Of a stretch of DNA of 32,000 nucleotides, positions 1 through 32,000 are shown one piece after another (positions within the stretch are counted from its first letter, which is position 1; every line of letters begins with the position of its first letter). The notes below the pieces were generated by a model that saw only the letters and a list, made by a program, of their open reading frames with translations, made no database searches and was not told the DNA's origin. The position numbers and the translations under genes were made by a program. Source of the stretch: Massilicoli timonensis (GTDB lineage: Bacteria; Bacillota_I; Bacilli_A; Erysipelotrichales; Erysipelotrichaceae); assembly GCF_900199515.1 (NCBI RefSeq), contig NZ_LT963434.1, positions 1,682,180 through 1,714,179 on the forward strand, in the 5' to 3' direction.

Positions 1-1
1 T

Positions 2-910
2 GACCTGCTTACTACGGATGGTGATGGCTTTGCGGCGTCTAAGATGCTGCCTTATGGACACTATACGGTCCACCAGGTTGCCGGCGAAGATGGAAAGGCT
101 TTTATTCCGGACTTTACGGTATTTATTTCCGCGGACGGTCAGACTTACAGCTATATCCTGAATAACCGCACCATCACCGCAAGGCTGCGCGTGGAGAAGT
201 GTGACGCCGAGACCGGTAATATTATCCCTATGACCGGTACCGGGTTCCAGATCAAAGACCTGTCTACCGGCGAATTTGTCACGCAGGAAATCTACTATCC
301 GAACCCGGAAACCCTTGATACGTTCTATGTTTCGGATGAAGGCTGGCTGATGCTGCCGGAGCCGTTGCACACCGGCGATTATGAGCTTTACGAGGTGGCG
401 GCTCCTTATGGTTATGTCCTTTCCGGTGAGCCGGTGCCGTTCGGCATTGACGGCAGCGAGGCCGTTGTCACGGTCACACAGTACAATATGCCGCAGAAGG
501 GACAGCTTACGATCACTAAGACCGGAGAGGTATTTGCTTCTGTTCAGGAAAACGAAGGCTTGTATCAGCCGGTTTATGAAGTCATGGGATTGCCCGGTGC
601 GGTCTATGATGTGATTGCCGACGAGGATATTTATACCGGAGACGGCACACTTCGCGCGGCAAAGGATACGGTTGTAGAAACCCTTACTACGGGGGATGAC
701 GGAACGGCGCAGAGCGGGCTTTTGTACCTGGGCCGCTATCGTCTGGAGGAACGCCAGGCGCCGCAGGGCTGTGTCATAAATACTACCCCGGAATATGCGG
801 AGCTTACCTATGCGGGTGAGACGGTGGAAATCACGCAGACCGCCCTCGGTCTTTATGACGAGCGCCAGAAGGTCGATGTTACCCTATTTCAAAGCTCTGG
901 AAACAGATGA
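2..910 (+). pseudogene. Cna-B-type / SpaA-like repeat surface adhesin, 5' part. It is open to the window edge and the frame breaks near 884-893.
   Basis: Repeated G-x-Y-x-[LV]-x-E-x-x-A-P-x-G-Y type motifs (LPYGHYTVHQV, GDYELYEVAAPYGYVL, GRYRLEERQAPQGCVI). The frame is open from nt 2. It ends VDVTLFQSSGNR-stop, while the same protein clearly continues in another frame (FKALETDERFGIGFGEEY). Confidence 0.75.
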
Positions 911-2366
911 ACGCTTTGGCATTGGTTTTGGCGAAGAATACAAGGATATTTCCTTTGGCCTTTATGCTTCTGCTGACCTGACGGCTGCGGATGGCAGCGT
1001 GATTCCGGCGGGCGGGCTTCTGGAAGTAGTTTCCGTTTCCGCAAATGAGGCAGGTGGTTATGACGCTTCTTTTGCCTCTGACCTGCCTTTTGGCAGCTAT
1101 TTTGTGAAGGAGCGCACCACAAACAGCGCCTATGTTCTTTCTGATACCGAATATCCGGTAGTATTTGAATACGCGGGCCAGGAGACGGCGCTGGTACAGA
1201 TTCTTGTGAATGACGGCGAGGCCATTTCCAACGACCTGCTCCGCGGGCGTGTAGACGGTGTGAAATACGGTGAGGACGCAGACGGCGGCGAGGCGGTAAA
1301 GCTGGCCGGTGCGGTCATGGGCCTGTTTCAGCCTGACACGGAGGAATTTACCGAGGAAAACGCGCTGCTTACCGTTGCTACCGGCGAGGATGGCAGCTTT
1401 GCCTTTGAGAATATCCCTTACGGCCACTGGATCGTAAAAGAAATCTCCGCTCCGGTGCTTTATACCGTCAGCCCGGAAGAACATCATATCTATATCGGTG
1501 CGGACGGCCAGAGTATTGAAATCCGTGTGGATGATACCCTGATCCGCGGCAACGTACAGGTCAAAAAGACCGAAGCGGTTGACGAGCCTTCTTCCGTGGA
1601 GAAAGAGGACGAGGATAATAATACCTTTATGCGGTTCCTCTCCGGCGCGGAATTTGAACTGTATGAGGACGCCAACGGCAACAAAGAGTTTGACAGTGAG
1701 GATAAGCTGCTGGGAACGCTTACGGAGACGGACGCCGGATTCCATACGGCGGAAAATCTTCTGGCAAAGGGCTATTTTGTGAAGGAAAGCAAAGCGCCGG
1801 AGGGTTATCAGCTTGACGAAAATGCTTACTACTTTGAAATTACCGAGGACGGCCAGACGGTAGTTGTGGAAAATGGGGAGGCTGGACGCGGCTTTACCAA
1901 CGAGGCGTACCGCGGCAACCTGAAGATCACAAAGGATTCCAGTGACGGACGCAAGGATGGGTTCGCCATTGAGGTCAAGAGCGCAGACGGCTCCTATTGC
2001 GAAACCTTTACCACTCCAAAATCCGGCGTGATTGAGGTTAAGGGGCTGCGTGCCGGTATTTATACGGTAACAGAGGTAGCGAACCGTGCCAGCAAGGATT
2101 ATATCATTCCTGACGCAGCCACGGTGGAAATCAAGGCGGATCAAACAGCTACGGTCCAGTTCTTCAATGAGAAACCGGAGGAACCGGAGAATCCGGAAAA
2201 CCCGACCACGCCGTCTACGCCTTCCACTCCTTCCACGCCGTCGAATCCTGATAAGGCTGTACCGCAGACCGGGGATGACAACTTCATTTTCCTGTATGGG
2301 GGTCTTTTGGCGCTGTCTGTGATTGGCGGAGGGCTGTTCGCTGTTTCCTATTTCAAAAAGGGAAAA
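888..2366 (+). CDS. Cna-B-type repeat surface adhesin, 3' part with a Pro/Ser/Thr-rich linker and a C-terminal sorting signal. It lies in the frame of track ORF 795..3173.
   Basis: Further Cna-B-like repeats are present (GSYFVKERTTNSAYVL, IPYGHWIVKEISAP, GYFVKESKAPEGYQL, GIYTVTEVANRASKDY). They are followed by PEEPENPENPTTPSTPSTPSTPSNP and VPQTG. Residues 795-887 of the track ORF are Arg-rich junk, so coding enters this frame near 888. Confidence 0.8.
2259..2366 (+). other. Cell-wall sorting signal: VPQTG motif, hydrophobic segment, basic tail (KKGK).
   Basis: VPQTGDDNFIFLYGGLLALSVIGGGLFAVSYFKKGK. This fits the [SPV]PxTG type motif used by clostridial class B sortases (from memory). Confidence 0.8.
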
Positions 2367-3173
2367 TACAGCAGAAGGACACCTAAGACAAAGGCTGCCG
2401 GCATTACAGTCGTTTCCCTCTGCGCGGCGCTGGCCCTGTGCAGCGGTTTTCTGATGGTACGGGACATCTGCCAGTACCAGGAGAGCGCCGGAGCCTATGA
2501 CGACATTGCTTCCCTTGTAGAGCTGCCGGAGGACGGTGAAACCGAGGCGGTTCCAGATGAACCGGAAGCTGCCGGGCAGGACCCTTCTATCGTCCTCCCA
2601 GTGGTAGACTTTGAAACTCTTTGGGAGACCGGACCGGACATTATCGGATGGCTCAACCTTCCCGATACGGTTATCAATTATCCGGTTACGCAGGCTGAGG
2701 ACAACGAATATTACCTGCGCCATCTGTATGACGGTACCTATAATAAGACGGGCTGCCTGTTTGCGGACTATGAGAACCAGGCAGATTTTTCAGACCGCAA
2801 TACCATTATCTACGGTCACAATATGCGGGATGGTTCCATGTTTGCCGCGCTGAATGAGTATAATGAGCAGAGCTATTTTGACGAGCACCCGCAGATGTAT
2901 CTTGTGACCCCGGATGGCGGTTATCTCTGCGAGATTTTCACGGCATTTGTAGCAAAGCCTTCCGAATCTGGCAGCGATACTTCTCCCTGGAGGCTTGGCT
3001 GGAAGGATGACGGGGCCTATACCACATGGCTGTCTGCAATGGCGGACCGCTCTGTCATAGAAACGGATGTTACCGTGACTTCCAGTGATAAGGTGCTTAC
3101 CCTTTCCACCTGTACGCCGGGCGGAGCCAGCAGGTTTATTGTCATGGCAAAGCTGGTGGAAGTAAACAACTGA
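2367..3173 (+). CDS. srtB: Class B sortase. It has no start codon of its own and is in-frame with the upstream adhesin, with no intervening stop.
   Basis: It has a basic N-terminus plus TM segment (YSRRTPKTKAAGITVVSLCAALALCSGFLMV). Sortase motifs are present: NYPVTQAEDNEYYLRH, IIYGHNM and TLSTC (Cys codon 3111-3113). Confidence 0.8.
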   Translation, partial: YSRRTPKTKAAGITVVSLCAALALCSGFLMVRDICQYQESAGAYDDIASLVELPEDGETEAVPDEPEAAGQDPSIVLPVVDFETLWETGPDIIGWLNLPDTVINYPVTQAEDNEYYLRHLYDGTYNKTGCLFADYENQADFSDRNTIIYGHNMRDGSMFAALNEYNEQSYFDEHPQMYLVTPDGGYLCEIFTAFVAKPSESGSDTSPWRLGWKDDGAYTTWLSAMADRSVIETDVTVTSSDKVLTLSTCTPGGASRFIVMAKLVEVNN

Positions 3174-3188
3174 ACAAATCAAAAAAAC

Positions 3189-3214
3189 GGTGCGGGGGCA
3201 TATGCTCCCGCACC
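3189..3214 (+). terminator. Near-perfect palindromic hairpin after the sortase gene (weak terminator; no clean T-run).
   Basis: ggtgcggg(ggcatatgct)cccgcacc. The 8-bp stem can extend to ~13 bp with one G-T pair. It is preceded by A7 and followed by tgctattt. Confidence 0.4.
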
Positions 3215-3234
3215 TGCTATTTAGGAGGATTTTT

Positions 3235-3717
3235 ATGGTAAATGCCATTGTTTCGATACCTGGTTATGTTCATCTGTACCGCTCCCTTCTCCGGTTCTAT
3301 GATATGCCGGAAAATGAGGTCAGGGAAATGCTGTATCTTTTGAATACGGCCAACCTGGACTGCTACGAGTATTACCACCCGCAACGTGAGCTGATCCAGA
3401 GCGGGCCTGTTGCCTTCTGCCATTGGCTGGAGACGATGGACTGCCGCCCTTACCGGACGGAGGTACAGCTTTACAAGTCGCTGCTGTTTATGAAGCGCAG
3501 CGTTGACCGGGATTTGATCGTGACCTCCCAGCGGGAGGCGCTGCAAACGCTGCGGTGTATCATTTCCAACCTTGAATACCGTTTCTACAAGGCGTATGGA
3601 ATGGAGATCGAGGACAAACGGACGGTGTACGGAGAATGTACTTACCGGCTGGTTCCCAGGGAGGACGAACCGAGCGTGTGCCTGATGCACGACTGGATTT
3701 ATCTGCCGAGTGCGTAA
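3235..3717 (+). CDS. Hypothetical protein (160 aa).
   Basis: AGGAGG at 3223-3228 lies 6 nt before the ATG at 3235. I do not recognise a family. The track ORF start at 3190 lacks an RBS. Confidence 0.6.
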   Translation: MVNAIVSIPGYVHLYRSLLRFYDMPENEVREMLYLLNTANLDCYEYYHPQRELIQSGPVAFCHWLETMDCRPYRTEVQLYKSLLFMKRSVDRDLIVTSQREALQTLRCIISNLEYRFYKAYGMEIEDKRTVYGECTYRLVPREDEPSVCLMHDWIYLPSA

Positions 3718-3719
3718 AA

Positions 3720-3749
3720 TGCAACGAATAGTATATAAATTTCGTTGCA
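3720..3749. promoter_or_regulatory. Inverted repeat IR1 (TGCAACGAA-N12-TTCGTTGCA), putative AbiEi operator.
   Basis: Perfect 9-bp arms around an AT-rich centre. The same arms recur at 3838-3867. Confidence 0.6.
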
Positions 3750-3828
3750 AATAACATGGCCGAAGGCCCTTTGGCTTGAATAATCTGGCAGACATTTGGA
3801 AATACCAAAAATAAGACTCTTTGGACAG

Positions 3829-3857
3829 TTGAAAAAATGCAACGAATAATATATAAT
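3829..3857 (+). promoter_or_regulatory. Sigma-70-type promoter of the abiE operon (TTGAAA-17 nt-TATAAT).
   Basis: -35 TTGAAA is at 3829-3834 and -10 TATAAT at 3852-3857 with a 17-nt spacer. The -10 sits in the centre of IR2. AGGAGG and the ATG at 3885 follow. Confidence 0.6.
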
Positions 3858-3867
3858 ATTCGTTGCA
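3838..3867. promoter_or_regulatory. Inverted repeat IR2 (TGCAACGAATA-N8-TATTCGTTGCA), putative AbiEi operator overlapping the promoter.
   Basis: Perfect 11-bp arms with the same half-site as IR1. It overlaps the spacer and -10 of the predicted promoter. Confidence 0.65.
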
Positions 3868-3884
3868 AAGGAGGCAGATTCCAA

Positions 3885-4502
3885 ATGGCAAAAGGATATA
3901 TTCAAGAAGTACGAAAAAGGGTTGCGGCTGCGGCTGACGGGAGTGTTTTTGCCGCTTCGGATTTTGCGGATATTGCTGATGCGAATACGATACGCTCAGC
4001 CCTGTACCGGCTTGTAGAGGACGGTGTTTTACGCCGGATTTTGAAAGGCATTTATGAAAAGCCGGAATACAGCGAGATGCTGAAAGAATATGTAGCGGCA
4101 GACCCGGACGCTGTAGCAAAGGCGCTGGCCCGAAGTTATCACTGGACCATTGCCCCATGTGGGAATACAGCGTTGAATCTGCTTGGCTTATCTACGCAGG
4201 TAACGGCGGTATGGTCCTACATCAGTGACGGACCGTATAAAACCTATGAATGGAACGCCACAAAGCTGCAATTTAAGCATAGGACCAATAAAGAAATCAC
4301 CGGGCTTTCCTACATGACGATACTTGTTATTCAGGCATTGAAAACTTTGGGTAAATCGAATGTGACTTCCAAAACGATCCAGGCGCTGCAATCACGATTA
4401 AGTGAAAGTGATAAGGCGGCTATGTTAAAGGAGGCAGCAGAATCTACAGATTGGGTCTATGATACGATACGGCAGATTGCTGGGGAGGTACGAGAGAAAT
4501 GA
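3885..4502 (+). CDS. abiEi: AbiEi-family (type IV TA) antitoxin / transcriptional regulator.
   Basis: N-terminal winged-helix-like region (IRSALYRLVEDGVLRRILKGIYEKPE). Its stop overlaps the start of an AbiEii-type gene (ATGA at 4499-4502). RBS AGGAGG at 3869-3874. Confidence 0.75.
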   Translation: MAKGYIQEVRKRVAAAADGSVFAASDFADIADANTIRSALYRLVEDGVLRRILKGIYEKPEYSEMLKEYVAADPDAVAKALARSYHWTIAPCGNTALNLLGLSTQVTAVWSYISDGPYKTYEWNATKLQFKHRTNKEITGLSYMTILVIQALKTLGKSNVTSKTIQALQSRLSESDKAAMLKEAAESTDWVYDTIRQIAGEVREK

Positions 4503-5497
4503 TACAGGTTGCAAGATTTTCAGATAATGATAAGCGGCGGCTGTTTAGAAATACAGCAGATAAAATGGGCTTGAACGATGCGATTGTAGAAAAAGATTTT
4601 TGGGTATGCTTTACGTTGGATTATCTCTTTCACCGCTCACCCTGGAAAGATGCCATTACATTCAAGGGCGGTACCAGCTTATCAAAAGCCTTTAACTTAA
4701 TCAGCCGGTTTTCAGAGGATATAGACCTGATTCTGGATTGGCGTATATTGGGATATGGCAAGGATGAACCCTGGGAGAAACGCTCTAACACAAAGCAGGA
4801 CGCTTTCAATAAAGAAGCTAATGCACGGGCGGAGGTCTTTTTAGCAGAAACCTTCTGTCCGGCAATTAAAGAAGGATTATCTCAGGAGCTTGGTTGTGAT
4901 GCAGACATCCACATGGATGGCGAAGAAAAGCAGACAGTCATTTTTGCCTATCCAAAATTGTTCAGTAATGCAGGCACTTTGCAGGTAATCCGTCTGGAGA
5001 TTGGCGCTTTGGCAGCATGGACGCCGGCGACAGCGGCTGAAATTGTTCCGTATGCAGCAGAATATTACCCGGATGTCTTTACGCAGAAAAGTACAAACAT
5101 TTTGACTGTGGCGCCGGAACGTACCTTTTGGGAGAAAGCCACGATTCTGCACCATGAGGCGAACAGGCCGGAACATCTGGAAATGCCGCAGCGTTATTCC
5201 AGGCATTATTATGATTTGTACCGTATGTCTATGACTTCGGTTAAAGAGATGGCCTTTACCCGGCTCGACCTGCTGAAGAAAGTCGTGGACTTCAAAATGA
5301 AGTTTTATCCGAGAACATGGGCGAAGTACCCGGAAGCTGTGCCGGGCACGTTGAAACTGATTCCTCCGGAATATCGGTTCGCAGCACTGGAGGCGGATTA
5401 TGAATCAATGAGGGATATGCTCTATGGCGATGTACCGGATTTTGGAACCGTTATGGAGGCCGTCAAGATTCTGGAAAAAGAAATCAATACACTTTAA
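4499..5497 (+). CDS. abiEii: AbiEii/AbiGii-family nucleotidyltransferase toxin (DUF1814-like).
   Basis: Contains FKGGTSLSKAF...RFSEDIDL, the NTase signature of the family. It is translationally coupled to the upstream antitoxin. Confidence 0.85.
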   Translation: MIQVARFSDNDKRRLFRNTADKMGLNDAIVEKDFWVCFTLDYLFHRSPWKDAITFKGGTSLSKAFNLISRFSEDIDLILDWRILGYGKDEPWEKRSNTKQDAFNKEANARAEVFLAETFCPAIKEGLSQELGCDADIHMDGEEKQTVIFAYPKLFSNAGTLQVIRLEIGALAAWTPATAAEIVPYAAEYYPDVFTQKSTNILTVAPERTFWEKATILHHEANRPEHLEMPQRYSRHYYDLYRMSMTSVKEMAFTRLDLLKKVVDFKMKFYPRTWAKYPEAVPGTLKLIPPEYRFAALEADYESMRDMLYGDVPDFGTVMEAVKILEKEINTL

Positions 5498-5514
5498 GCG
5501 CACAGATTATATTG

Positions 5515-5552
5515 CCAGCTATTCTAAAATTGCTTAGGATAGCTGGTTTTTT
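5515..5552 (+). terminator. Rho-independent terminator after abiEii.
   Basis: ccagctat (5515-5522) pairs with atagctgg (5539-5546), a perfect 8-bp stem, followed by T6. Confidence 0.8.
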
Positions 5553-5573
5553 ATTTCAAGGGAGGGATGCCAT

Positions 5574-5900
5574 ATTACACAAAATGAAGTCAATGCCGTA
5601 TTTGACGAGCAGGTGCGCCGCTGTGCCGACATCCTGCAAAAGAAAACCAAAGAATATACCGGGGATGATACGGACCGCCTGGGAGCGTTCAAGGCTGCGG
5701 CTGCTTTGCAGCACTGTTCGCCGGAACGGGCCCTTGCCGGGATGCTGGCAAAGCACATTATTTCCCTGTATGATATGTGTTTTGCCGATGACGTTAGCTT
5801 TGGCATGGACACATGGGATGAAAAGATTACAGACAGTCTTAATTATCTGTTTTTACTGAAAGCCATTGTAAAGGAGGGACATACCAATCAACAGAATTGA
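5574..5900 (+). CDS. DUF1599-like protein (nucleotide-modification-associated, all-alpha NTP-pyrophosphohydrolase-like). The start is uncertain.
   Basis: ...EVNAVFDEQVRRCADILQKKTKEYTGDDTDRLGAFKAAAAL...LAKHIISLYDM resembles DUF1599 from memory. The track start GTG at 5613 has no RBS. A strong GGGAGGG (5560-5566) lies 7 nt before an in-frame ATT at 5574, and there is no in-frame ATG nearby. Confidence 0.55.
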   Translation: MTQNEVNAVFDEQVRRCADILQKKTKEYTGDDTDRLGAFKAAAALQHCSPERALAGMLAKHIISLYDMCFADDVSFGMDTWDEKITDSLNYLFLLKAIVKEGHTNQQN

Positions 5901-5901
5901 A

Positions 5902-6660
5902 GTGAAGATTTTGAACTGCCAGGCGGTACAGGAGACCGAAAAACATATGGTCTTTGCTGCCAGGCTTACCCAAAGGGGCCACCGGATTACTACAATGGAT
6001 GACCTGACGGCCCTCTATGAAAAGTCATTTAGCGCTGATACTGTGGCGGCTATCGGCAGCCTTCCGCACCCTACAGTACAGAAATTTGCGGTAATCACCG
6101 TTGCGGTTGTGGGAGCAAGCCGGCGCTTTCTGGCGCAGATCACAAGGCACCAAAATGAAGTAAAGTTTATGAGCGCATCCTTACAGTACAGCAATTACAC
6201 AGGGCAGGCGGATTTTGCCATCCCCTATGAAGTTCTGGCTGCGCCGAAAGAAATCCAGGAAATGTACCTGAAAAGCTGTAAATCTGATATGGATTGTTAT
6301 GAAGAACTGTGCGCAGCCGGGATTGGACACGATGCAGCCGGGTATGCCACGCCCCAGGGCCTTAGGAATGTGCTGATTATCAGCGCCACCGCCTTTCAAT
6401 GGAAACATATCATCGGCCAGAGGGTGTGCCGGCGTAATACGGACGAAACCAGGATCGTGCTTTTGAAAATCTGGCGAGAGCTTTATATATTGAGCCCGGC
6501 GCTGTTCGCCCCTGCTCTTGCCGGTCCATTCTGTCAAAGGGACAAATGCCTGGAGGGGAAAATGACCTGCGGAAGAAAGATTGCGGGCGGTATGACACCC
6601 GGCGAGATTTTGGCGGCAGATTATCCGCTGCTTACGGGAGGCGGCCCCTATGAAGATTAA
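5902..6660 (+). CDS. ThyX-like (flavin-dependent thymidylate synthase family) protein with a divergent signature motif.
   Basis: The overall ThyX-like layout includes ...AQITRHQNEVKFMSASLQY..., which aligns to the RHR-X7-S-x-RY ThyX motif with both Arg replaced by Gln. The GTG start at 5902 is 1 nt after the upstream stop. Confidence 0.6.
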   Translation: MKILNCQAVQETEKHMVFAARLTQRGHRITTMDDLTALYEKSFSADTVAAIGSLPHPTVQKFAVITVAVVGASRRFLAQITRHQNEVKFMSASLQYSNYTGQADFAIPYEVLAAPKEIQEMYLKSCKSDMDCYEELCAAGIGHDAAGYATPQGLRNVLIISATAFQWKHIIGQRVCRRNTDETRIVLLKIWRELYILSPALFAPALAGPFCQRDKCLEGKMTCGRKIAGGMTPGEILAADYPLLTGGGPYED

Positions 6661-7063
6661 GCTGATTGATTTTGGCGTGCCGGAAAACCGGAGACCTTAT
6701 CGGCCACATGGGAACGATGCCGGCGCAGATGTGTATATGCCCTACGACTGTACATTGCAGCCGGGCGAGATTGCAAAGGTTCCGCTGGGTTTTGGGATTG
6801 AGGTGCCGGACGGATATGCAGGATATGTGTTCCCACGAAGCAGCATGGCGGCAAAGGGGCTGGTCTGCGAGCTGCCTCCGGTAGATTCCGGCTATCGCGG
6901 TGAAATCCATGCGATTATCAGTAATGTAAGCAATAAAACCCAGGAACTTTTCAAAGGTATGCGTGTAGGACAACTTGTGATTACCCCGGTTGTGATTGCG
7001 GATTTTGTTTCGGAGTTGGGAGCAGAGCGTGGAACCGGTAATTTTGGAAGTACCGGCGAATGA
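6650..7063 (+). CDS. dut: dUTP diphosphatase (trimeric dUTPase).
   Basis: Motifs present: NDAGADVY, PRSS, VDSGYRGE and RGTGNFGSTG. GGGAGG lies 8 nt before the ATG. It overlaps the upstream gene by 11 nt. Confidence 0.9.
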   Translation: MKIKLIDFGVPENRRPYRPHGNDAGADVYMPYDCTLQPGEIAKVPLGFGIEVPDGYAGYVFPRSSMAAKGLVCELPPVDSGYRGEIHAIISNVSNKTQELFKGMRVGQLVITPVVIADFVSELGAERGTGNFGSTGE

Positions 7064-7149
7064 TCTTACTTTATTGCCGGTATAGAAGGATGTTCCCTGG
7101 GATATGCTGGAAGCAGGAGGTTTTCAATCTCTGTAGGCCAATCCAAGCT

Positions 7150-7175
7150 AAAAAAAGCGGCCAATAATGACCGCT
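7150..7175 (-). terminator. Rho-independent terminator of the XRE gene.
   Basis: On the minus strand: agcggtc-attatt-ggccgct (7 bp with one G-U pair) followed by T7, directly after the stop at 7176-7178. Confidence 0.65.
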
Positions 7176-7490
7176 TTACTTCCTGTTGTTCAGCTCTTTC
7201 ATAATGCCGAGAATATAGGCCATTGACTTAGGATCGAGCCGCTTTGCCTCTGCAACGAACTCTTGCAGGGTTTCCGGGTATGCGTTTCCTTCGTCAAAGA
7301 ATTCCAAAGGGGTTACGCCGAGATATTCGCAGATGTAGAAAAAAGACTGCATGGAGGGAAGTGATTTTTTGTTCTCAATGTTATTGATGTAGTTGTTCGC
7401 TTGCCCCAACGACAGCGACATGTCGCGTGCAGATACACCCTTTTGCGTCCTCAGCTTTGCCAGCCGTTCCGGGACAAAATCTTCGTACAT
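7176..7490 (-). CDS. XRE-family helix-turn-helix transcriptional regulator.
   Basis: Contains LAKLRTQKGVSARDMSLSLGQANNYINNIENKKSLPSMQSFFYICEYLGV. GGGAGGTG lies 8 nt before the ATG at 7490 (MYEDF...). Earlier in-frame ATGs lack proper spacing. Confidence 0.85.
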   Translation of the reverse strand: MYEDFVPERLAKLRTQKGVSARDMSLSLGQANNYINNIENKKSLPSMQSFFYICEYLGVTPLEFFDEGNAYPETLQEFVAEAKRLDPKSMAYILGIMKELNNRK

Positions 7491-7567
7491 CAACATCACC
7501 TCCCATTCTGTAATAGATTTTACCTCACACCTCTCCTTTATTCGCAAAATACAAGAGGGCGTTTCGG

Positions 7568-7596
7568 TTGACTTGCTAAAATAAATCTATTAAAAT
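7568..7596 (+). promoter_or_regulatory. Sigma-70-type promoter for the SLOG gene (TTGACT-17 nt-TAAAAT).
   Basis: -35 is at 7568-7573 and -10 at 7591-7596 with a 17-nt spacer. It lies ~40 nt upstream of the GGAGGA RBS and the ATG at 7638. Confidence 0.55.
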
Positions 7597-7637
7597 GAGT
7601 GGGATAAAAGTTTCAATCTATCGGAGGAAGAAAAGAG

Positions 7638-8129
7638 ATGGCAGAAAAGACTTGTTGTGTTACAGGACACAGAGATATACCGGCTGAACAGATAGATACC
7701 GTAAAATATGCTTTGCGGCGTGAAATTATAAAGGCGGTTTCGGATGGCTATACCGGGTTTATGACCGGTTTTGCGGATGGCGCGGACCAATACTTTGCGG
7801 AAATGGTCGTAAAGCTGCAAGAGGATTTTCCCAACCTGCGTCTGATTGCGGTGCTTCCCTATCGGAAACGGATGGACAGCTTAGAGTCCAGAGAGCAGAC
7901 AAAGGCGCTGCTTCATGCTTGCGCGGATGTCGTTGTCATTCAGGAGGAATACAGGCCCAATGTCTACGCCAAGCGCAACCGGTACATGGTGGAACACTCT
8001 GACCGGGTGATCGCCGTCTATGACGGGCGGGAAAAAGGTGGAACGGTAAATACGATTCGACTTACCCATAATATGAAGAAGGAATTGCGGGAGATTCCTG
8101 TGGGAGAAATCCGCGTACCAAGACTGTAG
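7638..8129 (+). CDS. SLOG-family protein (DUF1273 / YpsA-like).
   Basis: Contains CCVTGHRDIP...GFMTGFADGADQYFAE...NRYMVEHSDRVIAVYDGREKGGT, a pattern typical of DUF1273/YpsA-like SLOG proteins (from memory). Confidence 0.7.
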   Translation: MAEKTCCVTGHRDIPAEQIDTVKYALRREIIKAVSDGYTGFMTGFADGADQYFAEMVVKLQEDFPNLRLIAVLPYRKRMDSLESREQTKALLHACADVVVIQEEYRPNVYAKRNRYMVEHSDRVIAVYDGREKGGTVNTIRLTHNMKKELREIPVGEIRVPRL

Positions 8130-8156
8130 AATTAAATCATGGTAACTTTTATTGAC

Positions 8157-8183
8157 GCTCACTTGATAGTGGGCGTTTTCTTA
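8157..8183 (+). terminator. Rho-independent terminator after the SLOG gene.
   Basis: cgctcact-tgat-agtgggcg (8 bp, one G-T pair) followed by ttttctt. Confidence 0.6.
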
Positions 8184-8205
8184 TGCCGAAAAGGAGGGAT
8201 TTTTT

Positions 8206-8340
8206 ATGTGGAACCTGATAACACACTTTCTGACTTTTGCAGGGGGAATGTCTGCCGGCGTTGTACTGATGTGTCTTTTGCAGGCCGGAAAGCAGGCTGA
8301 CGAACAGATGGAGGAACTGGATAGGAGGAACATGGAATGA
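8206..8340 (+). CDS. Small hydrophobic protein (44 aa, one predicted TM). It is not in the ORF track.
   Basis: AAGGAGGG (8191-8198) lies 7 nt before the ATG at 8206. Sequence: MWNLITHFLTFAGGMSAGVVLMCLLQAGKQADEQMEELDRRNME. Its TGA overlaps the next ATG (ATGA at 8337-8340). Confidence 0.6.
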   Translation: MWNLITHFLTFAGGMSAGVVLMCLLQAGKQADEQMEELDRRNME

Positions 8341-9362
8341 ATCAGGAATTTGCAGAATATATCAAAAGCCATATCCGGGAATATCTGTCTCAGGATTATA
8401 ATGACGCGGATATAACCCTGGAAGAAGTTACGAAGGGAAATGACCGGACACTTACCGGACTTATCATCCGAAAAGGCGGGGAAATGACTGTCCCGACAAT
8501 CTATCTGGAACCTTTTGAGGCAGAAAACAAAAAAGGTCGTCCGTTGGATGATATAATGCGGCAGATTGCAGAAATCAGAATGGAAAATAGTGTGGGAAAA
8601 CTCTTTCATGTGGATGACCTGAAAGATTATGAAATAGTCAGACCTATGCTTATGATCCGCTTGTGTGACCCGGAAAAGAACAAGGAATATCTCAAAGGAA
8701 AGCCCTATACCATCTGCGGGGAATTGGCGGCAACTTACCGGATTCAGGTCATGGAGAACGAGGAAGGAGTCGCTTCTGTCGCAGTAACGGACAGTATGCT
8801 GAATTTGTGGGGGATTACGCCGGAGCAGCTTCATCGTGATACAGTTCATGCGGAAAATGCCAAAAATCCTGTTATGTTTTACAGCATGGAGGATTTAATG
8901 TCAGAGCTTATGTTTTCCGTTGAGCCGAAAAACCTTTTTGACAGCCCGGAGCCTGTAGATACCGATTTTACACCCATGTATGTCTTGACAAATCCTGGCA
9001 GGCAGGATGGCGCTGGGGTAATTGCGCGGGACGGGGTACTGGATAAAATCGGTGAATTGGTCGGAAAGAATTTCTATGTCCTCCCTTCGTCTGTCCATGA
9101 GGTGCTGATCGTACCGGAAAATGGAAATACGCAGGCAAAAGAGCTGGAGGATATGGTTCGGGAGGTTAATGCTACTCAGGTGGCGCCGGAGGATTTACTT
9201 TCGGATAAGGTACAGTATTATGACCGGGCAGCAAAAACCCTGGGACGGAAACAGGAAAAAGGGCTTTTGGAACGTCTTTCCGAAAACAAAGCGCAGGTCC
9301 GGGAAATGGCGGCAAAGATGCCGGAAGAAAGGCGTACTGTGAAACAGGAACCATGTTTGTAA
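8337..9362 (+). CDS. Conserved ICE protein of unknown function (I recall the family as DUF5688-like; unverified).
   Basis: 341 aa with clean coding character, translationally coupled to the small upstream ORF. The N-terminus is MNQEFAEYIKSHIREYLSQDYNDADITLEEVTKGNDRTLTGL... Confidence 0.7.
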   Translation: MNQEFAEYIKSHIREYLSQDYNDADITLEEVTKGNDRTLTGLIIRKGGEMTVPTIYLEPFEAENKKGRPLDDIMRQIAEIRMENSVGKLFHVDDLKDYEIVRPMLMIRLCDPEKNKEYLKGKPYTICGELAATYRIQVMENEEGVASVAVTDSMLNLWGITPEQLHRDTVHAENAKNPVMFYSMEDLMSELMFSVEPKNLFDSPEPVDTDFTPMYVLTNPGRQDGAGVIARDGVLDKIGELVGKNFYVLPSSVHEVLIVPENGNTQAKELEDMVREVNATQVAPEDLLSDKVQYYDRAAKTLGRKQEKGLLERLSENKAQVREMAAKMPEERRTVKQEPCL

Positions 9363-9363
9363 A

Positions 9364-9392
9364 GGGCAGCTATCCGGCTGCCCTTTTGTTTT
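9364..9392 (+). terminator. Rho-independent terminator.
   Basis: gggcagc-tatccg-gctgccc followed by ttttgtttt. Confidence 0.8.
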
Positions 9393-9413
9393 CAAGAAAT
9401 GGAGGTTACGAGA

Positions 9414-11522
9414 ATGAAGTTGGTAATTGCGGAAAAGCCCTCTGTCGCTATGTCGCTGGCGGCGGTGTTGGGTGCGAATGAGAAAAAGGACGGCTACATG
9501 GAAGGCGGCGGGTATCTGGTAAGCTGGTGTGTCGGCCATCTTCTGGAGCTGGCACAGCCAGAAGCCTACGGAGAACAATATGCCAAATGGCGCTATGGAG
9601 ATTTGCCGATTCTGCCGGAGGAATGGAAGTATGAAGTACCGAAGGATAAGAAAAAGCAGCTTGGCCTTCTCTGCCGGCTGATGAAGGACAAACGGGTGGA
9701 TTCGGTTGTATGCGCCACTGACGCCGGACGCGAGGGTGAGCTGATCTTCCGGCTGGTGTATGAGTATGCCGGGTGCGGCAAACCGATGGAACGCCTTTGG
9801 ATTTCCAGTATGGAGGATGCGGCAATCCGGGACGGTTTTGAGCATTTGCGTCCCGGCCATGAGTATGACCGGCTGTATGATGCCGCTGTGTGCCGGGCCG
9901 GGGCTGACTGGCTGATCGGCATTAACGCCACTCGCCTTTTTTCTGTCCTGTATGGCGTCACGCTCAATGTTGGGCGCGTCATGTCCCCTACGCTGGCCCT
10001 TCTGGTACAGCGGGAGGCGGAGATTCAGGCATTTACGAGCAAGCCCTTTTATATACCGGAAATTACCTGCGGCGGATTTACAGCTTCTGGCGAAAAGCTG
10101 TCCGGGAAAAATGAAGCTGAAGAAATCCGTATAGCATGTGACGGGAAGGACGCTGCGGTGCTGTCCGTGGAAAAACAGGTCAAAACAGTCCAGCCTCCCC
10201 GCCTCTACGATCTGACGACCTTACAGCGGGAATGTAACCGCATTTATGGATATACGGCCCAGCAGACCCTTGACTATATACAGTTTCTTTATGAGAAAAA
10301 GCTGGCGACCTATCCCCGGACGGACAGCCAGTATTTGACTGAGGATATGCAGGCCACCGCTGCTTCCCTGATCCTCTGGCTGCGGGAACATATGCCTTTT
10401 GGAAAAGGCTGTGCCGGAGAACCGGATATTGACCGCGTGACCGATGGCAGCAAAGTTACCGACCATCACGCTATCATTCCTACGGTGGAGATTGCCCGGA
10501 CAGATCTGTCGGAGCTTCCTTCCGGGGAGCGGAATGTACTGACGCTGATTGCTGCAAGGCTTCTTTGCGCAACAGCCAAGGCCAACCAGTTTGAAACGGT
10601 AACGGCTGTGTTGGACTGTGAAGGCTATTTCTTTACGGCAAAGGGAAAGACCATATTGCAGGCCGGATGGAAGGAGGTGGAACGCCTTTACCGCATGGGC
10701 TTGAAACAGGATAAGGCAGAAGAAAAAGAGGACGAGGACGCTGCTCTGCCTCCGCTGCAGGAGGGCCAGACCTTTGAAAAGGTATCTGCGGGCGTCCGGG
10801 AAGGCAAAACTTCCCCGCCGAAGCATTATACCGAAGATTCCCTACTGGCAGCTATGGAAACGGCAGGCGCCGGGGATATGCCGGAGGATGCCGAGCGTAA
10901 GGGCTTAGGTACGCCGGCCACCCGTGCGGCCACGCTGGAAAAACTGGTTTCTGCCGGTTTCGTGCAGAGGAAGAAAAAACAGCTTATTCCCACGGAAAAA
11001 GGTACGAATCTGATTCTGGTCCTGCCAGACAATATCAAATCGCCTATGCTTACTGCGGAATGGGAGTCCATGCTGAAACAGGTGGAGCGCGGCGAAGTTT
11101 CTGCGGAGGCTTTTATGGAGGGGATTGCGGATATGAGCCGTGCGCTTGTAAAAAAACATACTGCGCCGGAGGAACGGTTTGCCGGATTGTTCCCGGATGC
11201 GAAAGGAAATGGACGTGAGGCTGTCGGGACCTGCCCTCGCTGCGGAGGAACCGTGTATGAGGGCAAAAAGGGATTTTTCTGCGATAACCGGGATTGTTCT
11301 TTTGCGCTCTGGAAGGATAACAGGTTTTTTTCCAGTAAGAAAAAGACCATTACAAAATCTGTGGCGGCTGCACTTCTGAAAGAAGGCCGCGTTTCCATAT
11401 CCGGGCTTTACAGTGAAAAGACCGGAAGAAACTATGATGCGGAGGTAATTCTGGACGATACCGGCGGTAAATATGTCAATTTCAAGCTGGAATTTCCGGC
11501 GAGAAAAGGCGGCAAAAAGTGA
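9414..11522 (+). CDS. topB: DNA topoisomerase III (type IA) with C-terminal zinc ribbons.
   Basis: MKLVIAEKPSVA (Toprim), CATDAGREGELIF, the active-site region ATYPRTDSQYL, and C-terminal CPRCGG...FFCDNRDC. GGAGG lies 8 nt before the ATG at 9414. Confidence 0.9.
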   Translation: MKLVIAEKPSVAMSLAAVLGANEKKDGYMEGGGYLVSWCVGHLLELAQPEAYGEQYAKWRYGDLPILPEEWKYEVPKDKKKQLGLLCRLMKDKRVDSVVCATDAGREGELIFRLVYEYAGCGKPMERLWISSMEDAAIRDGFEHLRPGHEYDRLYDAAVCRAGADWLIGINATRLFSVLYGVTLNVGRVMSPTLALLVQREAEIQAFTSKPFYIPEITCGGFTASGEKLSGKNEAEEIRIACDGKDAAVLSVEKQVKTVQPPRLYDLTTLQRECNRIYGYTAQQTLDYIQFLYEKKLATYPRTDSQYLTEDMQATAASLILWLREHMPFGKGCAGEPDIDRVTDGSKVTDHHAIIPTVEIARTDLSELPSGERNVLTLIAARLLCATAKANQFETVTAVLDCEGYFFTAKGKTILQAGWKEVERLYRMGLKQDKAEEKEDEDAALPPLQEGQTFEKVSAGVREGKTSPPKHYTEDSLLAAMETAGAGDMPEDAERKGLGTPATRAATLEKLVSAGFVQRKKKQLIPTEKGTNLILVLPDNIKSPMLTAEWESMLKQVERGEVSAEAFMEGIADMSRALVKKHTAPEERFAGLFPDAKGNGREAVGTCPRCGGTVYEGKKGFFCDNRDCSFALWKDNRFFSSKKKTITKSVAAALLKEGRVSISGLYSEKTGRNYDAEVILDDTGGKYVNFKLEFPARKGGKK

Positions 11523-11911
11523 GCGGGCCGCCCTGCCGTGAACTAACACGGTCTGAACGCGCGGCAATCCGAAGGCTGGTAACATATTTCTGTGCCAACT
11601 ATGATGACCGGGATAAGCTCTGCCTACCCTTAGACTGTTCCTGCTATATGCTGAATAAATGGTGGACCGGCTCACTGTGCCGGTACTTCCGTAAGGCGGT
11701 GCTTCCAACCGATCCGTCTTTAGAATCTGCCATTACGGGCGAGGACACATCTATGAAACAGAAAATATGCCCGGTCTGCGGGAAGGCTTATCTTCCGACA
11801 ACCAGCCAGGCATATTGTTCCGATGCCTGCCGCACTTTTGCGAGACGGAAATCCGAGCGGGAACGCAAGCGCAGAAAGCGGCAGAATCAGGGTAATGTGT
11901 CCGCAACTTAA
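11519..11911 (+). CDS. Cysteine-rich VLP-domain protein.
   Basis: Contains CANYDD...CLPLDCSCYMLNKWWTGSLCRYFRKAVLP and ICPVCGKAY...CSDACR. The GTG start overlaps the topB stop. Confidence 0.7.
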   Translation: MSGPPCRELTRSERAAIRRLVTYFCANYDDRDKLCLPLDCSCYMLNKWWTGSLCRYFRKAVLPTDPSLESAITGEDTSMKQKICPVCGKAYLPTTSQAYCSDACRTFARRKSERERKRRKRQNQGNVSAT

Positions 11912-12011
11912 TGAAAAAAGGGCTTGATTTGTAAGGCTTTCGAGAGCCGGTTTGACAGGCGCCTATATTAGAATACTCATGGTCTCTGAAATGGGGCTAA
12001 GCTGCGGACAA

Positions 12012-12039
12012 AGGCGCTTTGGGAGGCGCTTATTTTTTT
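12012..12039 (+). terminator. Weak terminator-like hairpin with a T7 run in the 11912-12138 intergenic region.
   Basis: aggcgc-tttgggag-gcgctt (6 bp including one G-T pair) followed by a-ttttttt. Confidence 0.35.
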
Positions 12040-12138
12040 GTCTTCCCAGGGATGACGCCAGACCTTTGCAGGTCTGGCAGATCGTCCCCTTCGGGAACGG
12101 CTGCGCGGCTGTGCCGCTGTCAAACACAGTCAGGAGGG

Positions 12139-12663
12139 ATGCTTATAGAAAAAATACCGATTACAGCAGATATTATGCGGATTGATACAGGGACGCAGAC
12201 CGTTGATATGCAGCAGATTGATAACCGACGTTTTATGTTCGACCCAGATACAGGGATATTGATTTTAGGCCGGCAGTATGCGGAAACGGACCTTGTGAAT
12301 TCCAGTCATGCGGCAGAGCTGGCCGGCGCCGGGATTACAAAGAATTTTGATCATTTTATCCGCGGCTGGATTGGCACTGGCGGGGACTATCCAAAGGGAA
12401 TCATTCATTTTGCCCCTTGTGTGGACGCGAGGAACATAAAGCTGTTTGAACGGGCTTTTGACACATTGGAGATGTTTCGGGACAACGGCGCGCTGGCGGG
12501 GACGGTCATACGCGGATTCGGGAACCGCTGGGAGCAGCCTCTATCCGATATTCTCACGGATTGCCGGGAGGCGGAGCGGAAACCCTCTGTCCGGGAACAG
12601 CTAAAGAAAATGCCGGAAAGGAAAGCTGCCCGGCAGAATAAGGAAAATCAACAGGAACGATAG
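12139..12663 (+). CDS. Hypothetical protein carrying the shared KPSV...ER C-terminal tail.
   Basis: Coding-like from MLIEKIPITADIM. AGGAGGG directly abuts the ATG at 12139, so the exact start is uncertain. The upstream part of track ORF 12019 is not coding-like. Confidence 0.6.
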   Translation: MLIEKIPITADIMRIDTGTQTVDMQQIDNRRFMFDPDTGILILGRQYAETDLVNSSHAAELAGAGITKNFDHFIRGWIGTGGDYPKGIIHFAPCVDARNIKLFERAFDTLEMFRDNGALAGTVIRGFGNRWEQPLSDILTDCREAERKPSVREQLKKMPERKAARQNKENQQER

Positions 12664-12674
12664 GAGGCGATTTT

Positions 12675-13313
12675 TTGAGTATCAGCACGATTACAACAGA
12701 TGATTTGCTCTGCATGGAAAGCAAAGAAGGTCTGATTTTGATGGGCTGCGGCGGAGACTTACAGGAATGGGTGGACGGAATCAATGAGATGTTCACGGAA
12801 TCGGGGATTTTGAAAGGCGGCAGCAGGTTTGAGGATGTTTCCGCTTTCCAGTATGACGGCATGACTTGTCTGCTCTATCCTTTTGAGGGCGTGAATCTGG
12901 ATATTGGAAAACTTGCCATGTGGCGTTTGCAGACCCATGAGAATTTTGGCGGCACATGGCTGTCTGATTTTGTACCCAACCGTTTGGGCGGCTTTATCGG
13001 AGAACCTTCGCCGGAACCGGAGAAACCGGATTGCGCTCTGATCGGACAGGACGGGAATATTTTTAACCTGGTAGGAATTGCCGCCCGTACTCTCCGGGAA
13101 TATGGCCGGAAGGATCAGGCAAAGGAAATGACAGACCGGGTGTTTGCTTCCGGCAGCTATGGAGAGGCGCTTTGTATCATTGGCGAGTATGTCAATATCA
13201 CCGATTCCAAGCCAGAGACAGAGCGGAAACCCTCTGTCCGGCAGCACTTGAAGGAAACCAAATCCGTAGAACCGTCCGGTCATGTAAAACCGGGCCGGCA
13301 GCAGGAACGATAA
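12675..13313 (+). CDS. Hypothetical protein carrying the shared KPSV...ER C-terminal tail.
   Basis: The TTG start at 12675 lies 7 nt after GGAGG (12663-12667), which overlaps the previous stop codon. Confidence 0.7.
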   Translation: MSISTITTDDLLCMESKEGLILMGCGGDLQEWVDGINEMFTESGILKGGSRFEDVSAFQYDGMTCLLYPFEGVNLDIGKLAMWRLQTHENFGGTWLSDFVPNRLGGFIGEPSPEPEKPDCALIGQDGNIFNLVGIAARTLREYGRKDQAKEMTDRVFASGSYGEALCIIGEYVNITDSKPETERKPSVRQHLKETKSVEPSGHVKPGRQQER

Positions 13314-13327
13314 CAGGAGGATGCAAT

Positions 13328-14254
13328 ATGGAACAGACATACGGTGTATGGGCGGTGCGAAGCGCCGCCTCTATCTTTGGACATGCGGAAAGCTGGTGCA
13401 AGGAGGACGGCAAGCCTTTGGAATTTGACAGCCGTGAGGCTGCCGAAACCTATGCCAGAGAAATGAGCAGCAGGACAACGGCCAATGTGCATTACTATGT
13501 GAGGAACAAAGAGCCGGAACCCGGCGCGGTGAAAAAGCGTGCCGCTCAGCCGGATTTGGATGCCCGCGCTCACGCTGAAACCACGCCGCGGAATGAAGCA
13601 GCGGAAAAACAAAATGAGATTCCCGGCAGGCAGATTATAGCGGAGCCGGACCCGCTGGTGGAAATCCGGTCTGCGGTACACAGCAATTATGCGGGCATGG
13701 TCGCTATGATGGGAGCGGATAACCGAGTATATCTGGGAAAAGAGGAACGCTGCCACTATGAGGATATGCAGCCCTCCTATTATGACAATCAGGACGGTTC
13801 CTTGTGCTTTGTCTGCGACCAGCCGGATATGTATTATTTTCTTTATGGCGAGGGGTGGGTGCATACCCAGGACGAAATGCTGAACCGGGGACTTACCATG
13901 CGGCAGTATGAAGAATTTGCCAGACTTCGGGACGGAGTGCTGTCGCAGTTTACGCTAAGCAGGGAAATCCTGTTTGCGGGGCAGCCCTTCCAGCCGCCCG
14001 AAAGCTATCTGCGTAATGCGGAGCTTTACGAGGAAGGCCAGACGGGAAATTATAATATGCTGGACGGCAGGCTGAACAATGAGCCCCCTGTCCGTCCCGA
14101 CCTGACGGACGGACAGACTTATGAGGAAATAAAAGAGCTTGCCCCAGAGACTTTGCCGGGGGATAAACCGTCCCTTATGGAACGCCTGAAAGCGGACCGC
14201 CCGGAGCGCGATGCCAGGCAGATCGTACCGCCTGATTTGGAAAGGGAACGGTGA
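13328..14254 (+). CDS. Hypothetical protein carrying a variant of the shared C-terminal tail.
   Basis: AGGAGG (13315-13320) lies 7 nt before the ATG at 13328 (MEQTYGVWAV...). The track ORF start at 13172 overlaps the previous gene and is rejected. Confidence 0.7.
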   Translation: MEQTYGVWAVRSAASIFGHAESWCKEDGKPLEFDSREAAETYAREMSSRTTANVHYYVRNKEPEPGAVKKRAAQPDLDARAHAETTPRNEAAEKQNEIPGRQIIAEPDPLVEIRSAVHSNYAGMVAMMGADNRVYLGKEERCHYEDMQPSYYDNQDGSLCFVCDQPDMYYFLYGEGWVHTQDEMLNRGLTMRQYEEFARLRDGVLSQFTLSREILFAGQPFQPPESYLRNAELYEEGQTGNYNMLDGRLNNEPPVRPDLTDGQTYEEIKELAPETLPGDKPSLMERLKADRPERDARQIVPPDLERER

Positions 14255-14257
14255 TAA

Positions 14258-14953
14258 ATGGGAGTAAAATTCGAGAATATAGATATATTGGATGCTTTAG
14301 GTCAGATTATGGAGTTGCATACACAGCACTATAAAGATGACTTTGATATGGATAAAGAACTGATCCCCAAATTGGCAGAATCAGCGGACCCGGAGGACAG
14401 GCGCCTTCTCTGGATGTCAAGGCCCTGCGGCACCTATACCCTGCGGGAGCGGGAAGTCTATCTGGATGGCAGCTATGAAAATAATGTATGGAAATTTTAC
14501 CATGAGCAGACCAAAGACCCGGTTCTTGCCTTTGCCCTCTCCATAAAAGGGATTCAGGACGGCAAAGTGATGGGGAATCTTTATCCGCTGGATTATCCCG
14601 ACCATGTGGAGCGTGTAAAGCTGCTGACCTGCCCGATTGAAAAGGTAACGGTTACTTTCGAGGATGGCGCTGTTGTTACCATGCCGTATGAGACACGCAG
14701 ACGATTTATCAATGAGCTTTCGCCGGAGCATGGGAATCCCAAATTTATGCTCTACAGCCCCGGAAGTGAGCAGGAGCTTGCCATGATTCTGAAACGGGAG
14801 CGGTTTAAGCGTTCCTACCATGCAAAGCCCGGAAATATAAAAGAGTATATTGACGGCTTGCAGAAAGGCACTGTGCGCGGTCAGTTGAAGGAGCTGCAAC
14901 CGTCTGCTGTCTCTCATAAAACTACCCGCCACAAGAACGGGCCGGAACGATGA
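14258..14953 (+). CDS. Hypothetical protein carrying a variant of the shared C-terminal tail.
   Basis: The ATG is 3 nt after the previous stop. The stop overlaps the mobC start (ATGA at 14950-14953). Confidence 0.7.
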   Translation: MGVKFENIDILDALGQIMELHTQHYKDDFDMDKELIPKLAESADPEDRRLLWMSRPCGTYTLREREVYLDGSYENNVWKFYHEQTKDPVLAFALSIKGIQDGKVMGNLYPLDYPDHVERVKLLTCPIEKVTVTFEDGAVVTMPYETRRRFINELSPEHGNPKFMLYSPGSEQELAMILKRERFKRSYHAKPGNIKEYIDGLQKGTVRGQLKELQPSAVSHKTTRHKNGPER

Positions 14954-15294
14954 CAGGCAAGCGTGACAAGCACTCGGTACGGGTAGAATTTGTCGTTACC
15001 GAGCAGGAGGCGGTTCTCATAAAAGAGCGCATGGCGGAGCTGGGAATTACAAATCTTTCCGCATATCTGCGCAAGATGGCGGTGGACGGCTATATCATCC
15101 ATCTGGATATGAGCGATATTCAGGAAATGATACGGCTCCTTCGTATCTGCTCCAATAACTTAAACCAGTACACCCGGCGGGCCAATGAGACCGGCAGCGT
15201 CTATGCCGCCGATGTGGAGGATTTGTGCGCCAGACTGGACGGCCTGTGGGATGGTATGGAAAAGCTGCTTCGGGGATTTGCGAACATTTCATAA
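14950..15294 (+). CDS. mobC: MobC-family relaxosome accessory protein.
   Basis: Contains VRVEFVVTEQEAVLIKERMAELGITNLSAYLRKMAV...SNNLNQYTRRANETG, the typical MobC pattern. Confidence 0.85.
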   Translation: MTGKRDKHSVRVEFVVTEQEAVLIKERMAELGITNLSAYLRKMAVDGYIIHLDMSDIQEMIRLLRICSNNLNQYTRRANETGSVYAADVEDLCARLDGLWDGMEKLLRGFANIS

Positions 15295-15385
15295 ACAGAA
15301 AGAAAAACCGTTGCTTTTCCGAACCGGCCACAGTAAAATTTTGATAGAGGAACAGATCATGTTCCCACGAAAGGAGGCTTGGCTT

Positions 15386-15676
15386 ATGCGGCTGGTGTTC
15401 AAAATATTAGCGTTACCCTTTGTCCTGGTTACGGGAATCCTCTATCTGGTGTGCAAATTTCTGGTAATTACATCCGGGGCGGTGTTGGGAATCCTGTCCG
15501 GCATTGTTTTTCTGGCGTCGCTGGTTCTGTTCTTTGCTGCGGGCCTGTGGGCGGGGCTTTCTTGGCTGGTAATTGCATTTCTGATCAGCCCCTACGGTCT
15601 GCCGATGGCGGCGGCCTGGCTGACTGGAAAAATCGGCGGCATAAACTACGCGCTCAAGGATTTCATTTTTTCATAA
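15386..15676 (+). CDS. Small integral membrane protein (96 aa, about 3 TM).
   Basis: GGAGG (15373-15377) lies 8 nt before the ATG at 15386. Sequence begins MRLVFKILALPFVLVTGILYLVCKFLVITSGAVLGILSGIVFLASLVLFFAAGLW... Confidence 0.7.
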   Translation: MRLVFKILALPFVLVTGILYLVCKFLVITSGAVLGILSGIVFLASLVLFFAAGLWAGLSWLVIAFLISPYGLPMAAAWLTGKIGGINYALKDFIFS

Positions 15677-15684
15677 ACTTTTGC

Positions 15685-15716
15685 GGCGGGACATTTCGGT
15701 GTCCCGCCCTTTTCTT
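15685..15716 (+). terminator. Rho-independent terminator.
   Basis: ggcgggaca-tttcgg-tgtcccgcc (perfect 9 bp) followed by c-ttttctt. Confidence 0.85.
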
Positions 15717-15734
15717 ATATTCGGAGGTATCAGA

Positions 15735-16244
15735 TTGAAAGACAATACAGCTATCTATCCTTATTCTGCGTCTTATGCGCGTGAGCATGGGGAGTTGGAT
15801 CAGTACCGCGTTTCCTATAGAGCCAATATCGCCTGCAAGGAGGCAATCGAGCAGGCCATTGCCGCTCACTACCATGATAACCGCCTCGGCACGGAGGCAG
15901 TACATCAGGTCTTGGAACAGTTTGGTTATGACCGGATGTTTTATGTGCTTGCGGTCACAGTCCGGCAAAAAGATTGGGACGGGCGCATTTCCCGTGATAA
16001 TAAAGCCTGGGCGAAAACGATTCCGGTTTATGAAAATCCGGGCAGCTCTGTCCGTGACAGTAATATTTACTTTGTGGTGGACCGCAGCCACCCAGGGCTT
16101 ACGGATTTATTTCTCACACAGGCCAGACGGGAGTATGCACAGGCCCAGGAGAAGAAAACTTCTGTCCGTGACAGTCTGAACAGGGGCAGCAGGCAGAAGG
16201 CGTACAGCGATAAACCGAAACCGCACAGACAGCCGGAACGATGA
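15735..16244 (+). CDS. DUF3849-like protein (from memory) carrying the shared C-terminal tail.
   Basis: The TTG start at 15735 lies 7 nt after GGAGG (15723-15727). Sequence begins IYPYSASYAREHGELDQYRVSYRANIACKEAIEQAI... Confidence 0.65.
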   Translation: MKDNTAIYPYSASYAREHGELDQYRVSYRANIACKEAIEQAIAAHYHDNRLGTEAVHQVLEQFGYDRMFYVLAVTVRQKDWDGRISRDNKAWAKTIPVYENPGSSVRDSNIYFVVDRSHPGLTDLFLTQARREYAQAQEKKTSVRDSLNRGSRQKAYSDKPKPHRQPER

Positions 16245-16274
16245 CCGTTGAAATTTGATTAAGGGGGTGATGGG

Positions 16275-17684
16275 ATGGCGACCACACGGCTGATGCCACT
16301 GCATATTGGAAAAGGCCGGGATATTTCCACGGCCATTGCAGACGTCATTGATTATGTGGAAAATCCGCAGAAAACGGATTTTGGAAAATTCATTTATGGG
16401 TATGAGTGCGATACCAGGATTGCGGATGCGGAATTTCTTCTTTCCAAGCGACAGTATTTTAACCAGACCGGAAGGAGTCAGGGCGCGGACGATGTGATTG
16501 CCTACCATCTCCGGCAGGCGTTCAAACCCGGCGAGGTCACGCCGGAAGAAGCGAATCAGATTGGGCGGGAGCTTGCGTTGAAGCTCACAAAAGGCAATCA
16601 CGCATTTGTCGTCTGCACCCATATCGATAAACACCATGTTCATAACCACATCATAATCAATTCTACGACGCTGGACTGTCAGAAGAAATTCCGCAACTTC
16701 TGGGGCTCCACCTGGGCAATCCGGCGCATGAATGACAAGCTCTGTCTGGAACATGGCTTATCGATTGTAGAGGACCCGAAACCGAGCCGGACCCACTATG
16801 GCACATGGCTGGGCAGTGAAAACCAACCCTCCTTCCAGGAGCAGATACGCCGGGCAATCGACGCGGCCATGGAAGAAAAGCCGAAGGATTTTGAAGAACT
16901 TTTGAAAAAGCTGGAAGCTGTCGGTATTGAAATTAACCGGGAACGAAAGCATCTCCGTTTCCGTGTACCGGGTCAGGAGAAATATACCCGGTGCGATACG
17001 CTCAAAGGAGATTATACCGAGCAGGCCATAAAAGAACGGATTGCCGGAACCCGTACTGTAAAGCCCCGGCGTACTGCTCCCACAAAACCGGTTTCCAAAG
17101 TCGGTCTGCTGGTGGATATTGAGGCGGCAATCCGGGCCGGCAAAGGTCCGGGATATGAACGCTGGGCGAAGGTGTTTAATCTGAAACAGCTATCCCAGGC
17201 GGTAATCTATCTCAAAGAGCATGGCAATATGAGTTATGAGGATTTGCAGGAAAGAACATCTGCGGTTACTGACCGTTTTAACGCACTGTCCACACAGATT
17301 AAAGACATGGAATCACGGATGACGGCCAACGGCGAATTGCAGAAACAGATCGTGAACTATGTGAAAACACGGGCGGTCTATATCGAATACCGCAAGGCCG
17401 GTTACAGCAAAAAATTCCGTTCTGAGCACGAGGCGGAAATCCTTCTGCACCAGGCGGCTAAGAAGCATTTTGACAGCCTGGGAATTACAAAGCTGCCCTC
17501 AGTCAAGTCCTTACGGGAGGAATATGCCGGACTTCTGGAACAGAAGCGGAAAACCTATGCTGCCTATAAGCAGGCCAGAGCAGAAATGAAGGAACTTCAT
17601 AATGTCAAGGCCAATGTGGATTATCTTCTGGAATTTCCCGCCGGACAGGAACCACAGCGGGATATGCAGAAATCGCGACAATAG
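16275..17684 (+). CDS. Relaxase / mobilisation nuclease (MobA/VirD2 family).
   Basis: An N-terminal relaxase domain with THIDKHHVHNHIIIN (histidine triad) and a long helical C-terminal region. Confidence 0.9.
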   Translation: MATTRLMPLHIGKGRDISTAIADVIDYVENPQKTDFGKFIYGYECDTRIADAEFLLSKRQYFNQTGRSQGADDVIAYHLRQAFKPGEVTPEEANQIGRELALKLTKGNHAFVVCTHIDKHHVHNHIIINSTTLDCQKKFRNFWGSTWAIRRMNDKLCLEHGLSIVEDPKPSRTHYGTWLGSENQPSFQEQIRRAIDAAMEEKPKDFEELLKKLEAVGIEINRERKHLRFRVPGQEKYTRCDTLKGDYTEQAIKERIAGTRTVKPRRTAPTKPVSKVGLLVDIEAAIRAGKGPGYERWAKVFNLKQLSQAVIYLKEHGNMSYEDLQERTSAVTDRFNALSTQIKDMESRMTANGELQKQIVNYVKTRAVYIEYRKAGYSKKFRSEHEAEILLHQAAKKHFDSLGITKLPSVKSLREEYAGLLEQKRKTYAAYKQARAEMKELHNVKANVDYLLEFPAGQEPQRDMQKSRQ

Positions 17685-17706
17685 TTTCCTTCTGCTTTCG
17701 GTTTCA

Positions 17707-17841
17707 GCGTTCCAGCGGAACGCGCAGCCATCGCCGCAGGCGATGATCTCAGGGGTTTGGGGATATGTCACCAACAAGCATTTTAGGCAGGAATACCGGG
17801 AACGGTTTCCTGCCTAAAATACGCAATCTTACGGAAGATTG
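17707..17841. other. Cluster of four perfect hairpins immediately after the relaxase gene. It could be oriT, an element end, or a terminator stack.
   Basis: The four hairpins are: gcgttcc-agc-ggaacgc (17707-17723); catcgcc-gca-ggcgatg (17729-17745); ttttaggcaggaa-N13-ttcctgcctaaaa (13 bp, ~17780-17819); gcaatctt-acgg-aagattgc (~17822-17841). Confidence 0.5.
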
Positions 17842-17907
17842 CATTGCTTGCCGGTAGTATCGTGAATTCCTAATAACCAGTTTGTACTCATTGTTTTTAT
17901 TGCGCCA

Positions 17908-17955
17908 TTGACAAGAGTCCCATTTGAGACTATACTTGAAAAGTACCAAATGGGA
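17908..17955 (+). promoter_or_regulatory. MarR-gene promoter (TTGACA-17 nt-TATACT) overlapped by a 9-bp inverted repeat (putative MarR operator).
   Basis: -35 is at 17908-17913 and -10 at 17931-17936. The inverted repeat tcccatttg (17918-17926) / caaatggga (17947-17955) brackets the -10. Confidence 0.6.
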
Positions 17956-18053
17956 TTCTTTGTGAAGATAATGAGCAACTACTTTCTATTGTCTTTGTAA
18001 ATTCAATTTGGTCTGTATCTATATTGGATTACCTATTTTGAAGGAGAAGCTTT

Positions 18054-18518
18054 ATGAGGCATACAGCCAAAGAACAAATTGAAACCATCTATCGCCAGAT
18101 CAATGCGATATCCGCCCTTTACCATACCGCTATCGCTCATACGGAAGTCACCGATAACGAATTTTGGATATGGTATTCCCTAATCGTTGTGGAGGGCGAG
18201 CAATCTCAGCAGAGTATATGTTCTGCATGGTCTCTTTCAAAGCAGACCGTAAACAGAATTGTTTCCCAAATGGTTAAAAAAGGTTATGCGGTTTTGGAAG
18301 CGGTTCCCGGCACACGTAACCGAAAAGTAATCCGGCTTACAGATACAGGAAGAAAGTACGGTGAAAGTATTGTTCTTCCAATTTTTACGGCGGAACAAAG
18401 AGCTATGTCCAGGCTAAGCATGGACGAAATAACAGCCTGTACGAAAGCTTATGAAAAATATCTTAGCATTTTAAAAGAAGAAATCCCCGGAGCAGATATT
18501 GACCCGCTTAAACCTTAA
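18054..18518 (+). CDS. MarR-family transcriptional regulator.
   Basis: Winged-helix region QQSICSAWSLSKQTVNRIVSQMVKKGYAVLEAVPGTRNRKVIRLTDTGRKY. A GAAGGAGAAG RBS is present. Confidence 0.85.
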   Translation: MRHTAKEQIETIYRQINAISALYHTAIAHTEVTDNEFWIWYSLIVVEGEQSQQSICSAWSLSKQTVNRIVSQMVKKGYAVLEAVPGTRNRKVIRLTDTGRKYGESIVLPIFTAEQRAMSRLSMDEITACTKAYEKYLSILKEEIPGADIDPLKP

Positions 18519-20655
18519 AGGAAAACGATAGGAGGGCCTTATGATTAACATACTTGTAGTGGAAGATGACGAAAAATTGAACCAGATTATCTGTACCTAT
18601 CTTACGAAAAATAATTATAATGCGAAAGGCTGCTGTAACCCTGTGGAGGCGTATGACCTGCTTTTTGCAGAAAGCTATGACCTGATTATTTCCGATATTA
18701 TGATGCCGAAGATTAACGGGTTCGATTTTGCTAGCGAAATCCGTCAACAGAATCCGAATGTGCCAATTCTGTTTATTACAGCATTGGATGATCTTTCTTC
18801 TAAACAAAAAGGGTTTTATGCTGGAGTAGATGACTATATGGTAAATGCTATAGTAATCTAAATCACACATTGGCGGCATATACGACACCACCGGCAACAG
18901 GGGTTCTTCCTCTATGTACCCGGCTGCGCCGAGTACGTCGGAATAATCCTCCGTGGCGCAGCCTTTGATATATACCTGGCATTTCTGTTTGGTGCCATCA
19001 GTAGTAATATAAATTCGGTCAACAATCGAATGAACTAAAGTAAACAGAGCTTCAGGCTGTGCGTCCTTTGCAAACTCCTCAAAGGACAGCAGCCTTTTTT
19101 TCATGCCATTCAGTTCATGGACGAGATACTGATTTTCAGATTGAGTATCCTCCATTCGGCGCAGCGCAGCTTCGCACTTTGCCAGCTCGTCCGTCAATTC
19201 CTTTATATCATCCTGGATGAAGCGTTTAAGGGCGTCATCTGCCTCACGCAGATTTCGTACCTGTGCGGCAATATCCGCATTTAAGCGTTCAATAGCCTTT
19301 TTGGTTTCCTGGTACTCTTTCTCGCTTTGGTCAGTACGGATCATGCTGGCAACCCTGTTCTCCAAAAGTTGCCGGTAATAGTCGGAATGTTCTTCTTGCA
19401 GGCTGGAGAGTGAGTGGATAACAAATTCATCAAGCGTTACACCCTCAACCCCTTTGAAGGTACATTCCTTTGCCCTCACCCCAGGGCAGGCATACTTGAA
19501 GCGGGGCTTGCCATTCGTCCAGCGATTGGATTCTGGCAGTACACGCAGCCGTTTTCCGCAAATAGGGCAATACATTAAGCCGGACAACAAAGCATTGGTT
19601 TTTCTATGGGGCCGGTTATACTTTTCTGCAATCTCATCCAGCATATTTTGTGTTTCCACCCATTTCCGGGAGCTGATAAATCCCTCATGGCGACCCACAG
19701 AAACAATCCATTCACTAATGGGTTTCCTGGTAAGAAGCTGTGAGAATTTGGGATTGAAAAAGGTGGAATCCTCATCCTCAACTTTCATCTGGTCGGTCTT
19801 ATTATAAGCAGTAAGCCCATGCTGACCATCAAAGTCGGACGGTTCTCCAAACAGGTTCCCGTCATGCTCCAGAAAATAGTTGTAGGAATATTCATCTGCC
19901 ACGCAGTAGATTGGATTCCGCAGAATCAGCCGGATGGTGGATGTGGTAAACTTCGCGCCATGCTTCGTTTCATATTTCTCACTGATGATATTTGCCGTCT
20001 GCAAGAGAGAACGTGTCTCCCAGAAGGTGCTGTAGATTTCCAATACAATCTCTTTTTCTTCCTGCACAGGGACGAGAAAGCTAATGGCACTCTTATTTTT
20101 TCCACTTCCCGTTGTCACACGTTGGGAAGAAAAGCCGGTCGGTGTTTTGCCTCCCAGCCAGCGCCCATCTTTTGCCAGCTCCATCAAGTTATCCTGGATA
20201 CGTTCAGTTAGAATATCGCGTTCAAATTCTGCGATAATGGCCAGCACCTGGATGATGATTTTGGATGTGCTGATCCGCGTATTGATATTGTTGGAGCAGA
20301 CCAAAAGCGTCACATCGTGACGCTCAAAGTATTCCAGAAGCCGCATGAGGTCGGAAGTTTTACGGCTGATTCGGTCTAATTTGTAACAGGCCACAGCCTT
20401 GATTTTCCCCATCTCAATGTCCCGGAGTAGCCTTTGAAAATCTGGGCGGTCGGAATAGTAACCACTTAAGCCTTTGTCCTCATACCGGGCAAATTCGTAA
20501 TCTTCCGATAGAGAAAGCTGGTTGATAGCATAGTCGGCACTTTGCTTAAACTGAACACCAATGCTATCTCCCTTATTTGTAATGCGGGATTTTCTCGCAT
20601 ATATGGCCACCAATCTATCATCAATTCCCATCTGGATTCTTGCTTTGCGTTTCAT
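18508..20655 (-). CDS. Large serine recombinase. The ORF runs past the element junction (~18846) to a stop at 18508.
   Basis: Resolvase-type N-terminus (VAIYARKSRITNKGDSIGVQ...ISRKTSDLMRLLEYF), recombinase domain, zinc ribbon (CPICGKRL...YACPG) and coiled-coil. AAGGAGG lies 10 nt before the ATG at 20655. The last ~112 codons are antisense to the response-regulator fragment. Confidence 0.85.
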   Translation of the reverse strand: MKRKARIQMGIDDRLVAIYARKSRITNKGDSIGVQFKQSADYAINQLSLSEDYEFARYEDKGLSGYYSDRPDFQRLLRDIEMGKIKAVACYKLDRISRKTSDLMRLLEYFERHDVTLLVCSNNINTRISTSKIIIQVLAIIAEFERDILTERIQDNLMELAKDGRWLGGKTPTGFSSQRVTTGSGKNKSAISFLVPVQEEKEIVLEIYSTFWETRSLLQTANIISEKYETKHGAKFTTSTIRLILRNPIYCVADEYSYNYFLEHDGNLFGEPSDFDGQHGLTAYNKTDQMKVEDEDSTFFNPKFSQLLTRKPISEWIVSVGRHEGFISSRKWVETQNMLDEIAEKYNRPHRKTNALLSGLMYCPICGKRLRVLPESNRWTNGKPRFKYACPGVRAKECTFKGVEGVTLDEFVIHSLSSLQEEHSDYYRQLLENRVASMIRTDQSEKEYQETKKAIERLNADIAAQVRNLREADDALKRFIQDDIKELTDELAKCEAALRRMEDTQSENQYLVHELNGMKKRLLSFEEFAKDAQPEALFTLVHSIVDRIYITTDGTKQKCQVYIKGCATEDYSDVLGAAGYIEEEPLLPVVSYMPPMCDLDYYSIYHIVIYSSIKPFLFRRKIIQCCNKQNWHIRILLTDFASKIEPVNLRHHNIGNNQVIAFCKKQVIRLHRVTAAFRIIIIFRKIGTDNLVQFFVIFHYKYVNHKALLSFSFKV
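18541..18861 (+). pseudogene. OmpR-type response regulator truncated after the receiver domain (3' part displaced by element insertion).
   Basis: The receiver is intact up to GVDDYMV, then reads NAIVI-stop where family members continue KP[FI].... No DNA-binding domain follows. The recombinase-bearing element starts at ~18846. Confidence 0.75.
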
Positions 20656-20722
20656 ATTCAAATATCCTCCTTTCCAGGACGGTGAGAAAACCGCCCTTTT
20701 CTCCATTATTATAGGAACGTCC

Positions 20723-20908
20723 TCATTTTTGCTCAAAGGTGCGATTATCTTCTTTCAATGTAGAAAGCAATGCTTTTAATTCTTCTGCGCTAAAGTCCCT
20801 CAATTCACGAACGAGGAACTCGGCGCGTTTTTCAGCGAACTGGCGCAGGGATTGCTCGCTGTCTTTCCCGGTATGGAATACGATCTCCATAGGCTGCCCC
20901 CTACTCAT
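20723..20908 (-). CDS. Small helical protein (61 aa) between the MazF-like gene and the recombinase. It could be an antitoxin or a recombination directionality factor.
   Basis: Its ATG overlaps the MazF-like stop (ATGA at 20905-20908). Sequence: MSRGQPMEIVFHTGKDSEQSLRQFAEKRAEFLVRELRDFSAEELKALLSTLKEDNRTFEQK. I do not recognise a family. Confidence 0.5.
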   Translation of the reverse strand: MSRGQPMEIVFHTGKDSEQSLRQFAEKRAEFLVRELRDFSAEELKALLSTLKEDNRTFEQK

Positions 20909-21429
20909 TGGTGCCTCTTGACCACTTCATAGTCAAAACCGGGCCGCTGGCCGCAGTAAGTGCAGATGTCCTTTTCCACCCGGCCAGGGTGAACCCTGCG
21001 CAAATAATAAGAGCCTGTGCCGTAGAAGTTGTTGGCACAGGCCGGACAAAGGCACATGATTAAATTTGGGGGTGTTTCTTCGATCAATCCCACGCTGACA
21101 GCCAGGGCGCGGTTGAGCCGGCGAATATGCTGTTCCTCCAGATGTCCGATGTACGTTTCCAGCCGCCTTTTATCAATGGTGCGGAGCTGCTCCATCAGCA
21201 CCAGAGAAGGCAGCTCCAGGCCGTTCTCTGCTTTGAGAAGGTAATGGGTAGGCAGCTTGGCCTTGGCGTCCACTTTGCTGGATATGGCTGCCACAATGAC
21301 CGTGGGGCTGTGCTTGTTTCCAGTATCATTCTGAATAATCAGGACCGGGCGATAACCTTCCTGCTCGGAGCCGATTCCCCGGCCCAAATCGGCATAGTAC
21401 ATATCGCCGCGATGATATGTTCTGTTCAT
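20905..21429 (-). CDS. PemK/MazF-family endoribonuclease toxin domain fused to a C-terminal CxxC...CxxC zinc-ribbon extension.
   Basis: The N-terminal ~115 aa closely resemble MazF/EndoA (RGDMYYADLGRGIGSEQEGYRPVLIIQNDTGNKHSPTVIVAAISSK...LPTHY...LMEQLRTIDKRRL). An extra ~55 aa follow: CLCPACANNF...CTYCGQRPGFDY. A GGGAGG RBS is present. Confidence 0.8.
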   Translation of the reverse strand: MNRTYHRGDMYYADLGRGIGSEQEGYRPVLIIQNDTGNKHSPTVIVAAISSKVDAKAKLPTHYLLKAENGLELPSLVLMEQLRTIDKRRLETYIGHLEEQHIRRLNRALAVSVGLIEETPPNLIMCLCPACANNFYGTGSYYLRRVHPGRVEKDICTYCGQRPGFDYEVVKRHQ

Positions 21430-21987
21430 GCTTTATGACCTCCCTTTGAAATGCAGGCGGCTGCTGCCGCCTATGTAGAACCGGACAGCAGAACAGAATG
21501 AAGACCGGGGAGAGATAAAACAATCCTCTTGTTTTCATTGGCCCGTCCTGCTGTACGGCTCATATTTCAAAGCGTTCCTATTTGTCCTCGACACCCCGGA
21601 ACACTGCGGGAAGTCATCAAACGGCTGGCAGCTCACCAGCTCCACGGGGAATCTCACCCCTCGCGTGGTTCTCACGCAACCGCCCCCATTGCCTGCGACG
21701 GATCACGGCAGCAAACCGCTTCAACGCTCGGACGTTAGGCTGGACGGGAGTATCGCTCCGCTGCTGGTCATGGCCGTACCGGGAGCCGCCCGGTACTGGC
21801 AGCCTGCTGTTTCTCGCTCCTTGCTGGGAAGAACAAACCAAAGACCTACAATTTCTTTTTTCGGTGGTGTCTCGTTGTTTTCTCCCGGCAGATCACCGCG
21901 CAGCCGCTACCTGGGCTTTGGCTTTCGCCAAAACAGCGGGAATGTGCTTGATGAATGGGTATGCAGTTTTCAAGGTGCCGTGAGGCC

Positions 21988-22032
21988 ATAAAAAGAACCT
22001 CTCACCCTATTTGCCGTTGAGGGTGAGAGGTT
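21988..22032 (-). terminator. Rho-independent terminator of sigma copy 1.
   Basis: aacctctcaccc (21996-22007) pairs with gggtgagaggtt (22021-22032), a perfect 12 bp. On the minus strand it is followed by ctttttat. Confidence 0.85.
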
Positions 22033-22041
22033 GCACAACGA

Positions 22042-22491
22042 TTATTCCAAAATTTTTTTAAGTTTTTTGAGGGCCTTCATTTTCCGAACATGAACAGCAT
22101 TGCGGTACACGCCAAGCTCGTCTGCATATTGCCGTTCTGTCTTTTCCTCAAAGAACAGCGCTTGGATCAGCGCACGTTCTTCTGGGGTAAGCAGGGAAAG
22201 CGCGGTATGTAGCCTGTCCACTTCCAGCTTGTGAAGCACCACGCTCTCCACGCTTTCCTGCTCATCAGAGAATTGCTGGGCATTTTCATCCACCAGCCGA
22301 TCCAAAGAATCTTCGCGGCTTGGGATGATCTGCACCACTTGGCCCTCCTTTCCGAGAACGAACCGCTCGGTTTTCAAATCGTTCTCAAAATAGCGCATTT
22401 TCCGGTCGCCCTGCATATAGGCCCGGTACACTTCATCCGTAACCTCAACATATTGGCCGCGAATCCATATTCTTTTTTTATCAGCGTCCAC
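22042..22491 (-). CDS. Sigma-70-family RNA polymerase sigma factor (small, conjugative-transposon type), copy 1.
   Basis: Region-4 HTH TERQYADELGVYRNAVHVRKMKALKKL and LTPEERALIQALFFEE. The GTG start lies 9 nt after GGAGG. It is 149 aa with only a few substitutions and a divergent C-terminus relative to the copy at 29042-29494. Confidence 0.8.
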   Translation of the reverse strand: MDADKKRIWIRGQYVEVTDEVYRAYMQGDRKMRYFENDLKTERFVLGKEGQVVQIIPSREDSLDRLVDENAQQFSDEQESVESVVLHKLEVDRLHTALSLLTPEERALIQALFFEEKTERQYADELGVYRNAVHVRKMKALKKLKKILE

Positions 22492-22682
22492 GCTGTTTTA
22501 CCTCCGATCAGTCTGAATTGCGAGAAATTCAGACTGGTCGGGCGGCCCCCTACAACGTGGGAATGGGGTTCCTCTATATTGAAAAACGCACCTGCAGAAT
22601 GGGACAACAGCCCCAACAGCAAGTGCGTTTCCTTTTAGTTCGTGTAAATCATGGCATGATGGTTCAGTATGAAAGGCGTAAA
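22074..22682. repeat. Direct repeat copy 1 (~610 bp: most of the sigma gene plus ~190 nt of leader).
   Basis: It aligns by eye to 29077-29687 with roughly 25 substitutions and one 3-nt indel (about 95% identity). Confidence 0.85.
22509..22630 (-). promoter_or_regulatory. Structured leader of sigma copy 1: a terminator-like hairpin followed by an RBS-proximal hairpin.
   Basis: On the minus strand: aaacgcacttgc...gcaggtgcgttt (22630-22584, 12 bp with one G-U pair) followed by tt-c. Then cagtctgaatt-tctcgc-aattcagactg (22536-22509, perfect 11 bp), ending 3 nt before the GGAGG RBS. Confidence 0.55.
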
Positions 22683-22816
22683 GCCACGGTGAACAGCAAG
22701 CGATTTTTTGACAGCCTGCGCTCTGTCGCATTATGTCGAAACGCTTTTTCCTCCATGGCGGCTCCCTCCGTAAGCCGCCGATCCCGCCAGCGTCAGGGCG
22801 TCGTCAGTATGAGGGC

Positions 22817-22853
22817 ATAAAGAACGGCGGCCTTGATTTTCTCAAAGCCGCCG
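22817..22853 (-). terminator. Terminator-like hairpin downstream of the orphan receiver gene.
   Basis: On the minus strand: cggcggcttt-gagaaaatc-aaggccgccg (10 bp, one G-U pair) followed by ttctttat. Confidence 0.5.
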
Positions 22854-22935
22854 AAAAAGTAATATGGGCGTGTCAATAAGTCTGCTGCACGACGGCTTTT
22901 TTTCTTTTGCCATCGTCCGGCAGATAATGAAAATA

Positions 22936-23295
22936 TTATGTTTTAGGTTCAGGATTTACTAATGCCTTTACTTTCGCAATGAAATCACAGTCGGTTTTGC
23001 AGCAGAAAACGCCGCCATAAAATTTTGTCTGTTGTTCAATCAGGAAATCATCGTCGCCAGACATAAGCAGGAAAGGGACAGTGATCCCTTTTTGACGAAT
23101 TTCTTCGAGCAAATCCAGTCCTGTGCCATCCCGCATATTATAATCAGAACAGATTGCTTCGACTTTTTGATGTTCCAGCAATCGCAACGCATCTTTTACC
23201 CCTGTTGCTGTATAAACCTCAAAATATTTTTCTAAAGCAGAGGTCAAAAAACCTAAAAAACCCAAATTGTCGTCTATGACAAGCAATTTTCTCAT
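22936..23295 (-). CDS. Single-domain (CheY-like) response regulator receiver protein.
   Basis: Sequence MRKLLVIDDNLGF...AICSDYNMRDGTGLDLLEEIRQKGITVPFLLMSGD.... It is 119 aa with no output domain. Confidence 0.8.
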   Translation of the reverse strand: MRKLLVIDDNLGFLGFLTSALEKYFEVYTATGVKDALRLLEHQKVEAICSDYNMRDGTGLDLLEEIRQKGITVPFLLMSGDDDFLIEQQTKFYGGVFCCKTDCDFIAKVKALVNPEPKT

Positions 23296-23385
23296 TAACT
23301 TCCCCCTTCTATCAGCTCCTTATTATGTTCTTATCTGATTGGTGGTTAGAAAATCAGAATTATTTTACTTTCCTGTTCAGCCCTT

Positions 23386-24090
23386 TCAGAATGAACAGCG
23401 CCAGAACAGACAGGCCAGCAGAACTATGATACCAATTAAGACCTGAACCATGCTTGCATCGTAATAGCCGGAGATATTGAAAACGGCCGTCATGGGATAT
23501 ACCGTCTTTAGCTGTTCGGACATACTTGCGAACAGCCCAGCAAACGAATAAATTTCTGCAAATACCAGCGCCAGCCAGTAACCTTTTTTCATCCGGGCCA
23601 CCAAAGCGATAATCGGAGAAATGGCAAAGAACACGCCGATCCCGTCCAGAAGATATGTTTTCAGGTTTCCCAAAACAAGGCCAATTGAAAGAGCTTCAAA
23701 GTGCAAAACGGCCTCAACGAGAAAGGTAATCGCAAAAAGCAGAAGATAGATTACGACGCTGAACACCAGAGCAAGCACCATTTTGGAGAGCGTCAGCTTC
23801 ACTTCATCCACGGGAATGAGCCGCAGGGATTTCAGGGTGTCCTCCTGTTCCTCCCGGCAGATCATATAGCTTCCCAGCAGGGCAATGACCGCAGGCAGCA
23901 CATAAAAGGTGGCAAGGGATTGGGCCGCTGTCATAAACCATCCGGCACCGTCAATATAGCGGCTTTCATAGAACGTGAACTGACCCTGTGCAAAGACAAT
24001 CAACGCCACCATGACCGTTGCAAAACCGGCAATCCACAAGATTTTGGAACGGCGGAGTTTCCGGCGCTCCGCCCAAAGTAAAAGTTCCAT
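23386..24090 (-). CDS. ABC-2-type permease (lantibiotic-immunity LanG/MutG-like).
   Basis: Six hydrophobic segments with N-terminal MELLLWAERRKLRRSKILW. It is adjacent to LanE-like and LanF-like genes. Confidence 0.75.
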   Translation of the reverse strand: MELLLWAERRKLRRSKILWIAGFATVMVALIVFAQGQFTFYESRYIDGAGWFMTAAQSLATFYVLPAVIALLGSYMICREEQEDTLKSLRLIPVDEVKLTLSKMVLALVFSVVIYLLLFAITFLVEAVLHFEALSIGLVLGNLKTYLLDGIGVFFAISPIIALVARMKKGYWLALVFAEIYSFAGLFASMSEQLKTVYPMTAVFNISGYYDASMVQVLIGIIVLLACLFWRCSF

Positions 24091-24102
24091 TTCAAATGCA
24101 CC

Positions 24103-24834
24103 TCACTTTCTCTTTTTCAAAGCAGCCCCAGCCAGCAGGACAGAAGCAACGCCCCACACGCCTATGCAGAGGAATGCCCCCGGAATATTGAGTGGCTGGG
24201 TAATTACGACACCCGGAATATCCCGCATAACAATGGCGGTCATGCTGGACAGCGGATGCAGGTACATATTCACCATCAAGAGGATAAAGCCGAGGAATGT
24301 ATAAACCAGCGTCAGGCAGACGGGAAGAATATACCCCTTCTGCGCTGCGGCAGCCGCCAGTATTGGCAGCACCGCAAAGGCGGTCAGCAGAGAGATTTCC
24401 ATACACTTCCGCAGAAGATAAAGGACGCTCCCGCTGTCAAAGGCAATATAGCCGGGCAGGACGCCGGTAAGGATGGACGCGGCTGCGGTAATCAGCATGA
24501 AGCAGACCGAGTACACCAGCACCACAGCAAATTTGCTGAAAAAGTACGCCATCTTATTGACCGGCACAATCCAGAGCTGTTTGAGCATATCATATTGGTT
24601 TTCGTTATACATCAGCATGGTACACAGCATCCCCAGCACCACCGGCAGGATAATCCACGGGGTATAGCTGAACGCCGTCCACTTGTAAAACTCGATGGGT
24701 TCCACGCCGGTTCCCTTAACGCTTGCGAAGTAGAACACGGCGGCCAGCGGCATAAACAGAGCTGCCAGCAGCATGAGCCAGATAAACTTTCTCCGGCGCA
24801 GCTTTAGAAATTCAATCTGTATCAGTTTAAGCAA
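24103..24834 (-). CDS. ABC-2-type permease (LanE/MutE-like).
   Basis: The TTG start at 24834 overlaps the ATPase stop and is preceded by GGGGGGAGAGGG. The N-terminus reads LKLIQIEFLKLRRRKFIWLM. The upstream part of the track ORF overlaps the ATPase gene. Confidence 0.75.
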   Translation of the reverse strand: MLKLIQIEFLKLRRRKFIWLMLLAALFMPLAAVFYFASVKGTGVEPIEFYKWTAFSYTPWIILPVVLGMLCTMLMYNENQYDMLKQLWIVPVNKMAYFFSKFAVVLVYSVCFMLITAAASILTGVLPGYIAFDSGSVLYLLRKCMEISLLTAFAVLPILAAAAAQKGYILPVCLTLVYTFLGFILLMVNMYLHPLSSMTAIVMRDIPGVVITQPLNIPGAFLCIGVWGVASVLLAGAALKKRK

Positions 24835-25750
24835 TGCCCTCTCCCCCCGTAATCTGCTTGAAATAGTCCTCAAGGGTATCATTGCAGATTTGGGAGCTGA
24901 TAACAGCCACATCCTGCACCACAAGGGCCTTGTTGATTGCCGCCATATCCAGTGCGGTGTCATAGAGTCGCAGGTTATGTTCGTCCTGCACCGCATAATC
25001 CGTCACATGGAACTGCCGTTCCAAAATCAGTGAGGCTTTGGGGACATCCGACACCTGAAGCTGGATGTATTTCCGATTTTTCTTTTCCAAATCCTCCATG
25101 CTGCTTTCTTCCAGCAGTACGCCGTGGTCGATGATGCCAATATCATCCGCCAGAAGTGCGATTTCGGAAAGAATGTGGCTGGAAATCAGGATGGTTTTGC
25201 CGCGATCCACGCTTAAATCCTTGATAAAATTCCGCACTTCGGCAATGCCGATGGGGTCAAGCCCGTTGGTCGGTTCATCCAGGATCAAAAGCTCCGGGTC
25301 ATGCAGGATGGCGTTGGCAATGCCGAGACGCTGCTTCATACCGAGAGAATACTTGCTGAACAGCTTTTTGTCCCGGTAAGGAAGCCCCACGACTTCCAGT
25401 GCGTTCTTGACGGCGTTGGGCCGGGGCGTCCCGCGTAGCTTCGCAAAGATTTCAAGGTTTTCTGTGCCGGTCAGGTTCGGGTAAAAGCCGGGAGTTTCGA
25501 TGATAGCCCCAATGCGGGGATAAATGCGCTTCTCATGGCCTTTGATGTTCTGGCCGAACACATCCACTTCGCCGGAAGTGATTGGCGTAAGGCCCAAAAT
25601 CATTTTCATAATGGTGGTCTTACCGGCTCCATTTCGGCCCAAAAGCCCGTAAATCCGGCCCGGCTTCACATGAATATCCACAGAGCTGACGGCGGTTTGC
25701 TCGCCGTAAATCTTCGTCAGCTTTTTGGTTTCAATCACAAAGTCACTCAT
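24827..25750 (-). CDS. ABC transporter ATP-binding protein (LanF/MutF/CprA-like lantibiotic protection ATPase).
   Basis: Walker A GRNGAGKTT, signature YSLGMKQRL, Walker B LLILDEPTNGLD. The 307-aa length is typical of the LanF group. Confidence 0.9.
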   Translation of the reverse strand: MSDFVIETKKLTKIYGEQTAVSSVDIHVKPGRIYGLLGRNGAGKTTIMKMILGLTPITSGEVDVFGQNIKGHEKRIYPRIGAIIETPGFYPNLTGTENLEIFAKLRGTPRPNAVKNALEVVGLPYRDKKLFSKYSLGMKQRLGIANAILHDPELLILDEPTNGLDPIGIAEVRNFIKDLSVDRGKTILISSHILSEIALLADDIGIIDHGVLLEESSMEDLEKKNRKYIQLQVSDVPKASLILERQFHVTDYAVQDEHNLRLYDTALDMAAINKALVVQDVAVISSQICNDTLEDYFKQITGGEGIA

Positions 25751-25767
25751 AAAGATGCCTCTCTTTC

Positions 25768-26193
25768 TTATTCTGCTTCATTTTTCCAAATGACATAGTT
25801 GTAAAGGCTGCCATCCGGGGAATAGTTGATGAACACTTTGAAATCGCCCTTTTCACAGGGAATGACAAATTCAACACGGATTTGGTCGGAGTGTTCCGGC
25901 ACATAACAGGACACCTCCGGGGAAGCGTTCTCCGGCAGCCCGCCCAGCTTATCGGCTTCTTCCTTCCATGTTTCCTGTATCGCCTCCGCAGAAGTATTGT
26001 CCTGTACGCCCTGCGGCAGCGCATTGAAGAAAGTTTCAAAATCTCCATCCATCATCTGGTTAAAGTATTCGGTAGCTTCCTCTGTAATGGCCTGCTGGTC
26101 GGGGGCTTCGCTGGAAGATGGGGCGGCCTGCTGGCAGGCGCAAAGCGAAAAAGCGAACAGAACACAGAGGAATAAACTAATCAATCGTTTCAT
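25768..26193 (-). CDS. Predicted lipoprotein of unknown function.
   Basis: Signal peptide MKRLISLFLCVLFAFSLCAC with a lipobox-like LCAC, then an acidic soluble domain. Confidence 0.7.
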   Translation of the reverse strand: MKRLISLFLCVLFAFSLCACQQAAPSSSEAPDQQAITEEATEYFNQMMDGDFETFFNALPQGVQDNTSAEAIQETWKEEADKLGGLPENASPEVSCYVPEHSDQIRVEFVIPCEKGDFKVFINYSPDGSLYNYVIWKNEAE

Positions 26194-26205
26194 AGGTCTT
26201 TCCTT

Positions 26206-26973
26206 TCAATAAGATTGCTTTTTTAGAGCCACAACGGATGCGGCGGCAAATGCGGCACCGATCAGAAGCAGCGAACCTGCACAGACAAGCGGCGAAGTAT
26301 GGGGCAAAACGCCTTGCATCAGGCTTTCTACCATAGCTGCGGCTGCTTCGGAAATATGGGGATAAATCCCCATCACGCTTGCCAGCGGGTGTATTCCCGT
26401 AAGATAGGCAGGGGCAATGACTACGGGAACCAGATAAAGCAGCGTTGCGCCAATAGGCAGGATATATCCTTTTGACAGCGTGGCAAGAAACACAATCGGA
26501 AGCATGGCTATGGGGATCAGAAGCCCGCCCGTCAGATACAAAAGGCCAGCAACCATTAGTGTTTGGGCATTCAGATCGGGAAAGCCCCCAGCAATCAGCC
26601 CGCCGACAACACATAAAAGAAAGGTAATCAGGCACAGTCCCACGGACATCAGGATCACCACAGCAACTTTTGAAAAGTATAGCTGCGCTTTTGTGATAGG
26701 AATGATGAGCAGTTCTTTCAGCGTGTCGTTCTTGTGTTCGTCAAAAAATAAGGTTGTGGCGAACATTCCCAGCACAATCGGCAGGAACAGGCTGGACAGG
26801 TTCTTAAACGCCAGTGTGTAGAGGTCGCCAAAGCTATCCATGTAGGGGCTGCTCCTTGCAATGCTGCAAGCCCGCTCAATCGCAAACGCCCCAAACAGCA
26901 GCGTCAGGGCCAAAATACACCAGACAATCTTATTCCGCTTCCATTTCTGGATTTCAGTTGCAATGATCGTCAT
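26206..26973 (-). CDS. Third ABC-2-type permease.
   Basis: AAGGAGG lies 7 nt before the ATG at 26973 (MTIIATEIQKWKRNKIVW...). It has multiple TM segments. Confidence 0.75.
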   Translation of the reverse strand: MTIIATEIQKWKRNKIVWCILALTLLFGAFAIERACSIARSSPYMDSFGDLYTLAFKNLSSLFLPIVLGMFATTLFFDEHKNDTLKELLIIPITKAQLYFSKVAVVILMSVGLCLITFLLCVVGGLIAGGFPDLNAQTLMVAGLLYLTGGLLIPIAMLPIVFLATLSKGYILPIGATLLYLVPVVIAPAYLTGIHPLASVMGIYPHISEAAAAMVESLMQGVLPHTSPLVCAGSLLLIGAAFAAASVVALKKQSY

Positions 26974-27078
26974 GCGGTTTCCTCCTTTCATGGTTCCCAT
27001 TATAAGGGACGAACCTTGCCATAACCTTGCCGAAATCTTGTTTTAACCTTGCTTTGAACGCAAGAAAGCCCTGCGCGG

Positions 27079-28008
27079 TCACAGGGCTTTCGGAAGTATG
27101 ATGGTAAAGGTTGTACCAGCTCCGGGGACACTGGCTGCCGTGATGGTTCCTTTATGGACGCTTACCAGTTCCTTCGCAATGGAGAGGCCCAGCCCGTTCC
27201 CTTTGGCAGATCGGGAGTGGTCGCATTGATACATTCGTTCAAAGATATGGGGGATGTCAGCGGCGGAAATCCCTTTCCCGTTATCGGCCACCATGATTTT
27301 TGCCTGCTGCTCCGTTTCGGTTATGGTCAGGGACACTTGCCTTGCGTCGCTGTGCGTCAGGATATTTTGCAGCAGGTTATTGAGAATACGGGTGTAGGCG
27401 GTGGGATCAACCCTTGTCATGTATTCTGTTTCGGGTATCTCTATCTCATAGGAAAGATTGTGATTTTCCAGCAGCGGCACCCAGTCAGCCATAATGTTGC
27501 GGGAAAGCTCGTTCAGGTCGCAGACTTCAAAATGAAAAATCTGCTCCCCAGCATCCAGCTTCACCCATTCAAACAGGGCGGTCACAAAGTCTTTCAGGTG
27601 ATGGGCTTTTTCCGTAGCCACCCGAATATATTCTTCCTGCTCGGCCCCTGTTACGATCTTGCTTTCCACGGCCTCCAAATAGCCCACCAGAGAGGCAAGC
27701 GGCGTTTTTACATCATGGGAAAGGCTTGTCATAAGTCGTTTATAAGCCTGCTCGGATTGCTTTTGCTGGATCAGCCGGGATTGGCTGCTCATAGCAATTT
27801 CGTTGATGTCATAACAGATTTGCTTTGTCAGGTCACTTTCCCGCGCCAGCACACGGCGGTTCAGGTTTCCGTTCTTTATATCCGTCAGGGCATCTTTAAT
27901 AAGGGAAAGCTGGCCCCGGACGCGGTGAAGTTTTGCCAAAAGGTAAGCAATCACCAGCAGGGCAATCAATAAGGCCAGCAGCAGATAAATGTTCAGCTCC
28001 ATGCTCAT
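27079..28008 (-). CDS. Sensor histidine kinase with a single N-terminal TM and no extracytoplasmic domain.
   Basis: H-box SLSHDVKTPL and an HATPase_c region (NLLQNILTHS...DNGKGI...GLGLSIAKE). The ATG at 28008 overlaps the response-regulator stop. The alternative ATG at 28002 has better RBS spacing. Confidence 0.85.
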   Translation of the reverse strand: MSMELNIYLLLALLIALLVIAYLLAKLHRVRGQLSLIKDALTDIKNGNLNRRVLARESDLTKQICYDINEIAMSSQSRLIQQKQSEQAYKRLMTSLSHDVKTPLASLVGYLEAVESKIVTGAEQEEYIRVATEKAHHLKDFVTALFEWVKLDAGEQIFHFEVCDLNELSRNIMADWVPLLENHNLSYEIEIPETEYMTRVDPTAYTRILNNLLQNILTHSDARQVSLTITETEQQAKIMVADNGKGISAADIPHIFERMYQCDHSRSAKGNGLGLSIAKELVSVHKGTITAASVPGAGTTFTIILPKAL

Positions 28009-28706
28009 GCCTCCTTATTGAACCGATACCCCACACCCCGGACAGTCTGGATATAAAACGGCTGTTCTGGATTTGGCTCAATTTTCTTCCGCAGTTTGCT
28101 GATAAAAGACATGATGTTGCTGTCGTCAAAGGCATATTCCTCCGCCCATACCTGCGTGTAAATCTGCTTCTTGGTAAACACCCGGCCTTTGTTGGACGCC
28201 AGAAACAGAAGCAGGTCAAATTCCTTGCCGGTCAGCTCTACCGGGAGATTTTGAACTGTCACCGTCCGATTGACTTTATCAATCACCATATCTTTCAGCA
28301 GCATAGTGGCGGCCTCGTTCCCGGCCACGGGATTTAAGGTGGTATAGCGCCGGATCAGGGAATTGACGCGAGCCATCAGCTCGTTAATGCTGAAAGGTTT
28401 TGTCAGGTAATCGTCCGCCCCCAGCCGCAGGCCAGAAACTTTATCTTCCTCATCGCTTTTGGCGGTCAGCATCAGCACCGGCACATTATGTTTCTCCCGG
28501 ATCTTCTGCAATACCTGAAAGCCGTCCATATCCGGCATCATTACATCCAGAATAATCAGAGAACAGGCATCCTTGTTTTCTTCCAGCAGCCGCAGGCCCT
28601 CTAAACCGCCATACGCCACCACCGCAGACAAATTTTCCTGTTCCACGCATTTTTTCATCAAGGCACAAAGTTCCTTGTCATCGTCTATAATCAAAACACT
28701 ATTCAT
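28005..28706 (-). CDS. OmpR-family response regulator (intact).
   Basis: A receiver (IIDDD...ILDVMMPDMDG...LTAKS...GADDYLTKPF) plus a winged-helix output domain (...YIQTVRGVGYRF). Confidence 0.9.
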   Translation of the reverse strand: MNSVLIIDDDKELCALMKKCVEQENLSAVVAYGGLEGLRLLEENKDACSLIILDVMMPDMDGFQVLQKIREKHNVPVLMLTAKSDEEDKVSGLRLGADDYLTKPFSINELMARVNSLIRRYTTLNPVAGNEAATMLLKDMVIDKVNRTVTVQNLPVELTGKEFDLLLFLASNKGRVFTKKQIYTQVWAEEYAFDDSNIMSFISKLRKKIEPNPEQPFYIQTVRGVGYRFNKEA

Positions 28707-28887
28707 GTTTCAAGGCCCTCCCTTGTTTCGTCCTGCCGTCCACCGGCTTTTTGGCATCTTTGGGGATTAGCCAAACCGTTCCCATTTTTTCAGCTCCCGG
28801 AATGCGTCCCTCGGAGCAATAATAATTGATCTGCCGTGGAGAAATTCCCCATTTCTCGCCGGCTTCTCTTAAAGTCATATAATCCAT
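28699..28887 (-). CDS. Small helix-turn-helix DNA-binding protein (MerR/excisionase-like).
   Basis: Sequence MDYMTLREAGEKWGISPRQINYYCSEGRIPGAEKMGTVWLIPKDAKKP. GGAGG lies 8 nt before the ATG at 28887. Its 3' end overlaps the response-regulator start by 8 nt. Confidence 0.75.
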   Translation of the reverse strand: MDYMTLREAGEKWGISPRQINYYCSEGRIPGAEKMGTVWLIPKDAKKPVDGRTKQGRALKHE

Positions 28888-28989
28888 TGCACATACCTCC
28901 AGCACCTATTATACTTCGCTCTTTCGAAGAATACAAGCCAAGAAACATGAACGCCTAAATAAGAATATGAAAAATAAGTATAAACGATA

Positions 28990-29027
28990 TAAAAGGAACC
29001 TCTTGCGTTATCAAAGCAAGAGGTTCC
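28990..29027 (-). terminator. Rho-independent terminator of sigma copy 2.
   Basis: ggaacctcttgc (28995-29006) pairs with gcaagaggttcc (29016-29027), a perfect 12 bp. On the minus strand it is followed by ttttat. Confidence 0.85.
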
Positions 29028-29041
29028 TCATTTGGTTTAAT

Positions 29042-29494
29042 TTAGCCCTCCAATAAGAGCTTCAACTTTTTAAGGACCTTCATTTTCCGAACATGAACAG
29101 CATTGCGGTACACGCCAAGCTCGTCTGCATATTGCCGTTCTGTCTTTTCCTCAAAGAACAGCGCCTGGATCAGCGCACGTTCCTCTGGAGTCAGCAGGGA
29201 AAGCGCGGTATGTAGCCTGTCCACTTCCAGCTTGTGAAGCACCACGCTCTCCACACTTTCCTGCTCGTCGGAGAATTGCTGGGCATTTTCATCCACCAGC
29301 CGGTCCAAAGAATCTTCGCGGCTGGGGATGATCTGCACCACTTGGCCCTCCCTTCCGAGAACGAACCGCTCGGTTTTCAAATCGTTCTCAAAATAGCGCA
29401 TTTTCCGGTCGCCCTGCATATAGGCCCGGTACACTTCATCCGTGACCTCAACATATTGGCCGCGAATCCATATTCTCTTTTTATCAGCGTCCAC
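29042..29494 (-). CDS. Sigma-70-family RNA polymerase sigma factor, copy 2.
   Basis: 150 aa. It differs from copy 1 by K47R and by the C-terminus (KMKVLKKLKLLLEG versus KMKALKKLKKILE). GTG start. Confidence 0.8.
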   Translation of the reverse strand: MDADKKRIWIRGQYVEVTDEVYRAYMQGDRKMRYFENDLKTERFVLGREGQVVQIIPSREDSLDRLVDENAQQFSDEQESVESVVLHKLEVDRLHTALSLLTPEERALIQALFFEEKTERQYADELGVYRNAVHVRKMKVLKKLKLLLEG

Positions 29495-29687
29495 GCTGTT
29501 TTACCTCCGATCAGTCTGAATTGCGAGAAATTCAGACTGGTCAGGCGGCCCCCTACAACGTGGAAATGATGGGGTTCCGCTATATAGAAAAACGCACCTG
29601 CAGAATGGGACAACAACCCAAACAGCAAGTGCGTTTCTTTTTAGTTCGTGTAAATCATGGCATGATGGTTCAGTGTGAAGGGCATAA
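29077..29687. repeat. Direct repeat copy 2 (pairs with 22074-22682).
   Basis: See copy 1. Homology ends at ~29687 on the right and ~29077 on the left. Confidence 0.85.
29512..29637 (-). promoter_or_regulatory. Structured leader of sigma copy 2, with the same two hairpins as copy 1.
   Basis: The stems are conserved at 29637-29590 and 29539-29512. The substitutions relative to copy 1 fall in loops and linkers. Confidence 0.55.
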
Positions 29688-29689
29688 TA

Positions 29690-29716
29690 TCCCGTTGAAA
29701 AACGGGAAGTTTTTTT
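29690..29716 (+). terminator. Canonical intrinsic terminator on the + strand, antisense to the surrounding genes.
   Basis: tcccgtt-gaaa-aacggga (7 bp, GAAA loop) followed by g-ttttttt. Confidence 0.6.
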
Positions 29717-30013
29717 GACCGTACACCGTCAAACAGGCGGCCTACGACATAGAATCATACTCGCTGCTTCTAATGAGCAGCGGTGCGCAGGATGACCAAC
29801 GCATGAAATATCCCTCCAGGCCAAAAACGTGGTCTGGAGGGATGGGCATGACAAAGCACCCTGCCAAAACCTCGTTTTTTTTATTGGCAGGACCATCTAT
29901 ACGATTCGGGTCAGTTCACTTTTCTATGCACTGTCAGTTCTCTAAAATTTGAACTGCTATGCCATTATAAATCTAGCATAAATCTGTAAAATAGAAAGAG
30001 AGGTGAACTGTAG

Positions 30014-30346
30014 GTGCAGATTAAACATGAAACGCTTGGTGAGATCATCAAGAATGCCCGCATAAAAGCAGATATTACAGTCGAAGATCTGGCCGCCAAG
30101 GTCGGAGTAGGCGAGAGATTTATATATCGTATCGAGAACGAAGGCAAAAAGCCCAGCTACGACATTCTCTACAAGCTGATTCGGGAACTGTCCATTTTAC
30201 CCGATCAGATTTTCTTCCCAGAAAAGCAGATTGAGGATTCCGAAATGGAAAACCTTGTCCGTATGCTGTATAACTGCGATGAGCGTTCTATGCAGATCAT
30301 CAAGGCGACAGTTAGGGCGGCCTTGGACAGCCAGCCCAGAGAGTGA
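30014..30346 (+). CDS. XRE-family helix-turn-helix transcriptional regulator.
   Basis: Contains LGEIIKNARIKADITVEDLAAKVGVGERFIYRIENEGKKPSYDILYKLIREL. The GTG start lies 8 nt after AGAGAGGTG. Confidence 0.8.
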   Translation: MQIKHETLGEIIKNARIKADITVEDLAAKVGVGERFIYRIENEGKKPSYDILYKLIRELSILPDQIFFPEKQIEDSEMENLVRMLYNCDERSMQIIKATVRAALDSQPRE

Positions 30347-30392
30347 AAAAGAGCCGATGCCCGTGGGAAATTCTCACAGGTTCATCGGCTCT
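30346..30392 (-). terminator. Terminator of the Cys-rich KTR gene (between convergent genes).
   Basis: agagccgatg (30350-30359) pairs with catcggctct (30383-30392), a perfect 10 bp. The T-run is on the minus strand. Confidence 0.65.
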
Positions 30393-30396
30393 GCGT

Positions 30397-30570
30397 CTAT
30401 GCGTCTGGCTCTTTGATGACAACGATATGTAATTGTTTCGCCTGGATTAAGCTCTCTCGTTTGCACTTTGGGCAGTAGAGAGGATAATTGATTAAAACCG
30501 TATCCTCCCTGATTCGATCACGGGTTTTATTCCCGCAGACGGGACAATAAACCCACTCTGTTTGCTGCAT
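30397..30570 (-). CDS. Cysteine-rich KTR-domain protein.
   Basis: Sequence MQQTEWVYCPVCGNKTRDRIREDTVLINYPLYCPKCKRE. GGAGGTG lies 8 nt before the ATG at 30570. Confidence 0.75.
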   Translation of the reverse strand: MQQTEWVYCPVCGNKTRDRIREDTVLINYPLYCPKCKRESLIQAKQLHIVVIKEPDA

Positions 30571-30651
30571 GGGAATCACCTCCATTCTCCTGTTTTCAAG
30601 ACATGGCCGAGGGCTTGCTGCTCTGCAAGCCCGCCGGCGTGTCTTTTTTAT

Positions 30652-31071
30652 TTATTCTTCCTTTTCCCGGAATCCCCAAGCCTCAAAATCCGTATCGTCT
30701 TCCTCCGGCTCCACCTCTTCCATAAAGGTGGAGTCAGGGGCCTCTGTCGAGGCGTTGAGCATATAGGGCGTGACCTGTACCGGCATCTCGTTCTTGAGCG
30801 CCAGCACCTTGGGGGCTGCCTTGCCGCAAAACACCATGGCGGCGGCAAAGGCGAAATACTGCACACAGCTTGTAAGATAGAGATTCACAATGGCCAGTTC
30901 ATTTCCCTGCACAGGAACGCCCTGCTCAAGCTGCCGGGAGATATTTTGGTGGCAGGCTACCAGGGAAACAAAAGCCGTAATCAGCAGCACCGCCGCAAGA
31001 ACATAAAATGCAACGGAAAGGATAGTCCCTTTTTTCGAGGGCTTTGTGATTGGATTGCTGTCCATCTCCAT
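30652..31071 (-). CDS. Membrane protein of unknown function (2 TM, acidic C-terminus).
   Basis: The ATG at 31071 shares its A with the ATPase TGA. GGAGG lies 8 nt upstream. Confidence 0.6.
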   Translation of the reverse strand: MEMDSNPITKPSKKGTILSVAFYVLAAVLLITAFVSLVACHQNISRQLEQGVPVQGNELAIVNLYLTSCVQYFAFAAAMVFCGKAAPKVLALKNEMPVQVTPYMLNASTEAPDSTFMEEVEPEEDDTDFEAWGFREKEE

Positions 31072-31775
31072 CAATGCGCCCTCCTTTCACTGCGGGGAGC
31101 GTTGTTTCTGCGGGATTGAGGCTGGGCGGCTCCATCTTGAACGCGCTCTAGCACCTGCAGCTCACCCTTTCTCAGCCGGAACACCACATCGGCCTGCTTC
31201 GCAAGTTCATTGGAGTGGGTAACGACCACCACACACTTGTTCATCTTGTGGGCGCTCTCTTTGAGAATATCCGTGATGTCCTGGGCGGTGTCCTCGTCCA
31301 GATTGCCGGTAGGCTCGTCCGCCAGGATCACTGGGGCCTCACTTGCCAGGGCACGGGCGATGGCCACACGCTGCTGTTGGCCACCGGAGAGTTTCAGTAC
31401 ATTGCGCTTCGATTCTTCTTTCGTCAGGCCCAGCCGCTCCAAAATGGGCAGCGGCGGCAGCTTGGAAGTCAGCGACACATTCTCCGTGGGAGTCAAGTAG
31501 TCGATGAGGTTGTATGCTTGGAAGATAAACGCCACATGGTTTTTCCGATGGTCGGAAAGGCCCGTCTTGGCAATATCCTGCCCGTCAAAGTAAATCTGGC
31601 CGCTACCGGGGCTGTCCAAGCCGCCGATCAGGGAGAGCAGGGTGGTTTTGCCGCAGCCGGAAGGCCCCAGGATGGCGTAGAGTTTGCCCTGTTCCATTTC
31701 GGCGTTGACGCCTTTTAAGACTTTCTTTTTATTATCGTAGGAATATCCCACTTGCTTGATTTCCATGATACTCAT
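31071..31775 (-). CDS. ABC transporter ATP-binding protein (MacB/FtsE-type).
   Basis: Walker [10 protein letters not shown], signature [15 protein letters not shown], Walker [13 protein letters not shown]. Confidence 0.9.
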
Positions 31776-31815
31776 AGTGATTACCTCATTTCGTTATTTT
31801 AGGGGGTGGATGGTC

Positions 31816-32000
31816 TTATTCCATCTGCGACAAAATCTGCTTGGGCTTCAGCCGCATGGTGGAGATACTGGACACCAGCACCGCCGCCACCAGCAAAATG
31901 CCGCCCACGATAGCCACCAGCATGAAATGCTCCGGCGTGACGATGACATTCTCCGCCGCCTTACCGAACAGCGTACCCAGGGTGCCAGCCACTTGCTTGC
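31816..32000 (-). CDS. FtsX-like ABC permease, C-terminal end (the gene continues beyond the window).
   Basis: The minus-strand frame ends ...VLVSSISTMRLKPKQILSQME-stop (TAA at 31816-31818), a typical FtsX-family C-terminus upstream of its ATPase partner. Confidence 0.65.
   Translation of the reverse strand, partial: KQVAGTLGTLFGKAAENVIVTPEHFMLVAIVGGILLVAAVLVSSISTMRLKPKQILSQME

What the first reader, a model, noticed from the sequence alone, without database searches (positions are those of the whole stretch)
12568..16244. One ~30-aa C-terminal tail shared by five consecutive, otherwise unrelated proteins next to MobC and the relaxase
The CDSs ending at 12663, 13313, 14254, 14953 and 16244 have bodies that do not resemble each other. 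All five nevertheless finish the same way: ...AERKPSVREQLKKMPERKAARQNKENQQER*; ...TERKPSVRQHLKETKSVEPSGHVKPGRQQER*; ...GDKPSLMERLKADRPERDARQIVPPDLERER*; ...QKGTVRGQLKELQPSAVSHKTTRHKNGPER*; ...EKKTSVRDSLNRGSRQKAYSDKPKPHRQPER*. The pattern is [KR]-[KP]-[ST]-[VL]-[RM]-x-x-L-[KN], then a basic/Pro-rich spacer, then E-R-stop. The Ser/Thr always sits 25-27 residues from the C-terminus. Two tails share a 21-bp identical DNA stretch (12574-12594 = 13221-13241) inside otherwise unalignable genes, which suggests the tail is a mobile module. A looser version (KGLLERLSENK...) ends the 8337-9362 protein. The genes are translationally chained and bracket mobC and the relaxase. My inference is that a position-fixed C-terminal peptide on conjugation-associated proteins acts as a recruitment or secretion signal. 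For example, it could mark recognition by the type IV coupling protein for proteins delivered to, or acting first in, the recipient. I vaguely recall a Pfam DUF covering a KPSV-like C-terminal motif in clostridial ICE proteins, but I know of no assigned function. An alternative is that the constraint is at RNA level, because GGAACG[AG]T[AG]A at each gene end feeds the next RBS or start.
Basis: partly seen in the sequence, partly recalled or inferred. Interest (0 to 1): 0.8.

Follow-up and report, generated by a model that had tools for sequence, protein, structure and literature searches.

The report
Shared C-terminal address tag on ICE proteins
Unrelated accessory and anti-defence proteins of a very common family of gut-bacterial conjugative elements (the Tn1549 family) all end in the same about 30-residue tail, always at the very end and once per protein, which looks like an undescribed sorting signal, most plausibly for delivery through the conjugation machine.

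Summary
Five consecutive genes ending at 12663, 13313, 14254, 14953 and 16244 have unrelated bodies. All end in [KR]-[PT]-[ST]-[VIL]-[RM]-x-x-L, then a K/A/Q/E/P-rich stretch, then E-R-stop.

The tail is conserved in orthologues from about 80 species. It shows synonymous codon variation at the invariant residues, so the constraint is on the protein, not the RNA.

The window is the relaxase-proximal end of a "B-type" Tn1549-family ICE. At least five or six more proteins of the same element carry the tail: PcfB/DUF3801, a SpoVG-like protein, LPD1, LPD34, DUF3846-YodL, and a diverged version on DUF5688. Classical Tn1549 carries it on PcfB, on a giant ArdA-ArdC-YodL polyvalent protein and on the homologue of gene D.

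In 44 polyvalent proteins the core occurs 44 times at the C-terminus and never internally. Domains that are fused share one tail; the same domains as separate genes each have their own. pCF10 and a non-conjugative plasmid lack it.

My best reading, untested, is a bipartite C-terminal recruitment signal for the element's VirD4/PcfB secretion apparatus, marking proteins for transfer to the recipient. I found no description of it in the literature searched.

The parts
12139..12663 (+). Gene A (174 aa from ATG 12139; no Pfam family). Its body equals the N-terminal domain of ArdA/LPD34 polyvalent proteins. Tail at 12580-12660: KPSVREQLKKMPERKAARQNKENQQER.
   Evidence: Body residues 13-139 are 57-61% identical to residues 1-126 of the 1865-aa and 1239-aa polyvalent proteins in L212 and L180. 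36 orthologues carry the tail.
12675..13313 (+). Gene B (212 aa, TTG start after AGGAGG; no Pfam family; phrog_1933 of unknown function). Tail at 13227-13310: KPSVRQHLKETKSVEPSGHVKPGRQQER.
   Evidence: 44 orthologues carry the tail.
13328..14254 (+). Gene C (308 aa). The DUF4316 motif at residues 226-287 lies just upstream of the tail. The body is related to internal parts of polyvalent proteins. Tail at 14165-14251: KPSLMERLKADRPERDARQIVPPDLERER.
14258..14953 (+). Gene D (231 aa, no Pfam family). It is a homologue of the conserved 314-317-aa protein of Tn1549. Its stop overlaps the mobC start (ATGA). Tail at 14864-14950: KGTVRGQLKELQPSAVSHKTTRHKNGPER.
   Evidence: In the AF2 model the body has pLDDT about 90 and residues 216-231 are below 50.
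15735..16244 (+). Gene E (169 aa, DUF3849; the tail lies outside the Pfam domain). Tail at 16155-16241: KTSVRDSLNRGSRQKAYSDKPKPHRQPER.
   Evidence: 113 of 120 database homologues end with the tail. In the AF2 model residues 150-168 are disordered.
8337..9362 (+). Gene F (341 aa, DUF5688) with a diverged tail at 9255-9359: EKGLLERLSENKAQVREMAAKMPEERRTVKQEPCL.
   Evidence: Orthologues keep QEK[GS][LV]L[EG][RQ]L followed by a stretch ending E[PV][SC]L.
14950..15294 (+). mobC / NikA-like relaxosome accessory gene. It has no tail.
15386..15676 (+). Small membrane protein (DUF5699). It has no tail.
16275..17684 (+). MOBP-type relaxase (MobA/VirD2 nuclease domain). It has no tail. Conservation of the ICE backbone ends just downstream.
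9399..11911 (+). Topoisomerase III (9399-11522) and Cys-rich VLP protein (11519-11911). These are Tn1549-family backbone genes without a tail.

Best explanation
The window holds the DNA-processing end of a B-type Tn1549-family integrative conjugative element.

Its accessory proteins are stand-alone versions of the domains that related elements string together in giant 'polyvalent' anti-restriction proteins. The backbone protein PcfB sits immediately upstream of the VirD4 coupling-protein gene. Each of these proteins ends in a bipartite, largely disordered C-terminal short linear motif with three parts:
- A helix-capped core, [KR]-P-S-[VIL]-[RM]-x-x-L.
- A poorly conserved, mostly basic K/A/Q/E/P stretch, so that the Ser is followed by 24-31 residues in about 95% of distinct tails.
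- A short tip with Glu at position -2 or -3. The tip is xER in B-type elements and LEV, MEV or LERS in A-type elements.

I propose (inferred, not shown) that this tail is a per-polypeptide recruitment signal read by a conserved component of the element's own transfer apparatus. The most likely reader is the VirD4-type coupling protein, possibly together with PcfB. Under this reading the tagged proteins are docked at the type IV secretion channel and passed into the recipient with, or ahead of, the DNA. The tagged proteins include ArdA/ArdC-type anti-restriction modules, YodL, LPD domains, a SpoVG-like nucleic-acid binder, DUF3849 and others. PcfB carrying the same tail suggests it occupies the same docking site, as adaptor, plug or co-substrate.

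Shown here: the motif, its strict C-terminal position, its protein-level conservation, the one-per-polypeptide rule, and its restriction to this ICE family among the sequences sampled.

Inferred: the receptor and the translocation.
For: 1. Position. The strict core occurs 300 times in the last 45 residues and 3 times elsewhere in 1.31 million ORF residues. The Ser is followed by 24-31 residues in 165 of 173 distinct tails.

2. One tail per polypeptide.
- 44 polyvalent proteins of at least 900 aa (62,657 residues) have the core 44 times at the C-terminus and 0 times internally.
- Domain A is N-terminal and tail-less inside polyvalent proteins but tailed when it stands alone.
- In L067, A and B are fused, A's tail is gone, and one tail remains at the end.
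- Tn1549-type D homologues have an extra domain of about 75 aa, and the tail still sits at the extreme end.

3. Protein-level selection. pN/pS is 0.31-0.50 in the tails against 0.19-0.35 in the bodies. Core and tip residues are near-invariant through multiple synonymous codons; the final Arg is encoded by CGA, CGG, CGC, AGG, CGT or AGA.

4. Carriers. They are PcfB, ArdA-ArdC_N-M78-LPD25-YodL polyvalent proteins, LPD1, LPD34, DUF3846-YodL, SpoVG-like, DUF3849, DUF5688, A, B, C and D. Iyer et al. 2017 (PMC5512222) predicted on independent grounds that such polyvalent proteins are delivered with the DNA through the T4SS.

5. Specificity.
- No tail in the non-ICE flanks of L129-L131.
- None in a 94.6-kb non-mobilizable plasmid with a related relaxase.
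- None in pCF10.
- A tail-only profile against 1.84 billion proteins returned only C-terminal hits in families B, C and E, plus spurious tandem repeats.

6. Physical character. AF2 places the core at the fading end of the last helix and leaves the remaining 16-20 residues disordered, with pLDDT 33-47. Mean net charge after the core is +2.6. This resembles known disordered C-terminal T4SS signals.

7. Tips differ by element type, and PcfB changes along with the effectors: GPER in B-type, and GLEL or EVSL in A-type.
Against: - No experiment and no complex model links the tail to VirD4 or to secretion.
- The canonical T4SS substrate, the relaxase, lacks the tail, as does MobC.
- pCF10 has the same VirD4 (CD1115) and PcfB families but no tail. 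The T4CP family alone therefore does not predict the tail.
- PcfB is a conserved backbone protein and may not be a substrate. The tail might therefore mean 'bind partner X in the donor' rather than 'export'.
- The motif does not match any described T4SS signal consensus.
- All loci examined were fetched with ICE anchors, so the claim of restriction to ICEs rests on flanks, two control plasmids and one stringent database-wide profile search. That search cannot see diverged tails.
- Similarity of tips within an element could partly reflect gene conversion (21-bp patch).
Confidence: 0.5

Rival explanations
1. The tail is a docking peptide for a donor-side or recipient-side partner that has nothing to do with export. 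Candidates include PcfB itself, topoisomerase III, an SSB, the polyvalent protein's M78 peptidase, or a host factor. It would assemble the accessory proteins into one complex on the element's DNA.
For: The evidence is the same positional and conservation data as for the main explanation. PcfB, a backbone protein, carries the tail. pCF10 has the same T4CP family but no tail.
Against: A strict requirement for the extreme C-terminus and one copy per polypeptide is more typical of sorting signals than of ordinary interaction motifs, which tolerate internal positions. No candidate partner was identified.
Confidence: 0.22
2. The tail is a basic, histone-H1-like nucleic-acid-binding extension (PKKAAAKKK-type). 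It tethers the proteins non-specifically to the transferred single strand or to incoming DNA.
For: The stretch after the core is rich in K, A, Q, R and P, with mean net charge +2.6. A-type tails read APKKAAAKKK. Several carriers are DNA-directed: ArdC_N, SpoVG-like, ArdA.
Against: The basic stretch is the least conserved part. Some tails are neutral or acidic after the core, with net charge down to -2, for example gene C. The conserved elements are the PS[VI]RxxL core and the Glu-containing tip, which points to specific protein recognition.
Confidence: 0.1
3. The tail is a C-terminal degron or processing tag that limits the lifetime or activity of these proteins in donor or recipient.
For: The tail is C-terminal, disordered and shared by many otherwise unrelated proteins. 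Polyvalent proteins carry M78-type peptidase domains.
Against: The tips (xER, LEV, LERS) do not resemble known bacterial C-terminal degrons such as the ssrA-type hydrophobic LAA (my own knowledge). B-type elements, whose genes are split, have no obvious dedicated protease in the regions examined. A fixed spacing between core and tip is not needed for a degron.
Confidence: 0.08
4. The similarity is maintained at the nucleic-acid level, by translational coupling or RBS context at gene ends, or by recombination or gene conversion between tail-coding segments, and has no peptide function.
For: There is a 21-bp identity between the A and B tails in the window lineage. The Glu codon is mostly GAA and the final Arg is often CGA. 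The genes are tightly chained.
Against: Invariant residues use 2-6 synonymous codons across orthologues. The longest shared DNA word between tails is 6-14 bp in most loci and gene pairs. The downstream context differs from tail to tail: an RBS plus an 11-14-nt gap, a 3-nt gap, an ATGA overlap, and a 30-nt gap before the relaxase gene. A-type elements use other tips and codons.
Confidence: 0.03
5. The tail is a leftover inter-domain linker from the break-up of polyvalent proteins and has no function of its own.
For: Bodies A, C, LPD34 and DUF3846-YodL are homologous to parts of polyvalent proteins.
Against: The motif is never found between domains in 44 polyvalent proteins. It is under purifying selection. 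It is present on PcfB and SpoVG-like proteins, which are not polyvalent fragments.
Confidence: 0.02

Closest known systems
C-terminal translocation signals of VirB/VirD4-type T4SS substrates (Agrobacterium VirE2/VirF/VirD5, Bartonella Bep tails), from my own knowledge and reviews PMC6362355 and PMC10025392
   Same: Both lie at the extreme C-terminus, are tens of residues long, hydrophilic, disordered and net positive, and are present on otherwise unrelated proteins encoded with a T4SS. Both are presumed to be read by a VirD4-family coupling protein.
   Different: Those signals are charge patterns (R-x7-R-x-R-x-R) without a conserved helix-cap core. This tail has a sharply conserved PS[VI]RxxL core at a fixed distance from a Glu-containing tip. 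It occurs in a monoderm (Firmicutes) conjugative element, and no translocation has been shown.
Legionella Dot/Icm C-terminal signals (E-block), read by the DotL-DotM-IcmSW coupling complex (my own knowledge)
   Same: Both are C-terminal and involve acidic residues close to the end. In that system adaptor proteins associated with the coupling protein do the reading, a possible analogy for PcfB.
   Different: The E-block is a run of Glu residues about 10-17 residues from the end. Here there is a single Glu at -2 or -3 after a basic stretch, plus an upstream core motif. The secretion system type (IVB) and the organisms are different.
Protein transfer by conjugative plasmids: ArdC of pSa, TraC1/Sog primases, and F-plasmid ParA/ParB/SSB/PsiB (PMC8406263; cited in PMC5512222)
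   Same: In both cases anti-restriction and DNA-metabolism proteins are encoded by the element and act early in the recipient. Here ArdA and ArdC_N domains are among the tail carriers.
   Different: Those are Gram-negative systems. No shared, recognisable sequence tag unites their substrates.
Polyvalent proteins of conjugative elements (Iyer, Burroughs, Anand, de Souza, Aravind 2017, PMC5512222)
   Same: The carriers are these proteins or single-domain versions of them (ArdA, ArdC_N, M78 peptidase, LPD1, LPD25, LPD34, YodL). The prediction that they are delivered with the DNA is the same.
   Different: Term searches of that paper found no mention of a common C-terminal tail. The tail adds a testable sorting element and extends to PcfB, SpoVG-like, DUF3849, DUF5688 and the D family.
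Pfam DUF4316 (PF14195) and DUF3801/PcfB (PF12687)
   Same: The last columns of the DUF4316 match in gene C touch the start of its tail. The C-terminal 30 positions of the DUF3801 profile weakly match the tail of A (E = 0.0045). So parts of the motif are buried in existing models.
   Different: DUF4316 is a separate short motif that can lie hundreds of residues from the C-terminus, for example 898-935 of 1306 aa in Tn1549. Neither model defines the tail, and neither has an assigned function.

Membership tests
Tn1549-family ICE, B-type (Sci Rep 2025, PMC12084326) | Backbone of PcfB, VirD4 (CD1115 type), Maff2, VirB6 (CD1112 type), PrgI, VirB4 (CD1110 type), cell-wall hydrolase, CD1107-like protein, topoisomerase III, MobC and a MOBP relaxase. 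| tested here: met
   The window holds TopoIII, Cys_rich_VLP, MobC and the relaxase. The rest of the backbone was found in contigs that overlap the left end of the window at 88-93% identity. The gene set is the same as annotated Tn1549.
Tn1549-family ICE, B-type (Sci Rep 2025, PMC12084326) | [quoted passage not shown] | tested here: met
   mobC (14950-15294) and the relaxase (16275-17684) are on the + strand like TopoIII. They are separated by the DUF5699 gene and gene E.
VirB/VirD4-type C-terminal T4SS translocation signal | Located within the last 50 residues or so of the substrate. | tested here: met
   300 of 303 core occurrences are in the last 45 residues, and there are 0 internal copies in 44 polyvalent proteins.
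VirB/VirD4-type C-terminal T4SS translocation signal | Unstructured, hydrophilic and net positive. | tested here: met
   AF2 pLDDT is 33-47 over the last 16-20 residues. Mean net charge after the core is +2.6, although individual tails range from -2 to +7.
VirB/VirD4-type C-terminal T4SS translocation signal | Arg-rich consensus R-x7-R-x-R-x-R. | tested here: not met
   The tails read directly show a different, Lys-rich pattern with a PS[VI]RxxL core.
VirB/VirD4-type C-terminal T4SS translocation signal | Necessary and sufficient for coupling-protein-dependent transfer into recipient cells. | not testable with these tools
   This needs Cre-fusion or similar transfer assays.
Dot/Icm E-block signal | A cluster of Glu residues about 10-17 residues from the C-terminus. 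| tested here: not met
   Glu is conserved at -2 or -3 in 146 of 173 distinct tails. The region 10-17 residues from the end is K/A/Q-rich.
Pfam DUF4316 (PF14195) | A match to the model above its gathering score, covering the tail. | tested here: not met
   Only C matches (32.9 bits, residues 226-287), and the match ends at the start of the tail. A, B, D and E do not match. In polyvalent proteins DUF4316 lies 30-400 residues upstream of the tail.
Pfam DUF3801 / PcfB family | A whole-domain match above the gathering score. | tested here: not met
   Only the tail of A matches profile positions 98-129 of 131, at 17.5 bits against a cut-off of 24.1. Genuine PcfB of this ICE matches fully and ends with the tail. 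pCF10 PcfB lacks the tail.
Polyvalent-protein domains (Iyer et al. 2017) | The body is homologous to a domain that occurs inside large multi-domain proteins of conjugative elements. | tested here: met
   This holds for A, C, LPD34 and DUF3846-YodL and for LPD1. It was not shown for B, D, E or F.
C-terminal degron (ssrA-like) | A hydrophobic C-terminal tripeptide such as LAA. | tested here: not met
   The tips are xER, LEV, MEV, LERS and PEI.

The most novel reading that the evidence does not exclude
The tail is the first sequence-defined type IV secretion signal of a Gram-positive conjugative element. It would be a portable tag of about 30 residues, read by VirD4 and PcfB, that sends a whole repertoire of anti-defence and establishment proteins into the recipient cell. 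Under this reading, PcfB is a tail-bearing gatekeeper or adaptor at the coupling protein. The set of tail-bearing proteins would then define the 'effector repertoire' of Tn1549-family elements. It would also give a handle for protein delivery into gut Firmicutes.
Probability: 0.4. Interest if true: 0.85.

Novelty: new variant of a known kind. Interest (0 to 1): 0.7.

Why it matters
Tn1549-family elements are reported as abundant conjugative elements in gut Lachnospiraceae and Oscillospiraceae, and they spread vanB vancomycin resistance (PMC12084326).

Whether Gram-positive conjugation systems deliver proteins, and how substrates are chosen, is still raised as a question in a 2025 review (PMC12857230). 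The 2017 prediction that polyvalent anti-restriction proteins travel with the DNA has never had a molecular handle.

A short, portable, sharply defined tail gives one:
- It can be deleted, point-mutated or transplanted onto a reporter.
- It lets candidate substrates be listed by sequence alone.
- It assigns a testable role to the uncharacterised backbone protein PcfB.
- It explains why split versions of polyvalent proteins each keep the same ending.

If the tail proves to be a donor-side assembly motif instead, it would still define an interaction hub of the transfer apparatus.

Tried and rejected
- A 45-aa tail alignment used as a query for the word-indexed protein search returned only six gene fragments and cost one of three searches.
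- The tail-only profile against 1.84 billion representatives found no new body families. Diverged tails score 6-14 bits, far below database noise. Twelve multi-stretch hits were unrelated tandem repeats (KADPEKKKASVRDSY)n.
- NCBIfam gave nothing for any of the proteins. PHROGs gave only one family of unknown function, for B.
- Exact-sequence look-up of the AbiEi protein found no contig.
- The Tn1549 oriT paper (PMC2812457) is not held. oriT and the leading or lagging position of genes A-E were therefore not established.
- Literature searches for DUF4316, DUF3849/DUF3801/DUF5688, PcfB, and Gram-positive translocation signals found no description of the tail.
- I considered a chimeric VirD4-tail AF2 prediction and did not attempt it. 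The tool takes single chains from a restricted set of sequences, and the result would have been weak evidence.
- Rejected explanations: RNA-level constraint, inter-domain linker remnant, and general DNA-level mobility of the tail (see rival explanations).

Full report

Yes.

From ribosome-binding sites and homologues, the likely coding sequences are:
- A: 12139-12663
- B: 12675-13313
- C: 13328-14254
- D: 14258-14953
- E: 15735-16244

The genes are tightly chained, with gaps of 11, 14 and 3 nt and an ATGA overlap between D and mobC.

The Ser/Thr of the core is the 25th to 27th residue from the end in all five. Among 222 long stop-to-stop ORFs in six frames of the window, only these five combine the core with an ER stop. 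With the tails removed, the bodies have no detectable similarity to each other.

**2. What surrounds it?**

Pfam identifies the following:
- Upstream: a SpaA-repeat adhesin with a sortase domain, AbiE, ThyX, dUTPase, a YpsA/SLOG protein, DUF5688, topoisomerase III and a Cys-rich VLP protein.
- Then A to D, MobC/NikA, a small DUF5699 membrane protein, E (DUF3849) and a MobA/VirD2-type relaxase.

Only C has a DUF4316 hit, and that hit sits just before its tail. The DUF3849 domain of E stops before its tail. The tail of A weakly matches the last 30 positions of the DUF3801 model.

Contigs that overlap the left edge of the window at 88-93% identity supply the rest of the element:
- a DUF3991/Toprim primase
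- an LPD1 protein
- an LPD34 protein
- a DUF3846-YodL protein
- PcfB/DUF3801, overlapping the start of a VirD4-type coupling-protein gene
- Maff2, VirB6, a SpoVG-domain protein, an MT-A70 methylase, PrgI, VirB4, an M23/NlpC-P60 hydrolase and a CD1107-like protein

This is the Tn1549 backbone. Because mobC and the relaxase point the same way as the rest, it is the 'B-type' arrangement described for Faecalibacterium ICEs (PMC12084326). Sequence shared with 80 related loci ends just after the relaxase.

**3. Is the tail conserved, and at what level?**

A scan of one genome per species with the relaxase gave 80 loci from Lachnospiraceae, Oscillospiraceae and others.

An HMM of the five window tails was run against all 9,813 six-frame ORFs of those loci:
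- It gave 213 hits of at least 10 bits, of which 196 end within three residues of the C-terminus.
- The hits scoring at least 8 bits fall in the five body families, with 36-53 loci and 20-36 distinct tails per family, plus two singletons.

Codon-level comparison shows purifying selection in the tails (pN/pS 0.31-0.50), somewhat weaker than in the bodies (0.19-0.35). The core residues K, P, S, V/L, R/M, L and K and the terminal E-R are near-invariant while using several synonymous codons. The final Arg is CGA, CGG, CGC, AGG, CGT or AGA depending on family and lineage.

The DNA of different tails shares words of only 6-14 bp in most loci. The 21-bp A/B identity occurs in 5 of 34 loci and looks like one short conversion event.

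The constraint is therefore on the peptide. The RNA or RBS alternative does not hold. It is further contradicted by A-type elements, whose tails end LEV, MEV or LERS.

**4. How far does the tail extend?**

Within the same element, other proteins end in the same way:

| Protein | C-terminus |
|---|---|
| PcfB | ...TRPSLLTQLHKFKELAQALGRDRVKNKEHGGPER* |
| SpoVG-like | ...AEKPSLTGALKDNAGKVKTQPAKSAPAKNEQAR* |
| LPD1 | ...GRPSVMDQLAANRPADKKSPAQTFSRKNHEPEI* |
| DUF3846-YodL | ...LSVREQLDSAKKQAAQTAAKAPDKKPKEPERS* |
| LPD34 | related ending, core 11-19 residues from the end |
| DUF5688 | diverged but conserved version |

In classical Tn1549 (pMG2200), three proteins carry it:
- PcfB
- the 1306-aa ArdA-ArdC_N-M78-LPD25-YodL-DUF4316 polyvalent protein (...EKEKPSIRAQLNAAKTEQAKQPPAREKSKGLEVE*)
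- the 314-aa protein downstream

That 314-aa protein is a homologue of D (38-39% identity over about 210 residues). A Monoglobus ICE shows the same three carriers.

A metagenome scan with the D family gave 80 loci:
- About 70 D-type proteins and about 78 polyvalent, A-type or C-type proteins carry the tail.
- All 120 best database homologues of D have it, with exactly 28 residues after the Ser in the 103 that match the strict core.
- 113 of 120 DUF3849 homologues have it.

**5. The rule that matters: one tail per polypeptide, at the very end.**

- In 44 polyvalent proteins of at least 900 residues (62,657 residues in all), the strict core occurs 44 times at the C-terminus and never internally.
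- The body of A is 57-61% identical to the N-terminal domain of two polyvalent proteins. There it is followed by ArdA or LPD34, not by a tail.
- In Gemmiger sp. An50, A and B are fused. A's tail is replaced by a short linker, and a single tail ends the fusion.
- A-type D homologues carry an extra domain, and the tail still comes last.
- Over all ORFs of at least 100 aa collected, the strict core is found 300 times in the last 45 residues and 3 times elsewhere. All 300 fall in seven body clusters on ICE-linked loci. Six are ICE accessory-protein families; the seventh is a single reverse-transcriptase ORF, L071.

This is how a sorting or recruitment signal behaves. An inter-domain linker or a generic interaction motif would not follow this rule.

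**6. Controls.**

- The non-ICE flanks of three chromid loci have no tail.
- A 94.6-kb non-mobilizable Subdoligranulum plasmid with a 42%-identical relaxase has none.
- pCF10 has PcfB and the same VirD4 family but none.
- A tail-only profile against 1.84 billion representative proteins returned 35 single-stretch hits. All are C-terminal and all belong to families B, C or E. The other 12 hits are spurious tandem-repeat proteins. That search cannot detect diverged tails, so it sets only a lower bound on specificity.

**7. Physical nature.**

AF2 models of E and D have confident bodies. In both, the core lies at the low-confidence end of the last helix, and the final 16-20 residues have pLDDT 33-47.

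The P-S pair followed by V/I-R-x-x-L reads like a helix N-cap followed by one amphipathic turn (inference). The stretch after the core is K/A/E/Q/R/P-rich, with mean net charge +2.6 and a range of -2 to +7. Glu is at -2 or -3 in 146 of 173 distinct tails.

**8. Mechanism.**

The best-supported reading is a bipartite C-terminal signal that recruits each tagged polypeptide to a conserved component of the element's own transfer machinery. The VirD4 coupling protein is the obvious candidate. PcfB, whose gene overlaps virD4 and which carries the tail itself, may be a partner, plug or adaptor.

The carriers are the proteins that Iyer et al. (PMC5512222) argued are delivered with the DNA to blunt the recipient's defences.

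What is shown:
- the motif
- its position
- its conservation
- its distribution

What is inferred:
- the receptor
- translocation

Points against the reading:
- The relaxase lacks the tail.
- pCF10 shares the T4CP family without the tail.
- PcfB may not be exported.

I put 0.5 on the secretion-signal reading and about 0.2 on a non-export docking role. The remainder is split between a DNA tether, a degron and nucleic-acid-level explanations.

**9. Comparison with what is known.**

The tail works like the disordered, positively charged C-terminal signals of VirB/VirD4 substrates. It does not match their Arg pattern or the Dot/Icm E-block.

It is not DUF4316, which is a separate upstream motif. 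It is only partly buried in the C-terminal columns of the DUF3801 model.

None of the following mentions it in the passages returned by my term searches; I did not read any of them in full:
- the polyvalent-protein paper
- the 2025 Faecalibacterium ICE survey

Full-text searches for the relevant DUF names returned nothing pertinent.

**10. Verdict.**

The feature is real, strongly non-random and widely conserved. As far as I could find, it is undescribed.

Its kind, a C-terminal sorting tag on T4SS-associated proteins, is known from Gram-negative systems. This motif and its setting in a Gram-positive ICE family are new, and its function is untested. I rate it a new variant of a known kind, with interest 0.7.

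Noticed in passing
window 2-910 and 795-3173: The SpaA-repeat surface adhesin is split over two overlapping reading frames. The second ORF carries a VPQTG sorting motif and a membrane anchor, then runs on without a stop into a sortase domain. In related contigs the same adhesin-plus-sortase region is a single 1485-aa ORF.
   Followed up: partly
window 11912-12138 (hairpin 12057-12078): A 228-bp non-coding gap upstream of gene A holds a perfect 9-bp inverted repeat (GCCAGACCT/AGGTCTGGC). It is a candidate oriT, terminator or single-strand promoter. oriT of this element was not located.
   Followed up: no
window 17700-20736: Sequence shared with 80 related ICE loci stops just after the relaxase. 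The serine-recombinase ORF (20736 to 18508, minus strand) continues about 190 codons beyond its recognised domains, running antisense over a truncated response-regulator receiver ORF (18541-18861). This may mark an element end or an insertion into a regulator gene.
   Followed up: partly
L067 6351-7427 (Gemmiger sp. An50): Genes A and B are fused into one 358-aa ORF. A's tail is replaced by a short linker, and a single tail remains at the end of the fusion.
   Followed up: yes
L071 956-2548, minus strand: A 530-aa ORF with a reverse-transcriptase (RVT_1) domain ends in a good tail (EKKPSIRERLEQGKKECANRQATPQARGKSEPEL*), next to a truncated relaxase gene. It could be a tail-bearing RT or an ORF reading out of an intron into a tailed gene.
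   Followed up: no
window 3837-8129: Cargo inside the ICE, between the adhesin and the DNA-processing genes: an AbiEi/AbiEii toxin-antitoxin pair, ThyX thymidylate synthase, dUTPase, an HTH regulator and a YpsA/SLOG protein.
   Followed up: no
L083 852-1295 and L103-L127 (about 10790-11244): An ICE-encoded SpoVG-domain protein of 147-152 aa sits between the VirB6 and MT-A70 methylase genes. It carries a C-terminal extension that is a version of the tail.
   Followed up: partly
P0127, P0129, P0133 and others: Eukaryote-like proteins with tandem 15-residue repeats (KADPEKKKASVRDSY) scored as multi-stretch hits to the tail profile. They are unrelated low-complexity matches.
   Followed up: yes
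window 20905-31775: Downstream of the recombinase lie a MazF-type toxin, a sigma-70 region-4 protein, three ABC-2 permeases with an ABC ATPase, and a histidine kinase/response regulator pair. This resembles a peptide-resistance type module. Almost none of the related loci share it.
   Followed up: no

What the first reader, a model, noticed from the sequence alone, without database searches (positions are those of the whole stretch)
18508..18861. The serine recombinase ORF has no stop inside its own element and reads ~112 codons into the antisense strand of the gene it disrupted
The + strand response-regulator ORF (18541-18861) is normal up to GVDDYMV. It then reads NAIVI-stop where OmpR-family proteins continue KP[FI]..., and no output domain follows, so it appears cut at about 18843-18848 (gtaaa|tgc). 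On the minus strand the large serine recombinase reads ...EEEPLLPVVSYMPPMCDLDYYSI at that same point. It continues without a stop through the whole response-regulator fragment and ends at 18508, 11 nt inside the 3' end of the MarR gene. The C-terminal ~112 aa of the recombinase as integrated here are therefore encoded by target DNA, not by the element. In the excised circle, or at another site, the C-terminus would be different, specified by the opposite element end. An integration-state-dependent C-terminus could bias the direction of recombination or the stability of the enzyme. I do not know of this having been described for this family.
Basis: partly seen in the sequence, partly recalled or inferred. 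Interest (0 to 1): 0.65.

Follow-up and report, generated by a model that had tools for sequence, protein, structure and literature searches.

The report
Recombinase gene without its own stop
A mobile element of gut Clostridia carries a serine recombinase gene that runs straight through the element's own recombination site with no stop codon, so the enzyme's tail is written by whatever DNA lies next to it: 111 junk codons here, a DNA-binding regulator when the element's two ends are joined.

Summary
The minus-strand large serine recombinase (LSR) ORF crosses an element/target junction at 18843|18846 and reads 111 further codons antisense through a split OmpR-type response-regulator gene. It stops 11 nt inside marR.

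Ten uninterrupted loci give the empty site (GGTA-AA-GCCTATAG). That sets the crossover dinucleotide at 18844-45.

The trait is family-wide. In 119 of 120 homologue clusters (70-100% identity) and about 20 genome loci the ORF runs to ...MCDLDYYSI and diverges immediately afterwards, with tails of 2-593 aa. Those last codons are the P' arm of the att site and are conserved as DNA.

The other end of the element was found in relatives, not in this window. It is TT-ACCGATAGTAATCTCAATCACA, the inverted repeat of the P' arm.

In contigs where the two ends are joined, the LSR ORF continues in frame into an XRE-type 2xHTH gene, giving 777 aa. That gene is likewise open towards the host: 165 of 166 host-encoded heads end in an xTT codon.

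Its functional idea, that the C-terminus controls recombination direction, is untested. AlphaFold gives low confidence for the tail region.

I found no description of this in the searchable literature, only incidental end-fusions reported for C. difficile CTn5. I rate it a new variant of a known kind.

The parts
18054..18518 (+). MarR-family regulator gene of the target locus. Its last 11 nt are overlapped by the end of the recombinase ORF.
   Evidence: MarR_2 domain. The identical protein sits next to an intact regulator in 10 loci.
18541..18845 (+). 5' fragment of the split OmpR-type response-regulator gene: codons 1-101 plus the AA of Lys102.
   Evidence: Receiver domain only. The intact 223-aa orthologue is identical up to this point.
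18844..18845 (.). Crossover dinucleotide: AA on the + strand, TT on the recombinase strand. It is shared by the empty site and the junction.
   Evidence: Empty-site comparison. TT is invariant at all near-end junctions. 165 of 166 far-end heads end in an xTT codon, L/I/F/V.
18846..18870 (-). P' arm of the att site. This is the element end and encodes the last element-specified residues ...MCDLDYYS(I).
   Evidence: ATGTGTGATTTAGATTACTATAGCA is conserved as DNA even where the protein just upstream has diverged. It is the inverted repeat of the far-end arm, 18/22.
18508..18843 (-). Target-encoded tail of the recombinase ORF: 111 codons plus the stop, antisense to the regulator fragment.
   Evidence: Translation. 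There is no counterpart in any homologue. AlphaFold pLDDT is below 50 throughout.
18844..20655 (-). Element-encoded large serine recombinase, 604 codons, with no stop codon inside the element.
   Evidence: Resolvase, Recombinase and Zn_ribbon_recom domains. Homologues start at MKRKAR and align to residue 604. The fold is confident to about residue 563.
20723..20908 (-). 61-aa ORF just upstream of the recombinase gene. It occupies the position that Xis holds in the tyrosine-integrase variant, so it is a candidate directionality factor (inference).
   Evidence: Conserved neighbour in L001-L005, L011 and L022. No Pfam or PHROG hit. L010 has an HTH_17 gene at this position.
20905..21429 (-). MazF/PemK-like toxin gene of the conserved end module.
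   Evidence: PemK_toxin; PHROG MazF-like.
21642..21754 (-). pemK RNA motif in the leader of the toxin gene.
   Evidence: Rfam RF02913, 38.3 bits against a gathering score of 34.8.
22042..22491 (-). Sigma-70 region-4 protein gene. It marks the inner limit of the end module shared with relatives.
   Evidence: Sigma70_r4. DNA homology with L001 runs from 18843 to 22560.

Best explanation
Window 18844 onward is the recombinase-proximal end of a large integrative element of the Tn1549/CTn5 kind. The element has inserted into a response-regulator gene, which itself lies in the cargo region of another conjugative-type element.

The recombinase gene overlaps the element's own attachment site. Its last ~9 codons (...MCDLDYYSI) are the P' arm. 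The TT crossover dinucleotide forms positions 2-3 of its last codon. There is no stop codon inside the element (shown).

Wherever the element sits, the ORF therefore runs on into flanking DNA until a chance stop. Here that is 111 codons, antisense through the regulator fragment and into marR (shown).

When the two ends are joined, in a circle or a tandem, the ORF continues in frame into the XRE-type 2xHTH gene that begins at the other end, giving 777 aa. Integration splits this one ORF into 'recombinase + host tail' and 'host head + regulator' (shown in close relatives; inferred for this copy).

My inference is that the integrated-state tail is a tolerated by-product hanging off a disordered C-terminus. 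The layout has no stop or terminator at the joint, and the far-end genes run in the same orientation. It probably serves, as in Tn916, to let expression run across the joint only after excision. Whether the fused and unfused C-termini change enzyme behaviour is not known.
For: - **Empty site and junction.**
- **Homologue ORFs.** In 119 of 120 clusters, and in every genome locus where the ORF end is present, the ORF reaches ...YYSI and then diverges. Tails are 2-593 aa, and many carry host Pfam domains.
- **P' arm.** It is conserved at the DNA level where the adjoining protein is not.
- **attP-type joint.** TGTGATTTAGATTACTATAGCA-TT-ACCGATAGTAATCTCAATCACA matches 18/22. In 1000 shuffles of a 209-nt stretch from another locus (L052), none exceeded 16/22. 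The joint occurs in L022-L025 from four samples, with a 777-aa ORF and ParA, ParB and an adhesin downstream.
- **Both ends in one place.** L045 has both ends integrated, each flanked by TT.
- **Far-end ORF.** It is open upstream, with 146 distinct host-encoded heads. 165 of 166 end in L/I/F/V, i.e. an xTT codon.
- **Target diversity.** 19 different target half-sites were seen.
- **Structure.** AlphaFold is confident to about residue 563 and below pLDDT 50 from 576 to 715.
- **Precedent.** Transcription across the joint that depends on circularisation is established for Tn916. I cite this from my own knowledge; it was not checked here.
Against: - The far end of this particular copy is outside the window. 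The circular-form C-terminus is extrapolated from relatives with 97-100% identical recombinases.
- The joined-end contigs could be tandem copies rather than circles.
- There is no expression or protein evidence, so translation of the tail is assumed.
- The linker before the P' arm varies in sequence, yet no homologue has acquired an early stop. This hints that reading through the site may be selected rather than merely tolerated.
Confidence: 0.8

Rival explanations
1. Integration-state switch. The ORF across attP is selected. The joined form makes a recombinase-XRE fusion with different activity, stability or self-regulation from the split products, so the element senses whether it is integrated.
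For: - No early stop occurs in 119 of 120 clusters, although the linker is variable.
- The far-end ORF is kept open from the crossover to the HTH gene.
- Distant recombinases (27-34% identity) also occur as recombinase + HTH_3 single ORFs.
- Palindromes lie at the recombinase/HTH boundary in L052 (16/22, reached by 2 of 1000 shuffles) and L057 (15/22, reached by 14 of 1000).
- Many relatives end ...DSK-stop exactly at the presumed crossover.
Against: - There are no functional data.
- An in-frame arrangement has a 1-in-3 prior, and my search could only detect in-frame cases.
- Integrated-state tails are random sequences of 2-593 aa, which argues against a specific tail function.
- The XRE gene has its own plausible start (AAAGG-N7-ATG).
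- In L057 host-like genes lie just upstream of the recombinase gene, so that fusion may be a native gene rather than a joint.
- The L058 palindrome is not significant.
Confidence: 0.25
2. The joined-end contigs are not circles. They are tandem arrays, or insertions of one copy at the end of a resident copy, so no free circular form with a 777-aa ORF need exist at appreciable levels.
For: - Elements of this kind often sit inside one another, as in this window.
- The L022 contig carries the MEGAHIT flag for a stand-alone contig, not a loop. This reading of the flag is my own knowledge.
Against: - The joint is a precise P'-TT-P palindrome, identical in four or more samples.
- A tandem joint has the same sequence and the same ORF, so the coding consequence is unchanged.
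Confidence: 0.3
3. The long ORF is a local accident. Either this copy lost its stop codon by mutation, or the last ~110 aa are a native recombinase C-terminus and the junction lies further left.
For: None found.
Against: - All relatives lack a stop at the same place, and none shares the tail.
- The tail DNA is identical to the antisense of the uninterrupted regulator gene.
Confidence: 0.01

Closest known systems
Tn1549-family ICEs with serine recombinases in Clostridioides difficile (CTn5/Tn6103, Tn7740)
   Same: These are large conjugative elements that excise as circles, use a large serine recombinase, and insert in several different genes. Host-element ORF fusions at an end have been noted: rumA fused to the end ORF CD1844A after CTn5 moved (PMC4320837), and 'CTn5 promotes a fusion with CD1844' (PMC3158075). 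Tn7740 is found in fic and in another element's recombinase gene (PMC12271512).
   Different: Those papers do not say that the recombinase gene lacks a stop, that the att arm is its 3' end, or that one ORF spans the joint. I could not test sequence relatedness to CD1878 or Tn7740. No T4SS genes of this element lie in the window.
Multi-targeting large serine recombinases (Durrant et al. 2022, PMC10083194)
   Same: One recombinase cluster is found in many unrelated target genes, with a TT core dinucleotide and a degenerate target motif.
   Different: Most of that clade carries DUF4368, which is not detected here. The paper does not mention overlap of the ORF with the attachment site.
TnpX/TndX transposons Tn4451 and Tn5397 (own knowledge, plus PMC3158075)
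   Same: Both move by a large serine recombinase through a circular intermediate with a 2-bp core. In Tn4451 the circle joint changes recombinase expression by assembling a promoter.
   Different: There the joint affects the 5' promoter of tnpX and the core is GA. Here the joint affects the 3' coding end and the core is TT.
Integration-dependent immunity of mycobacteriophage BPs/Brujita (PMC4557955)
   Same: attP lies inside a coding sequence, so integrated and free forms encode proteins with different C-termini.
   Different: That system uses a tyrosine integrase. The gene affected is the repressor, not the recombinase. It has a single specific attB, and the mechanism has been shown experimentally (loss of a degradation tag).
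SSV1-type archaeal integrases (PMC8371274)
   Same: The attachment site lies within the recombinase's own ORF, and integration partitions the gene.
   Different: That is a tyrosine recombinase split into two large parts. Here only the tail after the folded domains is exchanged, and the partner is a regulator gene.
Tn916 circularisation-dependent expression (own knowledge)
   Same: The recombination module sits at one end and reads outward. The far-end genes are in the same orientation and can be reached only across the joint.
   Different: Tn916 uses a tyrosine integrase with its own stop, so coupling is transcriptional only.

Membership tests
Large serine recombinase (serine integrase) | N-terminal resolvase catalytic domain with the catalytic serine | tested here: met
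   PF00239, E=3e-31. Y19, R21, K22 and S23 are invariant in a 40-sequence alignment. PDB hits cover only this domain, e.g. the TP901-1 integrase N-terminal domain.
Large serine recombinase (serine integrase) | Recombinase domain plus a zinc-ribbon domain with an inserted coiled coil | tested here: met
   PF07508 and PF13408. The model has long helices at 405-523 between the zinc ribbon and the terminal strands 545-563.
Large serine recombinase (serine integrase) | att sites are imperfect inverted repeats around a 2-bp crossover, with no target duplication beyond those 2 bp | tested here: met
   P'-TT-P palindrome, 18/22. TT lies at both ends of L045. The empty site shares only AA/TT with the junction.
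Multi-targeting LSR (Durrant 2022 definition) | One 90%-identity recombinase cluster integrated in more than 3 unrelated target gene clusters | tested here: met
   19 distinct target half-sites. Tails of 97-100% identical recombinases carry more than 15 different host Pfam families.
Multi-targeting LSR (Durrant 2022 definition) | DUF4368 domain (common in that clade, not strictly defining) | tested here: not met
   No DUF4368 hit at E<=0.01.
Tn1549-family ICE | Own relaxase, coupling protein and type IV secretion genes between the two ends | tested here: inconclusive
   None lie in the window right of 18846. L007-L009 extend the same cargo by about 10 kb without reaching them. The far end carries ParA, ParB and an adhesin. 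L010 has the same sigma/PemK module with Xis plus a tyrosine integrase, as in Tn1549-type ends.
attP-within-ORF switches (BPs-type integration-dependent systems) | Attachment site inside a coding sequence, so integrated and free forms encode different C-termini | tested here: met
attP-within-ORF switches (BPs-type integration-dependent systems) | The two protein forms differ in stability or activity | not testable with these tools
   This needs protein half-life and recombination assays.

The most novel reading that the evidence does not exclude
The single ORF spanning attP is a selected integration-state sensor. Only the excised or joined element makes a recombinase-XRE fusion, for instance one competent for integration and/or self-repressing. 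Integration physically separates enzyme and regulator and gives the enzyme an arbitrary tail. The same layout may recur in distantly related clostridial and phage serine recombinases (27-34% identity). It would then be an old, general design rather than a quirk of one element.
Probability: 0.25. Interest if true: 0.8.

Novelty: new variant of a known kind. Interest (0 to 1): 0.6.

Why it matters
Serine integrases are prized genome-engineering tools, and their directionality is thought to depend only on a separate directionality factor. Here an abundant family from gut bacteria has a coding sequence physically coupled to the recombination site.

Three consequences follow.

1. Every annotated copy carries a spurious, context-dependent C-terminus. 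Database lengths run from 600 to 1197 aa, which misleads clustering, domain annotation and ORF-based cloning.
2. Insertions create chimeric proteins with host genes at both ends of the element.
3. The element has a built-in, testable way to make different recombinase and regulator proteins before and after integration.

The element also carries ABC-transporter and two-component cargo, and it inserts into other mobile elements. Its target rules therefore matter for tracking gene flow in the gut.

Tried and rejected
- **Far end in the window.** I searched for the regulator's 3' half and for an inverted copy of the P' arm inside the window. There was none, so the far end is beyond 32000.
- **Exact look-up.** The window's own 715-aa product is not on record.
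- **A false lead.** I first took the recurrent tail 'CAEISKKGIL...' for the circle joint. It is rejected: it is an IS200-type tnpA gene (APKYRR...) read out of frame, a favoured target.
- **Plasmid collection.** Only recombinases below 60% identity were found.
- **PDB sequence search.** Only catalytic domains matched, so it did not help with the C-terminus.
- **Replicating the divergence test.** The last homologue search, with P0338, aimed to repeat the 'divergence after the joint' test in a distant lineage. P0338 has no close relatives, so the test was not possible.
- **L058.** The palindrome at the P0259 boundary is not significant: 14/22, reached by 66 of 1000 shuffles.
- **Walking to the far end.** Long contigs could not be walked, because look-ups accept only window proteins or search hits.
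- **Literature.** Eight of the ten allowed full-text searches were run, plus five papers read. No description of a serine recombinase gene without a stop was found.
Full report
**1. The observation**

The minus-strand ORF 18508..20736 carries Resolvase, Recombinase and Zn_ribbon_recom domains. Homologues begin at MKRKAR (20655), so the product is 715 aa. On the plus strand, ORF 18541..18861 matches only a receiver domain and ends ...GVDDYMV-NAIVI-stop.

After ...CDLDYYSI the recombinase ORF continues for 111 codons. Its stop at 18508-10 lies 11 nt inside the MarR ORF, which ends at 18518.

**2. The junction**

A look-up of the identical MarR protein returned ten loci from different samples. 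In each, MarR is followed by an intact 223-aa OmpR-type regulator (receiver plus Trans_reg_C) and a histidine kinase. The sequences compare as follows:

- Empty site: ...GACTATATGGTA-AA-GCCTATAGACATGG...
- Window: ...GACTATATGGTA-AA-TGCTATAGTAATCTAAATCACACATTGG...

The regulator is therefore cut after Val101 and the AA of Lys102. The element starts at 18846, and AA (18844-45) is the shared crossover dinucleotide.

Upstream, the window carries an adhesin/sortase, AbiEii, ThyX, a topoisomerase and a relaxase. The uninterrupted loci show the same backbone. The target is thus the cargo region of another conjugative-type element.

**3. The trait belongs to the whole family**

A search of 5.8 billion proteins gave 2151 relatives. 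The 120 best are 70-100% identical over about 81% of the query, yet they are 519-1197 aa long. In 119 of them the sequence runs to ...(P)MCD(L/S)(D/E)xY(S/R)(I/L) and diverges at the next residue. Tails are 2-593 aa.

Many tails carry Pfam domains of unrelated host proteins, such as FtsX, TraG/VirD4, HTH_3, GGDEF and short-chain dehydrogenases. These are in-frame sense fusions.

Clustering inflates the share of long unique tails. The clusters with many members are 625-662 aa. In species-representative genomes the tails are 3-72 aa. The 111-aa tail here is simply a long chance read-through, and this antisense frame is stop-free across the whole regulator gene.

Hosts are Lachnospiraceae, Oscillospiraceae, Ruminococcaceae and Pseudoramibacter. 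They include a complete isolate genome, AP025576.1.

**4. The conserved C-terminal peptide is the att arm**

Across junctions, ATGTGTGATTTAGATTACTATAGCA-TT is almost invariant as DNA. This holds even for recombinases only 71-82% identical, whose preceding ~20 codons are unalignable.

Nineteen different target half-sites follow the TT. They share little beyond a C at the third base and a loose ..A.TAT.. pattern. IS200-type tnpA genes (xPKYRR) are hit repeatedly, which explains a recurrent 'CAEISKKGIL' tail that I first mistook for a circle joint.

**5. The other end and the joined form**

Translating the reverse complement of the P' arm in frame gives C-Y-S-N-L-N-H-T. Seven clusters have tails beginning (T/V)(D/Y)SNL(N/K).... 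Their contigs (L022-L025, four samples) read ...TGTGATTTAGATTACTATAGCA-TT-ACCGATAGTAATCTCAATCACA... This is an 18/22 palindrome. The best of 1000 shuffles of a 209-nt control stretch (from L052) reached 16/22.

Across this joint the ORF continues in frame into a protein with two HTH_3 domains and stops at 777 aa. A 54-aa ORF, ParA, ParB and a SpaA adhesin follow.

L045 shows that this sequence really is the opposite end of an integrated element. It is an internally deleted copy with host-TT-ACCGATAG... on one side and ...CTATAGCA-TT-host on the other.

The far-end gene is likewise open towards the host. 166 clusters have host-encoded N-terminal heads of 8-502 residues, 146 of them distinct, followed by TDSNLNHTG... 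In 165 of these the residue before Thr is L, I, F or V. That is an xTT codon, as expected if TT is the crossover at codon positions 2-3.

The regulator has a plausible start of its own (AAAGG-N7-ATG, MIHLTFDY...). The far end of the copy in this window is beyond 32000.

**6. How it most likely works**

*Shown:* the att site overlaps the 3' end of the recombinase gene and the 5' approach to the XRE gene. One ORF spans attP. Integration splits it.

*Inferred:* in the integrated state the recombinase carries an arbitrary tail on a flexible C-terminus. AlphaFold with a 40-sequence alignment is confident to about residue 563, the last strands of the zinc-ribbon domain. It is below pLDDT 50 from 576 to 715.

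The layout has the recombination module at one end reading outward, no stop or terminator, and far-end genes in the same orientation. This parallels Tn916, where transfer genes are expressed only across the circle joint (my own knowledge). I consider the tail itself a tolerated by-product.

One observation argues for more than tolerance. The linker before the P' arm is free to vary, yet it has not acquired a stop in any of 119 clusters.

**7. A wider pattern (a lead, partly supported)**

An exhaustive profile search with the 777-aa ORF found distant recombinases (27-34% identity by BLASTP) that also carry HTH_3 domains in the same ORF: P0259, P0320, P0324, P0333 and P0338. A further search added a 772-812-aa group (P0345, P0364, P0369, P0390, P0451...).

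Supporting points:

- At the recombinase/HTH boundary, L052 has a 16/22 palindrome (reached by 2 of 1000 shuffles) and L057 a 15/22 palindrome (reached by 14 of 1000). Both have a core (ATAGCx-AA-TGCxAT) resembling the one here.
- In that group, different recombinase subtypes are joined to the same HTH subtype at ...GEDS(E/K)|CYTI.
- Many relatives from named isolates end ...DSK-stop exactly there.

Counter-points:

- In L057 host-like genes lie just upstream of the recombinase gene, so that fusion may be a native gene.
- The L058 palindrome is not significant.
- My search could only see in-frame cases.

**8. Comparison with what is known**

Tn1549-family ICEs with serine recombinases (CTn5, Tn6103, Tn7740) and multi-targeting recombinases with a TT core are established (PMC3158075, PMC12271512, PMC10083194). 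For CTn5 a fusion of rumA to the end ORF CD1844A was reported as a curiosity (PMC4320837).

Attachment sites inside coding sequences are known for mycobacteriophage BPs repressors (PMC4557955) and for SSV1-type archaeal integrases (PMC8371274). Both use tyrosine recombinases.

I found no paper stating that a serine recombinase gene lacks its own stop, that its 3' end is the att arm, or that the joined form encodes a recombinase-regulator ORF. Subscription-only literature was not searchable.

**9. Verdict**

The functional idea is open.

I rate the finding a new variant of a known kind. It has a practical consequence, in that thousands of database entries have artefactual C-termini. It also offers a testable regulatory hypothesis. 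Interest 0.6.

Noticed in passing
window 21642-21754 (-): A pemK RNA motif (Rfam RF02913, 38.3 bits) lies in the leader of the MazF/PemK-like gene 20905-21429. That toxin has a Cys-rich C-terminal extension of about 60 aa and no antitoxin ORF upstream.
   Followed up: partly
window 20723-20908 (-): A conserved 61-aa ORF with no family hit overlaps the toxin stop and precedes the recombinase gene. In the tyrosine-integrase variant L010, an HTH_17 Xis gene sits at this position. The ORF is therefore a candidate directionality factor.
   Followed up: partly
window 22064-22681 and 29067-29687: Direct repeats 95.7% identical (a sigma-70 region-4 module) bracket a response-regulator/kinase/ABC-2 cargo block. 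Relative L011 lacks this block, which suggests cargo gain by recombination between the repeats.
   Followed up: partly
L001-L004, L027, L039, L047 (junctions): IS200-type tnpA genes are hit repeatedly at the conserved xPKYRR codons, by recombinases 71-99% identical to the one in the window. This is a favoured target and the source of a recurrent 'CAEISKKGIL' tail.
   Followed up: yes
L045 6306-10873: An internally deleted copy of the element (about 4.6 kb) has both ends in place. The deletion fuses an adhesin gene to recombinase residues 314-603.
   Followed up: yes
protein P0037 (tail): After the joint, a diverged P-arm-like stretch (VYSNLKEIS...) is followed 25 codons later by a second P'-arm-like 'CDLEQYSI'. 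This may be a miniature two-ended remnant sitting next to a full element.
   Followed up: no
L052:7687-7732; L057:11684-11729; proteins P0344-P0462: Distant serine recombinases occur as recombinase + HTH_3 single ORFs with a palindrome at the boundary. Many of their relatives end '...DSK-stop' exactly at the presumed crossover.
   Followed up: partly
L010 12282-15500: The same sigma/PemK end module is joined to Xis plus a tyrosine integrase instead of the 61-aa ORF plus serine recombinase. This is a swap of the recombination module on one backbone.
   Followed up: no
window 18541-18845 and L012 10488-11159: One antisense frame of the whole 223-codon response-regulator gene has no stop: 111 codons on the recombinase side and about 125 on the predicted far side. 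This explains the unusually long tail.
   Followed up: yes
window 1-17684: This stretch carries a SpaA adhesin plus sortase, DUF6088/AbiEii, ThyX, a TopB-like topoisomerase, DUF3849 and a MobA/VirD2 relaxase. It is a second conjugative-type element, so the window shows one element inserted in another. In L005 a related recombinase reads into an AbiEii gene.
   Followed up: partly
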